A program made the translations under genes and the position numbers. From contig NMRA01000360.1 of assembly GCA_002633005.1 (NCBI GenBank), positions 375,065 through 439,064 of the forward strand: 64,000 nucleotides of DNA, written 5' to 3'. Position 1 is the stretch's first letter; each line of letters opens with the position of its first letter. The DNA comes from Phoronis australis. Lineage: Eukaryota > Animalia > Phoronida. Below, piece after piece: positions 1-64,000 of this stretch. The notes below the pieces were generated by a model. The model was given only the letters and a program-made list of their open reading frames with translations. It was not told the DNA's origin and searched no databases.

Positions 1-3000
1 CTCATCTGTCGCAACACTTACGAGCGGGAGATGTTCGACCGTGCGTCTAAGAAGCTTGGATTAGACAAGGCGGTCTTACAGTCGATGGGAGGCAAGGAGA
101 GCATCGGACAGGTAGGCATCATTGTCTCTGGGTTATCACGTTTAGTTCAGATGGATTGTAATGTCTGTCTTTTGATTGCATTTTATACATCAAAAAGTAC
201 AATCAGTCCATGTAACTAGTTGTTTTGGACTTTAATTTGCTCGTGTCTGTTTCGTAAACCAAGTTAGTGGGATTACCTGCTTTGCTTGTAATGCATCTTG
301 ATAATTGCAAAAAAAGTTGCTCAACAAACTTGGAAGAATCTAGTATTCCTGCTGAACACCGACCAGAACTATCCTGTACAAACTAATGCCTTGTCTTTAC
401 ATTTCCTATTATTATAATTTGTCGGTTTTCTGTCACCAGCAAAACCAGTTGTCCAAGAAGGAGGTTGAGGACCTACTGAAGAAGGGCGCCTACGGTGCGT
501 TGATGGAGGACGAGACGGCGGGCGACAAGTTCTGTGAGGAGGACATAGACCAGATCCTGCAGCGCAGGACGCAGGTCATACAGATAGAGTCTGTGGGCAA
601 GGGATCCACTTTCGCAAAGGTACGCTGGTGTAGAGTTGAAGTAGGAGTTGCGTGAATATCGTTAATCAAACTCTCTAGAGTAAGACTCTGGTAGGGTCCA
701 CTTAACCCATACTGTTGAGGGTGCAGCGTTACAGTTCATTAATTATTTGCCTGATCTTTCAACAACAGACGAGGTTAGATAGGGTCAAGTCAGTAGTTGG
801 CTTTGACAAAGCAACGCACTCAGTGAGGACTTGTGTAAAATTACATTGGTTTGGTCGTGGCATTAATCATGGCAAGGGTGCTCACTTTGTGTATGTGTTG
901 CGTTGTAATTGACCTGACCCTGGTGATGCTACCCAACGCCATTTACATAGGGATACCACTTGTAGGCTTTGCAAAATAACCGTTTCATTACCCTGTGTTA
1001 TGATGACTTGCCATGCTAATACCGAAAGTCGGGTGCCTGAGAATGTGTCTCGGCGTCACGGCTTGTTGAGTTCAACCTCAACTTCTCGCAGTGACGAGAA
1101 CTGAACACGGGTTATGCTTCTATTAGAACGTTTGGAAATAAGGATGAAGTGAAATGATTATTTGTGATTAGAGGCTCAGGTAGTGCTTAGGGATAGGTGT
1201 TACATCTGGTCTTTCTCTTTCAGGCGAGTTTTGCCCAGTCTGGCAACAGGTCAGATATTGACATTAATGACCCCAACTTCTGGCAGAAATGGGCCAAGAA
1301 AGCCGACATCGACGTCGACGCTCACAAGAAAAGGGTATTTAGCAGCTTATTTTTCAGCTGTTATTTAACGTCATCTGCTAGTCTGTTTAGGGATATTGTC
1401 TGAGACTTCTTGATAATGAAAACGTTTCGTGACCAAAATTGGTGGCNAAATGCACCCCTGAGCGGGGGGGCAAATGGCCAACTTGTTTCATATGCTCTTA
1501 TAAGGTCTATAGACTGTAAGTGGAAAGTAAGAGGAGCTCTCACGAACCATTTGAACCAAAAAGTGTTGAAAATAATGTAGAATGATGTAGTAACAAGCTT
1601 TGTGAGTTGCACTTAAACATTGAAATTATTCAAAATAGAGTTTATTGAATTGTGAAATATTAATAAACTGGTGATTTGTCAACTATAAGACTAACTTAAC
1701 CATTTGACCTCCTTAAGAACAACCTCATCATCGAGGAGCCCCGCATGCGCAAACAGACGGCGCGCTATGGCAACCAGGACGCGATGAACTTGTCGGAGCT
1801 GGAGTCGACAGAAGATAGCGATGAGGAGGAGTCAACGACCACTATGGTGACGAGGAAGAGGCGTGGTCGACGTAGGAAGCGCGACGACGACTTTGAAGGT
1901 TATGAGGCGGAGGAGGGCACGTTTGCACGGTCTGAGTGTTTCAAGGTGGAAAAGAATCTGCTCGTCTATGGGTAGGAAGGATTTTCCAACTTCTGTTTAT
2001 TCGTAATGGGATTGTGTGTGTATTTGTGTGCCCGTTAATGCCCAGGACGATTAGATTNCTCTTTGTGAGTTGCACTTAAACATTGAAATTATTCAAAATA
2101 GAGTTTATTGAATTGTGAAATGTTAATAAACTGGTGATTTGCCAACTATGAGATTTAACTTAACCTTTTCACCTCCTTAAGAACAACCTCATCATCGAGG
2201 AGCCCCGCATGCGCAAACAGACGGCGCGCTATGGCAACCAGGACGCGATGAACTTGTCGGAGCTGGAGTCGACGGAAGATAGCGATGAGGAGGAGACAGC
2301 GACCACTATGGTGACGAGGAAGAGGCGTGGTCGACGTAGGAAGCGCGACGACGACTTTGAAGGTTATGAGGCGGAGGAGGGCACGTTTGCACGGTCTGAG
2401 TGTTTCAAGGTGGAAAAGAATCTGCTCGTCTATGGGTAGGAGGGATTTTCCAACTTCTGTTTATTTGTAATGGGATTGTGTGTGTGTATTTGTGTGCCCG
2501 TTAATGCCCAGGACAATTAGATTAGGGAACTGAAAATTCAGGGTGTGGGCATTAAATCGAGCTGGAGTGTTAAAATATTTTTTGGAAATTATCGTTAGAG
2601 TTAAATGTGGATGGATGTAAAACCCAGCGTGGGCATTCAAAGGTAATCCTGGAAATTTTGAAAGTGGGTCTTAAGTTGAATATGGGCTGTAATCCAGATG
2701 AGTACAGTAACGTTTTCTGTTAAAAGATTTGGTTAATAATTCCTTGGCAGCGTGTGGCTAGTAAGTACATTTTAGTTATGAAAGTGTCATGTTTTTAATC
2801 CACCTCTTGTGTAGGTGGTGAACTGCATCAATTAAGCCGGCTACAAATGTTGTTATTTGTTAGTGACATACGATGCAGACATTATTTCACGAGTGCTTCG
2901 TCTGTTGTCTGCTGTCTTTGTTTTACAGTACACCACTCCGCACTTGTGTTACAAAATCTTTCTTGAGGGGAACTGTGTATTCCGCTGTTAGATTTTTTCC

Positions 3001-6000
3001 CAACAAATAGTGTTTTATTTGTTGAACGATGCCGTGCACCCTGATAAGGGCAGTTTATAAGTAGTAATGTTGCTGTTTTATTCATTAATTGTTTCGCATG
3101 TTTCTGTTACAGCTGGGGAAGATTTGATGACATTTTGACACACGGTCGCTTCAAGAAGAAGCTGTCCCTGGAAGATGTCCGCACTATCGCTCGAGCTCTG
3201 GTATGTGCTTTGGTAACGTGTAGATTCTGATCGCGTAATATGCAAATTGCCATGGTTGTTGCAATAACAGTATATTGTAAACATGTTGTTGCAGTAACAC
3301 TGTATTTTAAACATGTTGTTGCAGTAACACTATATTGTAAACATGTTGTTGCAGTAACACTATATTGTAAACATGTTGTTGCAGTAACACTGTATTGTAA
3401 ACATGTTGGGCTGAAGTACTGATCATTGGGTTGTGTGTCATGTGTTGGCATGTCTTGTGTTCCAGCTGCTGTATTCACTGAGGCAGTACAAAGGGGACGA
3501 GAAGATCAAGAGTTTCATCTGGGATCTGGTGGCCAGTGCTAATGGCTCAGAGGAGGGGCTTGTTAACCACGCAGGTGGGTAGACTAGGATCTGCACTGTT
3601 CTTAGCTGGGATGGGTGATCATAGTGCCAGTGGTGGGCACTGGTGTAATGCACTTAAATTTGTTACTGTGTAGTTTGTTCTGCTGCATTGAAAGTGATAT
3701 ACGTGCCAAAAAAGAGAACCTAATGGTGGTTTGTTAGCGCGTGCGAATGAGACACTTGGCATAAAAATGAGTACTAGAAGTTACAGTTTTATCGGCTAAG
3801 TATAGTATGTCAATTTGAAGTCTCTATGAGATTTTTCAACATGTTATGGATGAAGTGTGCCCTGCATAAAACACAGTCTGTTTTATTTCAAATGTACATA
3901 ATAAATGCATGCCATTTGCCAGTTGTTACATACTTTACCTTGTTGCAGGTCTGTCTGCGCCCGTGCCCCGGGGCAGGAAGACCAAGAACAAAGTGCCAAA
4001 AGACCCCAAGGTGTCCCGCCTGCCCCAGGACGATGAGATGGTGCAGCTGGCGCGACTCGACCCAGACGTGATACTCGCTGATGACGGGTACAAGAAACAC
4101 CTGCATAGACATGCCAACAAGTAAGGGCAAACAGTATTTTGTTCAGTGCATTTGGTGTTCAGTGTAGATAGACTTACCGTATTCGCCCTAATAAACGCCC
4201 AGGGCGCTTAGAAAAATTCGCTTCAGGAAGGGGGCCAAAAGTGGTTGAAACCCAGTCTCCGAAACAGGTGAAATCATAAGCTGGAATTCATCAAATTTAC
4301 ACTCTTGTGACACATCTGTGAGCTATGACTGTTTCTACAAAATTGCAGTGCATTGCTATCAAACTTTGTTGTTAAATTATGAGCATTTTTCAGAAAATCC
4401 CAGTGCAAAAACTCGCCGACTGATGAGTCGCTGCCTCGCGATCGCCGATAGGCCAATTTGAATTGTTGAGTAAAAATATGGTTTCGACTCTACAGATTAC
4501 CTGAAGTCCTCCTTAAATTTTCAAAATAGCGTCCCTAACATTTTTAAGTTCCTGTGGAGTCGGGATTAACTGCAGATTAAATTCAAATCTGCGTTAGATC
4601 ATACTCCGCAACACGAGAAAAATCTTTTGACAGACACACATCTTGTTGTCACGTGATGTCTGTTTTGAAGGTTATCTGCATGTGTGAGTGAGCGAGCGCG
4701 TGCGTGTCATCACAGTTCATTTGCCAGAGTAAACGCCATGTAACGATCTAGATGTGCAACTAAAGAAATTAACACAAGCAGTAAAGCAGAATGTGTTTTA
4801 TTTAGCACTTCTTGAACTCATCCTCTAAAAAATGTTGGAGAATTGTCTCTGTGAGGCCAATATTGAGTCGCCGGTGACTGGATGCGTGACAGTCTAACAG
4901 TTATTTTTCGGGAGATTCAGTGGGTGTAAAAGCGCGGATGTGTTCAATATCAGTAAGTCATTTTGACTTTAAAAACACCAATTACGATTAATTTAATAAT
5001 TCCTCCTAAAAATAACTCAAAAGTTTTTTATGGTATTAGAAACTTTTAGAAATAAGTGCCAGTATTTATTTCTTGACCGATGCTATGTTACCCATTTCAT
5101 GAATAGATAGTTCCCAACGATTAATCTTTGATGAAAGGTACTTGTATGTAGCGCGCTCGTGCTAGCCACGGGCTTTTGACAAAGGTCAAGTTTTTATTAG
5201 TCTTCGATTCGCGGTTTTCACGTGTACAAAGAAATTTGGATTCCTGTTGAGGGAGAACATCTGATCGGGAAAGACACAATACAATCCCTTTGACAAATAC
5301 GCTGCGTGTGTTCTGAAAGGCCAGACCTTAACAGCACACGTCACTCGCAAGATCAGCAAAACCTTTGCGTTCTTTTTGAAGCACAGCGGAAGTTTGAAGT
5401 GTATAGTCACGGCTAAATACCGCCATATCGAAGAGGCTCGTGGTCTACAAATTCTGCGCACAATGATTTTTTCAGGACTGTCGGATCTTATTGATAAATT
5501 GAAGACATTACTGTAGAATTTTTGAACTGTAGGTAAGGCATTTTTCGCATGTACATGGCGTTCATAGACTAGGCGCTTATTTTAGCAAAGTCTGAAAACG
5601 CGTGGGGGCACTTATAGGAGCACGGGCAGTTATTAGGGCAAATACGGTAAGTGTTCCATGGCATCAGTAACAGTGTCCAACAAGCTGGCACATTGAGTAG
5701 TTTTGAAATGTGAGTTGTCATTCAGGTTCCAAGGTTTGTGCTGGCTCGGTGGTTTATGACGTTGGGGTATCCGCTGAGTTTCTAGCTCCTGACCAATGTG
5801 CTGTCCTTTACAGGGTGTTGCTGCGTGTACGTTTGCTGTACTACCTCAAGCAGGAAGTGATTGGAGACCAGGCTGAGAAGGTCTTCCAGAATCTACCTGC
5901 AAGGTAATCCCTCACCGCATCTTACTTGTATGTGGTACACGCAAGTTCATGAAGTTTGCCGTGTGGATAAGCTTAGGATAGATGCAAGATTTTTCAACGT

Positions 6001-9000
6001 TGATCTGTTTTTCTGTATTATTTGACTAGTGGTGCTCACAAATTGTACCTGAAAGCATGTCGTAATAATCTGTGTTTAAAATACGGAACGTTAATGACGT
6101 CACACCATGCTGCTGCTATTTTTATTATTACGTGACAAAATATTGAATGTCATACGCGATATCTTTGGCACACCTGCTACTTTTCCAGGTGATTCAGTGC
6201 TCCACATAGTTTTCCATTATTGATATTCAGTACTGTTGGTTCCTCATCTCGTGTTGGTGCACTTCTTGAGAACACGTAATAATTGATTTTCCTTTTCTCG
6301 CAGTGAAATTGACATTCCTCCACCATGTCCTGAGCAAGACCCACCTACATTCTGGTGGAACGAGGAGGCTGATAAATCTCTTCTCATTGGTGTATTTAAA
6401 TACGGTAAGTTTGCTAATCAACTCGCCTTCACTAATTGACCTCTTGACAGCTGTGGAAGAGTGACGCTGAAGGTGTTTGTTGTCCTCTTGGGGCTCTGTG
6501 GTTAGATCAGGCACAGCAGTGGATGTGGGTGCTCTTGGAGGGCTTGGAATTTTCCTCTTTTAAGAGCATTTCCATTTTTTGGTTTGGATTTCCTATATCC
6601 AGTTTTCTCATTTTTGTCTCTTTTTTATCATTATTTCAACTTTATTCATGCATTACAACACAAAAAAATTCTATCACTCAAGCCTATTTGTGGAACGATA
6701 CATCATCTGGAAAATTTTCCTCTTTTGTCATTGGTCATTCCAAGCCCTGTAATTGACCTCTTGACCACTGTTGACGCAGAAGGTGCACCCTTTATTGTCC
6801 TTTTGAGGCTCTGTGGTTAGATCAGGCACAGCAGTGGATATGGGTGCTCTTGGAGAACAAATTTTTTCATTGGAACATTTTCTTCAAAGTTCAGTTGTTC
6901 ATCTCTGAAAATATATCAGAAAAAAAACCCTTTGAATGCAATAGTTATCCTTTACCATTACTGATGAGATTATTCGGTGAACAAATTGTTGTCTTTGGCT
7001 CTTTAAGATAATTGTCAACCTTTGTGAAGATATTCCATTTTTCGTTAAGTAGTGCATTCATTTACAATCACGTGACCAGCATTTTAGCGAGGTGGCGTCT
7101 TGTTGGGTCTATCTACCGTTTGTGTTCTGGTATGACTTCAGAGCCTTGTAATTAGGCACCTTCACAAAAGTGGGTAGGCCTATATCTAACATACATTCAT
7201 TAGCCCATGAACTTGTATCACAAACTTCTGCACTGGCCCTCAGGTTTATACCAGAGATGGTACAGTGTATAGTCTTAGACTCAATACATAGTGAACTGTA
7301 TCACAAATTTTCTATTTACTCTCAAACAACAGAGATAACAGTCTGGAAATTTGCTTTTTTAAAACAATAAATAATGAGCGAGCCTGTCGCTCCCTTGGGA
7401 CAAAGCCGCTGCCCCCCCCAAAAGGGGTCTCGGCTCTTGTATAATACCCATAATCATACCAAAAATATTGATGCAGCACCACAGTCAAATATGGTCACGT
7501 TGCAGTACATTGTTACCTTGGTTTATATTTAAAATATTGAACTTGAACTCGATACATGGAGCAAAAAGAAAACGCCAAAGTGGAACCACTGCCCAGGTTA
7601 AAATAACATTCTGTCTACCAAAATTCATCAATTGGTACATTTTAGAAATCTTTTTAATTTTAGTATGCTGGTAGCAGTCATATGACCTCATAAAATGGCA
7701 TTGGATGTGTAGGGTTGTGCTGTATTTGGGGTGTGGGGCTAGGGGACCTCACTCTGTCTCCCCCATATACTTAAGACTACATTTACATCCAAAGTCCTTT
7801 AATTATCAGGTTATTAATATGCATGGGAGTCTGATGATCATGAAAATCATATCTAATATGTTTGATTAAGACACACTGTTAAATTTGTTTTTGCAGGCTA
7901 TGAGAAATACAACTTGATCCGTCAAGACCCGGCGTTGATATTTCTTGCTAAGTGTGGTCCACCTGACGGCAAGGCGCTACTGGCGGAACAGAATGATGAG
8001 GATGACGAGTATGTGGAGATTTGTCACGTGACTTAAGCCCCATTTATATATGCATCGCTTTTACACCCGTATGTAAATATACACCATACGCAAATCTACA
8101 CCAAGGTGTAAATGTAAATTTACATCGCATTCGTATGGGAAAAAGAAAAGCAGTATTTGCTCTCAGTGCTCTCTACATGTCACAGCGAAGTCGACTCGGG
8201 CAACGTGCTAGAAAATAAAATAAAAGAACAATTGTCTTGAATCTGGGTAGCTCTGAGGCTCTGCTATCGATTCTTAGATGGAAAGTTTGGTATTTATTAA
8301 GAACAAACGAATGACTGGTGGCAAAACACATTTAAGTAATGAAAATATCTACGACTAAGGGTGGTTTGAAAATTGTCAAATGACATATGCCCTTCTATAA
8401 GCCTATTCATTTTGCTAAGTATTCCTCCACCGTATTACAAATGAATAAGATGCTCCACGTCAGAGGTTGGAGCCAAGTCGTATTGAATGCATCCAGGGTT
8501 TGGTTACCGCGTGTTTTCCTGTTCTCAGTGCCTACTTGAAATTAGCGCAGCCACAGCCGATTGCTTGATATGTTATGCTGTGCAGAATTTCCACAAGGTC
8601 ATCTCTTGGAAGGATATATTTTGAGATTTCCAATTACGGTGGTTTAGTAGTAGTGGTATTAATGGAAGTCTCGTATCAATGATCGCATCCGTAATCTTGT
8701 TCACGGTTTTTATTTCAACAACATGGTTCTAGTACTCCATTATTTTTTGGTGTGTGGTTGGCAGCAGCAACAGCAGCAGCAGCAGCAGCATTTCAATAAA
8801 AGACCAATGCATACCAAACCACATATGACAACAGAGGATCTTTTGGACGTTTAAAGGGAAGTGGTGTTGCTTTAAGGAAAGATGAGATAACTGAAATAAT
8901 TTCATAATGGCACTTTTAGCATTGTGATCTTACACCCGTACGTAAATTTAAATCGCGTTCATACGCGGCAGGTATATATTTGGTGGATGTTTGAACGTGT

Positions 9001-12000
9001 GTAAATTTACGTTTAGGCGTGTGTAAATTTACATATGACCTCTGGAGGTGGACAGGTGTAAGTATACACACGAGTGTAGCTTTGCACCGGGGTGTATTAG
9101 CGTTCATACGGCAAAAATACACACCACACATAAATATACGCTCGGATGTAAACACCATAGTATGAATGGGGCTTATTATCTCAAACGCTATGTGGTCAAT
9201 GAATCACGAGTTGTTTTGTTTCAAGTGTAGTCAGGCGTCAGAAACAACATGTTGGACTATTCCACTATGTATTTGTCTTTGTATCGGGCATATGTGTGAA
9301 GTGTCAAGTGGTTTTTGGAGGATTTGTACCGTAGACTTTGCAATATTGTACTTGCATTAGTAGGAGTGCATACAGTGAGGCCAGTGTCTTGTCAGTTGAG
9401 TACAAGTTCTCATGAGTAATATGTGTTGATGAATGTGCCCAGATGTGGGAATAAATCACTTGACAATCTGCAGGTGGTGCTGAACATTGTATATTCAGGC
9501 CTTAGTGAATTATTAATGCATGTCCTGTTTTTCATTTGGTAACTGTTTTAGTTTTCAGTCTACCAGACTTTATTACTGGCATGCTATAGAATTTTCTTCA
9601 ATTTTAATTTTCCTTATTTACAGTGATGAGGACCCTGAATTCAAGCCAGCCAATAGAAACCGGCTGTTCAAAGATGATCTCGAGGACCTGTCTGTAGACA
9701 GTCCTGCCTCTGAAATGACACCGACCAAAGTTCCACCAGCTATGGATACCTCCAGTGGTGAGTTATGAGGTGTAGCTTCATACTTGTGTTATTATCGGCT
9801 GGATGCGATGTTTTATTCTAGCCAGAACAAATTAAGAAGCGGTTTCAAAACTTCAGAACTGACAATTTCACACTTGTACCGCTCTTAATATGTGGGCCAG
9901 TGTTGCTCACCATATTTATGTGTCGAAAGTGGTGTGGCTGATAGTTTGGGTAACAGTCTGGTTCCATGTCCAGGCATTAGGTGGCGTTACCTGTACATGA
10001 TATTGTGTGACTTCATAGAGCAATTCGCTCACCAGTTCTTGCACGGATTAAAAGACACTTCATGTTTGGGCAGAGTAAATAATAGTAATTTTGGGCCCAG
10101 TTCCTAATTAGTCCAGTGAAAGGTTTGTTTTCTTTTGTACTGTTACTTAATACGTTTAGCTTCAACTTTCCTTGTTTTTGTCAGCTGACAACAGTGACAA
10201 GCTCCCCTGGCCGACACCGTCAGATCTCAACACTCGCTTAAGACGGGTTATCACTGGCTACCAGAAGAACCTTAAGAGACTGCAGCTTGAAAATGAGAAG
10301 AGAGCAAAGGTAAAACAAGTCTGTGCTGAAACAGATGAGGTTTTTGAGGTGGTGAAAGCTGCAGCTTTTGATAGATTATTATTTTGTGTATCGGGGTATT
10401 GAAACCCCAAACTATGTTTAAATCTTCTGAGAATATAGTGTCCATTCGTTAGAAGAGGTGGAATTTGACGTAGTTATCATTTACCTATGCTTGTCTTGTT
10501 TATAATATGCATTTGAAAGTAGTATTCTTTGATATATCGTCTGTGCATGCGCTGAGGATTTCCCCGTATATAAATGTCCAGTTCTAGAACGGGCATTTTA
10601 GAGAACTGTGCCTGTGTGTGCACATATAGTCACAACGTTGTGCTTTGTTTCAGAAAATGATGCGTCACGAGCGTGCCACTGCCGTGCTGCATGAGCGCGA
10701 ATTGCAACGACTGGAGCAGAAACAGCGGTGGACGCGACGCGAGGAGGCCGAGTTCTACCGCGTCGTCTCCACGTTCGGTGTCGAGTTTGACCCGCGTCAA
10801 CGGCTTTATACGTGGAACACGTTCCGCCGACTGGCACGTCTTGAGAGGAAGTGGGATGAGACACTGACTGAGTACTTCTTAGCGTTCTACTACATGTGCA
10901 AGAAAGTGTGTCATAAGGTCGACAAGGATGGTACGTGTTTATTTATGCGGTCAGTATTTACGTGTTAAAGCCTATCTTGAATGGTAACACCTGTAATTTT
11001 GGTTCTTACAGTATGTTGAGAGCATCGCTCTGAGCCCACTAGTGCCATAAATTGCCAAATGTAACGAACTGTTATACGTATTGGCTCGCTTTTGTATTGA
11101 TTTGCTTTTGTCTACATCACCGCGAGAATCACCTTTTAGTTTAAACAGCTGCGAATAACACCCGCACACAATGGTGTTCTGTTCAGACTCCTATTCAATA
11201 TAACTGTTATGGACCTTTTGTTGTTTGTTCTGGGATCTCGGTGTGACGCAACATGGCACGAAAAGGCAGCTTCGCCTATCATTTGACGGGCTTTCATTTG
11301 CTTGATTGAACTCGTGATTTCTCATTTACTAAGGCTTTGCTTGGACTATCTGGTTAGCCTAATACATCTAAAGTAACAAAATTCTGTTGAAGTTCGGCTT
11401 TAAGGCCACTTCCATGTCTGGTATGTGTGAAGGTGTAATTGGGTTTTTCTTTAAATGATTATACTATTCTGCTATATGAGATTTTTCTTGCCTGCGCCCA
11501 AAATTCAAGGTTGATGACACTTGACACCATGTGATGTTTGATCTCAAATATACTAACCTTTTAGTAGACCATATACCACTTTCTTATTCATTCTAAATTA
11601 AGACAAAAGTGATCTCCATGCTCCAGAAGAACTAGCAATATACGTACGGCTGAATTCAGTAAAGTGGATTTGCGGGTGATGAGTTGTATAGCTGCCAGCC
11701 AAATAAGAGATAGTCTCCTGTCTCACCTCTACACGGAGTTACTGTTGCGTGATTCCTGATGTGTGGAGATACGTCAACCTGTGAATGCACACGGTACTAT
11801 TTCAGAGCGCCCGCCCAACAATCTATACATAGAGGCGATCACGGAGGAGCGTGCCGCACGCTGCCTCGCTCGCATCGACCTGCTGAATGAGATTCGGGAG
11901 GAGGTGTTGTGGCACCCCAAGCTGGAGGAGCGTCTCAAGCTATGTCGCTCCTCTCTGGATCTGCCAGTTTGGTGGGTGAACGGGGAACATGACAAGGATC

Positions 12001-15000
12001 TGTTGATTGGTGCTGCTAAGTGAGTACTGTTGTGTAACGCTGACCTGTAAGTGGATTAGACACTGATAAGTGAGTACTGTTGTGTAACGCTGGCCTGTAA
12101 GTGGACTAGACATTGCTAAGTGAGTACTGTTGTGTAACACTGGCCTGTAAGTGGACTAGACACTGCTAAGTGAGTACTGTTGTGTAACACTGGCCTGTAA
12201 GTGGACTAGACACTGCTAAGTGAGTACTGTTGTGTAACACTGGCCTGTAAGTGGACTAGACACTGCTAAGTGAGTACTGTTGTGTAACNGTCAATATTTA
12301 CGTGTTAAAGCCTATCTTGAATGGTAACACCTGTAATTTTGGTTCTTACAGTGTGTTGAGTGCATTGCTCTGAGCCCACTAGTGCCATAAATTGCCAAAT
12401 GTAACGAACTGTTATACGTATTGGCTCGCTTTTGTCTAAGTCACCGCACGCAATGGTGTTCTGTTCAGACTCCTATTCAATATAACTGTTTTGGACCTTT
12501 TGTTGTTTGTTCTGGGATCTCGGTGTGACGCAACATGGCACGAAAAGGCAGCTTCGCCTATCATTTGACGGGCTTACATTTGCTTGATTGAACTCGTGAT
12601 TTCTCATTTTACTAAGGCTTTGCTAGGACTATCTGGTTAGCCTAATACATCTAAAGTAACAAAATTCTGTTGAAGTTCGGCTTTAAGGCCACCTCCATGT
12701 TTGGTATGTGTGATGGTGTAATTGGGTTTTTCTTTAAATAATTATACTATTCTGCTATATGAGATTTTCTTGCTTGCGCCCAAAATTCAAGATTGAGGAC
12801 GCTTGACTCCGTGTGATGTTTGATCTCAAATACAAAATTGATGACACTGGACACCGTGTGATGTTTGATCTCAAATACACCAACCTTTTAGTAGACCATA
12901 TACCACTCTCTTACTCATTTTAATGTAAGACAAAAGTGATCTCCATGCTCTAGAAGAACTAGCAATATACGTACAGCTGAATTCAGTAAAGTGGATTTGC
13001 GGACTATGAGTTATATAGCTGTCAGTCAAATATGAGATAGTCTCCTGTCTTATCTCTACACGGAGTTACTGTGTGATTCCTGATGTGTGGAGATACGTCA
13101 ACTTGTAAATATGCACACGGTACTATTTCAGAGCGCCCGCCCAACAACCTATACATAGAGGCGATCACGGAGGAGCGTGCCGCACGCTGCCTCGCTCGCA
13201 TCGACCTGCTGAATGAGATTCGGGAGGAGGTGTTGTGGCACCCCAAGCTGGAGGAGCGTCTCAAACTATGTCGCTCCTCTCTGGATCTGCCAGTTTGGTG
13301 GGTGAACGGGGAACATGACAAGGATCTGTTGATTGGTGCTGCTAAGTGAGTACTGTTGTGTAACACTGACCTGCTAGTAAACTAGACACTGCCAACGTCT
13401 CTACTTAGCAGTAAAGACGGCGGTACTCCCATAGGGCCTTCATACACCAGAAGCTTTTCAGCGAATTTTGCCTGACATTGATTACACCATCAAAGTCACA
13501 TTGTTATAAATACCTTTTGCATAAAGAGGGACACGTCAGGAGGCTGCCGATGTCTTTAATTCCTTCCAACTCGAACAAATACTCCAGTAATCAAAACTTT
13601 TTTCAAGTAGTCCTTTGTTCAGTTGCCCAAATCGGCAACTGGCCATTTTTACACTGCTCGCGCTCAGGGATATGATGTCACTGGCACTGTCTACTGTTGG
13701 ACTGGCTTATCATTAACTGTGTTGTGTATTTGTTTCCTTTGTGTTGAAAATCAAACGTCTGTGGTAAGACATCTGCTGATATCTCCGCTATGTCGAGTTC
13801 TTGAACGCAGATGTCCACTCTTGCTGTAAACCTATGTTGGGACGTGTATATCATTACTCGTTTACAGACACGGACTGGTGCGAACTGACTACCACATCCA
13901 GTACGACCCGAAGCTGTGCTTCAGAGAACTAATCAAAAATCAGACCGACCAAGTGCGTCTTGGCTCCAGTCAGGGCTTCCAGGTGCTTTCAAATGGATCT
14001 CAGGGTAAGGCTGGATTCATTCAACGTTTCAGCTTTCTCACTACTTATTTTGTTGCAAAAAATTATAGCAAGATAGCTGCCCTGAAAAGGACTTGGCTAA
14101 CGCGTTGCTTGAGACGGCTTAACAAACCAAAATGAATCCCACACACAGACGAGATACTACTGTGGAATACTAAGATGTTAACACACCTTGTTCAAGAACA
14201 GAAAGTGTCTCGTTGGATAAACCTACAATTAAAAGATTTTATTCCACTGTAGTACCTAAGTGTCCCTAATTTCCGGTCGCACTAGTTGTGAACATGCACT
14301 AGTTGTGCACGGGCTGTCGCTTTTGGTGTTTGAAACTAAGGATTTCATAATTCATCCCTGCAGTCCAACTTGTGTTGGTGCCTGGAATGAAGATTGAGTA
14401 GACCTGCATTTTTATGTAATTTGCATTGTCAAAAAGATATTTATCATGGTTATTTTAAATCCTTATGTACAAAACAATGTGAGATCAAAGCATTAGAGCA
14501 TGGTCTCTTTAAAGGATCATGGAATTTTTCAATGATTCAAAGTGGTTTGCTAATATCACAACTGAGCAATAATATTAATAGATGTAATGAGACATGGATG
14601 TTTTGGTTAGACTTAACGTGGCCTTTATTAGATAAATTAAAAATTAATTACATTTCACATGTTTTGACTAATTAAGGTTTTTGTGGAGTGATTTTTATGC
14701 GAGGTTCAATAAATCAATCAGACCTGATTATTGCAGAAAAACTATTTAAAGAAGAAAAGTCTAAAGCAGTTGTTGACGAGAAGCCGATAAAGGTTGAGGA
14801 ACCGGTCATAAAATCTGAGACTGCCTCCTCTAAAGACATTGAAGTCGGTGTCAAACAGGAAGATAGCCCATCAGAGGGCGCCAAATCTAGTGACGTTCTG
14901 TTGAGTGATGTTAAACCTGGTGACATTAAGTCGGAGACAACCGACACCGATGTGGAAATGGCCGAAGAGAAGGGGTCAGTAGACGAAAAAGAGATTAAGA

Positions 15001-18000
15001 CCGAGCCAGCTGAGGAGAAGGAAGTAGCGAGAGAAGGGGAGGATGTCGAGCATGAGGTGAAGTCAGAGGAGGCCACAGTGAATAATGGGTCCGGGGAGGA
15101 TGAAGGGGTGAAGGCTGAAGAGAAGGAGGAGACGGACTCCATGCCTACACTGGAGCCCGAGATGGAGAACCAGGTATTTTGATATATTGCTTTGATGTGA
15201 GAATGGTTGTGAGGCAAACGACCTAATAATTTAGGAGTGGTTTCAATGTCTACTACCTTCTAGCTGACTCGTTTTCTGTGGTTATCTGCCGTTGTGATTT
15301 ATTATTGAAGGGAAATAAGAAGAGAAAGGAAATTGATGAATAAATTAAGGCTTGAAATTTTGTGCTCAATAAAGTAACTGTTAGATAAGGTGTGACTGTC
15401 ATGTGTGCCTTGACGCTTATATTTATCTGAGTAATGGTAAGGGATTTTGAGGCTCAGCGTAATTGCATTAGCTGTCTACTGAAAGTTGTGTGAGTGACAA
15501 GACTGTGTTTTTCTGCAGGACTCGCGAGCGGAGAGCACCGCCTGTACAGAGCCTGGTGACCTGACAGTTATGGACGCCGACAAGGATTCTTCAGTAGCGG
15601 ACATTCTGGCACAAACACTACACAATCGTTCTATGCAGTGGCCCAAGGTACTTTACTGTTTGTAACACATGTCCATACCTCGATTTATCGTGGTAATCCA
15701 ACCTCTGGTTTCTGTGAGACAGAAACTTGTCTATACTGCTATTTATTGATGTTAATCTAACCTCTGGTTTCTCTTAGAACCTGGCCATCCTGTGATTACA
15801 GTCATGGCGAGCTGAAGTGTCCACAGCGGTTGTTCTCAGCTGGCTAATACCTCAGTGTATTTAGATGCCATGTGCTTGAGATGTAGGTGTTCTACCTCGT
15901 CTCTGAACATGTCCTATCTGGTTGCTGAATTTCGCCTTTCTCAATCGTTGCCTGGGAATATTTCCTCTCGTGTGGTATCCAGGAAATTGCATGCCTCTTC
16001 TCATGATGTTACATTGTCGGAACGTAAAGTTAGACAGACTCTCATGGGAGAATCTTAGTGTAGAAATGGATGTACTGAGTGGATAATGTGTTCAAGAGTC
16101 CGGTGGCCAGTTGTGTGAAACGGTCCCACATAGGGACTCTACTATGTTCCCTAAATCCTCTGCATATTTGTGGGCCTGTGAAAACACCGATTACCCTTTC
16201 TTACGCTGTTTGAGTATCATTACTAAGTCAATTTTTGATTTGATACAAATCGAGAGTGAACTTTATGTTGAATTCTCAATATTATTGAAAATATATAGGG
16301 ACCTTTTCATGCAATGCTTCTAATTTTGAGGACTCGGTCCTTAATTGTTTTTACTAGAGGACTCTGTCCTTAATTGTTTTTACTAAATTAAGGCCTCAGT
16401 CTTTAGTTATATTATTAGAAAATGCCATTAGGCAAAGAGGAGCTCATAATGAAGACAAAGTGATAGAAAAATATATTTGGCTAAAAAACAAAAGAAATAC
16501 GAAAAAGGCTTTTTGGTTGAATCCCTATTTGGGTTTGTTTCATGCAACCGGGCACGGGAATCCACTGAATATTATGTTGTAGGACCGTGTCATCTGAATA
16601 TTATGTTGTAGGACCGTGTCATCTGAATATTATGTTGTAGGACCATGTCATCTGAATATTATGTTGTAGGACCGTGTCATCTGAATATTATGTTGTAGGA
16701 CCGTGTCATCTGAATATTATGTTGTAGGACCGTGTCATCTGAATATTATGTTGTAGGACCGTGTCATCTGAATATTATGTTGTAGGACCGTGTCATCTNA
16801 GCGAGAGAAGGGGAGGATGTCGAGCATGAGGTGAAGTCAGAGGAGGCCACAGTGAATAACGGGTCCGGGGAGGATGAAGGGGTGAAGGCTGAAGAGAAGG
16901 AGGAGACGGACTCCATGCCTACACTGGAGCCCGAGATGGAGAACCAGGTATTTTGATATATTGCTTTGATGTGAGAATGGTTGTGAGGCAAACGACCTAA
17001 TAATTCAGGAGTGGTTTGAATGTCTACTACATTCTAGCTGACTCGTTTTCTGTCGTTATCTGACGTTGTGATTTATTATTGAAGGGAGATAAGAAGAGAA
17101 AGGAAATTGATGAATAAATTAAGGCTTAGAATTTTGTGCTCAATAAAGTAACTGTTAGATAAAATGTGACTGTCATGTGTGCCTTGATGCTTATATTTAT
17201 CTGAGTAATGGTAAGGGATTTTGAGGCTCAGCGTAATTGCATTAGCTGTCTACTGAAAGTTGTGTGAGTGACAAGACTGTGTTGTTCTGCAGGACTCGCG
17301 AGCGGAGAGCACCGCCTGTACAGAGCCTGGTGACCTGACAGTTATGGACGCTGACAAGGATTCTTCAGTAGCGGACATTCTGGCACAGACACTACACAAT
17401 CGTTCTATGCAGTGGCCCAAGGTACTTTACTGATTGTAACACATGTCCATACCTCGATTTATCGTGGTAGTCCAACCTCTGGTTTCTGTGAGACACAAAC
17501 TTGTCTATACTGCTATTTATTCGTGTTAATCTAACCTCTGGTTTCTCTTATAACCCGGCCATCCTGTGATTACATTCATGGCGAGCTGAGGTGTCTACAG
17601 CGGTTGTTCTCAGCTGGCTAATACCTCAGTGTATTTATATGCCATGTGCTTAAGATATAGGTGTTCTACCTCGTCTCTGAATATGTCCTATCTGGTTGCT
17701 GAATTTCGCCTTTCTCAATCGTTGCCTGGGAATATTTCCTCTCGTGTGGTATCCATGAAATTGCATGCCTCTTCTCATGACGTTACATTGTCGGAACGTA
17801 AAGTTAGACAGACTGTCTTGGAAGAATCTTAGTGTAGAAATGGATGTACAGAGTGGATAATGTGTTCAAGAGTCCGGTGGCCAGTTGCATGAAACGGTCC
17901 TACATAGGGACTCTACTATGTTCCCTAAATCCTTTGCATATTTGTGGGCCTGTGAAAACACCGATTGCCCTTTCCTACGCTGCTTGAGTATCATTACTAA

Positions 18001-21000
18001 GTCAATTTTTGATTTGATACAAATCGAGAGTGAACTTTACGTTGAATTCTCAATATTATTGAAAATATTTAGGGACCTTTTCATGCAACGCTTCTAATTT
18101 TGAGGACTCGGTCCTTAATTGTTTTTACTAAATTAAGGCCTCAGTCTTTAGTTATTTTATTAGAAAATGCCATTAGGCAAAGAAGAGCTCATAATAAAGA
18201 CAAAGTGATAGAAAAATATATCTGACTAAAAAACAAAAGAAATACGAAAAAGGCTTTTTGGTTGAATCCCTATTTGGGTTTGTTTCATGCAACCGGGCAC
18301 GGGAATCCACTGATAATTATGTTGTAGGACCGTGTCCTCTGAATATTATGTTGTAGGACCATGTCATCTGAATATTATGTTGTAGGACCGTGTCATCTGA
18401 ATATTATGTTGTAGGACCGTGTCATCTGAATATTATGTTGTAGGACCGTGTCATCTTCCTTCGCCTTGAGCAAGTGTGTCACTGCATCAAGACGGGCGAA
18501 TGGAACACAACGCGCAAGTCTAGCTACAACCCGTACGACTCGCTCTCGGCCACACCCATTGGCACGCCATCAGCTCCGCCCAGGACAGATACGCCAGAGT
18601 ACAGCTTCGTGGACACTCCCGATTCTATGTCAGGATTCAAGGTGAAAAGTGGTCTTAGTTCAAAAGACTTGAGGGTCTGTGTAAAGGAGGTATGAGCAGT
18701 GTGTGCGTGTCATGCCGTGTGTCAGTCTGGTGTGTCGTAGGTAGAGAACTTACTGGCTGACTCGCTGACATGTCCTTTGACCGTGGTTAGGCTGCACACT
18801 GTTCACTGATGACGTGTCTTCAGGACAGGAATTGCACATGATTTCCTCACTGACTAACTTCACTATGCATTTTGTTTGAATTCGTATAACTCTACTAAAC
18901 TCTCGAGTTGAAGTAACTTGTGTCTCCAGAATTCTGTAGTTATTATTGGCCAGTTCTAACTGGTAATTAGTAAAGCTATTTTTGGTCACAAATATTTTCT
19001 TTGGCTTAATGGTTGATGTGATACATATATGTAGATGTGAGACATATATGTAGATGTCATACATATATGTAGATGTGATACATATATGTAGATGTGAGAC
19101 ATATGTGTAGATGTGATACATATATGTAGATGTCATACATATATGTAGATGTCATACATACATGTAGATGTGAAACATATATGTAGGTTCTAGGCTAAAA
19201 CACTCTACTGGAAATACAGATGATGAAACTAGATCCAACTCAGACTTCACTGTGTTGATTAATATCAATTCGAGCTTTTTAACCCTGATGTATTTCCACT
19301 ACTGTACCTTTTCTGATTTGCATAGTCGAGATTTTAAAGTTTTCGCTTTTTGAATTTGTTCGGAATGACAATACGGCTTGGTAACTTTTTGTTGCTCAAA
19401 CCAACAGGGCGAAGGGTTGAAGTTGACCATCCACAAAAGGCGAGGCAGACGGAGAAAGGCGGAAATTGAGATGGAACGCAGTGAGTCTTGTTACGCACTT
19501 GTTTTTGTCACGGCAGAGTCACGCTTAAAAATATCTCAGGCTAAGGTTTGCTAGTTTTGCTGGATATCTGAGTCGTAGATAGATAACCAGAAGTTAGGTT
19601 AAAGTAATGAGCAAGTTGAAGGGTAATGTATCTTTGGATTAGTGGTATTGGCTTGGTTTTTTTGATTTACCGTTAGTAGTTGAAAAGATTTTTGAATACG
19701 TGGTGAATATAGTGTGAGAAGCCTGCCATGAGTTCTTGGCCTTTTTCATTCACCTGCAGCTGTACGAGAACTGTCTAATTTTAAAGGGCTGTAACTGTGG
19801 TACTTGCAGAAATCAAAAAAATCTGCTTAACTTTTGAACTTTATGTTTGGTATTTTGTCGTGACTATTCGACTCAAATGTTTGTATCAGAAGTCAGCCAT
19901 GAGCTGGGGAGTACTTGTATTGTTCTGAATATATCTTGCTTGTATTTCAGATGCAAGGCTGCGTGCTCTAATGGGAACACCCAGTATGGCCTCCAGTGAC
20001 GGGGAACACAGCGAATCCAGCATGTCCGCCATGAATGTAAGTCATGAATATCACGAATATTCACCCATGTGTGAGTAATTTATTAAAACTAAATCTTGAT
20101 AGTACTTAAGAAAAGGGGATTTTACTTAATTCCCATAGATTTACAGAGCCAAAAATATGAAGTTGGTGCTATAGTAAACTTTGCAAAGTCAAACTTTAAT
20201 CTGTGCTCTCGTGTCAGTGTTTCAGTTCAGAGGTTTCTCATTTCATAAATACTAACACGGACGACTCCTGTGGTGTTATGAACTTTGGAAATGAGTTGGT
20301 AATTTTATTGCGACACCATGAAGTTGGGACGTTTCTGTGCATTCTTGGGGAATACAAATGATGAAATTAGATCCAACTCAGAGCACACTGTGTTGATTCA
20401 TTTCAATTCGAGCTTTTTAACCCTGATGTATAGCCCCAAGAAATGCACGTTCTTGTAAACGCGTTCATAACTGGCGATAATTGACTGCTATGCCTGTCTA
20501 CATAGTGTTACATTCATCAGTTGAACATACCCCGTGTGTATTGTCTTTCTTCAGGTGTCTGACATGGTCAACGGGAGAAGTGCTGCAGATCTGTTTGGAT
20601 TGGGCCGAGATGTAGACAGTGAGGGAAGTTTACTGCAAGAGGTCAGTCGATTTGTTTTCGACAGCTTTGTGTGCAATTAGCAGCCATGAATTTTAGTCTG
20701 AATCCAATTTATTAGTGATCTTATCTTTGACTACGGAAATACACGTGATGAAACTGGATCCAACTCAGACTGTGTACTGTGTTGATGTTTCCAAATTCGA
20801 GCTTTTTAACCCTGATGTATTTCTGTACAGTAATTAGACAAACCCTGTGTAGATTGTGTACCTGTTTCTGATTTCTAGTGCAGTTATCATGTTGCAAAGT
20901 ATTCAGAAAATTGAACCATGGCTATTGTTCATCTGAAAGTCCAGTTTGCGTGTAGCGATATTCTGTAAGGTTTACATGTCATTGGCTATTGGGTATTTAG

Positions 21001-24000
21001 ATGAGTTCGCTCAGTTCAATTTGTGAATTCTCATTTTAACACAAAGAACTAATCTGTCAACTGTCAGGGCTTGGAATTTTCCTCTTTTAAGGAGATTTCC
21101 TCTTTTTTGGTTTCGATTTTCTCATATTTGATTTCCAGTTTCCGCTTTTTTCATCTCTTTTTTATCATTACTTTAACTTTCTTCGTGCTAAAATGTTTAT
21201 TTCAGTTAAATATTAAAACACAAATAAAATATTTCTATCACACCAGCCTATTTATTTCTGGAACTATAGGGCCTACATCACCTGGAAAATTTTTCTCGTT
21301 TTTGTCAGTGGTCATTCCAAGCCCTGAACTGTATTGCTGACATGGGAACTGATTTGGCTGTGAATCAAACTTGAATTTTTCTTGGGAATGATGTAATATC
21401 GCTATCAACAACTAACATTTTATTATTGTGGATGTTACAGGAGGGTGACGTCCCGGTTAAGAAGAAGCGAGGTCGTAAGCGCAAAGCAGACAAGCTGGCG
21501 GAACAGGCACTGGCTGAGGCTCTGTCCATGAGGAGACATACAGCTGGAAGGACAAGTTTTGACCCTGGTATGTCCATCAGCCCAGCTACAGATTGGAGAC
21601 AGTAGTAAAGCAGTGGCAACTAGCTATTGCAGCCTTAGACTTGTAAAACCGCTGGATACGTGGAGTCCTTTTGCTATTGGATGAAGTGTATTGCTATAAA
21701 GTTATCCAGCAAAAATGGCACTCTCTTGCCATGCCTCATGTGAAGACAGTACTAATATCACATGTAGACAAGTTGTGATAATTTGAAGAAGTTGAGTAAG
21801 ACAAAGTTTTGAAGATTATGAATTAAAATAAAGTAATCTGGTGTGATTTTGCACGCTTTGATGCTCCATTTTTCTGTCAGTTCTATTGGATCAATACATT
21901 TTCGTTGATACTAATTATTATTGATTAAATATGGTCAGTAGCCAATAGGGTTGAATATTTACCTTGCTTGACTATTTTGGTACAATTTGACAATTCTCTC
22001 ATTTTACTAGAACCATTTCAACGGAAATGCTGGTTAGTGGCATTGTTTCCTGATGATGGTTTGATATCAGTAAGCTGAAACATTGACAACTTGGATCATG
22101 AATCCCGTCTCGGTTTTCATTTTCAACTTTCTCCTGGAAATACCTATTTGTATTGAATAAAATCAAATTGTTGCCTCTTTTTCTTGTACAGAAATATTGA
22201 TTTTGTGTGCACTTATAAGAGGTTAAGCATTATTTTAAATCTGATGGCCTGATAGCCGGATTTTAAATGACTGTTTTGCTGACGTGTTAGTTCTTTCTCC
22301 TCAGAGATGGTGCTTGCGCAGGCATCTCTTCACCAAGCCTCTCTGCTGTTTGCCGAGACGCGCGTGCCCGTCATCAATCTGAAGGACGGTAGCCGCCTGT
22401 CCGGGGACCAGGCTCCCATGCGTAAGGACCTGGAAGAGTGGCTAGAGGAACACCCTGGTTACATGGTGGAGGCAGCCGAAGATGAGGAGGTGGGTGTTAC
22501 CGCCAGTTGTGGACTGAGGGGAGAAAGGCTATAATGAGATTCACTTATACATAGTTGATGATAAATAGTGCAGGTGCACGCTATTTTGACTTCTACCCTA
22601 TTTATTCGGAATGGAAGACTTTGTATTCAGGAGGTGGCGCCAGTGAATAAAGGCTCCGTTTTGAACACCTGAATAGATTGGGAGCAGAGAGCTGTTGATG
22701 AGAATACTGGCGTCTTTGCGCGGATGGTCATGTTGATTACCCGAATGAATGCTTATGTATGGGTAGGACCATTGTCTCACTAGCGCCATCTAGTGAATAT
22801 AAAGTTGCCCTTTTATTGATTGGTGTCACTTGGCTTGTAGTTTTCACCTTGAAACGTGTATGTACTATACACCATATTCACTCAGTATCCGTTTTAAAAG
22901 TGAGCCTCTTTTTAGGTTTTGAAAACAATGCATTTTGCGCTTAAATAGAGCGGAAAACGTGATTTTTTTTTGCATGCCTCGTTATATTCTTGTCTCAAAT
23001 GCAGTGTTTTTTTTTTAAACTTAAAAAGAGGCTCACTACTAAAATGGTGACGGCATGAGTAAGGTCTATTGCTTGAAGTTTCATTGTTGTGTTGACCGCT
23101 GAATGAAGCTCTTGTCCAGTTTTGTAATTACTGCAGGCCTCTTAAGCATGGTGAACCAACATATTTTATGTTTTACAACTGTGGTTGTTGCTATGGAAAT
23201 ACAGATGATGAAACTAGATCCAACTCAGACTCTGCTGTGTTGATTAATATCAATTCGAGCTTTTTAACCCTGATGTATTTCCTCCTATGGATTATATTGT
23301 TTGCGTGATGGTTGTTAAGTTTTGGTTCGTGAAACAGTTTTGAATACAAAACATTCAACATGTCACTGTTACGTGTTATAAAAGCATATAACCTTGACCC
23401 ATTTTCCTACTCGGGTGTTCTGTGCAGGTAGAGTTTATGCAGAAAAAGTACAATTTTTTGTTCAAAGGCATTGGGACTTCTTTTTGTGAATCATTTGAAT
23501 ATCTAACTGCGAGTTCCACTGCTTCGAAATCTCTGTCCAAAACTCTAAGTTACATGTAAAATGTCCTTGGTGCCACATTTTAGTGCTCAAAATAATCCGT
23601 GTGTAAATTGGAATGTGACTGTTGCCTTATACTTTGCTGTTGCTTATGTTTCAGGGCATGTTAGATAAACGGCGGAGACGTAGACCGCGACTGGACCCCT
23701 TGAGACTTGACCCTGACCACATAACTGGAGATGAAAACGTGTCTGTGATAAATAGGGAAACTGGCAAAAAGGTGTGTTAGTTTGGCTCAGTTAAGTGTGC
23801 TAACTTGTGTGGATGAAATATATATGTTCACTTGGTGCTTATGAACACAGTTGTAGTTTTTATACCAAATTTAGATTTTGGTGTAGATAGCTGTTCTAGC
23901 ATTTGTTAATGGCTTGTCAGAGAATGACAGAAGTTCGGGAATTTTTTATTGATTGGTGTTTTTGGGAAGGTTTTTTGCTTGTTCTCGATTAATTCTTGCT

Positions 24001-25304
24001 GTCTTTTTTTCACCTTGTCTTTTTTGCATAATAGTATGGCTGACATTAAATCGCTTATGACTGAGATGGTGCATCTTAGTAAACCATTGTTACCATTCCA
24101 GATTACTGGTGCAAAGGCTCCCCCCATAAAGCATTTGGCTCTGTGGCTGAAACAGAACCCTACGTTTGACGTGGACCCCAAGTGGGCACACATCGTGAAG
24201 GAGAAGGCCGACATTCCCGACGAGCTCAAAGACAGGATACGTCTTCCATCAGACAGGGGGCGCCGCAGTATGCCCAGCAGCTCGCTGCTGCCACCTGAGC
24301 TCCAGTTCCCAGGAACATCTGGTCTCGGTGCATTGCCCAGCCTCACTAATCCAGCCATGTTGAGTGCTATGCACAAGTTTCCACTCAACGTTCCGTTCGG
24401 TGGTCTTCCCTCCATGGGCCTAATGTCTTCAATGATGGGTCTGCCCAACTTCCCCTTCCCAGTCGTCTCCACGGCCAACTCGGACTCCGCCAGTGATAGA
24501 AAGAGCCCCAAGGACTCGAGCAAGCGCAAGTCTGACTCGCCAGGTAGTAGTAGCAATGCCGCTGTCGCGGCGGCTGCTGCCGCCGAAGCAGCAGCGGCGA
24601 CTTCAGCTGCTGCGTTTCCGTTCATGTACAACCCGTTCATGTATCACTCACTGTTGGCAGCGCAGGGCCTGGCTGGCTTCAGTCTTCCTACCAGTCTTCC
24701 CACCTCGTTTGCCACCTTGGCTCAGGCAGGGCTGGCTAATGGTTTGAAGGAATCAGAGGAGACGGAAGAATCCGCACGCAAGTCGGAGGGTGAACAGGAG
24801 GAGGCCCAGGATTTGTCCGTTAAGAAAACAGTTGAGCCAGAGAAAACTCGTGAGGGAGGCCAAAGCTCTAGTGAACACAAACACTCTAAGGAGAAACATG
24901 GCCATCATCACCACCACCATCGAAAGCACAAAGATCGACATGGGGATCACAGTTCACAACGTAAGACAGACAGCAGCAGTCAGTCGTCTTCGTCGCGAAA
25001 AAAGATTGAGCGAATCGCTGAAGCTCTAGCCATTAAACAGAACAAAGACGGCGTGGCGGAGGATAGTCACCCCGAGCCAACCAAAGACAAGGGTCGAATC
25101 TCGTCTCCGGTACCGTCTGTAAGTGAGCCGAAAAACGATGGCGAAACTTTGGAAAAGAGCAAGGCTGTTGATGCTTCTAATGTTGCAGCTAGTGCTCTGG
25201 TAGTGGAAGAAATGAAATCTGATAAAGCGGAGAATGTTGTTGATGTTGAGATGGGGTGTGAGTCTGGGGAGGTGGACGATGTGAAAGAAAGTGTAGATAA
25301 TTAA
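1..25304 (+). CDS. CHD7: Chromodomain-helicase DNA-binding protein, CHD6-9/Kismet subfamily; 3' part only (end of helicase C-terminal domain, SANT/SLIDE-like region, two BRK domains)
   Basis: GT-AG exons joined in frame: <1-111, 440-619, 1224-1334, 1718-1971 (duplicate 2182-2435), 3113-3200, 3466-3574, 3949-4120, 5814-5903, 6304-6404, 7897-8008, 9624-9757, 10185-10309, 10654-10930, 11806-12019 (duplicate 13132-13345), 13868-14004, 14737-15173, 15519-15647 (duplicate 17293-17421), 18444-18689, 19408-19480, 19951-20036, 20555-20641, 21441-21567, 22305-22489, 23655-23771, 24102-25304 (TAA). Diagnostic peptides: [100 protein letters not shown]-type [17 protein letters not shown] and [17 protein letters not shown]. 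The symbol is nominal because the gene is co-orthologous to CHD6/7/8/9. Confidence 0.95.
991..1111 (+). ncRNA. SNORD8: Intronic box C/D snoRNA, SNORD8/SNORD9 (mgU6-53)-like guide for U6 snRNA Am53
   Basis: Terminal stem CCCTGTGTT/AACACGGG; box C ATGATGA 1000-1006; GCCATGCTAAT (1010-1020) is the exact complement of U6 nt 50-60; D'-like CCGA 1022-1025 puts U6 A53 at the fifth position; box D CTGA 1101-1104. Confidence 0.9.
1598..2523 (+). repeat. Tandem near-identical duplication (1598-2057 vs 2061-2523) containing one CHD exon; probable uncollapsed haplotypes
   Basis: Copies are separated by a single N at 2058 and differ by scattered substitutions and small indels. Confidence 0.8.
3252..3408. 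repeat. 30-bp minisatellite, about 5 copies, in a CHD intron
   Basis: Unit ACATGTTGTTGCAGTAACACTRTATTGTAA repeats at 30-bp spacing. Confidence 0.95.
4177..5647. mobile_element. Non-autonomous Tc1/mariner-superfamily DNA transposon, about 1.47 kb
   Basis: TA|CCGTATTCGCCCTAATAA ... TTATTAGGGCAAATACGG|TA: terminal inverted repeats with TA on both sides; no transposase ORF. Confidence 0.85.
6539..6749. mobile_element. MITE of the CAGGGCTTGGAAT family
   Basis: AGGGCTTGGAAT ... ATTCCAAGCCCTG termini; internal similarity to 21065-21326. Confidence 0.85.
8036..9173. mobile_element. Non-autonomous TIR element with subterminal TACAC/GTGTAAAT repeats
   Basis: TA|AGCCCCATTTATA ... TATGAATGGGGCT|TA; both ends are rich in TTACACCCGTA and GTGTAAATTTAC motifs. 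Superfamily uncertain (Harbinger- or Tc1-like). Confidence 0.75.
10951..13367 (+). repeat. Tandem duplication (10951-12288 vs 12290-13367) containing one CHD exon; probable uncollapsed haplotypes
   Basis: Single N at 12289; the exon copies encode the same peptide; intronic indels differ. Confidence 0.8.
12013..12288 (+). repeat. 50-bp minisatellite that includes the exon end and 5' splice site
   Basis: TAA|GTGAGTACTGTTGTGTAAC with GT at 12020, 12070, 12120, 12170, 12220 and 12270. Confidence 0.95.
13433..13670. repeat. Dispersed repeat fragment, second copy at about 29290-29495
   Basis: Shared blocks CATACACCARAAGCTTT, ACCATCAAAGT, CTCGAACAAATACT and TTGCCCAAATCGGCAACTGGCCATTTTTA occur in the same order. 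Confidence 0.75.
16565..16798 (+). repeat. 29-bp minisatellite containing a 3' splice site, at least 8 copies
   Basis: Unit CTGAATATTATGTTGTAG|GACCGTGTCAT; AG ends run from 16582 to 16785 every 29 bp. Confidence 0.95.
18310..18455 (+). repeat. Same 29-bp acceptor minisatellite, 5 copies; the last copy is the productive acceptor
   Basis: AG ends at 18327, 18356, 18385, 18414 and 18443; only the last continues as [14 protein letters not shown]. Confidence 0.95.
19014..19185. repeat. 19-bp minisatellite, about 9 copies
   Basis: Unit GATGTGATACATATATGTA with variants. Confidence 0.95.
19209..19298 (+). ncRNA. Intronic box C/D snoRNA copy 1; dual guide for 18S rRNA (SNORD36-type Am668 and SNORD19-type Gm683)
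   Basis: Stem TGGAAATACA/TGTATTTCCA; box C ATGATGA 19220-19226; guide AGATCCAACT followed by D' CAGA 19241-19244; guide CGAGCTTTTTAAC(C) followed by box D CTGA 19285-19288. Confidence 0.92.
20343..20442 (+). ncRNA. Intronic box C/D snoRNA copy 2 of the dual-guide family
   Basis: Stem TCTTGGGG..ATACA/TGTAT..CCCCAAGA; box C 20358-20364; both guides intact; box D 20423-20426. Confidence 0.92.
20732..20827 (+). ncRNA. Intronic box C/D snoRNA copy 3 of the dual-guide family
   Basis: Stem TACGGAAATACA/TGTATTTCTGTA; box C GTGATGA 20745-20751; guides GGATCCAACT-CAGA and CGAGCTTTTTAACC-CTGA (box D 20812-20815). Confidence 0.92.
21065..21326. mobile_element. MITE with CAGGGCTTGGAAT TIRs and 6-bp target site duplication
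   Basis: AACTGT|CAGGGCTTGGAAT ... ATTCCAAGCCCTG|AACTGT. Confidence 0.92.
23195..23282 (+). ncRNA. Intronic box C/D snoRNA copy 4 of the dual-guide family
   Basis: Stem GGAAATACA/TGTATTTCC; box C 23205-23211; both guides intact; box D 23270-23273. Confidence 0.92.
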
Positions 25305-26818
25305 TTAGAGATTGTCATCTCTATTGAGATTATGCCTATGGGATTTCTGTTTGAAAACAGCCTGATTTTTGTTGGACTACAGCGCCACTTGACTGTGGAC
25401 TGGATTGTGACCCTTGCAAAAGTAGTTACTGTGTGGCAATAATTGTTTCTGTGTAAATAGCCAAAGTTTGACAATACGTACTCGATACTGTGATGTGTCT
25501 AAGATAGTAGACATTTCTTGACTGGTGTCGTTTAAACCAAAGAACATTTGAACGATCACTGTTTAGGTCGGCTAGTCTTTTTATATTTTTTATTTTATGA
25601 GCATTTTTGTGTCGAACTTGTGTAGATGTGAATGTTTTTAGTGTTTTGTGTGACTAAATATGAATCATGATAGAATTCTAGGACTGACCTGTTCATTTGT
25701 TGTGGGGTGCATTTGTGATGTTATGGACTTGTGGGACGCTCTTTTGTTAGTGACAATTCAAATTGAAGAATTAAATAAATTTACACAGAGTGTAATAAGG
25801 CATTCCCATGTCATCTCAAATGTTGTTATCACATTTCCTGATTTTGACGAGATTAAACTCCCTTTTAGAGGCTGTCACTTTTAGTCCTGCTGCATTTAAA
25901 AAAATCCTCAATTGTCTTTTCAGCACTCAGTGCAGATTTCGGTACTTCTAATGTAAGTTGTAAAGAACAGAACTTTTGTTTCGATCGCTAGTGGTCTTAT
26001 ATGGGTTTACAAACGGTTTATTAGTTTAGATCTAGTCGTTGTGCGTGCTCATTGTGTATATCTAATTCATACTCGAATTGTGTAGTGGAACCATAGCTGC
26101 AATCTTTTGATGTTTGTTCAATTGTGTTATGTAAAGACAGATGTTATAATCAAATAGTAATTTATTGCCCTCAATTACCATTTTCAATAAGTTATTTTCT
26201 ACATGGGATACGCCTGCATTCAGCCATTGTGCTTGTCATGTCTGTGGTTAACATATTGAAGACTATTTTTATCATGAATAAATTGTTTCTTTATATTACA
26301 CTTTTTCATCATTTTTTGTTTTTGGCACTTATAACTGACACATCGATTGGGAAAATTGACCAGCCTTGATTTCTGCAAACTAAGGTGCTCGAATAGTTTT
26401 AAGTCAGTTCATTGTTTTCAGAAGTCACGGTGTATGAACGATAACCTAAAGTCCTCTGTTGTGAACTCTATGCTTATCTGGTTCCTGTGAGGAGTGTAAT
26501 GAAACTGGTACTTCAGAATTCTTTCCTCACAAGAAGTTCCTTGCTTACCAACATCTTTACTTTCCTACTTTTCACTCACAGGCAGAAAACCAGAGTGAAA
26601 ACTTGCTTGGTACGCTGATGAACTTCTGTACGTGATATAGTACAGTACATCTCCAGAATTCAATGTTTGTTCTGTACTGCTATGTGCAATACAATGCCAG
26701 CACTAGATTGTGGTTCCTTTTTTCATAAAAAAGAATTTGTGTACTGTATTACCCAAAATATAAGGTCACTACCTTATAGTAGATTTTGGTCTTATTTCTG
26801 GGTCATTTGCATTCTGGC

Positions 26819-26882
26819 GTGTACTAAGTGTTCGCCATGTTGTAGGTAATTTTAATTACAACATGGCGAACACTAAGTACAC
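26819..26882. repeat. Near-perfect 26-bp inverted repeat with 12-nt spacer, intergenic
   Basis: GTGTACTAAGTGTTCGCCATGTTGTA ... TACAACATGGCGAACACTAAGTACAC, one mismatch. Confidence 0.9.
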
Positions 26883-27592
26883 TAATTAAAATTCCCCGCA
26901 TTTGTTCTCTTTTTTCATTCAATATTTTTATGGAATGGTTTTAGTAAAGCAATATTCTATATTAGACATTAATTCATTTTGATCGTGACAAATTGGCAAA
27001 AACAAAAAAAAAAATAAAATGGCCTTGCATTCGACACGACAGTATTTGGGCCTCAGACTACAATGTGTGGCTGTGGCCTCATATTCTAGGTCATTCATTT
27101 AGGGTTCTCAAAAACGCATGGTTTGGCTTATAAGGCCATTGTTTCATACTCCGGCTAATGCGGTACACGTGAAAATGAAGACAGAGGGACTTTCTCTGAG
27201 AAAAGATTGCTGTTGGTGAGTACGGTCGTCGGTTCGTGTACGAGGAAGATTAGCAACGTTTTTAAGTCGGAATGCGACTTGTAGAGCGGACAGCGTTCGT
27301 GGTTTCGCTAACTCAGCGATTACAAACGATATTTTGGCGTCACCTATAGGCACTATTACTGGTTGACTGTTTGGGCGTAGCACTACCTTAAAGTAGGTCA
27401 TGTAACTGCGCGATTACTGCAAAGGAATTACAGTTCAATACAGTTTTTAAGAAATGTCCTTGTATATACGGTGGGTTACTTATGCAGTAGACTTGTCTAC
27501 TGTGAAGTTTTTGCGTGTATTAGTATGGCGAAAGATACGTTTACTGTCGGATTATTTTGCTCATTTGCTTTCGTTCATTAAATGGGTCAATG

Positions 27593-27601
27593 TTTCCCGC
27601 C
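27593..27601 (+). promoter_or_regulatory. Canonical E2F site just upstream of the RBL start codon
   Basis: TTTCCCGCC about 70-80 bp before ATG 27672; weaker E2F-like sites near 27332 (TTTTGGCGTC) and 27525 (TGGCGAAA); local CpG enrichment. Confidence 0.6.
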
Positions 27602-27671
27602 ATTTGATGCGTGAGAAAAGATCGTGTAGTTTGTATTGGGGATTTAAATTCCCCGGTTTTAAAAGAAAAAA

Positions 27672-30600
27672 ATGGGACTTTCAGAGGATGGCGATGAAAA
27701 TGTGGAGCAACAGTACGAAGAACTATGCCTGACACTAAATTTAGAAGCAAATACCAAGGATGAGGCGTGGCAAGCCTTCGAAAGAATTAAGACAAACTAC
27801 ACCTTAGAAGTAAGCGTTATTTTGATCAGCCATTTTTGTTTGGTCTTGGATATTTAAAAATGTCGGTTCACACTCAGATTTAGATTTTCAGATTTTCACG
27901 TCCGGCTTGTGGTTCAGTAGTCCATTTTATTTTATTTTGTTTTACTTTAGGGTAATGAGCTGCACTGGCTTTCCTGTGCGTTGTACGTTGCATGCAGAAA
28001 GACGAAAGTCCCTACTGTTGGACGTGGAGTCGTGGAAGGCAACTGTGTTTCTCTCACGAGACTGCTGCGGTCATCAAAACTAAGGTGAGTTTAGGCAATT
28101 ACATCGCCCTGGATGCCACAGACATACAGGGGCGATAGCACATCCCCACCAAAAGTTACGATTTTCAGAGTACAGGAGATAAAATAAAGTGAAACCTGCA
28201 TATATGCACATGAAGTTGTTGTTAACACATACCATAACAGTCTGGAGATGATTCAGTCAGTATAATTTGAACAAATCGATGAAAGTCAGTCTCGATTTGC
28301 TAGAGTTTCTCTTACCGGGTGCCATTTTGTGGAAGGTACGTGAAATTAGGCATGTTGACAAATAAAAAGTCCGAGGAACACAAATCTTACAAATTTCACA
28401 TGATAACCTTCCCATGCTATTTTGCAAGTGTTATGCACCAGCGTCACGCGGTTCGCTCAGTCTTGCGCTAGCCTTTGCCTAACTCACGTGAATCAGTTGA
28501 AATACTTTGTGGTTATTGCGCTTGTGGTGAAAAAGTTAACAGTGACTAAAAAGTGGAGTTGGAATTCTTTGCCAAACTCACCTTAATGTGTAGAAGTAGA
28601 AAGGACCACTGAAGAAATAAGCAGTTTTTTAAGTAGTAGTTCTAAGTGTGGAATGTATTTTTGATGAGATGAAAACTCCTATTTGGTGGCTGGATTTGGC
28701 CTACCGCCCTTTTAAAATACACGGGACAAAATTCGTACAGAAAGCGATGAGAAGTATTGTAGCCCCTAACCGGCCAACTGAGGGGCTACGTGTTGCCTAA
28801 GGTGAGTTATGGTCTATCAAAATTTCTCTTTGTCATAGGTATGCTCCTGTACTTTGAATCTACTATTGATGAAGTTATTATTGCAGTGACTAGGTTAATT
28901 GTGTTACTCTTTGCTTTAGAAATAATAATTTTTCTACTGGTTTGCCTTTTTTCCACTGGTGCTGTGCAGTGCTTGGTTATTTGAGTAATCGTAAACATTA
29001 GATGTGAGGTACGAGCCTGACATTGGTAATAGTCGGATGCATGGGTCCCTGATTTAACAACCAGTTACTCCCACTTAATAACGCCCGATCAGTGGTAGTA
29101 ACTGGTTCTCAAATCGATTTTTAATCAGGGACCCTCCTGTTTTTTGTGTGCAAACGTGGAGTTTCAATAAGCCCTTTGTGTTTAGTTACATAAGTAGATA
29201 AGTTCCGGGAAATTTGGACGAAACTGCCCTACTGGACTTGCTTATAAATTAGACTGGACTAAGGTCTCAACTGGGCTCAGGAGAGACGGTGGCCTTCCAT
29301 ACACCAAAAGCTTTACAGCAGGTTGTGCCTTGTACTGAATAAACCATCAAAGTTATGTTGCTACAGGTAGCTGTTGATGTCTTTTAATGTTCTAGCTCGA
29401 ACAAATACTTCCGCCTTCAAATTGTTTTTCTAACAGTCCTTCGTTCACTTGCCCAAATCGGCAACTGGCCATTTTTAAGCTGCTTACGCCAGGGGATTGA
29501 ATTTTACCGCTCTCCGAGTTTCCCAGAACTGCCCCTGTCATACAGTAATTTTTATTGTGTTACTGGCAGTTGTGGCAGGGAAAAGCTATTAAATTAGTGA
29601 CATACTTTTATTTTGTGAACATCCACAAGACTGAGGGATAGGTTGTCTTGTGGACACATAATGAATAAAATGAATTGTGCTTTTTCAGTTTGATCCAGTT
29701 CTTTAACAAGATGAAAAAGTGGTGTGACATGTCTAGTTTGTCAACCGAGTTTCGCGACAAAATCGAGAGATTGGAGCGTAATTTTGCCGTGTCCACAGTT
29801 ATCTTCAAGAAATTTGGACCCATATTTTTGGAGATCTTCAAAGATCCGACCAGTGACCCTCCAAGGCCCCCCAGAAGTAGAAAGCAGAGGTAATGTGGTT
29901 TGTACTCTACATAATTTCTGGTTTTTGTTTAACTGCGGGTGTTTATGTTTAACATAATTCTGTCCTTCTACAAATGAGCTTGTGAGTTGCCTGTAGGGGC
30001 CTAGAATGTGTTTGCTTTGTCTGGTCAATGCCCATATCTTGTTCATTGGGGAATTGGGTGACTTTCATGTATTGATTTTCGCCTCTAGAAGCACGGGTTG
30101 TTCCCATCCCCATCTTCTATATTCGCCATGAACACTAGTATATCACTGTTTTTTTTTGCAAATTATAGGTCACTANTTTTTTTTTTTGTAAATTATAGGT
30201 CACTATGTTAATGGCAGTTGTCGAAAGCTGGTGTAACTAATTAATAAACTTACTTTTTTTCTTCCACTGGCCAGTGGGTGCATTGGGTTACCTATTAGTT
30301 GGTGGTTTCAAAGTTTGTACACGTTACATGTCTGGGTGAAATCAGAAGTCGACGAATCGTTAATTTATGTCATTTTCATGTATAAACATACGATGGAAGT
30401 AACCTTGAGCTACTTTTCAACCACACTTTTGCTGACTTCTACTATACTTTTGGTGGTCACAATATAAAGAATACTTGCCGTGAGATCAGTCAAGGCTTTT
30501 TAGGCACCTAAAAATATGTGTGGGCTTGAGTGCATTATAAATTATAGAAAATGCAAATTAATTGAATTAAAAAAATCAAATAAATATTGCACAGTCTTTT

Positions 30601-33600
30601 TAACCTCTTCAAAAATTTCTAATTATAAGATATGCAAAATGTGGGTTGTTTGTAGACATGTCAAGTGCATGCTTTTTGGGGTATGTGCCAAAAATATCCC
30701 GTGCATCTGAGCATGACAGCCCAACTGGAGTAGGCATCTGTTGGGTTAGTGATGTTGTTCATGGAGATGAAAAAAAAATTATTCATGTCTTGGAAGAATT
30801 TTACTGATATGGATTACATTGCATTTTTCACATTCATCTGTTAACACAAAATGCTTGCAGTCGCTAGATTCTCCTGCCACCTATGTCATAGGGCATGACT
30901 ACCATTTGCGCGTGGAGTTGGGGCAAGTTCAATGGACCCTTTATGTTCATTTTACACATGCCAAGAGTGAAGAATTATTCCTTCTTTTGCCCCTGGTTGT
31001 TGAAAGGACAAGGCATTATCTTCTTTTTTTTCTATAAAGTGGTCAGTGTAGTGATGAGGCTGTTTCTCCCAGGGTTTGGTCGATTTTAGCGTGTCGGAAA
31101 CATCTACAAAAAAGTTTATGTCAGTTCTTAAGCTATGTGTACTAGGAACAATGTAGTCACAAGTAATGGCTGTTTTCATTGGTGTTGTGCGTGGACATTG
31201 CTTCATCCAGTTTTTGTTCTCTTGCAGACGTTTACCCTGTACTGTGACCGATGTGTTCAACTTCTGCTGGACCATGTTTGTGCAAGTGAAAGGTAAACAG
31301 TGATTAGTTACGATTACGCTAGTTCACAACCACGCTAACTCACAACCACGGCATCCATATGTGTTGCCTTTGTCTGCAGTGCTTTTCTATAGGGTTTGTG
31401 TAAACAGTGGGAATGTGTTGAATCGGTGGACATTGCATGTTGATGCTTGCTGTAGTTTGGCTGAGTTGATGCTTGCTGTAGTTTGGCCGAGGTGGCAACC
31501 AGAATGAAGGCAGGAAGTTTGAAACTTGACTTTTTGTCAATACTTTTATGATTTAATATATTATATAAGGTTTGAGAATTTTTATTAGCTTTGTTTGAAC
31601 TCTGTAGATGTTATAAAGCGATTGGAAATGTTCCAGTTATTTGATGAAGGGTTATTGATCTTTTGAAAATTAGAAAGAGCAACTATTTTTGCTAATAGTC
31701 TTGTGCGTATGTTCTGTGTTATGTGATGTTTGCTTATGTGTTCAGTAAGGCATTGTTTTTTTTATAATGAATTTTTTTCTGTAAACTCGCGAGTTAACGC
31801 CCTTGGCACTTAAATTGGGAAACCCTTAGATGGGGTAGGCGATTACCAGTGGCGGATTTAGAGGGGGCCAAGGGCTATACCCCCCCAAAAAACTACCAGA
31901 TTCCATTTGGCAGTTCAGAGGTGCGAATGTCTGACTGCAAAATCCTGGCTAATACTCTGCCCTGGTCTGCCCCTTACAAAAAATCATGGATCCGCCCCTG
32001 ATTGCCCTAGCAGTGGGCGCTTAAACCGAAAATTAGCAAAAGTTGGGGGTGGGTGATTACCCAAGCAGTGGCTGCTTACGTCCAAATTTTAGCTGAACTA
32101 TGCAAGGGCGCTGGGAGTTCATTCTAGTTCGGTCAATCAGCGGAACCGACAACTACAAAGTTTCTAATGGCTCAAACAGAAAGAGGATTTTGACTTAGAA
32201 AGGGTGATTTGGTGAGACTATTGCTAAAAACTCAGTGTGTTTTCAGATATATTAGCACGCTGCAAAATGTCATATAGCGGAACTTTATGAAACTGGAATG
32301 GCAATCCACTTATCTTATCAGCAAGTACTGTTTCAGATCAGTGGACGTGACTACATTTCGTTTCGTTGATTAAAACACAGATGATTCGTTTGCAGCCCGA
32401 CCTAAACTTTGCAATTGCAACGAGAGGGGTATGTGATTAATTGCTCAATTCAAATCTGCCTCGACCTGGGAGATAAAGCTAGCAAAATCATGTGCTCCAT
32501 ATGTGCAACTTGTATACTCAAATAACTTCACTGTCCAATCGAGATCATTAGAAAGTGATGACTAATCTCGTAGTAGAAAAGCAACGGTTCTTCTAAAAAT
32601 CTACGGAGTTGGCCTTTTATTAATTTAACAAAAGACCAGTTAATAAGGTTAAGAAAAGGTCGTTGCAGCGCTTAAGTTATTCCGCAAATACGACTAAAAC
32701 GTGCTTTTTGAGACTATCGTACACAAGCATGCCGTGTTTTCCACAAACACGGAAGTCCGAACCCGAGGCAAAGCTGCACAAGTTCAAGCTCAAGTTTTGT
32801 TAGCAGTGAGTTGGGGACGGACAATTACTTAAGAAGCTGAAATTTGCGCAAAGTGGGGGATGGGGATGGGCGATTACCCGAACAGTGGGCACTTACATGG
32901 AAATTTGGCAAGTCGGGGGTGGGCCATTACCTGGGCTTGGGCGTTAAACCGCAAGTTTATGGTAGTTATCCAAAACACACGGGAGTTTACTGCTGATCAA
33001 CTGAAATGTTCGTTTTGCAACTCGGCATTGATTTTGATCACGTGCATTGTTTCGCCGTCCGCAGGTCACTTCCCGGCAATCAGTGATGACCTAGTCAACT
33101 CTTACCACCTCCTACTGTGCTGTGTAGACTGGATGTACAGTAATGCCCTGCAGGGGAACCGCAAGGACCTCCTCAATCCTGCCTTCTCTGGTAAGTCTTC
33201 CTGCTGATTTGTACAGTTTGCTGGCACTCTACGCATGGTTGAAAGTTGGCTCGAGTTATTTGAGCAAAATGACCTGGTTTTTGTCATTTTGCTTGAGACT
33301 ACGTAACAAAAAGTACAGAAGTGTTAGTAGCTATTGGCCAGTGTCACTACCAAGGTCGCGTGAACAGATACCATGAAATTTGAGAAGTGTAGGCGATGTA
33401 GTTCCAATTTTTTTACCACTTGCACTAGCCTGAGTTAACGGGTGAAGTGTTGTAATAACAAAAAATCATGCTTGCAAAGTGTCAGTGTTCTCCACAGCCC
33501 GTTTCGACTCATTGCAGTTACGAGTTTGGATTTTGATGCATCAAGTTTGACTCACATGAGTTGAGTTTGAAAAACACTAAGAGTTTAAAATAAAATCATA

Positions 33601-36600
33601 GGAAATTAAAATAGTTAATTTTTTAGCAAATTAGCATACTTTGAGCATTTGGCTCCAGAATATGGACAAGGAATTTTGAACATTATGTAGCCATCATCAA
33701 TTTGAATTTTCTGTTGTGGAGAACACTGATATGTAACCTGATCTTTGCTCGTAAAATCAGGGAAGTTGAACATTTTAAAGGCACGCATCGTTTAAAAAAC
33801 AACGCATTTGAGACATAAACGTAACGAGGCATCCAAAAAATCATGCTTTGCACTGTGATTAAGTGCAGAATGCATTGTTTTTAAAACCTAGACATAGGCT
33901 CATTTTTAAAATGCCGACTCCGTGAATAAGGTGTATTGCGATATTTTTGTGAACCATGTGGCAACAACATGTTGCACGAAGGCCAGGAAGTCTGGCTTAG
34001 CTCGTGTACAAGCGTGATTCTCGAGGCACCTTGGTGGCAGTAGTTGCTTCATTTTAAGCAAACTTGGATGCATGCACTGGTCTAGAGTTTGAAAAGTGGG
34101 GGTCCAAATTGGCAAGATAGACTCTATCCATATACGGAGACTCTGTATGAGGTCACTCTGACGTCACAGGACATTGAGGCATTCCTGCGAAAGACATGGC
34201 TACTGGCATTTGTCTATTGTCAGTGTGACGTCCATGGTAAAGATAGACGGTAATGAATAGTCTGTTGTCTCGATACAGCAACAAGAAATTATGTGTTTCA
34301 ATAAAATCTATGAACAAGAAAGGTTACAATTCTCCATTTAATCATTGTGTTCTCTGAGTTTGTCTTGAAACTGGCTCTATTTTCTCTTATGGATGTACCA
34401 TCCAAGCCACCATTTTTTAAAGCTGACTGTCCCAATGACGGCCATGAGTCCCTGCTTGGATGTTCCTGTTTGCTCATATTTCATGTGTTACCCATGATTC
34501 AGTGGAGTTAACTGTACGAATATTATACTTCATGTGCAGGAGGACAAGTCGTTACTGGACTAACCCCTGTACACATCATGTGTTAAGATGTTGAAAGTTA
34601 TTTTTGTCTCTGCCACCATTTTACTAGGATTTTAAGCATTGACACTTGTTCATCATATTTTTTGCTGAATAGAATAAGGCATTATAATTCAATTCAGGAT
34701 ATTGTTGCCATGGTAATGACTGTTAACTACCTGTATCANGTACAGAAGTGTCAGTAGCTATTGGCCAATGTCACTACCAAGGTCGCGTGAACAGATACCA
34801 TGAAGTTTGAGAAGTGTAGGCGATGTGGTTCCAATTTTTTTATCACTTGCACTAGCCTGAGTTAACGGGTGAAGTGTTGTAATAACAAAAAGTCATGTTT
34901 GCAAAGTATCAGTGTTCTCCACAGCCTGTTTCGACTCATTGCAGTACTGTAACGAGTTTGGATTTTGATGCATAAAAAATCATAGGAAATTAAAATAGTT
35001 AATTTTTTTAGCAAATTAGCATACTTTGAGCATTTGACTCCACAATATGGACAAGGATTTTTGAACATTATGTAGCCATCATCAATTTGAATTTTCTGTT
35101 GTGGAGAACACTGATATGTAACCTGATCTTTGCTCGTAAAATCAGGGAAGTTGAACATTTTAAAGGCATGCATCGTTTAAAAAACAACGAATTTGAGACA
35201 TAAACGTAACGAGGCATCCAAAAAATCATGCTTTACGATGTGATTAAGTGCAGAATGCATTGTTTTTAAAATCTAGACATAGGCTCATTTTTAAAATGAC
35301 GACTCCGTGAATAAGGTGTATTGCGATATTTTTGTGAACCATGTGGCAACAACGTGTTGCACGAAGGACAGGAAGTGTGGCATGGCTCATTTACAAGCGT
35401 GATTCTCGGGTTACCTTGGTGGCAGTAGTTGCTTCGTTTTAAGCAAACTTGGATGCATGCTCTGGTCTAGAATTTGGGGGCCCAAATTGGCAAGATAGAC
35501 TCTCTCCATATAAGGAGACTCAGTATGAGGTCACTCTGACGTCACAGGACATTGAGGCATTCCTGGGAAAAACATGACTACTGGCATTTGTCTATTGTCA
35601 GTGTGACGTCCATGGTAAAGATAGACGGTAATGAATAGTCTGTTGTCTCGATACAGCAACAAGAAATTATGTGTTTCAATAAAATCTACAGAACAAGAAA
35701 GGTTACAATTCTCCATTTAATCATTGTGTTCTCTGAGTTTGTCTTGAAACTGGCTCTATTTTCTCTTATGGATGTACCATCCAAGCCACCATTTTTTAAA
35801 GCTGACTGTCCCAATGACGGCCATGAGTCCCTGCTTGGATGTTCCTGTTTGCTCATATTTCATGTGTTACCCATGATTCAGTGGAGTTAACTGTACGAAT
35901 ATTATACTTCATGTGCAGGAGGACAAGTCGTTACTGGACTAACCCCTGTACACATCATGTGTTAAGATGTTGAAAGTTATTTTTGTCTCTGCCACCATTT
36001 TACTAGGATTTTAAGCATTGACACTTGTTCATCATATTTTTTGCTGAATAGAATAAGGCATTATAATTCAATTCAGGATATTGTTGCCATGGTAATGACT
36101 GTTAACTACCTGTATCATCCTTGCTCATTATGTGGCTATTTTTCGAAGAATTATTGGTAAAAATAAAATTTGTTCTAGCAAAGTCGCTACGAAAGGGGGT
36201 GCTTTTGAAATGAAAACATTGTGTTTGTTCCAAATAAGTAAAAACCTACCAGTTACAGTTGATGTGAAATTAAAATATTACCGATTTATGGTGTTTTTGA
36301 TTCATGAATTTGTTGCAGTTGGTATTATGGCAATGTTCTGCCTAAGAATGTACTTGTACGCGAACCAAACATCCATGTGTTATCTGCAATGAATTTATTC
36401 TGCGTTGCAGTCTTATTTCGCAACTGGTAACTCCATGTGACCCATAGTGCTTGAGATCTGGATAGCGAAAACTTATATTTTTAGCTTTGTTCCAACATGC
36501 CATTAATTTGGTCTCGCGACCAGTGTCTTTTTAGTAAAATTTTGAAAACGGAATATTTATAGCAAAAACAATGGTATCAGTAACATAACCAAATATCTAT

Positions 36601-39600
36601 TATAATCAGTTTGAAATCTCTATAACACTGCTGCAGTTTTATATATTTAATTTTCAGTTGATGCAACTTTTGAGTTTTGTTATAAAATCAGAAAAGCCTT
36701 ATTTTTGTAGTACCTCATGCAGAAGTGGAACTTAAACAGTTCTTGATGGCAATCTATACTAATGGTTATAAATCTGAACCCGCAGTACATGTTCCCACAC
36801 CTGATCTTAAATTTACTTTGAACTTGGTTTGAGCATAATTTTGAGTCTCTAAAAGAGAGCCTTTTTTATGTTGAGACTGACGTATGTTGACACTGGCGTA
36901 CGTTACATACTGTTTCTAGAAAGAACCAGTAACTAAGTGACTTCTTTCTAAGTGACTTTTGATGTGAAAATGAAGTTGTGTACTAGCACCTATAGTGAGT
37001 GATGTTCTTCGCCTTATCTAGGGTTGCCAACGACTTTTATGAGCAAGGATTACAAGGCCCCCTCTGAGCCACAGTGCATCTTGGAGTTACTGTGTACGAA
37101 ACATGACGGCATTGTGTTGGAGGCCAAGGGTATAAAAGAACACTGGTGGAAACCTCACATTAAGAAGTTGTTCGAAAAGAAGGTAGGAATTGATGGCCAC
37201 GGTTGTCTCTATGAGACTTGCCGGGTGACAACAATTGTTTCCATGAGGAGATATCATTGTTATTGGACAATCGGCACTGTTGCTGTTTGAGCGACCAAGC
37301 CTTGCTATTATATGACGTGTATCCGCTTATAAAATTTGACGTTCCTGTGTGAGTTCTGGGTTCACTAAGGTCATAAACTAGGTGTGAGCTAAGATGATGG
37401 TAGTCTCCTGGTGCGAGTGGCTCATGAGGTTTTTTATAATTGTTATATGAAGCAATGAATGTAGATTGGATGGGAACACTTGTTAAAGCTGCTGTAAACC
37501 CGGGTTCCTTTTATAGAGAAAGAGACTTTAGATTCCACCATTTTTTCCTAGCAGCATGATGATATCTTATTTTTGTGTCTTGTGAAGAGTTGTCAGTTTG
37601 TAATTGTTTCACTCCGCATTCTCATCACAGAAAGTGACCCATTGTGACCTGTAGAGCCTCCTTCTCAGGCAGTAATGACCTGCCAGTTGTTTCCAAACCC
37701 AGGGGTCCATGACAGTGACTAAGACAGAAATTCAGTCTTCCACTCCCAATTCACAACTACTGATTAAAGGCTTAGCTGGGTAATCACTAGCACATCACCT
37801 CCTAATAATTTACATACAAAGTATCTCAGTAACTAGAAGTTAAGGGTATATTCTATGAGATGCTGCATTTTTCATGAAATGAGATTTCATGATTTTTCAG
37901 AAATAGTTTGGAGCGTAAGACCAAACTTCTGACAGAACCCAGAAGTCTCCATTTAGTTGAGTCAAGTTAAGTTAGTTTTTTGACGAAAGACCAGTTTACT
38001 GCAGCAACAAGTTTTTATATAGTGTTTTAACCAGGAAATATCCGAAATGCAGCAGTCTTAGCATTACCCAAGGTTATAAAACAGACCTCGGCTTATTGAA
38101 ATCTCATCTCTTTTGGGAACTACTATGAAGTATGAAGTATAGGTTATTAATGAAGTAGGTTATCTAATGAAGTAGGTTATTACACCATTGGTGTGATGTA
38201 GTGGTGGTTATTATCTTTTAGTTAAAACTGAATTTACTACCTCTTAAGTACTGTGTTATAAATGTGATCTGTTCTCCTTTTTTAAATTACAAAACTGTTA
38301 AAGCTAACTTGCTCAGTTCACCCACTACAGTACTATACTGGATGGAACATTAAGACGGTGCAGCCTATGCAAATGTATTTTCCTGTTACATTAAAGGCCC
38401 ATTTGACCATTTGAAAGATTTTAATATTATCCCGCTTAGCTGTATTAATCTCTTTGATGGTATTGTACTCGTATATTCTTATCTACATAAAGTGCTGTAT
38501 ATGTGCGTATCTTATGGACGTGACTGTGCTGGTTGGCTTCTCTAAATATGTTGGGAACGTTCAAACCTATTGGGATATTTATCTATTGAAGAGGTTTTAA
38601 CAAAGTTTCCCAGGAACTCTAAGACAGTGTTGAATAAGGAGCTAATTTGGCTTCATAATGGAACTTGTTTGCCATCCAGTGAATGGGTCTTTCGTTGTCT
38701 TTTGTAAAATTAACATAAGGTGTGTATTGGTTGCTTTTTGTTGGCAGAATTAGATTGAGTGAGTTGAGCTGAAAGGCGTTGAAGCTGATTTTGTGGTTCG
38801 CCCAGACAGGCAATCCTATTTGGGGGTCACTTGTATGGGTATAATGCATAAGAACTGTTAGTCCACAGAGAAAGAACTGCAGCATAACTCCTTTTGGCAT
38901 ATTGTCTGTGGGATTAATTATGATGTGAAGCAATGTGTCTGAAAGCTGGTGTTTAATATGCCCAGACTTGTACAGTCCTATCCAGGGTCTCAGTCAACTG
39001 GTCTCTCTGACTGGTTTTATCTTAGAAAAACATCTTCTTGGGGAGCAGTTCTTTGTCTACAGTTGTGCATGCTCAGGCAGGTCATTCTGTTAAGCCTGGA
39101 GACTGGCAGCTGTTGTTGGTCTTGCTTATTGGGTTTGTGCAGTTTGGTGGTTTAGTTTGGGTGTCTAGTATCTGGAAGATTGAGTGCAACCTGTTGGGCT
39201 TTAGTGCATACTGGGACAATATTTTAGCAGATGTAAGTACTTGTTTTATAAGTGATGTTTGAGTGTCTAGTATGGAGGATTGAGTGCTACCTGTTGGGCT
39301 TTAGTGCGTACTGTGACAATATTTTAGCATGTGTAAGTCCTCCTTTTATAAGTAATGTTTGAGTGTCTAGTATCTGTAGGATTGAGTGCATTGTTTACAA
39401 TCCGACTCCATTAACGTACATACTTAATACTACTATTTTCTGAATCCTTTAGTAATGGTGATTCCAAAAATGTATTACTTGTACTGATTGGTCGATTATT
39501 ATTCACAATTTCCAATCTTTTCCAAAGCGTTCATTTGCAACTCGGATTTAGTGAGGCAGCCATTTTTAAAATTTCGACACCTGTCGGCAGGATTGATAAC

Positions 39601-42600
39601 TAACGGTTAACCGCGAGATGTCAAGTGTTTTTGAGGAAGACATTTGTCCGCGAGAAGACACACTCGTGTTTTTTCTAATAAGTTTTGAAGAGGGAATCCT
39701 TTATAAATGACTATTACTGTTTTTTACTCAGAGTTTCCCTAACAATTGCCACGCGGTATCTCCAACATACTAGTCAATTTTGGGGTCTTTTTGACACATG
39801 CATGATCGTTGTAGTTATCATTCCTGCCGACAGATGTCGCAGTTTTATAATGGCGGTCACTCGAGATCGGCTGTGGCAAATGAACACCTTGTAAAAACGG
39901 TGAATGGATGAATAAAAAGAGCCTAATTGGTACGAGTAATACATTTTTGGAATCACCATGATCACCCTGACTAGAGGATTCAGAAAATGTTATTATCAAG
40001 TATGTACGTTAATGGAGTCGGATTGTAAACAATAACCCAATATTTTAGCAGGTGTAAGTACTCGTTTTATAAGTGATGTTTGAGTGTGTAGTATCTGGAG
40101 GATTGAGTGCAACCTGATGGGCTTTAGTGCATACTGTGACAATATGTTTAGCAGGTGTAAGTACTCGTGATGTTTTCACCATGATGTTTTAAAATCATTT
40201 TAACTCTCAGGTATGGTGGTTAATTTTGCCCATGTGGAAAAAGTTGTTCAGGGGTCAGTACAGCGACCCTTGATCTCCAGCTCATGAGTTTGTTTTGTGG
40301 TGTGTTGTGGGGAGAGTTGATACCAAATGTAAAGATCCTGGTTTCCTGTGATAACAGGAAATCAGGATGGAATTCACGGAATCTGACCCAGTGTTCTTTT
40401 ATGCCCTTTCCCTCATCTCGAAAACTAACGTTTTTGCAGAAGTGATTCCAACCTTGAAGGGAATTTTTTAGTCGTTTGAGGGGTTTGGTCAGGTGAGGGT
40501 GTTTCGCATAGCTTTTAGATATTTTTCATAAGGGGACCAAAATCGAGGCAATGAGGGCCCAGGTAAAGTCTGCTTTGCATTCTGGATATCTGTCATACAA
40601 AAATGCTCAATTACCCTCTGCTTTAAATTCAAAGAATAAAACTCCTTTGTGTGAACAGCTGTGGATTTTTCTTTGCATTCCAGGTCCGGAATTCTCAGTT
40701 TGTTCCGCAGTCCTAGCCCTATTGTACACTTTTCTGTAGTAACCCCTAAAAGGTTCTTGATATATTTAACCCAACAGTTTGTGCTAAATAGGCTTAGCAG
40801 GCCCTATAAATATTCTCTATAAAATGTTAGCTATTGTATGCCTAATAGTTTTAAAATATTGTTGTTTGTTCATGCCAGTAACTATTGGTCTGCTTTGTGT
40901 GCATGGTTGAAGGTGATTGTTGTTTTTGTAAGAAAACACTCTGTGGTTCTATGAGGATTTATTAGCTAGGTTTATTTAGTTTTACCAGGGCAAAGTTTGC
41001 AGTTGTGTAGAGTTGTAAGATAATACTTTCTGGAGCAGAAACCTTGACACGTTTAGGGAATTGTTTGGTGTGAAGTAGGTACATATTGTTAGGTGCTAGA
41101 GTTTGTTATCAAAACTATGTTGTCCAGGAGCTTGGATTGAGGTGGCGCTGTGCACTATATCAAGCTGCAAGTTCTTAATTTGCCTGTAAGAAAGAAATGT
41201 GGAAGTTAGGCACCTTGTGATCTTTGTTGTCCTTGTACTGCAGGGATCTACGTATATTGAGGTTGTAAATGTTAATTAGTACTTTTGAGCTGTTCTGCAG
41301 TGAAAGAAGGATGGAAGTATCTAAACCCTTTGTAGAGTGGACAATCTAAACATGTCTCATTGATTTGGCTTGGATGTTTTGTTCGTGTGTGTGGGTAGAA
41401 GTTGACTGGTATGAGTGATCGTGCTTGAAAGTATATTTACTAAACATTTGCCTTCCATTATGCTTGGCTTGTATTTTCAATTAAGTAGTTATTTTAGTCT
41501 CTGGTAAGTGATGGTTCATGTCTGATTTTCATTTATTAGTTGAATTTCAAAAACATGACAAACCGTTTGAATTAGAAAGTTCTGCTAACACGGCCAAAAT
41601 AAATTAAAATTCCTTTGAGTTTCGTTGGGGAAACTTCATGACTTAATTGATCGCAATCTGACCATCAGGTGGCATACCTGCTGGTTCTCTAAGGATGGGT
41701 CATACGGGGAATTTATGGAAATAGCTAGACCCACCCAAAAGTATACCCTGAGCCGTATTTTCGGTAACTGCATGTTTGGAAAATCTGATGGATTGTTCTG
41801 AAATACGCTTTCAATATGTTTCGATGTAAAATTTTGACAATGCGTTATGAGACCAATTATTTAACATTATGGGGTGACATTATGGGGTGACATTGTCGCT
41901 AACAGACCACATAAGTACAGTATGAAGAACAATTTTAATGACATAATTTCCAAAAATATGCCCCTCTTTTCCAAAATTGCACATATATTTAATTTCAGTT
42001 TTATTTCACGTTTTTGAAACGTCATTTTCCGCATGTACGCCCATGGGCCTATTTTTGGAAATTCGAGGTAAATATGACAAAAGTAAATAGCAACATCCCT
42101 CATCTTCATTCACAACGTCGTCATTCTGCCTGATGGTGCCCGCTTCCTTAACCAGGGCTTGGAATTTTCCGCGGAAACGCGGATTTCCGCTTTTTTCAAA
42201 TGTTCTTTCCGCGTATTTTATTATATTTCCGCGTAAAAAAAATCGGATTTGATATAAAATTTCCGCGGCAAATGTCTTTCTTACCGCCGCGTTGCTGACG
42301 ACTTTCACCTCGAAAAGCGGAAGTTGCTCTTTATGTTTCGGAGGAGCGTAAATTGTCAACATTGCCGGGGCATCTGGGATAGCATGCGGCATGGCGGCTC
42401 GTGTGACTGTAAACCGCGGTGACAAATACTACGACTCTGTAGCCAAAAAATGTTTGAAGGTGGGAGTGGTAGACGAGCTAAGACAGACGCAGACGCACGC
42501 TTCCAGAGGTGGTACCGTTTATTTTTTTTTTAGTCCTCGATTTTGGTCGGCAAAAGGTCCACACCGACTGCTGGCTGCACGCATGTTTCGGGCCGTAAAA

Positions 42601-45600
42601 ATTTCCGCGTTTTTCGCCATTGGTCATTCCAAGCCCAGCTTAACATCCGATTTCTTTTTATTACAGGTGCTGAAAGGAGGCAAGGTTGAGAACTTGTCAG
42701 GTGTTTTAGAACTGAACAACTTTGAGGTCAACAGGTAAGATAGTGTACTTCTTATGTTAATGTTTGTTCCTATTGTGAAAAACACGGTGCTGTGCGCTGC
42801 CCGAATAGTACTTGAAAGTTGTTGCTTTTGAGGATCACCGCAGTAGTAATATAAATGGCTCTTTCTGAGTTTCTGTTGTTTTTGCCAAAAACAGCTGGTG
42901 ACAGACTTTAAATGCAAAGCATTACCACAAGTTGTTATTCTGTTGATACCTAGGAAGAACAATTGTCAAGTTGGGTCGCAACTTTGACCTGTATGAAGTA
43001 GTAATATTATGCCACACAAATGCTCAGAATAAATGCTGATTCTTCCTAGATTAGCGCATTTAGTTTATTTTTATATTTATTTATTTTTCTTTTGATGTCG
43101 TGTGCATTTCAGCATGGGCTTGGAATTGGGGGTAACGTGTCCTGAAAACCCAAAAGTGGTGATTTTTGGGGGAAAATAGCCACCAAATGTCGCTCCATCT
43201 CAAAATTTTCTTGATTATTATCTGGTTCAATTGAATGTTTTGCAAACGATGTAACGTGGCATTTAGAAAATTAACATAAATTGGCTGTTTATTATTATTT
43301 GTTGAATAGACGTGTTTTCTTATTGATTCAGCAAAGCGATAAACAATGCGTACGAAGAGTATGTGTTGAGTGTGGGTGACTTTGACGAGCGTGTGTTCCT
43401 GGGCGAGGACGCTAGTGAGGAGATCGGCACCCCTGCCAAGTTTGCACCTGCCGCCACAGGGGACTTGTCGGACGAGATGGCCGTGAAGAAGAACCTGCAG
43501 CTACATATGGAGAAGGTATGATGGTGACAAAGTCGCTTGTCTCTGCTGTAGTTTAGATGTGTGGTTTGTAGTATGCACCAAAGATTTTCACACGTGAATC
43601 CCGGGCTTATTTGGTCGAGGATATCTTTCAGGACTAAAAGCCGACTGCAAATATACGCCTAGGCTAGTAGCTGCTATTTGTTTTCACCTCTTTTCAATGA
43701 GGCCCTTGTCAATGCACAGCACCACTTTCCATAATTGAACTCTTGGAAACATTCCCTGTAAGTAATCACTCGTTTCCAAGAACTCTAGGCAACTGACATC
43801 ATAAACATTGTCTAATGAGTGAGTGATGGGTGAGGTACTGTGTACTTTGAGCACTGCTTACATCATCACAAAGTACGATAGAGATCAAAAGACTGGCTGT
43901 TTCAAGGATATGTGTGTGTCACTTTGTTCACAATTCAAAAAAACTGCCAACACTTTACACTGTCTTCACTTTCAGACGACCGTCCTTGGTAAGTCTACAC
44001 CTCTGACTGGAAGGAGGTATCTGAGGGACAGTGACAGGAACAATGTGACCCCCGTTTCCACGGCAACACAAGGGGTTGCGCGTCTACAAGCGCTGTTGAG
44101 TGGCTGTAGGAGGTCGCCTAGCGATAACCTAATGGAGATATTCAAGTAAGTGGGGGTTGCAGGAAACTACTCACCTGCTGAGGTACTACCTCTTGAACTT
44201 TGAACTCCTCCTTTGTAGGCACATTGGTTTACCAATTAACACTGGCATTCATTTTTGTTTTCAATAGGTTTACAAAAATTACCTAATCTATTCAAACTCA
44301 TTCTTTTTCAAACTTCTGTTTTTTGCACTTCAAGTGTGGTTTCAGATGGGAATTCTACACAGAATTTTAACATATATTTTGGGATTGCACATTTCTTAAG
44401 CCTTTTTGGAACAGAATAGCTGAATATTATATTCACGCACAAAAACGTCGATATATCGATAGTTTTCAAACTGTTACATTTGGTGAAACTGGAAAAGGGA
44501 ATAAACTGTTTAATGTTATCGTTCTTTTGACCAAACAGCATATGTACTGTAGAAAGCTGAAACTAAAGCTTCCAACTATAACACTTTTCAAAAAAGTATT
44601 AGAAACTTATTTCACATTCGAAAAATTTAATAATTGTAAAAATGGATTAGGTGACATATTTCTTCAAAGGTGGTCTGTTTTTTCCTCTTTAAAAAGAAAC
44701 TACAGATGAGAAAAGTGCATTTGGTGTTTTTGGTTTGTGAAATGGAGTTTAGGGTGAAATGTGTGGATTGTGTGTGTGTGTGTGTGATGTGTCATTGGGG
44801 ATTTCTGTCTTTGTACTGTGTTATTATTATTGTTATTATTATTGTCATAAAAAGTGTTTCTGAAACTGAACTAGCACTGGGTACATCAGTCATTTTGTGA
44901 CCACTTTCATCAATGTTCTTTCATAAGGATAAAAGCTCATAAGAGAACACCAAATTACCAAACATGTTCCACTGAATGTGTGCATTATAAATTATGTTCC
45001 TTTGTTAAATTTCGTGGAATTGTAGGTTCTTTTTTTGAGTAATTTATTGAGAAATTGTTATTAGCTGGGGTTCCGCGTTTTGAGAACCAGTTTGATGCCT
45101 TTATTCAGCGGAGAAGACTGATTCTCAAAAGGTAGGACCCCTGTAGGTGATTATCACCATTTCTTCAATACTTTTTTGTGACGTAATTCAGGGCTGATTA
45201 TCAACTCAACAAAAACTTCCCTTCAGGAGGTTCACGCCCTTTTCCCCTCAGGTGAACGATGGCCCTAAGTTGCTTTAATTTTCCCATGAATATTCAAGTA
45301 TTTATGAAGAGTGAAAACCGTACTAGTCTCAGTTTGTCTTAATTTTCCCATGAATATTCGGGTGTTAATTGAGTGTTTGCAATAATCACACTAGGCTGCC
45401 GAAGCAATCGTAAGAGGCATGTAGAACATTCATTCCCGGCTTGCCCGCTTTCCTCTAATGTTTCAGTATAATTTTCTATTTGTCGTCACCACCTTTATTC
45501 TATTTCGTCTTTTGTCAGAAATGATTGTTCCCGCAATCCATTTGATGCCATTACGGCACTGGTGTCACAGGCGGGCGAAACATTCTGCGAGCGTTTTGCT

Positions 45601-48600
45601 CAGCCGTCGGAAGACCACCCGGGGTCGCACATCGATTTCGCCAGGCAGAGGCTACAGCTTGGTGAGAGTCTCTACTACAAAACGTTAGAGAATATTCTGA
45701 TGTCCGAGAAGAAGAGGCTAGCCAATGGGAATCAAAAGATTGACTTGTCGGTGAGTGTTGACGCATTTTACTTTACATCCAGATTTTAAGCTTGGATCTG
45801 ATAATTTGAAACAGGAATTCGTGGAAAATGCAGTTAAATTTCAGTTAATTCCAACTGGCAATAAAATTTGCTGAACTCTGATATCATTGGTTTCTTACAA
45901 TAGCCTACTGTTGAGTGTCTCTGAAATGCTAATTTCTGATCCTTGCTAGGCATTTTCTAAACAACAACTGCATCATACATCACCAGATATGTAAATTGTA
46001 GATTTCTCCTTTCATTACTGTTATTACCATATTAACAATAACAAAAATTCCTGTGTTTTGTCTGGACAATAGAAGGCCTGGGAATTACTAAAGTGGTTTT
46101 TGTCCGTGGAAATCGTGTGGAAACATTTGTTTGCTTTATTTCAGAATCTCCTTGAGCATGACGTCTTCCACAAGTCTTTGCTCGCCTGCTGCTTAGAGAT
46201 TGTCATATTTTCCTACAACTCACAGAGGTAAGACGCATGTCATACCCGTCTTTCAGTTTCATTTTTTGTACACAGTTTTGACTCTTACATGTATGTCGTG
46301 TTTTCGATGTCTTTTTGCTAAAAATGTTAGTACAGCAGCAACGGTTTTTTGATTTTTCCTTCACTCGAAATAAAGTAAAAGTTTCTTTTTAACTACACAA
46401 TGACTGAGTCATTGTGGAATGCAGATTGTGCCTGTCATTTCGTTTGGTCAAAAGAAGTGAAAGTAGACAAGATGAACGCCTTTTACTGAGTAATGTAGAA
46501 TGCTTTTCTATTGTTTCCTGCTTGGTTGCATAATACGTGTAAACAACAATGAACTCTGAAAAATATAACCACGGATTTTTATTTTAAAGCTGCATTTTGC
46601 TCTGATTTGTTGGCTGAAAAGAAAAATCAAATTAGGCCTTTTAATCTATGAAATCGGTCTCATGATATACCTTACCTTAGTTGGATTGTATTTCTGTTGC
46701 CAACAAAAAATCAAAACCATCAGCAACTAAAGAAAGTGCTTCGGAGTTCATTGGAGCTGGCCAACCCTAATATTGTGGAGTTGAAAATGGCATGTGTATC
46801 CATTGCCCTTGTGTCTTAAGTTATAGGCTCGTTTGGCAAAAATTCAACGTACGATGAGTATGGTGATGATTTCAAACCCCAAAACGCGTAACTTGAGAGA
46901 AACACAGCTTAAAGCAAAGGCATCCTTAAAAATGATTACGTTCCCCTTTTAGTCATGTATTCAGCTAGTCACGTGGACGACTGACCTACAGACACACCCA
47001 TGCGGATGGTCTACCTTCTGCTGTCAGTCTATCCAAGATATTAAAAAGAGTAACCTTTATTCATTAGAGCCACCTGGGGAATGAAAAGTTTCCCATTACA
47101 CCTGTCTTATCTCATTGCAGGATATTCCCGTGGATCGTGGAAGTCTTTGAGCTGGCCCCATACCATTTCTACAAGGTGATCGAGTTGCTCATTCGCTCAG
47201 AGGGGGAGCTTTGGAGAGAAGTTGTGAAGCATCTCAACTGTGTGAGTAGTAATACACAGGGATGCGGGTGGGAGTGGCGCGGGTGGGAGTGATGCGGGTC
47301 ATATAGATCAATGGCAGTGTTGGATCATTACTGACAACTACTCAGAATTGTCCAACTTCGGTTCTTGGGTGAAGCTTTCCTGGAAATTTTCCTCATTTGA
47401 ACTGAACTGAAATGGAATATCTGTGTCGTGTATGGTGCTAAATCAAGAAAAAGCAGATTGGGGCAATTGCTTTGTGCCTTCCAACTCATTCATTAACGGT
47501 TTCTATCAAATCCAAGTGTGTCTATTTTGGCACAACAAGCAGGGTGTTAATATTGCTGCAAATAAGTATCAGTCGTATTCATATTTGGTATTTTAGTCCT
47601 TTTTCATTGTACTCTAATCTCTTGTAATGGTCGAGATGAATGTTGTTCTGTATATTTTTGTGTTTTGCAAATTAAAAATATTTATTTTGGGCCTATGTAT
47701 GTATGAATACCTTAATGAATGTTTTCAGATATAAGTTCTCATTTAAGGATATCCAATTCCTGTGACAAATGGTCACTTTTTTTCCGTGCTTGATCAAATG
47801 GCTGTTTTCACTTTAGATTGAGGAGAGTATCCTAGACTCTCTGGCGTGGAAGTCTGATTCGCCATTATGGGTGACAGTCAACATTGGAGGTGGGACGATA
47901 CCACCATATGAGGAAGTGAGTCAACCTATTGTACTACTACTTTCAGTGTATGTCTTTAGGGGAAGTAGGTTGTTGAATTATCAAATGGATGAGATTAAGT
48001 AAAAAAATGGTTCTTCATTAATATTGTATACTTAACTAATAATTTGTAAAAATCCAATCATTATTATTTTTTAAGATGTTTATGTGAAGATGCTCTCTGA
48101 TATGAATTCAATGTGTCTTTAGGGGAAGTAGGTTGTTGAATTATCAAATGGATGAGATTAAGTAAAAAAATGGTTCTTCATTAATATTGTATTCTTAACT
48201 AATAATTTGTAAAAATCCAATCATTATTATTTTTTAAGATGTTTATGTGAAGATGCTCTCTGATATGAATTCAATGTTTCAAGTTGCTCTACTCGATGAG
48301 GTTGTTGGCCTTGCTGTAGTTCCCTTTGTCTCCTCCAGGTGTCTCTACCCGACTCCAACACCAATGGGTCCAACCCATTACAGTCCCCAGTCCTACGTCA
48401 TCCTGCCGTCAACAGACTGACCGGTGTTGATTCCAGGCAGAGCCTCATTATGAAGAAAGGTGAGTGCATAATTAAAATAGTTAGACCTGCCCTCCATTGT
48501 AAGAACGAACTTTTGATTTAGGCCATTTTATGAAATAGGCCTCAAATTGTTTTTTATGCGCCCACCTATTTATATGTGGGTACATATTGTCGTCATCTCT

Positions 48601-51600
48601 GTCTGGGCATCCGGCGTCTGCTGCTGTATCTCCTAAACCCTTTGCGGGATCTTATTGAAATTTGGCTGGTGTGTTCCTAGGGGGTTGAGGACAGAGGGCA
48701 ACAAGTTTCAGACCAACCTGAATACCGCTGTGCCTCCTAGTGGGAATTTCAGTTTTTTACGTTTGCCTCTGTATTGTCAAAATTCCTCAACTGATTTTCC
48801 TGAAATTTGGCACATAGGCATGTATTAATGAAGTGACGCTATCTTTCCATTTTCGGATGGATTCGAGGCATTTTGTGCCATCTAGTGGCCATTTTTACTA
48901 TTTTCGAGTCTGTTTTTGGGCGTCTGCCCTTCTATCAACCAAACCACTCTATGAATGATTGTGAAAATTGGCATGTATGCTCTTACTATGAAGAGGATGG
49001 TTGACGATGGTTTTCCGATGACTTCAACTACAGTGGCACCTCATAGTGGCAGTTTTGTTTGTTTTTGCGCCCATGGCTGTATGGCCTAAACGCTCTACGG
49101 GAGCTTTATTGAATTTAGCAAATGTATTTACTTGAAGTTGACAGCAGACGATGAAGACTTTCTGACAGATCGGACTACCGGTGTGCCCCCTAGTGGCAAT
49201 TTTAGTTATTTACGTTTAATGCTGTATCTTCAAAAGTCCTCAACGGATTTCCATAAAACTTGGCAGATAGGCATCTATTAATGAGTTGATGTTAGCCATT
49301 CATTTTCAGATTGATTCAAGGTATTTTGCGCCACCTAGTGGCCATTTTTGTTGTTTCGAATCTGTCTGTCCCTCAGTTAACCAAACCACTCCAAAGATGA
49401 TTGTGAAAATTGGTTTGTATGTTCTTATTATGTGGAGGACAGTTGACGACTGACGGCTGTGGCGCCTCCTAGTAGCAGTTTCGTTTTTTGCACCTAAACC
49501 TGTATATCCTAAGCCTTCTGCTGGATCTTCATTAATTTTAACATGTTTATTTATATGAAGTTAACAACAGAAGACGACGACTTTCAGACGGATCCAACGA
49601 ACATTGTGCCCCCAAGTGGCATTTTCATTTTTTCCCGTTTTCCTCTGTTTCTCTTGCAATTCCTTGACGAGTATTCATGAAATTTGTTAAATAGCTTTCT
49701 TTTAAAGAAACGATTACATTTTCCAGTTTTCAGACTGATTCAATGTTTTTTGCGACATTGTTACTATTTTCTAGTTGTTTTTGGCATCCGCCCTCTGTTG
49801 ACCAAACCACTTTTAGGATGATTGTGAAAATTGGCGTATATGTTCTTAGTATGAAGAGGACAGTTGGCGATGATTTTCCGACTTCAATTACTGTGTCGCC
49901 TCCTAATGGCAGTTTTTTTTGCGCCTTTAGCTGTATCTCCTTAGCCCTCTGCAGGATCTTTATTAATTTTAGCAAGTGTATTTATATGGAGTTGACAACG
50001 GAAGACGACAAATTTCAGATGGGTCCGATGAATGCTTTGCCCCCTAGTGGGAATTTCATTTTTCTGTTTTCCCCTGTTTCTCTAAAGTTCCTTTACAGAT
50101 TTTCATGAAATGTGGTAAATAGCTTTCTGTTAAAAAACGGTGACGTTTTCCCATTTTTTGATGGATTCGAATTATTTTGCACCATCTAGTGGCCATTTTT
50201 ATGATACAGATAAATACCCCTAGAAGCACACCATTTTCAGTGCATTTGTGGGCGCATTTCAATGCTCAGGGTTGCTCTCGTAAAAAGTCAGTGCTTGTTT
50301 TGCATTTTCATGCTAATAGTAAATCTCCTTCTGCTTGCAGACCCCCTGCAATCACCAACTGGTCCTTCAGCCAGTGATCGGTTCAGCTCTCCCGCTGCAG
50401 GCTCAGCTAAGCGTCGCCTGTTCGGTCCACCCAGTAATCCAATCTCTACAGGGACACCTACAACGGGGGTGTCAACACAACCCACTCAGTTAATCGCCTA
50501 TCAGTCTGTACAGACCACAGATGGAAAACCGGTGAGTGTGACAGTGACTTGCTCTTCGACATATGGCTGGCGATCGTCCACATTTTTTAAAGAATGTAGC
50601 GTGGTTAAAATAGAATAATGTAATGCTGAGTGGCGCTGTCAAATCTGTTTATGAGTTATGATGGTGCTTAACATGTTGCATTCTAATTTTCCTGTTATGC
50701 GCCCACTTATTTTTATGTGGACGCATTATGCCGTCATCTCCACCCGTCCGTCTGGCATCCGCTGCTTTATCTCCAAAACCGATTCACGTATGTTCCTCAA
50801 ATTTTGCACATGTGTTCCTTTCATATATGGGACGACATGAGCGAACTTTCGGATGGATCCGACTACCAGTGTGCCCCCTAGTGGCAATTTTAGTTTTTAC
50901 ATTTACCACTGTATCTTTAAAGGTCCTCAACATATTTTCACAAAATTTGGTATATAGGCGTCTATTATTAGTGAGGCAACGCTATCCTCCCGTTTTAGGA
51001 TGGATTCGACGTAGTTTGCGCCACCTAGTGGCCGTTGTTACTGTTTTCAAGAGTCCGTTTTTTAGCGTCCACCCCTCTATCACCCAAACCGCTCTAAGCA
51101 TGATTGTGAAAATTGGCATGTATGTTCTTACTATGAAGAGGACGGTCGACGATGACAACTTCGACTACTGTGGCGCCTCATAGTGGTAGTTTTGTTTTGT
51201 GCCCATAGCTGTACCTCCTAAGCCCACTGCAGGATCTTTATTAAATTTAATTAGTAAGTGTCTTTATAAGAAGCTAACAACAGACAATGATGACTTTCAG
51301 GCGGATCCAATGAACAGTGTGCCCCCTATTGGCAATTTCATTTTATTCTGTTTTACTTTGTGTCTCTGAAGTTCAGTGACAGATTTTTATGAAATTAGGT
51401 GTATGGCTTTCTACTAAAGAAGCAATGACATTTTCCTATTTTCCTATCGATTGTACGTTTTTGCGCCATATAGTGGCCATAATTATGAAACAAATATACA
51501 ACCCTAAAAGCACACCATTTGCAATACATTCGTGAGCGCATTTCAACACACTGCATTGCTCTTGATATATTTCATGAACATACTAAATAAGGTTTATTTA

Positions 51601-54600
51601 GTTCACCGATGTGTATTCAGTTGAGTCAATATTTGTCCTAATGGCATTCCTCTCATAGTTTAAAACATGGGCAGCGATAAAATGCAGTTTCCTGGTGCAG
51701 TGAAAATGGTATTTTGTCTCTTTAAGCTGCTGTAAACGCTTGGTTTAGACCTCACAAGCTGGTCTCATCTTGTGCTTAGACCTCCTCACAAGCGGGTCTC
51801 ATCTTGTGTTTAGACCTCCTCAGAAGCTGATCTCATCTTGTGCTTAGACCTCCTCACAAGCTGGTCTCATCTTGTGCTTAGACCTCCTCACAAGCGGGTC
51901 TCGTGCTTTACTTAGATGAGAAGTTGTTCTCAGCTTGGACAGACCCGATAGTTCACTGCTGCTTGAGACTGTACTCAGTGAATAAAGTGATCGGCCGTTG
52001 CAAGCCTGGTCTAAGCTGGTGAATTTTTTTGGTCTAAACTCTTTCTAAGCCACAAACCATGGGAGTGATTAGCAAGATAACACCAGTTCTTCACAAATCA
52101 GTGTTTTCCCTACGTGTTAAAACATGGTGCCTCACCGTATTTTAATTTGAAATGTTTTCCACTGAGTGTTGAAATCTTCAGCTGCGTTTGAGGACTCTAA
52201 GCCATGTTTTAAAAGTCCTGAACTATCTTTGAAAAGCCAGAGTTGCAAGACAAATGATTGAAACAGTGCTGAATGGTGATTTTTATTTTCATTATCTTGC
52301 AGTCAAAAGGATAGTGACAGGCCCAGCAAGTGAAAATAATGTCTAATTCTCGCTGTTTCTGAATTATTTAACAGAAGCGAAATAAGGTTGTAGAATTTGC
52401 ACCATGTTTGAATTCTTGCTCAGGGAGAATCCTGCAAATTTTAGTGGTCTAAACCAGAACCTAGATTTTCAGCATCTTTATTTCTTCATTTGTATGGCTA
52501 TTATTTTTAAGACGGATTATTCCATGCTCGGTCCTCATGTGTGTTCTATCATATGGCAGGTATTGATTCCCGTCACATTAATCCCCGCCCAGTCACCGCA
52601 GGGGTCCTCAAACCCTGGCTCTGGTGGAGGTACGCCTGTCAAGGGGAAGAAGAAAACAGGCTCTCTGGCACTATTCTTCAGAAAGGTAAAAGTGAGATGG
52701 AGTTAAGAAGTTCGAGTTTGTTTTCTAAGGCCGGTTAATTCAGTTTGTAGTCCAGGGCCGGGTCATAAAGTTAGTAGTCTAGGGCAGAGTTATACAGTTT
52801 GGTGTCTGAAGCCAAGGTTGGATGAAGATAGCTCTGTAACAATTCACAATGCAGTCCGATTGGTATAGAATTGTACGGCACACTTGGTTGTAGTTCTGAT
52901 CAGGAAATTGGAAATTAGGGTAGACAGAAGATGTTTATTCCTCTGGAAGGTTGATGTGATTTTTATGAAGAGATTTTCATGTGATTATTTTAACCCTCGC
53001 AATTAGTCAAAGAACACCTTGTGAGTGTTCTCTTGGCACGCTTATGCCGGTTCGTCTAAAAGGAGAAATGAAATTGTTTCTACTCTGAATCTGAAATGCA
53101 GAATTCCTTGTGGTTGGCGCTTGAAAGTTTTCTCCATGTTACGAGTCCCCAGCTGGACATGTACATTTTGGTTTTGGTACACTTGAGTCAGTTCCTTTTC
53201 CATCGACTAGGTGTACCACCTGGCAAGCGTGCGCATGAAGGATCTCTGCGACCGGCTCGGAATAGGCAGAGATCTGCGCCAGAAAGTGTGGACGTGTTTT
53301 GAGAACGTTATGGTGCACCACTCTGATTTACTCAAGGACAGGCACCTTGACCAATTTATCATGTGTTCCATTTACATGATGTCCAAGGTGAGTTGATGTT
53401 GGTATTAAGGTTGCTTTTAAAGTCTTACACAGTGCATGTAAGTCGCAAACTTGTGGCTGTGAAACTTCCTGCTGTGGAATTCAAAGAACTCTATTCGGTC
53501 TATAACCAATACCCAGCTCCTAAACAGATCTGAAGGTCCACCAAAGGGCTTTTCACCACGTGGTGAAATGGATGTAAACCAAGAGAATGGGAGGAAAATT
53601 TTTGTTCAGTGTTTTAGCACTAACCAAATCAAATTCCCTTGGCACATTTAGAAAACTGCAAACAGTCTTACCAGTGAAATTTCACCTCTACTTTTCTCTA
53701 ACAACGATGAATCAAATCGTCTGCCGTCTTTTAATCTTAGTTTTTTACCTAATAACGTCATGTATTGACCCGATTGCCAGCCAATCAGCCAAGTGAATGC
53801 TTCAGTTCATGAGTTCACAAAAAATGCGAGAGTGGGAGAGTGACTAGCAAATGGTAAAACAGTTGAATCTTCAAGTGAATACGTTCTGTCGAAGGGCTTG
53901 ATTTCTGTGCAATTATTTTTGCAGTATTATTTCAGCAAATAAATGTGTTCATGCAATCTCAATTTCGACGCGTGCGGGTTAATGTTTGACGTGCAATTCG
54001 AGTGATTTGTATGGCACTTGATTCTACACTCTTTCACTGTGTGGACTTCCAACCCTGTTTACTGACTGTTTGGTCCATGGCTTTAGCATGTGTATTAAAA
54101 AACAAAATAAAGCGTTCCGCCACAAAACTTGAACCAAAACCATAGTTTTCAAAGATGGAAGTTTATAATATTGGTTTTCTCTCGCCCTATTGATCGCTGC
54201 TCCGAGATAGGTCGCTTGTTTGAGAAAGTACCAATACTTTCCAATATTGTGTCCTGGTCATTATAGTTAACCCTGAAAAACAATAGTCTAATACTGAGTC
54301 AAGTGCATTGTTTAGGGTCGTTTGCGTGAGGGAGAACAGTCATTTTTGGCTTAGTGATATTGGTGTCGAGTCGTCACTTTTCTAACCTGTACTGAACACA
54401 TCACTGCCTTGAATTTGGTGCCATCGCACAGATATTACACATCCTAGGTGAGTCTGTTAGGTTTCGAACACTTCGGTTTCAGTCTTTAACTAATCAGTCT
54501 TAAAATCTTAGTCTTAAAATGGGTGTTGGACTGTTTGAATATTGTTGAACATTTATATTAAAAGGTGACTGAATCCGGCCAGTCCTTCCAAGAGATCATG

Positions 54601-57600
54601 AAGATGTACAGGTTGCAGCCCCAAGCAAATAGCCATGTAAGCTATATTAGACAACTGTTCACAATTGTTTGTTCATAAGTTTGAATAGAGAAATAGTGTT
54701 TGGAATTTACTATCATTTGAAACGGTCATCAATCAAGTCGAATAATGTTCTCAACTTTTTTTTGTTCCTTAAAGCTATGTCTAAATAGGGACAAGGTATA
54801 CAGCAATTTATGAAGACAAAAGTAATTGTACAAGCCATAACTAATCATACAAGATACCGTTTCCCTGTCACAATTGGTCCTTCTAGCTTGTTTGATGCGA
54901 GTATTAAGGAACATGTTATGATGATATGCACATTATTTTTCATTGATGGCACGTTTTGAATCGCTTTAAAACTGATTGAACAATGTTTTTGTTGATCTGT
55001 CTTACTTGTGTAACATTGGTTTGACACTGTAAAAATAATTATGAAAACCAGAAAACACCATCTACACGTCACTTTTGCTCAACCTCAAATAATGAATTTT
55101 TACGAGCGTCAAATTTAGAAAGCACAATAAAAATATTCTGCCAAACTGCTTGAAGGATTGTTATGAAAATTGGAAGAGGTGTTCTTACTGAGAAGAGAAT
55201 GGCTAATGTTGATTTTCGTACGAGTCCAACTACTGACATTTTTTTGCCTGTGGCTCAATATCTACCAGGACACTTGATGTATCTTAATAAAAATGGGGGC
55301 TGCCCTCATTTGCACATGGCAGCGTATATCTGCATTGCCCTTGTTTTCTCTGAACAGTGAGGCTGAGATTTCAAAATGAGTCAATTACAGACCAGAAACA
55401 ATTGCGCTATTTTGTTTGGCCTTACGGGCAGCAGTTTTCACCACAATGTAGACCTGGGGTCTGTTTCATGAAAAAGGACTTATGGTTTAATTACAAATTA
55501 GGTGGTATGCTCCATATATTTCTGAAAAATATAAAAAAATCTCACCTGAGCAAAAGTGCAAGGTCTCTTAGAACATATACACGACTGCAAGTTTCTGAGA
55601 ACAAATCTCTATTAGTTATTTCTAGACTGTGATGAACTCGTAGTTACTTAGCTAAACCTTTATTTAGCAGTTGTAAAGTGAAAGTGAAAGAACAAATTTC
55701 TCTCTTAAATCTTAAGTCGCCCTCCATGAAACAGACCCTTTACCTTATTCTTAGCAATATATGGTAATAGTCATTTTTAATTTGGGTCATGCCATCTCCT
55801 ACAGGTGTATAGAAGTGTACTGCTGGCACATCGCCATCGACGGACTTCAGGGGGCAGTAGTGATAGCGGAGGTCGTAACGGTGCCAGTCGGTCATCATCG
55901 CCCACAGATGCGGATGAAAAAGAGAAAAGTGAGTGTTGGTGTTCTTTTGTTGTATTCCTAGTTATTTTGTTTTTTACACCAAAGCCATGATAGACAGGTG
56001 CATTCAGTATTTTGATTTAATGTTCCTCGCTGTAATGCTATTGAACGTATTTACACAATGTTTCTGTTTCAGAGAGGGCTGAACGCCTGAGCTCCATCCG
56101 ATCCACTAGTACTTTACCGGTGCCCCAGCCCAACAGCCAGCCCCCCACCCCCACCAGGATGCTTGGTGTCGCTGCCACCTTTGAATCAGAAGACCGCGGC
56201 GATGTGATCAAATTCTACAACTCTGTACGTCATCATGTTATGTTTTCAAGCTTTGTGATATAATCTGTCAGAATTAGTGCTGTTTCAATTACCATCTTAG
56301 AGATTGTTGTTGGATAGGATGGTGTTTTTGAAGTCATCAGTTTTGACAGGATGTGCAAAATGATAAAATCCATTGTTTTTGTGATTTTCTTACAGATAGT
56401 TAATTATCACCATTGTCTGCCACACATTCACCGAGACCAGCAACTTTACCTGTCAAATATAATTAAATTACTCTGTCTTTTATTAATTGAGATTTTGCTC
56501 AGCCAGCAGAGCATTTGAGAGTTTGTATCCTGGCAGGGACTGTTCTCAGAAAATCACTTTCTTTGCCAACATCACTTGAAACTGCCGTTTCCTTCTTTTC
56601 TGATATATCTCATCCTGGACGTTACATCACTATTACATCAGTATTACATCACACAGAGGATCGAAACACTTGCAATCCTGTGATTTGTTTCTTCAAAGCA
56701 TTAGTGTACCAGATCATTTGATGTTTATGTAATGAAAACTCACCAAAGAAGTTTGTTGTATTGTATCTTATGCATTGCAGGTTTTTGTCAAGAAACTTAA
56801 GGAATTCGCCCTCAAGTTCAGTAGTAATCAACAGGTAATACTTTCAGTGTTATAGTGATTTGAAAATCTGAGTTACCCTATTTTGCGCTTGTTTCTGAAA
56901 GAGCGATTTTCCAAAAGTTTCTTTGCCAAAATGTTTCGCATACAGGCACAAGCAGTCAGTTACTGGTTGTAGATGTTCATGTGTTGAACTGGGGATTTTG
57001 TGTGTCTTGTCCATATTTAGTAGTCTTGTAGTTGGTTATTCTTAAATTCAGTACACGTCTACCTCAACCTTTTTGTGATGAATGAGTCAAGATCCACACG
57101 CGTGCTATTTTAAAACTTTTTCCTTGGTTTTACTGGTGTGATTTGCATATAGAAATGCGTGGCTAATTCCAGTAATGTGGGAAAACTAAGTGATCCCAAG
57201 AAAGGTGGTTTTGACAGTCAGTGAGGTGGGTTGGGAGTCGACTCGAAGGTCAAAATCTTTACTCTAGCTAATGTTTATATGTAAAAGTTAACCTGCTTGG
57301 CAGATATTGTGTGTTGTGTCAAAAAAGCCTTATTATAATTCTGCATCCTGTGATGATACCCGGTCTTCGTTCATAGTGCCCCGCGTTATCGCCCATGCCG
57401 GAGCAGCGGCTGCACAGCACATCGCCCCGCCGGCAGGTGTCCAAGAACCACGAAGTATACATCTCTCCCATCAAGGGTATCTCGGCCACGCCCCTCAGCC
57501 CTGCCAGTCGACTACTCTATTGCTTCAATAGGAGCCCCTCTAAGGTAAGGTTTACTTGTCGTGAGGAACATTCAGTGATAGTAAGGATGTACTGAGCAAC

Positions 57601-59313
57601 CTCTGGTTGAATTTTCTGTCTGTCAGCCTATTTATTTTCTTGCTCACCTCTTAAATTTGTGTTAGGAAGTTGCTAAAAAGTGCGTCTGGCACCTTTAAAC
57701 GCGAAGGCAACGTTTTTTCAAGTCTTTTTTAGCAAAAATAAGGTTCGTTGGTTATCCCAGACACATTTTCCACTTAATTACAGCTTTTTGTAATTTAATT
57801 AATTATTCGTTGTCTACTCCAGAAGTGACATTTTGGGAGGCAAAAATTTCCCGCCTATTTCTTTTTGTATAGTCTGACTGTGAGAGCTGCCGAGTCAGTT
57901 ATTGTATCTCGGTTTTGATTAGTTCGGTCATTGTGTGATTTTGTTTACAAGTCAGTCAACATGCCACACTGTTGCTGCGTACCGGGATGTACTCATTATC
58001 ATCTCATGGACAGAGGAACAACTGTCCCACTTGCCCGAATGTCCGCGACACACTCCTACTGATAGTGACCTGAGCAAACAAACTGTTTACACCCCGCCGT
58101 GTGACTCCCTTGCCACACACCTGGCACCTTCTAAATAGCTCCAATACTTTAGACAAGTCCACAAAATTTTGCTCACCGATCTGTTCATTGAACGACGAAC
58201 TGTCATCGTCATTTGGTTTTGAACGGGGCCTGTATTCACTCCCACTACTCAACATCGCAGCAGGGCTGCTTTACAGGCTTTGGGCCATAATGAGTACATC
58301 CCAGTACGCAGCAACAGTGTGGCATGTTGACTGACTCTTAAGCAAAAACAAACGACGACTGAACTAATGACAACCGAGGTAGATGAATGACTGACTCGAC
58401 AATGCTCATATAGTCAGATTATGGGAAAAGAAATTGGCGCAAAATCCTTGCCTCCCAAAACGTCACTTCCGGAGTAGATAACGAATAATTAATCAAATTA
58501 CGAAAAGCTGTAATTAAGTGGAAAATATGTATGGGATAATCATCGAACCTTATTTTTGCTAAAAATGACATGAAAAAAGGTTGCCTTCGCCTTTAAGAGG
58601 TAATCACTTTGCTTTCTGCAAACTGCAAGGTGAAAGACCATTTCCTTTGAACTTGTCTAGCATGTGTGAATTTAAAAAAATATGTTTTGTGTTAGGCTGA
58701 TAGTGAAGGAAATGCAGTTGCTATAAATTCTCGTATTTGTTTGGGCATGTATAAAGGTGAATGCAATTGGCCGTCTTAATTTTGACATCGTTGCATCAAA
58801 ATGTCGTAGTTTGTTGTGGTCAGTGCCAACACATTGTGAAAAAGCAACTCGATGTTTAAAAACCGTCCACCTGTGTCATTTTTAGCGACGTTCTTTTTTC
58901 AAAAGCTACAAAAATGTACATTTAAGCTGTTTTTGTAACGAATTGGCTTGGCGACTCACCAACAATCATTTATTTCATAGTCTTTATTTGACTTGAGGCA
59001 GACACTGCCAGTCTGTTGCTAAAATCCCATTGTATAGTCGTGTACTAGCTACATAACTGTGGTTGATGAAATATGGTGTGTTTGTAACTTGTAATACAAT
59101 ACACTATGTTATGCATTACTGCAGGAGTTACGTGCAATCAACAAAATGATCAAGATGGGTGAAAGAAAACTGGTCGGCAAGCGCCTTCTACAGGAAGATG
59201 AGACAGACGGTGGTGCCGCTAAGAAGCCACGGCTGGAAAGCAGCGATTCCATTCTTATTAGAAAGCTGCAGACAGTGAACAATGACCGGCAAGAGGCGAA
59301 TGGGGGCCACTGA
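27672..59313 (+). CDS. RBL1: Retinoblastoma-like pocket protein (p107/p130 type), complete, 23 exons, about 1051 aa
   Basis: Exons: 27672-27809, 27951-28084, 29689-29889, 31228-31292, 33065-33190, 37022-37182, 42667-42734, 43332-43515, 43976-44145, 45519-45750, 46145-46227, 47121-47241, 47817-47915, 48339-48459, 50341-50531, 52560-52685, 53211-53387, 54565-54636, 55805-55928, 56073-56224, 56781-56834, 57377-57544, 59125-59313 (TGA); total 3156 nt, in frame. Motifs: NYTLEGNELHWLSCALYVACRK, LERNFAVSTVIFKKF, YEEYVLSVGDFDERVFL, pocket A FHKSLLACCLEIV, spacer cyclin site SAKRRLFG, pocket B GSLALFFRKVYHLASVR and DRHLDQFIMCSIY. Co-orthologous to RBL1 and RBL2. Confidence 0.96.
29043..29134. repeat. 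Short imperfect palindrome (mini-MITE-like)
   Basis: GGGTCCCTGATT..AACCAGTTACT / AGTAACTGGTT..AATCAGGGACCC. Confidence 0.6.
31779..32962. mobile_element. Degenerate Tc1/mariner-like non-autonomous element with a nested MITE (31847-32000)
   Basis: Outer ends CTGTAAACTCGCGAGTTAACGCCC / GGGCGTTAAACCGCAAGTTTATGG|TA; nested CAGTGGCGGAT...ATCCGCCCCTG flanked by ATTAC/ATTGC, interrupting a GGCGATTACCC subterminal motif. Confidence 0.7.
33313..36117 (+). repeat. Tandem duplication (33313-34738 vs 34740-36117) in an RBL intron; probable uncollapsed haplotypes
   Basis: Single N at 34739; purely intronic; a few percent divergence by eye. Confidence 0.85.
33483..33728. mobile_element. MITE with CAGTGTTCTCCACA TIRs (also in the duplicate, about 34910-35113)
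   Basis: CAGTGTTCTCCACA ... TGTGGAGAACACTG; no clear target site duplication. Confidence 0.75.
39160..40168. repeat. Tandem repeat of about 100 bp interrupted by a MITE
   Basis: Unit GTGTCTAGTATCTGGAGGATTGAGTGCAACCTGTTGGGCTTTAGTGC... starts at about 39160, 39262, 39361 and 40082. Confidence 0.85.
39390..40038. mobile_element. MITE with TIRs of about 110 bp; left end apparently clipped
   Basis: ATTGTTTACAATCCGACTCCATTAACGTACATACTT and its exact reverse complement ending at 40033; the inverted match continues through GGTGATTCCAAAAATGTATTACT. Confidence 0.88.
42153..42638. mobile_element. Second subfamily with CAGGGCTTGGAAT TIRs and 6-bp target site duplication; CpG-rich interior
   Basis: CTTAAC|CAGGGCTTGGAAT ... 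ATTCCAAGCCCAG|CTTAAC; repeated TTTCCGC(G) subterminal motifs. Confidence 0.9.
45067..45141. repeat. Short imperfect palindrome (mini-MITE-like)
   Basis: GGGGTTCC..TTTTGAGAACCAGTTT / AGACTGATTCTCAAAA..AGGACCCC. Confidence 0.6.
47951..48276. repeat. 163-bp direct tandem duplication, 2 copies
   Basis: TGTCTTTAGGGGAAGTAGG... starts at 47951 and 48114; near identical; no N at the junction. Confidence 0.9.
48550..50281 (+). mobile_element. Helentron-associated (HINE/DINE-like) non-autonomous element with about 11 internal ~145-bp repeats
   Basis: T-run followed by subterminal ATGCGCCCAC, nearby inverted GTGGG, internal tandem array, and 3' GTGGGCGCAT 50248-50257 followed by a short tail ending CTCTCGT. 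Confidence 0.75.
50695..51564 (+). mobile_element. Second copy of the same HINE-like family with 5 internal repeats
   Basis: ATGCGCCCAC..GTGGACGCAT 5' end, CCGTCCGTCTG microsatellite-like tract, the same repeats, and 3' GTGAGCGCAT...TTGCTCTTG. Confidence 0.75.
51746..51905. repeat. 34-bp minisatellite, about 4.7 copies
   Basis: Unit TAGACCTCCTCACAAGCKGGTCTCATCTTGTGYT. Confidence 0.92.
55457..55738. mobile_element. MITE with GGGTCTGTTTCATG TIRs
   Basis: GGGTCTGTTTCATG ... CATGAAACAGACCC. Confidence 0.75.
57699..58592. mobile_element. Fold-back element with TIRs of about 310 bp and TTAA flanks (Kolobok-like)
   Basis: TTAA|ACGCGAAGGCAAC ... GTTGCCTTCGCCT|TTAA; the inverted match runs inward to GGGATGTACTCATTAT/ATAATGAGTACATCCC; spacer about 280 bp. 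Confidence 0.88.
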
Positions 59314-59674
59314 TTTGTTGATGGGGTTGTTGCTGTTGGGTGTTGAGTGTTCCAAGTCTAAACTATTTGCCGTCCAGTTAACTCTGTATGGATCTAACGC
59401 AGTTTTCTCCACCTGGTGTCTGTTTTTGTGTGGTCAATCTCTAGACTTATTCAGTTGTCTCTCTTTACTTGATAGTTATCAATGCGTTTGGTTGAATTTG
59501 TGTCAATTTGTGATGGCTGTACGACTAGGCTTTTGTTACAAATAGGCAGGCAATCACTCATCCTCCTAGTCGCTGTGCACGCCTTGAATTTCCCTGTGCT
59601 CAGGACCGCCAAACCTTAATTGAGACTCGACCTGAAACTCTCCACTAAATAATTTCAAACGGTTGGTAGAATAC

Positions 59675-59954
59675 AAATTGATCATTTCTTATTTTCACAA
59701 CCAGAAAAGCGTTAGTACCTTGAGTTTTAGCTCCTCTCAGTAGCCATCTTCCGAAGCTATTGGACACTGGGTGGTGTGGTGATGAGACTGTTCCAAATTT
59801 TAGATAACTTATATCCCCCATTGTACCTAATGTAAACAGTGTCATCACCACGCCACCTAGTGTCCAATAGCTTCGGAAGATGGCTGCTGAAAGGTTCTGA
59901 AATTGTCAAGGTACGGGCGCTTTTCTGGTTGTGAAAATAAGAAGTAACCAATTT
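59675..59954 (+). repeat. Long inverted repeat (arms about 120 bp) in the presumed RBL 3'UTR
   Basis: TTCTTATTTTCACAACCAGAAAAGCG...GCCATCTTCCGAAGCTATTGGACACT pairs with AGTGTCCAATAGCTTCGGAAGATGGC...CGCTTTTCTGGTTGTGAAAATAAGAA. Confidence 0.92.
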
Positions 59955-61575
59955 CAGAAACTGTCCAGTAGTCAGGCACACTTCGAGTACACTTTGAAAT
60001 TTCAGGCGATGTGATTGGTCCAGTCTTGGTCGTGACTACAAATAAGATCAATTCGTGGCTTTAGAACGTGTTCTTATTGTGACGCCCATTGTATTTTGTC
60101 ATTTCTGAAGCATTGTTATTTGATGTACTACTTTAAGTGAGATTGTGTTATCTAACATCTATTGGTATGCAATCTTTGCATTTTTATACAGCACTCTTTT
60201 TGTGAGACCCCTGTAGTGGGGTTAATTGTACGAGTAGTTTTTAAATCATATTGAAGTACTTCATTTTTACCTGCACTACACAGGAAGTTGGCATCTGCTT
60301 TTAACGCAAGTTTTAAATCGCATAAATTTTTATGCGAATTTGTTATTGCGAGAACATGGTTTTCAAGTTTTGCTGTCTTGCATGTTTCAAAGCCACGTGC
60401 TGTCCCTGTCTTAAGAATGTAGGTTAGGCAAACGTGGTGAAACAGACATTGACATGAGCAGTGGCACACTCCCTTCTGAAGTTGGATCTGTGCTTGTGCA
60501 ACTGGACCCAAATGTTAATTTGATCTCATTGTAAATATTAGTTGGTTTGCTTGGCTAGAATTCGAGTCTGTTTTGCTGTTGCCGGAGCCAAGTACTGTGA
60601 TTTTTGTTTTGTTGAGAATGCACCAAGTATTATAGTTATGTTTTGCATCACTCTACAGGTTCATGGTTGCAGCATGGGTGTAGCTGATGTTGAATCAAAA
60701 AATAGGCTGCAGGGCATACACATTTATGTTCTGCCATTGCCACATGATCAAAGTGATACATTGAGTTTACCCAGGTCAACCGTGCTCTTATTTTCCACCA
60801 GTATGTGGATGTGCATTGGTGAGTCACTGGATGTAAAAATATTAAGTTACAAAAAGTTACAAAGTGTATTCTAAACTAGCAGACTGACATTGTTCCGAGG
60901 AATTGCCCTGTAGCTTTTTCGAAATTGTTATTTTACCAGTCTTATCTCAAAAAGAATTTAATAATTAATTTCCAAGATTACTTAAACCATTATAAAACTA
61001 GACTCAACAGGTCATTTCTAGGCCGACTGTTTGGTATTGCTGGAGACCATGTTCGTAAAGTTGGCTCGTCATGGCACCTAATTGTTGGTCATTTCCTAGC
61101 TCGGAAATTGCTCGTCAGTTGAGTAAAGAATGAGAAGAGACCATTTTTTGTGTTAAGTGTCTGGTCGCATCTTTGTACTGGAGAAGTGAAACTTTCAGAC
61201 TCTGTATGTTGTTAGAACAACAGTGCGCTCTATTGAGTGGATGCCTCTGCATGCCTGTTACACCATAACAGACATATCCTGTTCCATTTCACAAGTCCAT
61301 TTTTAGTTTCAACAATAATCGGCAATTGTTTTGCTGACGTCAGTTATTACAGAGATGTTGTTTTAATTGCTGCATAATTAAATGGTAATTATTTGTATAC
61401 ATTGTACAGTCTTAGAGAAATAGTTTTATAGTATTAGCATAGATTTACAGTTTTGCCTGAACAGCAGCATTTTAAGAAATAGTATATTTATGGTTCCTTT
61501 AGTTTGTTGTGTTTGCAATATATTAATTCTTAATTATGATAATCTAAATTAGGTCGCTTATATGAATCATGCTTC

Positions 61576-61607
61576 AATAAATTTGAAAGGTTTATTGGCA
61601 ATTTATT
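61576..61607. terminator. Candidate polyadenylation signals on both strands
   Basis: AATAAA 61576-61581 on +; TTTATT 61591-61596 and 61602-61607 (AATAAA on -). Confidence 0.4.
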
Positions 61608-62030
61608 ACCCTTTTGGATGTGCCAGTATGGAAAATGAGGTGCTAATAAGCACACAAATTGTGATGAAGTTTTAGAAATTTTAGTTCATTTGATTACCAC
61701 ATTCACCAATTAAATTGGCCGAGGTCGCTCTCAGAAAATTACAACCTTGTATAATGAGGCTTGGAAAATCTTGACGTGCGAATTCCAAACAACCCAAAGG
61801 AGGATGTAGAGGACCAGACCTCTTCCTGCAGTGAGAAATAATGTGGGAGCAATTCAAAGTTTTTACTTGGGAAATTGCACTCTGAACACTTGAGGATATC
61901 CAAGATCAGACCTTACTGCATTGACTTAAAACATGATTGTAGCATGTGCATCAAACCTGAAGAAGTTATCCTGGTGGAACTGCATGGAATGAATTTGTTA
62001 CAGTATTTCTATAATGGTAGTAACCATGGC

Positions 62031-62169
62031 GAAGTAATACACACTTGTAAGGAAGTAACTATGGTGAACCAGAAGTAACACACACTTGTAAGGAAGTAAC
62101 TATGGTGAACCAGAAGTAACACACACTTGTAAGGAAGTAACTATGGTGAACCAGAAGTAACACACTTGT
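62031..62169. repeat. 41-bp minisatellite, about 3.4 copies
   Basis: Unit GAAGTAACACACACTTGTAAGGAAGTAACTATGGTGAACCA. Confidence 0.93.
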
Positions 62170-62624
62170 GAGTAAAGACAATATAACGTTAACAAAAGAG
62201 CAACAAACTTTGTTTTGAAAAGTTCAAACATTCTTAGAAACTAAAACTGGTCAGTTTTCTAATATCACCAAAAGCGTGTACGAATTAGTCATGGGGTATC
62301 TACAACTACCTTTGTCTGGTGAAGTGGGGTTTAAAAATGGCCATCTGACAAGTTTGTGCAGTAATTTTGAGAGATGGAGTAAATGATCACGTTGAGTTCA
62401 CTAGAAATCTCCAACACCCACTGTACATGGTGTGTGCGTCTAACACCCACTGTACTTGGTGTATAGTTTAATAGTATGCATGTTGATATCCAAAACATGC
62501 GTACAAGAGAAAAACACTTGAAATTCATATTGAGGAATAAGATAATTGAAATCCAAGCGTGATTAGTACACCATTCCAATGACTGTAATTTTAAGTACGC
62601 CCTCACTTTGTGGTCACAAGTAAT

Positions 62625-62812
62625 AAGTTTCAATTTCCAATTTTGCTCTTATGCATGTCTTTTTATCTTTATTTTGACTTTATTCATGCAAAAACTTCAT
62701 TTCAGTTAAATTTTGCAACAAACAATATTTCTATCACACAAACCTATTAATTTGTGGAACAATACACCAAATTGAAATTTTTCCTTTTTGTCATTGATCA
62801 TTTCAAGCCCTG
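62625..62812. mobile_element. 5'-truncated copy of the CAGGGCTTGGAAT MITE family
   Basis: Ends TTTTTGTCATTGATCATTTCAAGCCCTG; the interior (TTCTATCAC..CCTATT..GTGGAAC) matches 6539-6749 and 21065-21326. Confidence 0.7.
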
Positions 62813-64000
62813 ATTAGCCAGAGTAAATTCACACGTAGATATGCATCACGAGTTTGTACTACTACTGACAAATTCAAATGTGGAATACAAATCCCTGCAT
62901 CATGGTAACTGAATTCTATATCAATTAGTATACAATACAGCTGCCATGGGAGTGGTAGAATGGAATGTTATATACACAAACAAATGCCACAAACCAGGGC
63001 TGTGTGCGTTGTAAATGAAAGTTGTGAGAAAAGCTAGTCTGATCATTTGCTTCTCTTGTAATGCACAGCGACACCTAGTGAGGACTTGTATGATCTTGTG
63101 TTTTGCAAGTGACTTGTGTCTGCAGAATGCACCCAAAGTATGTTGTGATGCAGTTTGTCAATACTCGAAACAGTTTTGAGTGAGAAAGGTTATAAGAGAA
63201 AAATAAAATGACACATGACCTGGAGAATTACAAAACATTTGAACTTTGAAGTCCACCTCAAGATATAATTGATCCAGTTTCAAGAAGCAACAGATTCCAC
63301 CCATGAATACTACATTTTTCGTCCATGTATGTCTAAGAAAAATGGGTGACCCAATGCCAACAGACCTCTATAGTCATTGTGTGTAGAACAGTGTGTAGAA
63401 CTCTGGAAGAAACAGAGACCCATGCATTCTGATCATGGCTTTTGCACATGAAATTTCTTGAACTATCTTGGATGTTTGGTGTTTTGAGGTGGAATCTACT
63501 TTCGTAGAGTCGGGGCCTTCAACCCCTCGATTTTGGGGCTGAATATCGGCCCCATTCCCCCTGAAAAATTCCGAAAAATCACGCGAAATTCTCCTCGTGA
63601 GGCCTAAAAATTACCCTCTAGGTTTGAATCATTTGTAACTCAGTCTCACACAAGTGACTATTTGAATAAGTGCGAAATGTTAGTTTTGGCTACTTGAGGG
63701 AGAGCCTATGAAGGCTTGCAACAGGGTGGGGGTGCTAATGGCAGGTAGAATTTTCCCCTCACTCCCAAAAAATCCCCTCTCAGAAAGCACAGGCAACTTT
63801 CCTCTCAAGTAAACGAGGGCCCTGAGTAGAGACATTTTCACAAGCTGAAATATCATCTCTCTCATTCAGGAGAAGAAAACACTATGTTTTGCTACAACAG
63901 AAAGGCAACTTTGTTAAAAGTCGTAAATTGTCCCCGAAATTCCATTTTTATTACTGCCTAATGCACATCACAGATTTCATAGGACCAAACACGACTTCAT

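What the first reader, a model, noticed from the sequence alone, without database searches (positions are those of the whole stretch)
19209..23282. Four-copy intronic family of dual-guide C/D snoRNAs that tile one contiguous 24-nt stretch of 18S rRNA
Seen: four ~90-nt copies, each in a different CHD intron. Boxes C, D' and D and both antisense elements are essentially invariant, spacers and flanks diverge, and each copy keeps its own terminal stem, which is the pattern of purifying selection. Knowledge: eukaryotic 18S reads GUUAAAAAGCUCG-U-AGUUGGAUCU. By the fifth-nucleotide rule the D guide (CGAGCTTTTTAAC) marks the first A of GUUAAAAAG (human Am668, SNORD36/yeast snR47) and the D' guide (AGATCCAACT) marks the G 15 nt downstream (human Gm683, SNORD19). 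In humans these sites use separate snoRNAs hosted in RPL7A and GNL3. Inference: here a single RNA carries both guides, its two duplexes abut with a 1-nt gap (like archaeal dual-guide sRNAs), it sits in a chromatin-remodeller host, and it has spread intron to intron. Whether this fusion is already described in other invertebrates is not known to me.
Basis: partly seen in the sequence, partly recalled or inferred. Interest (0 to 1): 0.82.

Follow-up and report, generated by a model that had tools for sequence, protein, structure and literature searches.

The report
Dual-guide SNORD36 variant in CHD introns
Four introns of an animal chromatin-remodelling gene each hold a small RNA gene of the known SNORD36 family whose two guides are predicted to mark two neighbouring sites of ribosomal RNA that humans serve with separate RNAs; the same pairing occurs in other, distant eukaryotes, so it is likely an overlooked, widespread variant and not a local invention.

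Summary
Observation confirmed. Four C/D snoRNA genes lie in four read-confirmed introns of a CHD6-9/kismet gene. All are full-length Rfam SNORD36 hits above threshold, so the family is known. The D guide fits the 18S site of human Am668. The D' guide is not SNORD36's usual 28S guide; it fits 18S Gm683 (human SNORD19), 15 nt downstream, and more weakly 28S G4464.

It is not a lineage-specific fusion. One metagenome scan gave the same pair, in the same register, in eight further lineage groups: animals (another CHD gene, RPL23A), green-alga-like contigs and other eukaryotes. The D' guide's unsearched bases match common 18S variants. Ten literature searches found no description of this pair. The geometry (two sites 11-18 nt apart), guide shuffling, intron-to-intron spread and CHD8 as a snoRNA host are all published.

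Not shown: methylation, mature RNA ends, this species' own 18S, and whether the spread reflects common descent or convergence. The scan noted intronic SNORD36-type triplets on other DNA, but not this guide pair.

Verdict: new variant of a known family, moderate interest.

The parts
19209..19298 (+). snoRNA copy 1 with 10-bp terminal stem; box C 19220-19226, D' guide 19231-19240, D' 19241-19244, D guide 19271-19283, box D 19285-19288; in intron 18642-19407
   Evidence: Rfam SNORD36 46.9 bits; anatomy; intron joint in reads
20344..20440 (+). snoRNA copy 2 with interrupted terminal stem (core 20352-20431); box C 20358-20364, D' guide 20369-20378, D guide 20409-20421, box D 20423-20426; in intron 20037-20554
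   Evidence: Rfam SNORD36 43.6 bits; joint in reads; no reads on the copy itself
20732..20827 (+). snoRNA copy 3 with 12-bp terminal stem; box C 20745-20751, D' guide 20756-20765 (one A>G change), D guide 20798-20810, box D 20812-20815; in intron 20642-21440
   Evidence: Rfam SNORD36 38.3 bits; joint in reads
23195..23282 (+). snoRNA copy 4 with 9-bp terminal stem; box C 23205-23211, D' guide 23216-23225, D guide 23256-23268, box D 23270-23273; in intron 22490-23654; 96.6% identical to copy 1 over 89 nt
   Evidence: Rfam SNORD36 43.5 bits; joint and sense intronic reads
18448..25301 (+). 3' part of the CHD6-9/kismet-family host gene: exons ..18641, 19408-19480, 19951-20036, 20555-20641, 21441-21567, 22305-22489, 23655-23771, 24102-25301
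   Evidence: Read joints; one open frame; BRK domain, and HTH_CHD6-9 upstream at 10630-10965; only protein hit Mytilus CHD9, 37%
995..1109 (+). snoU6-53 (SNORD8/9-type) C/D snoRNA further upstream in the same host gene; context, not one of the four copies
   Evidence: Rfam RF00377 41.7 bits, gathering 36; human SNORD8/9 are hosted by CHD8

Best explanation
These are four intron-encoded box C/D snoRNA genes of the SNORD36/U36 family, likely released from the spliced CHD pre-mRNA and predicted to guide fibrillarin to 2'-O-methylate two bases of 18S rRNA 15 nt apart: the Am668-equivalent A through the D guide and the Gm683-equivalent G through the D' guide. The two duplexes (13 and 10 bp) would lie head to tail on one 24-nt stretch with one unpaired U between them. 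The target would pass from the D spacer to the D' spacer around the C'/D' motif, so one RNP could bind both at once. The D' guide may also methylate 28S G4464, as vertebrate SNORD19 does. The pair is a widespread variant of U36. The four copies arose by duplication within the host gene.

Shown: sequence, boxes, stems, intron positions, family membership, complementarity to surrogate rRNAs, and occurrence in other eukaryotes. Inferred: processing, methylation, simultaneous binding, the 28S target and the mode of duplication.
For: Family: full-length SNORD36 hits for 4 of 4 copies. Introns and strand from reads.

Targets: the D guide's best match in all four rDNA loci tested is the 18S site (13-14 bp), with A at position 5. 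The D' guide gives 10 Watson-Crick pairs on 18S of the GGAUCU type (L119, L101), with G at position 5, 15 nt further on. The published Gm683 substrate reads the same way.

Wider occurrence: the metagenome pattern gave 74 matches in 71 loci, 15 distinct strings. In 14 of 15 a D'-like box follows the searched heptamer directly, an A precedes it and a C-like box lies upstream; the pattern asked for none of these. The exception, L026, is an ordinary snR47. The two unsearched bases 5' of the core are AG or AA in those 14 strings, complementary to the two commonest 18S variants (CT in 11 and TT in 27 of 44 distinct 18S contexts). In non-animal-looking loci pairing runs to 11-12 bp on an 18S variant against 8 on the 28S site.

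Expression hint: sense intronic reads appear in the bin holding copy 4 and continue 3' (depth 4.3 and 6.0, against 0 just upstream, runs X2 and X3), and at copies 1 and 3 in X2.
Against: This species' own 18S was not available (no genome); surrogates are 18S contaminants in prokaryote assemblies. On one surrogate operon with a different 18S variant (L140) the copy-1 D' guide paired no better with the 18S site (8 bp plus one G-U) than with two unrelated places. There is no methylation or small-RNA data. No sharp RNA ends were called, depth was a few reads from one study, copy 2 had none, and run X4 showed none on any copy. D' is CAGA, not CUGA. Fold z-scores are modest (-1.7 to -2.3). The O. 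tauri snoRNA in a MIF4-like host has lost this D' guide, and Arabidopsis has no mapped methylation at the G683-equivalent, so the element is dispensable in some lineages.
Confidence: 0.8

Rival explanations
1. The D' guide works mainly on 28S G4464 (the SNORD69/plant snoR34 site), and its fit next to the D-guide site in 18S follows from the shared GUUGGAU motif.
For: The 28S site shares the core (L140 position 6982). SNORD19 methylated both substrates in yeast. Arabidopsis snoR34 has a D' guide with the same core, and Gm2918 is assigned to it. Three RPL23A-hosted copies (L009, L010) carry a D' that fits 28S better (9 bp plus a wobble) than GGAUCU-type 18S (8 bp).
Against: The window's guides give only 7 Watson-Crick pairs plus wobbles on 28S against 9-10 on GGAUCU-type 18S. 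Across lineages the 5' extension follows 18S variants, not the 28S sequence (one 28S sequence tested). As a second target G4464 stays likely, about even odds.
Confidence: 0.08
2. The D' element is only an extra base-pairing arm that strengthens binding for Am668 and places no methyl group on the G.
For: Extra pairs next to the main duplex are common: 45 of 104 Arabidopsis sites, more than half of them directly adjacent. D' is the non-canonical CAGA.
Against: The G falls exactly at position 5 from the D' box in the window and in all 8 other lineage groups, a register that the search did not impose. An enhancer arm would be free to slide.
Confidence: 0.08
3. One reading: a recent fusion of a SNORD36 guide and a SNORD19 guide peculiar to this animal lineage. 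In its wider form: the same pair arose several times independently.
For: Yeast snR47 and vertebrate SNORD36 share the other pair (18S A668 plus 28S A3703/3724), which suggests that pair is old in opisthokonts. The D' element of U36 differs again in rice, O. tauri and Dictyostelium. Antisense-element shuffling is published. Hosts differ among lineages.
Against: Uniqueness to this lineage is ruled out by eight other lineage groups, some with plant-like or protist-like host genes. Repeated independent gain is not ruled out: I put it at about 0.45 against 0.55 for common descent. This question concerns history and is compatible with the best explanation of function.
Confidence: 0.04
4. The four copies are an assembly artefact or dead copies.
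For: The window has near-identical duplicated blocks beside single Ns, for example 15026-16711 against 16800-18456 at 95%. Copy 2 had no reads.
Against: No N lies between 16800 and 30175. Flanks of the four copies are at or near random identity, each copy lies between different read-joined exons, and each has its own paired stem ends.
Confidence: 0.01

Closest known systems
SNORD36 / U36 (Rfam RF00049; yeast snR47, plant U36)
   Same: Full-length Rfam match above gathering score; same D guide for the 18S Am668/Am619/Am623 site; intronic and multi-copy.
   Different: The D' guide is not the 28S A3703/3724 guide of the Rfam consensus, chicken, Xenopus and yeast; it fits 18S G683. The host is CHD6-9, not RPL7A.
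SNORD19 / SNORD19B / SNORD69 (GNL3-hosted, vertebrates)
   Same: Guide for 18S Gm683, with 28S Gm4464 as second target.
   Different: There the guide sits at the 3' (D) position (chicken table; SNORD19B match at model 59-78 of 84). Here it is the D' guide. The only Rfam support is 15 bits against a gathering score of 50.
Arabidopsis tandem dual guides (U24, U36a, snoR19, snoR22, snoR29, snoR44)
   Same: Two antisense elements on one RNA for sites 11-18 nt apart, proposed to bind together.
   Different: Different targets; none of them is the 18S A668/G683 pair.
Ostreococcus tauri Ot-CDsno3
   Same: U36-type D guide (18S A604), intronic in a MIF4-like gene; L002 has the dual form in an intron of CWC22 (MIF4G/MA3).
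   Different: Its D' element does not fit the G683 site and was assigned to 25S G1828. The paper's table lists no homologue in Bathycoccus or Micromonas.
Archaeal dual-guide C/D sRNAs (Pyrobaculum)
   Same: About 45% use D and D' guides on sites within 100 nt, with a proposed role in rRNA folding.
   Different: Not homologous in sequence; these are eukaryotic intronic snoRNAs.

Membership tests
Box C/D snoRNA | [quoted passage not shown] | tested here: met
   4 of 4 copies; stems 5-12 bp
Box C/D snoRNA | Internal D'/C' boxes | tested here: met
   D' CAGA and C'-like GUGUUGA in 4 of 4; both depart from consensus
Box C/D snoRNA | Antisense element of 10 nt or more just upstream of D or D' | tested here: met
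   13-14 bp (D) and 10 bp (D') on surrogate 18S; the species' own rRNA was not available
Box C/D snoRNA | Stable processed RNA with defined ends | tested here: inconclusive
   Long-RNA reads show sense intronic coverage at copies 1, 3 and 4 in one or two of three runs, none at copy 2, and no called ends
Box C/D snoRNA | Fibrillarin-dependent 2'-O-methylation of the fifth paired base | not testable with these tools
   Needs RiboMeth-seq or a guide assay
SNORD36/U36 (RF00049) | Score above the Rfam gathering threshold over the whole model | tested here: met
   46.9, 43.6, 38.3, 43.5 bits against 30; model 1-77/77
SNORD36/U36 (RF00049) | D guide for 18S Am668 | tested here: met
   Identical to the Rfam consensus guide; A at position 5
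SNORD36/U36 (RF00049) | D' guide for 28S A3703/3724 (vertebrate and yeast form; not universal, since plants and O. tauri keep it on a separate RNA) | tested here: not met
   The D' region does not match the consensus. This excludes the vertebrate/yeast subtype, not the family
SNORD19/SNORD19B | Rfam score above gathering; guide at the D box | tested here: not met
   SNORD19B 15 bits against 50, a 20-nt partial match; guide here at D' (copy 1 only)
SNORD19/SNORD19B | Works like it: complementarity placing 18S G683 at position 5 | tested here: met
   published substrate

The most novel reading that the evidence does not exclude
The A668+G683 dual guide is an ancient, probably pre-animal form of U36, hidden until now under the automatic label SNORD36. 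It is kept in lophotrochozoan-like animals, prasinophyte-like algae and SAR-like protists, and it clamps a contiguous 24-nt stretch of 18S during small-subunit assembly. Vertebrate SNORD19/SNORD69 would be its split-off D' element, and the RPL23A-hosted paralogues in L009/L010 would have repeated the SNORD19-to-SNORD69 switch from 18S to 28S independently.
Probability: 0.35. Interest if true: 0.6.

Novelty: new variant of a known kind. Interest (0 to 1): 0.42.

Why it matters
It would show that 18S Gm683, so far tied to vertebrate SNORD19, is predicted in several eukaryote lineages and is delivered by the other half of U36. Rfam-based annotation labels these RNAs SNORD36 and so gives them the wrong second target. 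The RNA is also a compact natural test case for whether one eukaryotic snoRNP methylates two abutting sites together. It does not change how C/D snoRNAs are thought to work: each ingredient (tandem dual guides, guide shuffling, intron hopping, a CHD host) is already in print.

Tried and rejected
No whole genome is held, so I could not read the species' 18S or 28S or look for a canonical SNORD36 or a separate SNORD19 elsewhere.

Two scans of viral contigs for 18S failed: 0 loci, then 19 loci that were all chance phage matches.

The look-up of sequencing runs listed no indexed RNA holder; the three raw RNA runs came by species label.

The shuffle controls allow mismatches and do not show enrichment (4 of 100 and 41 of 100 shuffles reached the count). 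I rely on exact matches, Rfam scores and flank divergence instead.

The lone D'-guide match at 60480 (- strand) has no box C upstream and was rejected. L026 was dropped from the dual-guide set as an ordinary snR47. Weak Rfam hits (SNORD12 30 bits against 43, ceN61 25 against 60, miRNA families on repeats) share only boxes or repeats. Model R1 found no further copy; its hits on its own training sequences are circular.

Exact protein look-ups named PWP2 but no organism, and 3 of 6 proteins were not in the collection. Look-ups of earlier findings by sequence and by genome gave nothing. The sponge intron paper had no hit for the family names.
Full report
WHAT IS THERE. Four related elements lie on the + strand at 19209-19298, 20344-20440, 20732-20827 and 23195-23282. 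Each has box C, a 14-nt spacer ending in the D' guide, D' (CAGA), a C'-like box, a spacer ending in the D guide, box D and a terminal stem. The D guide is exact in 4 of 4 copies. The D' guide is exact in 3 of 4; copy 3 has one change that keeps a G-U pair. Cores are 81-96% identical, while 100-nt flanks are 45-57%, against 47 +/- 3% for random pairs. Copies 1 and 4 are closest (96.6% over 89 nt) and keep a trace of downstream similarity (57%), which suggests a DNA-level duplication with decaying flanks (inference). A profile built from 20 homologues finds no fifth copy in the window.

HOST. Three stranded RNA runs with the same species label (one study, 18-19% of each run read) join the exons across GT..AG introns at 18642-19407, 19481-19950, 20037-20554, 20642-21440, 21568-22304, 22490-23654 and 23772-24101. 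The copies lie in the first, third, fourth and sixth of these. The joined exons give one open frame. Pfam finds BRK and HTH_CHD6-9. The only protein hit for the last exon is Mytilus CHD9 at 37%, so a lophotrochozoan is likely but not shown. The same gene holds a snoU6-53 at 995-1109; human SNORD8/9 of that type are hosted by CHD8 (PMC6466398, one table passage). The window has duplicated blocks next to single Ns, but none in the stretch with the four copies.

FAMILY. All four are full-length SNORD36 hits above the gathering score. The alignment matches at the boxes and the D guide and fails at the D' guide, where Rfam has the 28S guide. On copy 1, no other family reaches its threshold; SNORD19B gives a 20-nt, 15-bit match.

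TARGETS. No genome is held. I took eukaryotic rDNA contaminants from prokaryote assemblies as surrogates: 49 loci, of which 8 were given to Rfam and 8 confirmed as 18S, plus one whole operon, L140. These loci were selected by the joined pattern, so they show that such a site exists in 18S, not how common it is. The D guide pairs 13-14 bp with A at position 5. The D' guide pairs 10 bp on GGAUCU-type 18S with G at position 5, 15 nt downstream, leaving one U between the duplexes. Human Am668 (SNORD36) and Gm683 (SNORD19) are 15 apart (PMC11550049, table passage), as are chicken A629 and G644 (PMC2653536, passages). The tested Gm683 substrate in PMC6984369 (passages and supplement rows) has the same sequence. 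That paper shows that SNORD19 also methylates 28S G4464 in yeast. The window's D' guide gives 7 pairs plus wobbles on that site in L140, so a second target is plausible. Against: on L140's own 18S variant the copy-1 D' guide does not stand out from two other places.

EXPRESSION. With stricter matching, sense depth is 0 in the bin before copy 4 and 4.3 (X2) and 6.0 (X3) in the bin holding it, continuing to the acceptor. Copy 1 shows 4.4 against 0.8 upstream in X2 only, copy 3 shows 3.8 in X2 only, copy 2 shows none, and X4 shows none on any copy. Introns without a copy are at 0-1.3. This fits 3'-extended precursors protected at the snoRNA's 5' end (inference). The bins are 161 nt, the reads are few, no ends were called, and the intron of copy 3 contains a repeat that draws foreign reads. 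It is a hint, not proof of a mature RNA.

ELSEWHERE. One metagenome scan for the D' core plus the D guide and box D gave 74 matches in 71 loci, 15 distinct strings. In 14 of 15, features not asked for are present: a D'-like box directly after the core, an A directly before it, and a C-like box upstream. The 15th (L026) is snR47 beside RNase MRP, and I dropped it. The 14 fall into eight groups:
- L030: an intron of a CHD6-9 gene (best hit Pomacea, 68%). The matching interval of the window's gene holds no copy.
- L009/L010: RPL23A introns of two animal-like contigs.
- L002/L021/L050 group (53 loci): a CWC22 intron; best named hits are land plants.
- L001 group (8 loci): a PWP2 intron, in contigs of about 67% GC.
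- L005/L006: in L005 just after an RPS21 gene (best PDB match 5xxu, recalled as Toxoplasma).
- L019: just upstream of a Pus10 C-terminal frame, between splice-like sites.
- L018: a snoRNA cluster.
- L024/L032: tandem clusters.
The labels prasinophyte, alveolate and stramenopile are my inference from these hits and from recall; no call names these organisms. The two bases 5' of the core are AG or AA in all 14 strings, matching the two commonest variants among 44 distinct 18S contexts (CT 11, TT 27), and longer extensions fit 18S variants for 11-12 bp. I could not link each guide to its own organism's 18S, so this is agreement with common variants, not proven covariation. Rfam found three more copies in L009/L010 whose D' guide ends like the SNORD69 consensus and fits 28S better. 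The scan could only find this form, so it says nothing on how common it is against the canonical one.

WHAT IS KNOWN. Vertebrate SNORD36 and yeast snR47 pair A668 with 28S A3703/3724 (PMC3511168, table passages). Arabidopsis and O. tauri list the 18S and 25S jobs under separate RNAs, U36 and U36a (PMC7671301, passages and supplement rows). O. tauri's U36 sits in a MIF4-like gene like L002's, but its D' element does not fit the G683 site, and the paper lists no homologue in Bathycoccus or Micromonas. Rice U36I has another D' (PMC5122169, supplement passages, files cut when stored). Dictyostelium CD25 pairs A612 with 26S U3254 (PMC8817022, passages and supplement rows). So U36's D' slot is labile. 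Six Arabidopsis snoRNAs guide two sites 11-18 nt apart (PMC8053127, passages and section 13 whole), and about 45% of Pyrobaculum sRNAs target sites within 100 nt (PMC6009581, passages). Antisense shuffling and intron-to-intron movement are described in PMC6984369. The 18S rows I saw in PMC11542601 (one table passage) list no plant methylation between the A623 row and A780.

NOT FOUND IN PRINT. Ten searches gave no paper describing one RNA with both guides. For papers not named above I saw only listings and abstract starts. PMC3412847 had no hit for the family names. The library lacks most subscription papers, including older invertebrate and Chlamydomonas catalogues (recalled), and I could not see Rfam's full member lists or figure-only supplements, so an earlier record is possible.

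HISTORY. Common descent is favoured by the identical slot and register in nine groups across supergroups, and by the plant arrangement with a separate U36a. Convergence is favoured by the yeast-vertebrate pair, which implies the other form in the opisthokont ancestor, and by the lability of the D' slot. I cannot separate them (about 0.55 to 0.45).

VERDICT. Real, well supported as guide RNAs, a member of a known family with a second guide I could not find described. New variant of a known kind; interest 0.42.

Noticed in passing
L009 3740-3810 and 4409-4479 (- strand); L010 336-406: RPL23A-hosted paralogues with the U36 D guide and a D' guide like the SNORD69 consensus (fits 28S G4464 better than GGAUCU-type 18S), beside paralogues of the G683 type in the same gene: a possible independent repeat of the SNORD19/SNORD69 split.
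   Followed up: partly
window 995-1109: snoU6-53 (SNORD8/9 type) in the same CHD gene; human SNORD8/9 are in CHD8, so this host link looks old.
   Followed up: partly
window 1598-2523, 10950-13391, 15026-18456, 33313-36117: Near-identical tandem blocks (87-97%) on both sides of single Ns, duplicating CHD exons; probably haplotype overlaps in the assembly.
   Followed up: partly
window 23186-23654, 19161-19407, 20771-21440: Sense intronic reads appear at the bin holding a snoRNA copy and run 3' towards the acceptor, as 3'-extended precursors or snoRNA-capped transcripts would; few reads, one study.
   Followed up: partly
window 21060-21330 and 22760-23060: Interspersed repeats inside the host introns that attract many 90-95% identical reads; the first has a relative at about 6450-6810.
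   Followed up: no
window 19020-19190: Short tandem repeat (about 20-nt unit) just upstream of copy 1; gives spurious miRNA-family hits.
   Followed up: no
L018: Cluster of C/D snoRNAs (two snR61-like, one SNORD31-like, two SNORD52-like and the dual-guide U36) with no clear coding sequence; organism not determined.
   Followed up: no
L024 479-558 (- strand): A U36 copy with a third, unrelated D' element in the same tandem cluster as G683-type copies and snoR21b-like RNAs.
   Followed up: no
L026 7-941 and 1109-1206: RNase MRP RNA directly followed by an snR47-like snoRNA with the canonical 25S guide.
   Followed up: partly
window about 37000-52700: Exon-like frames (37003-37287, 52386-52703) that recall a retinoblastoma-like protein; label from memory, no call.
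   Followed up: no
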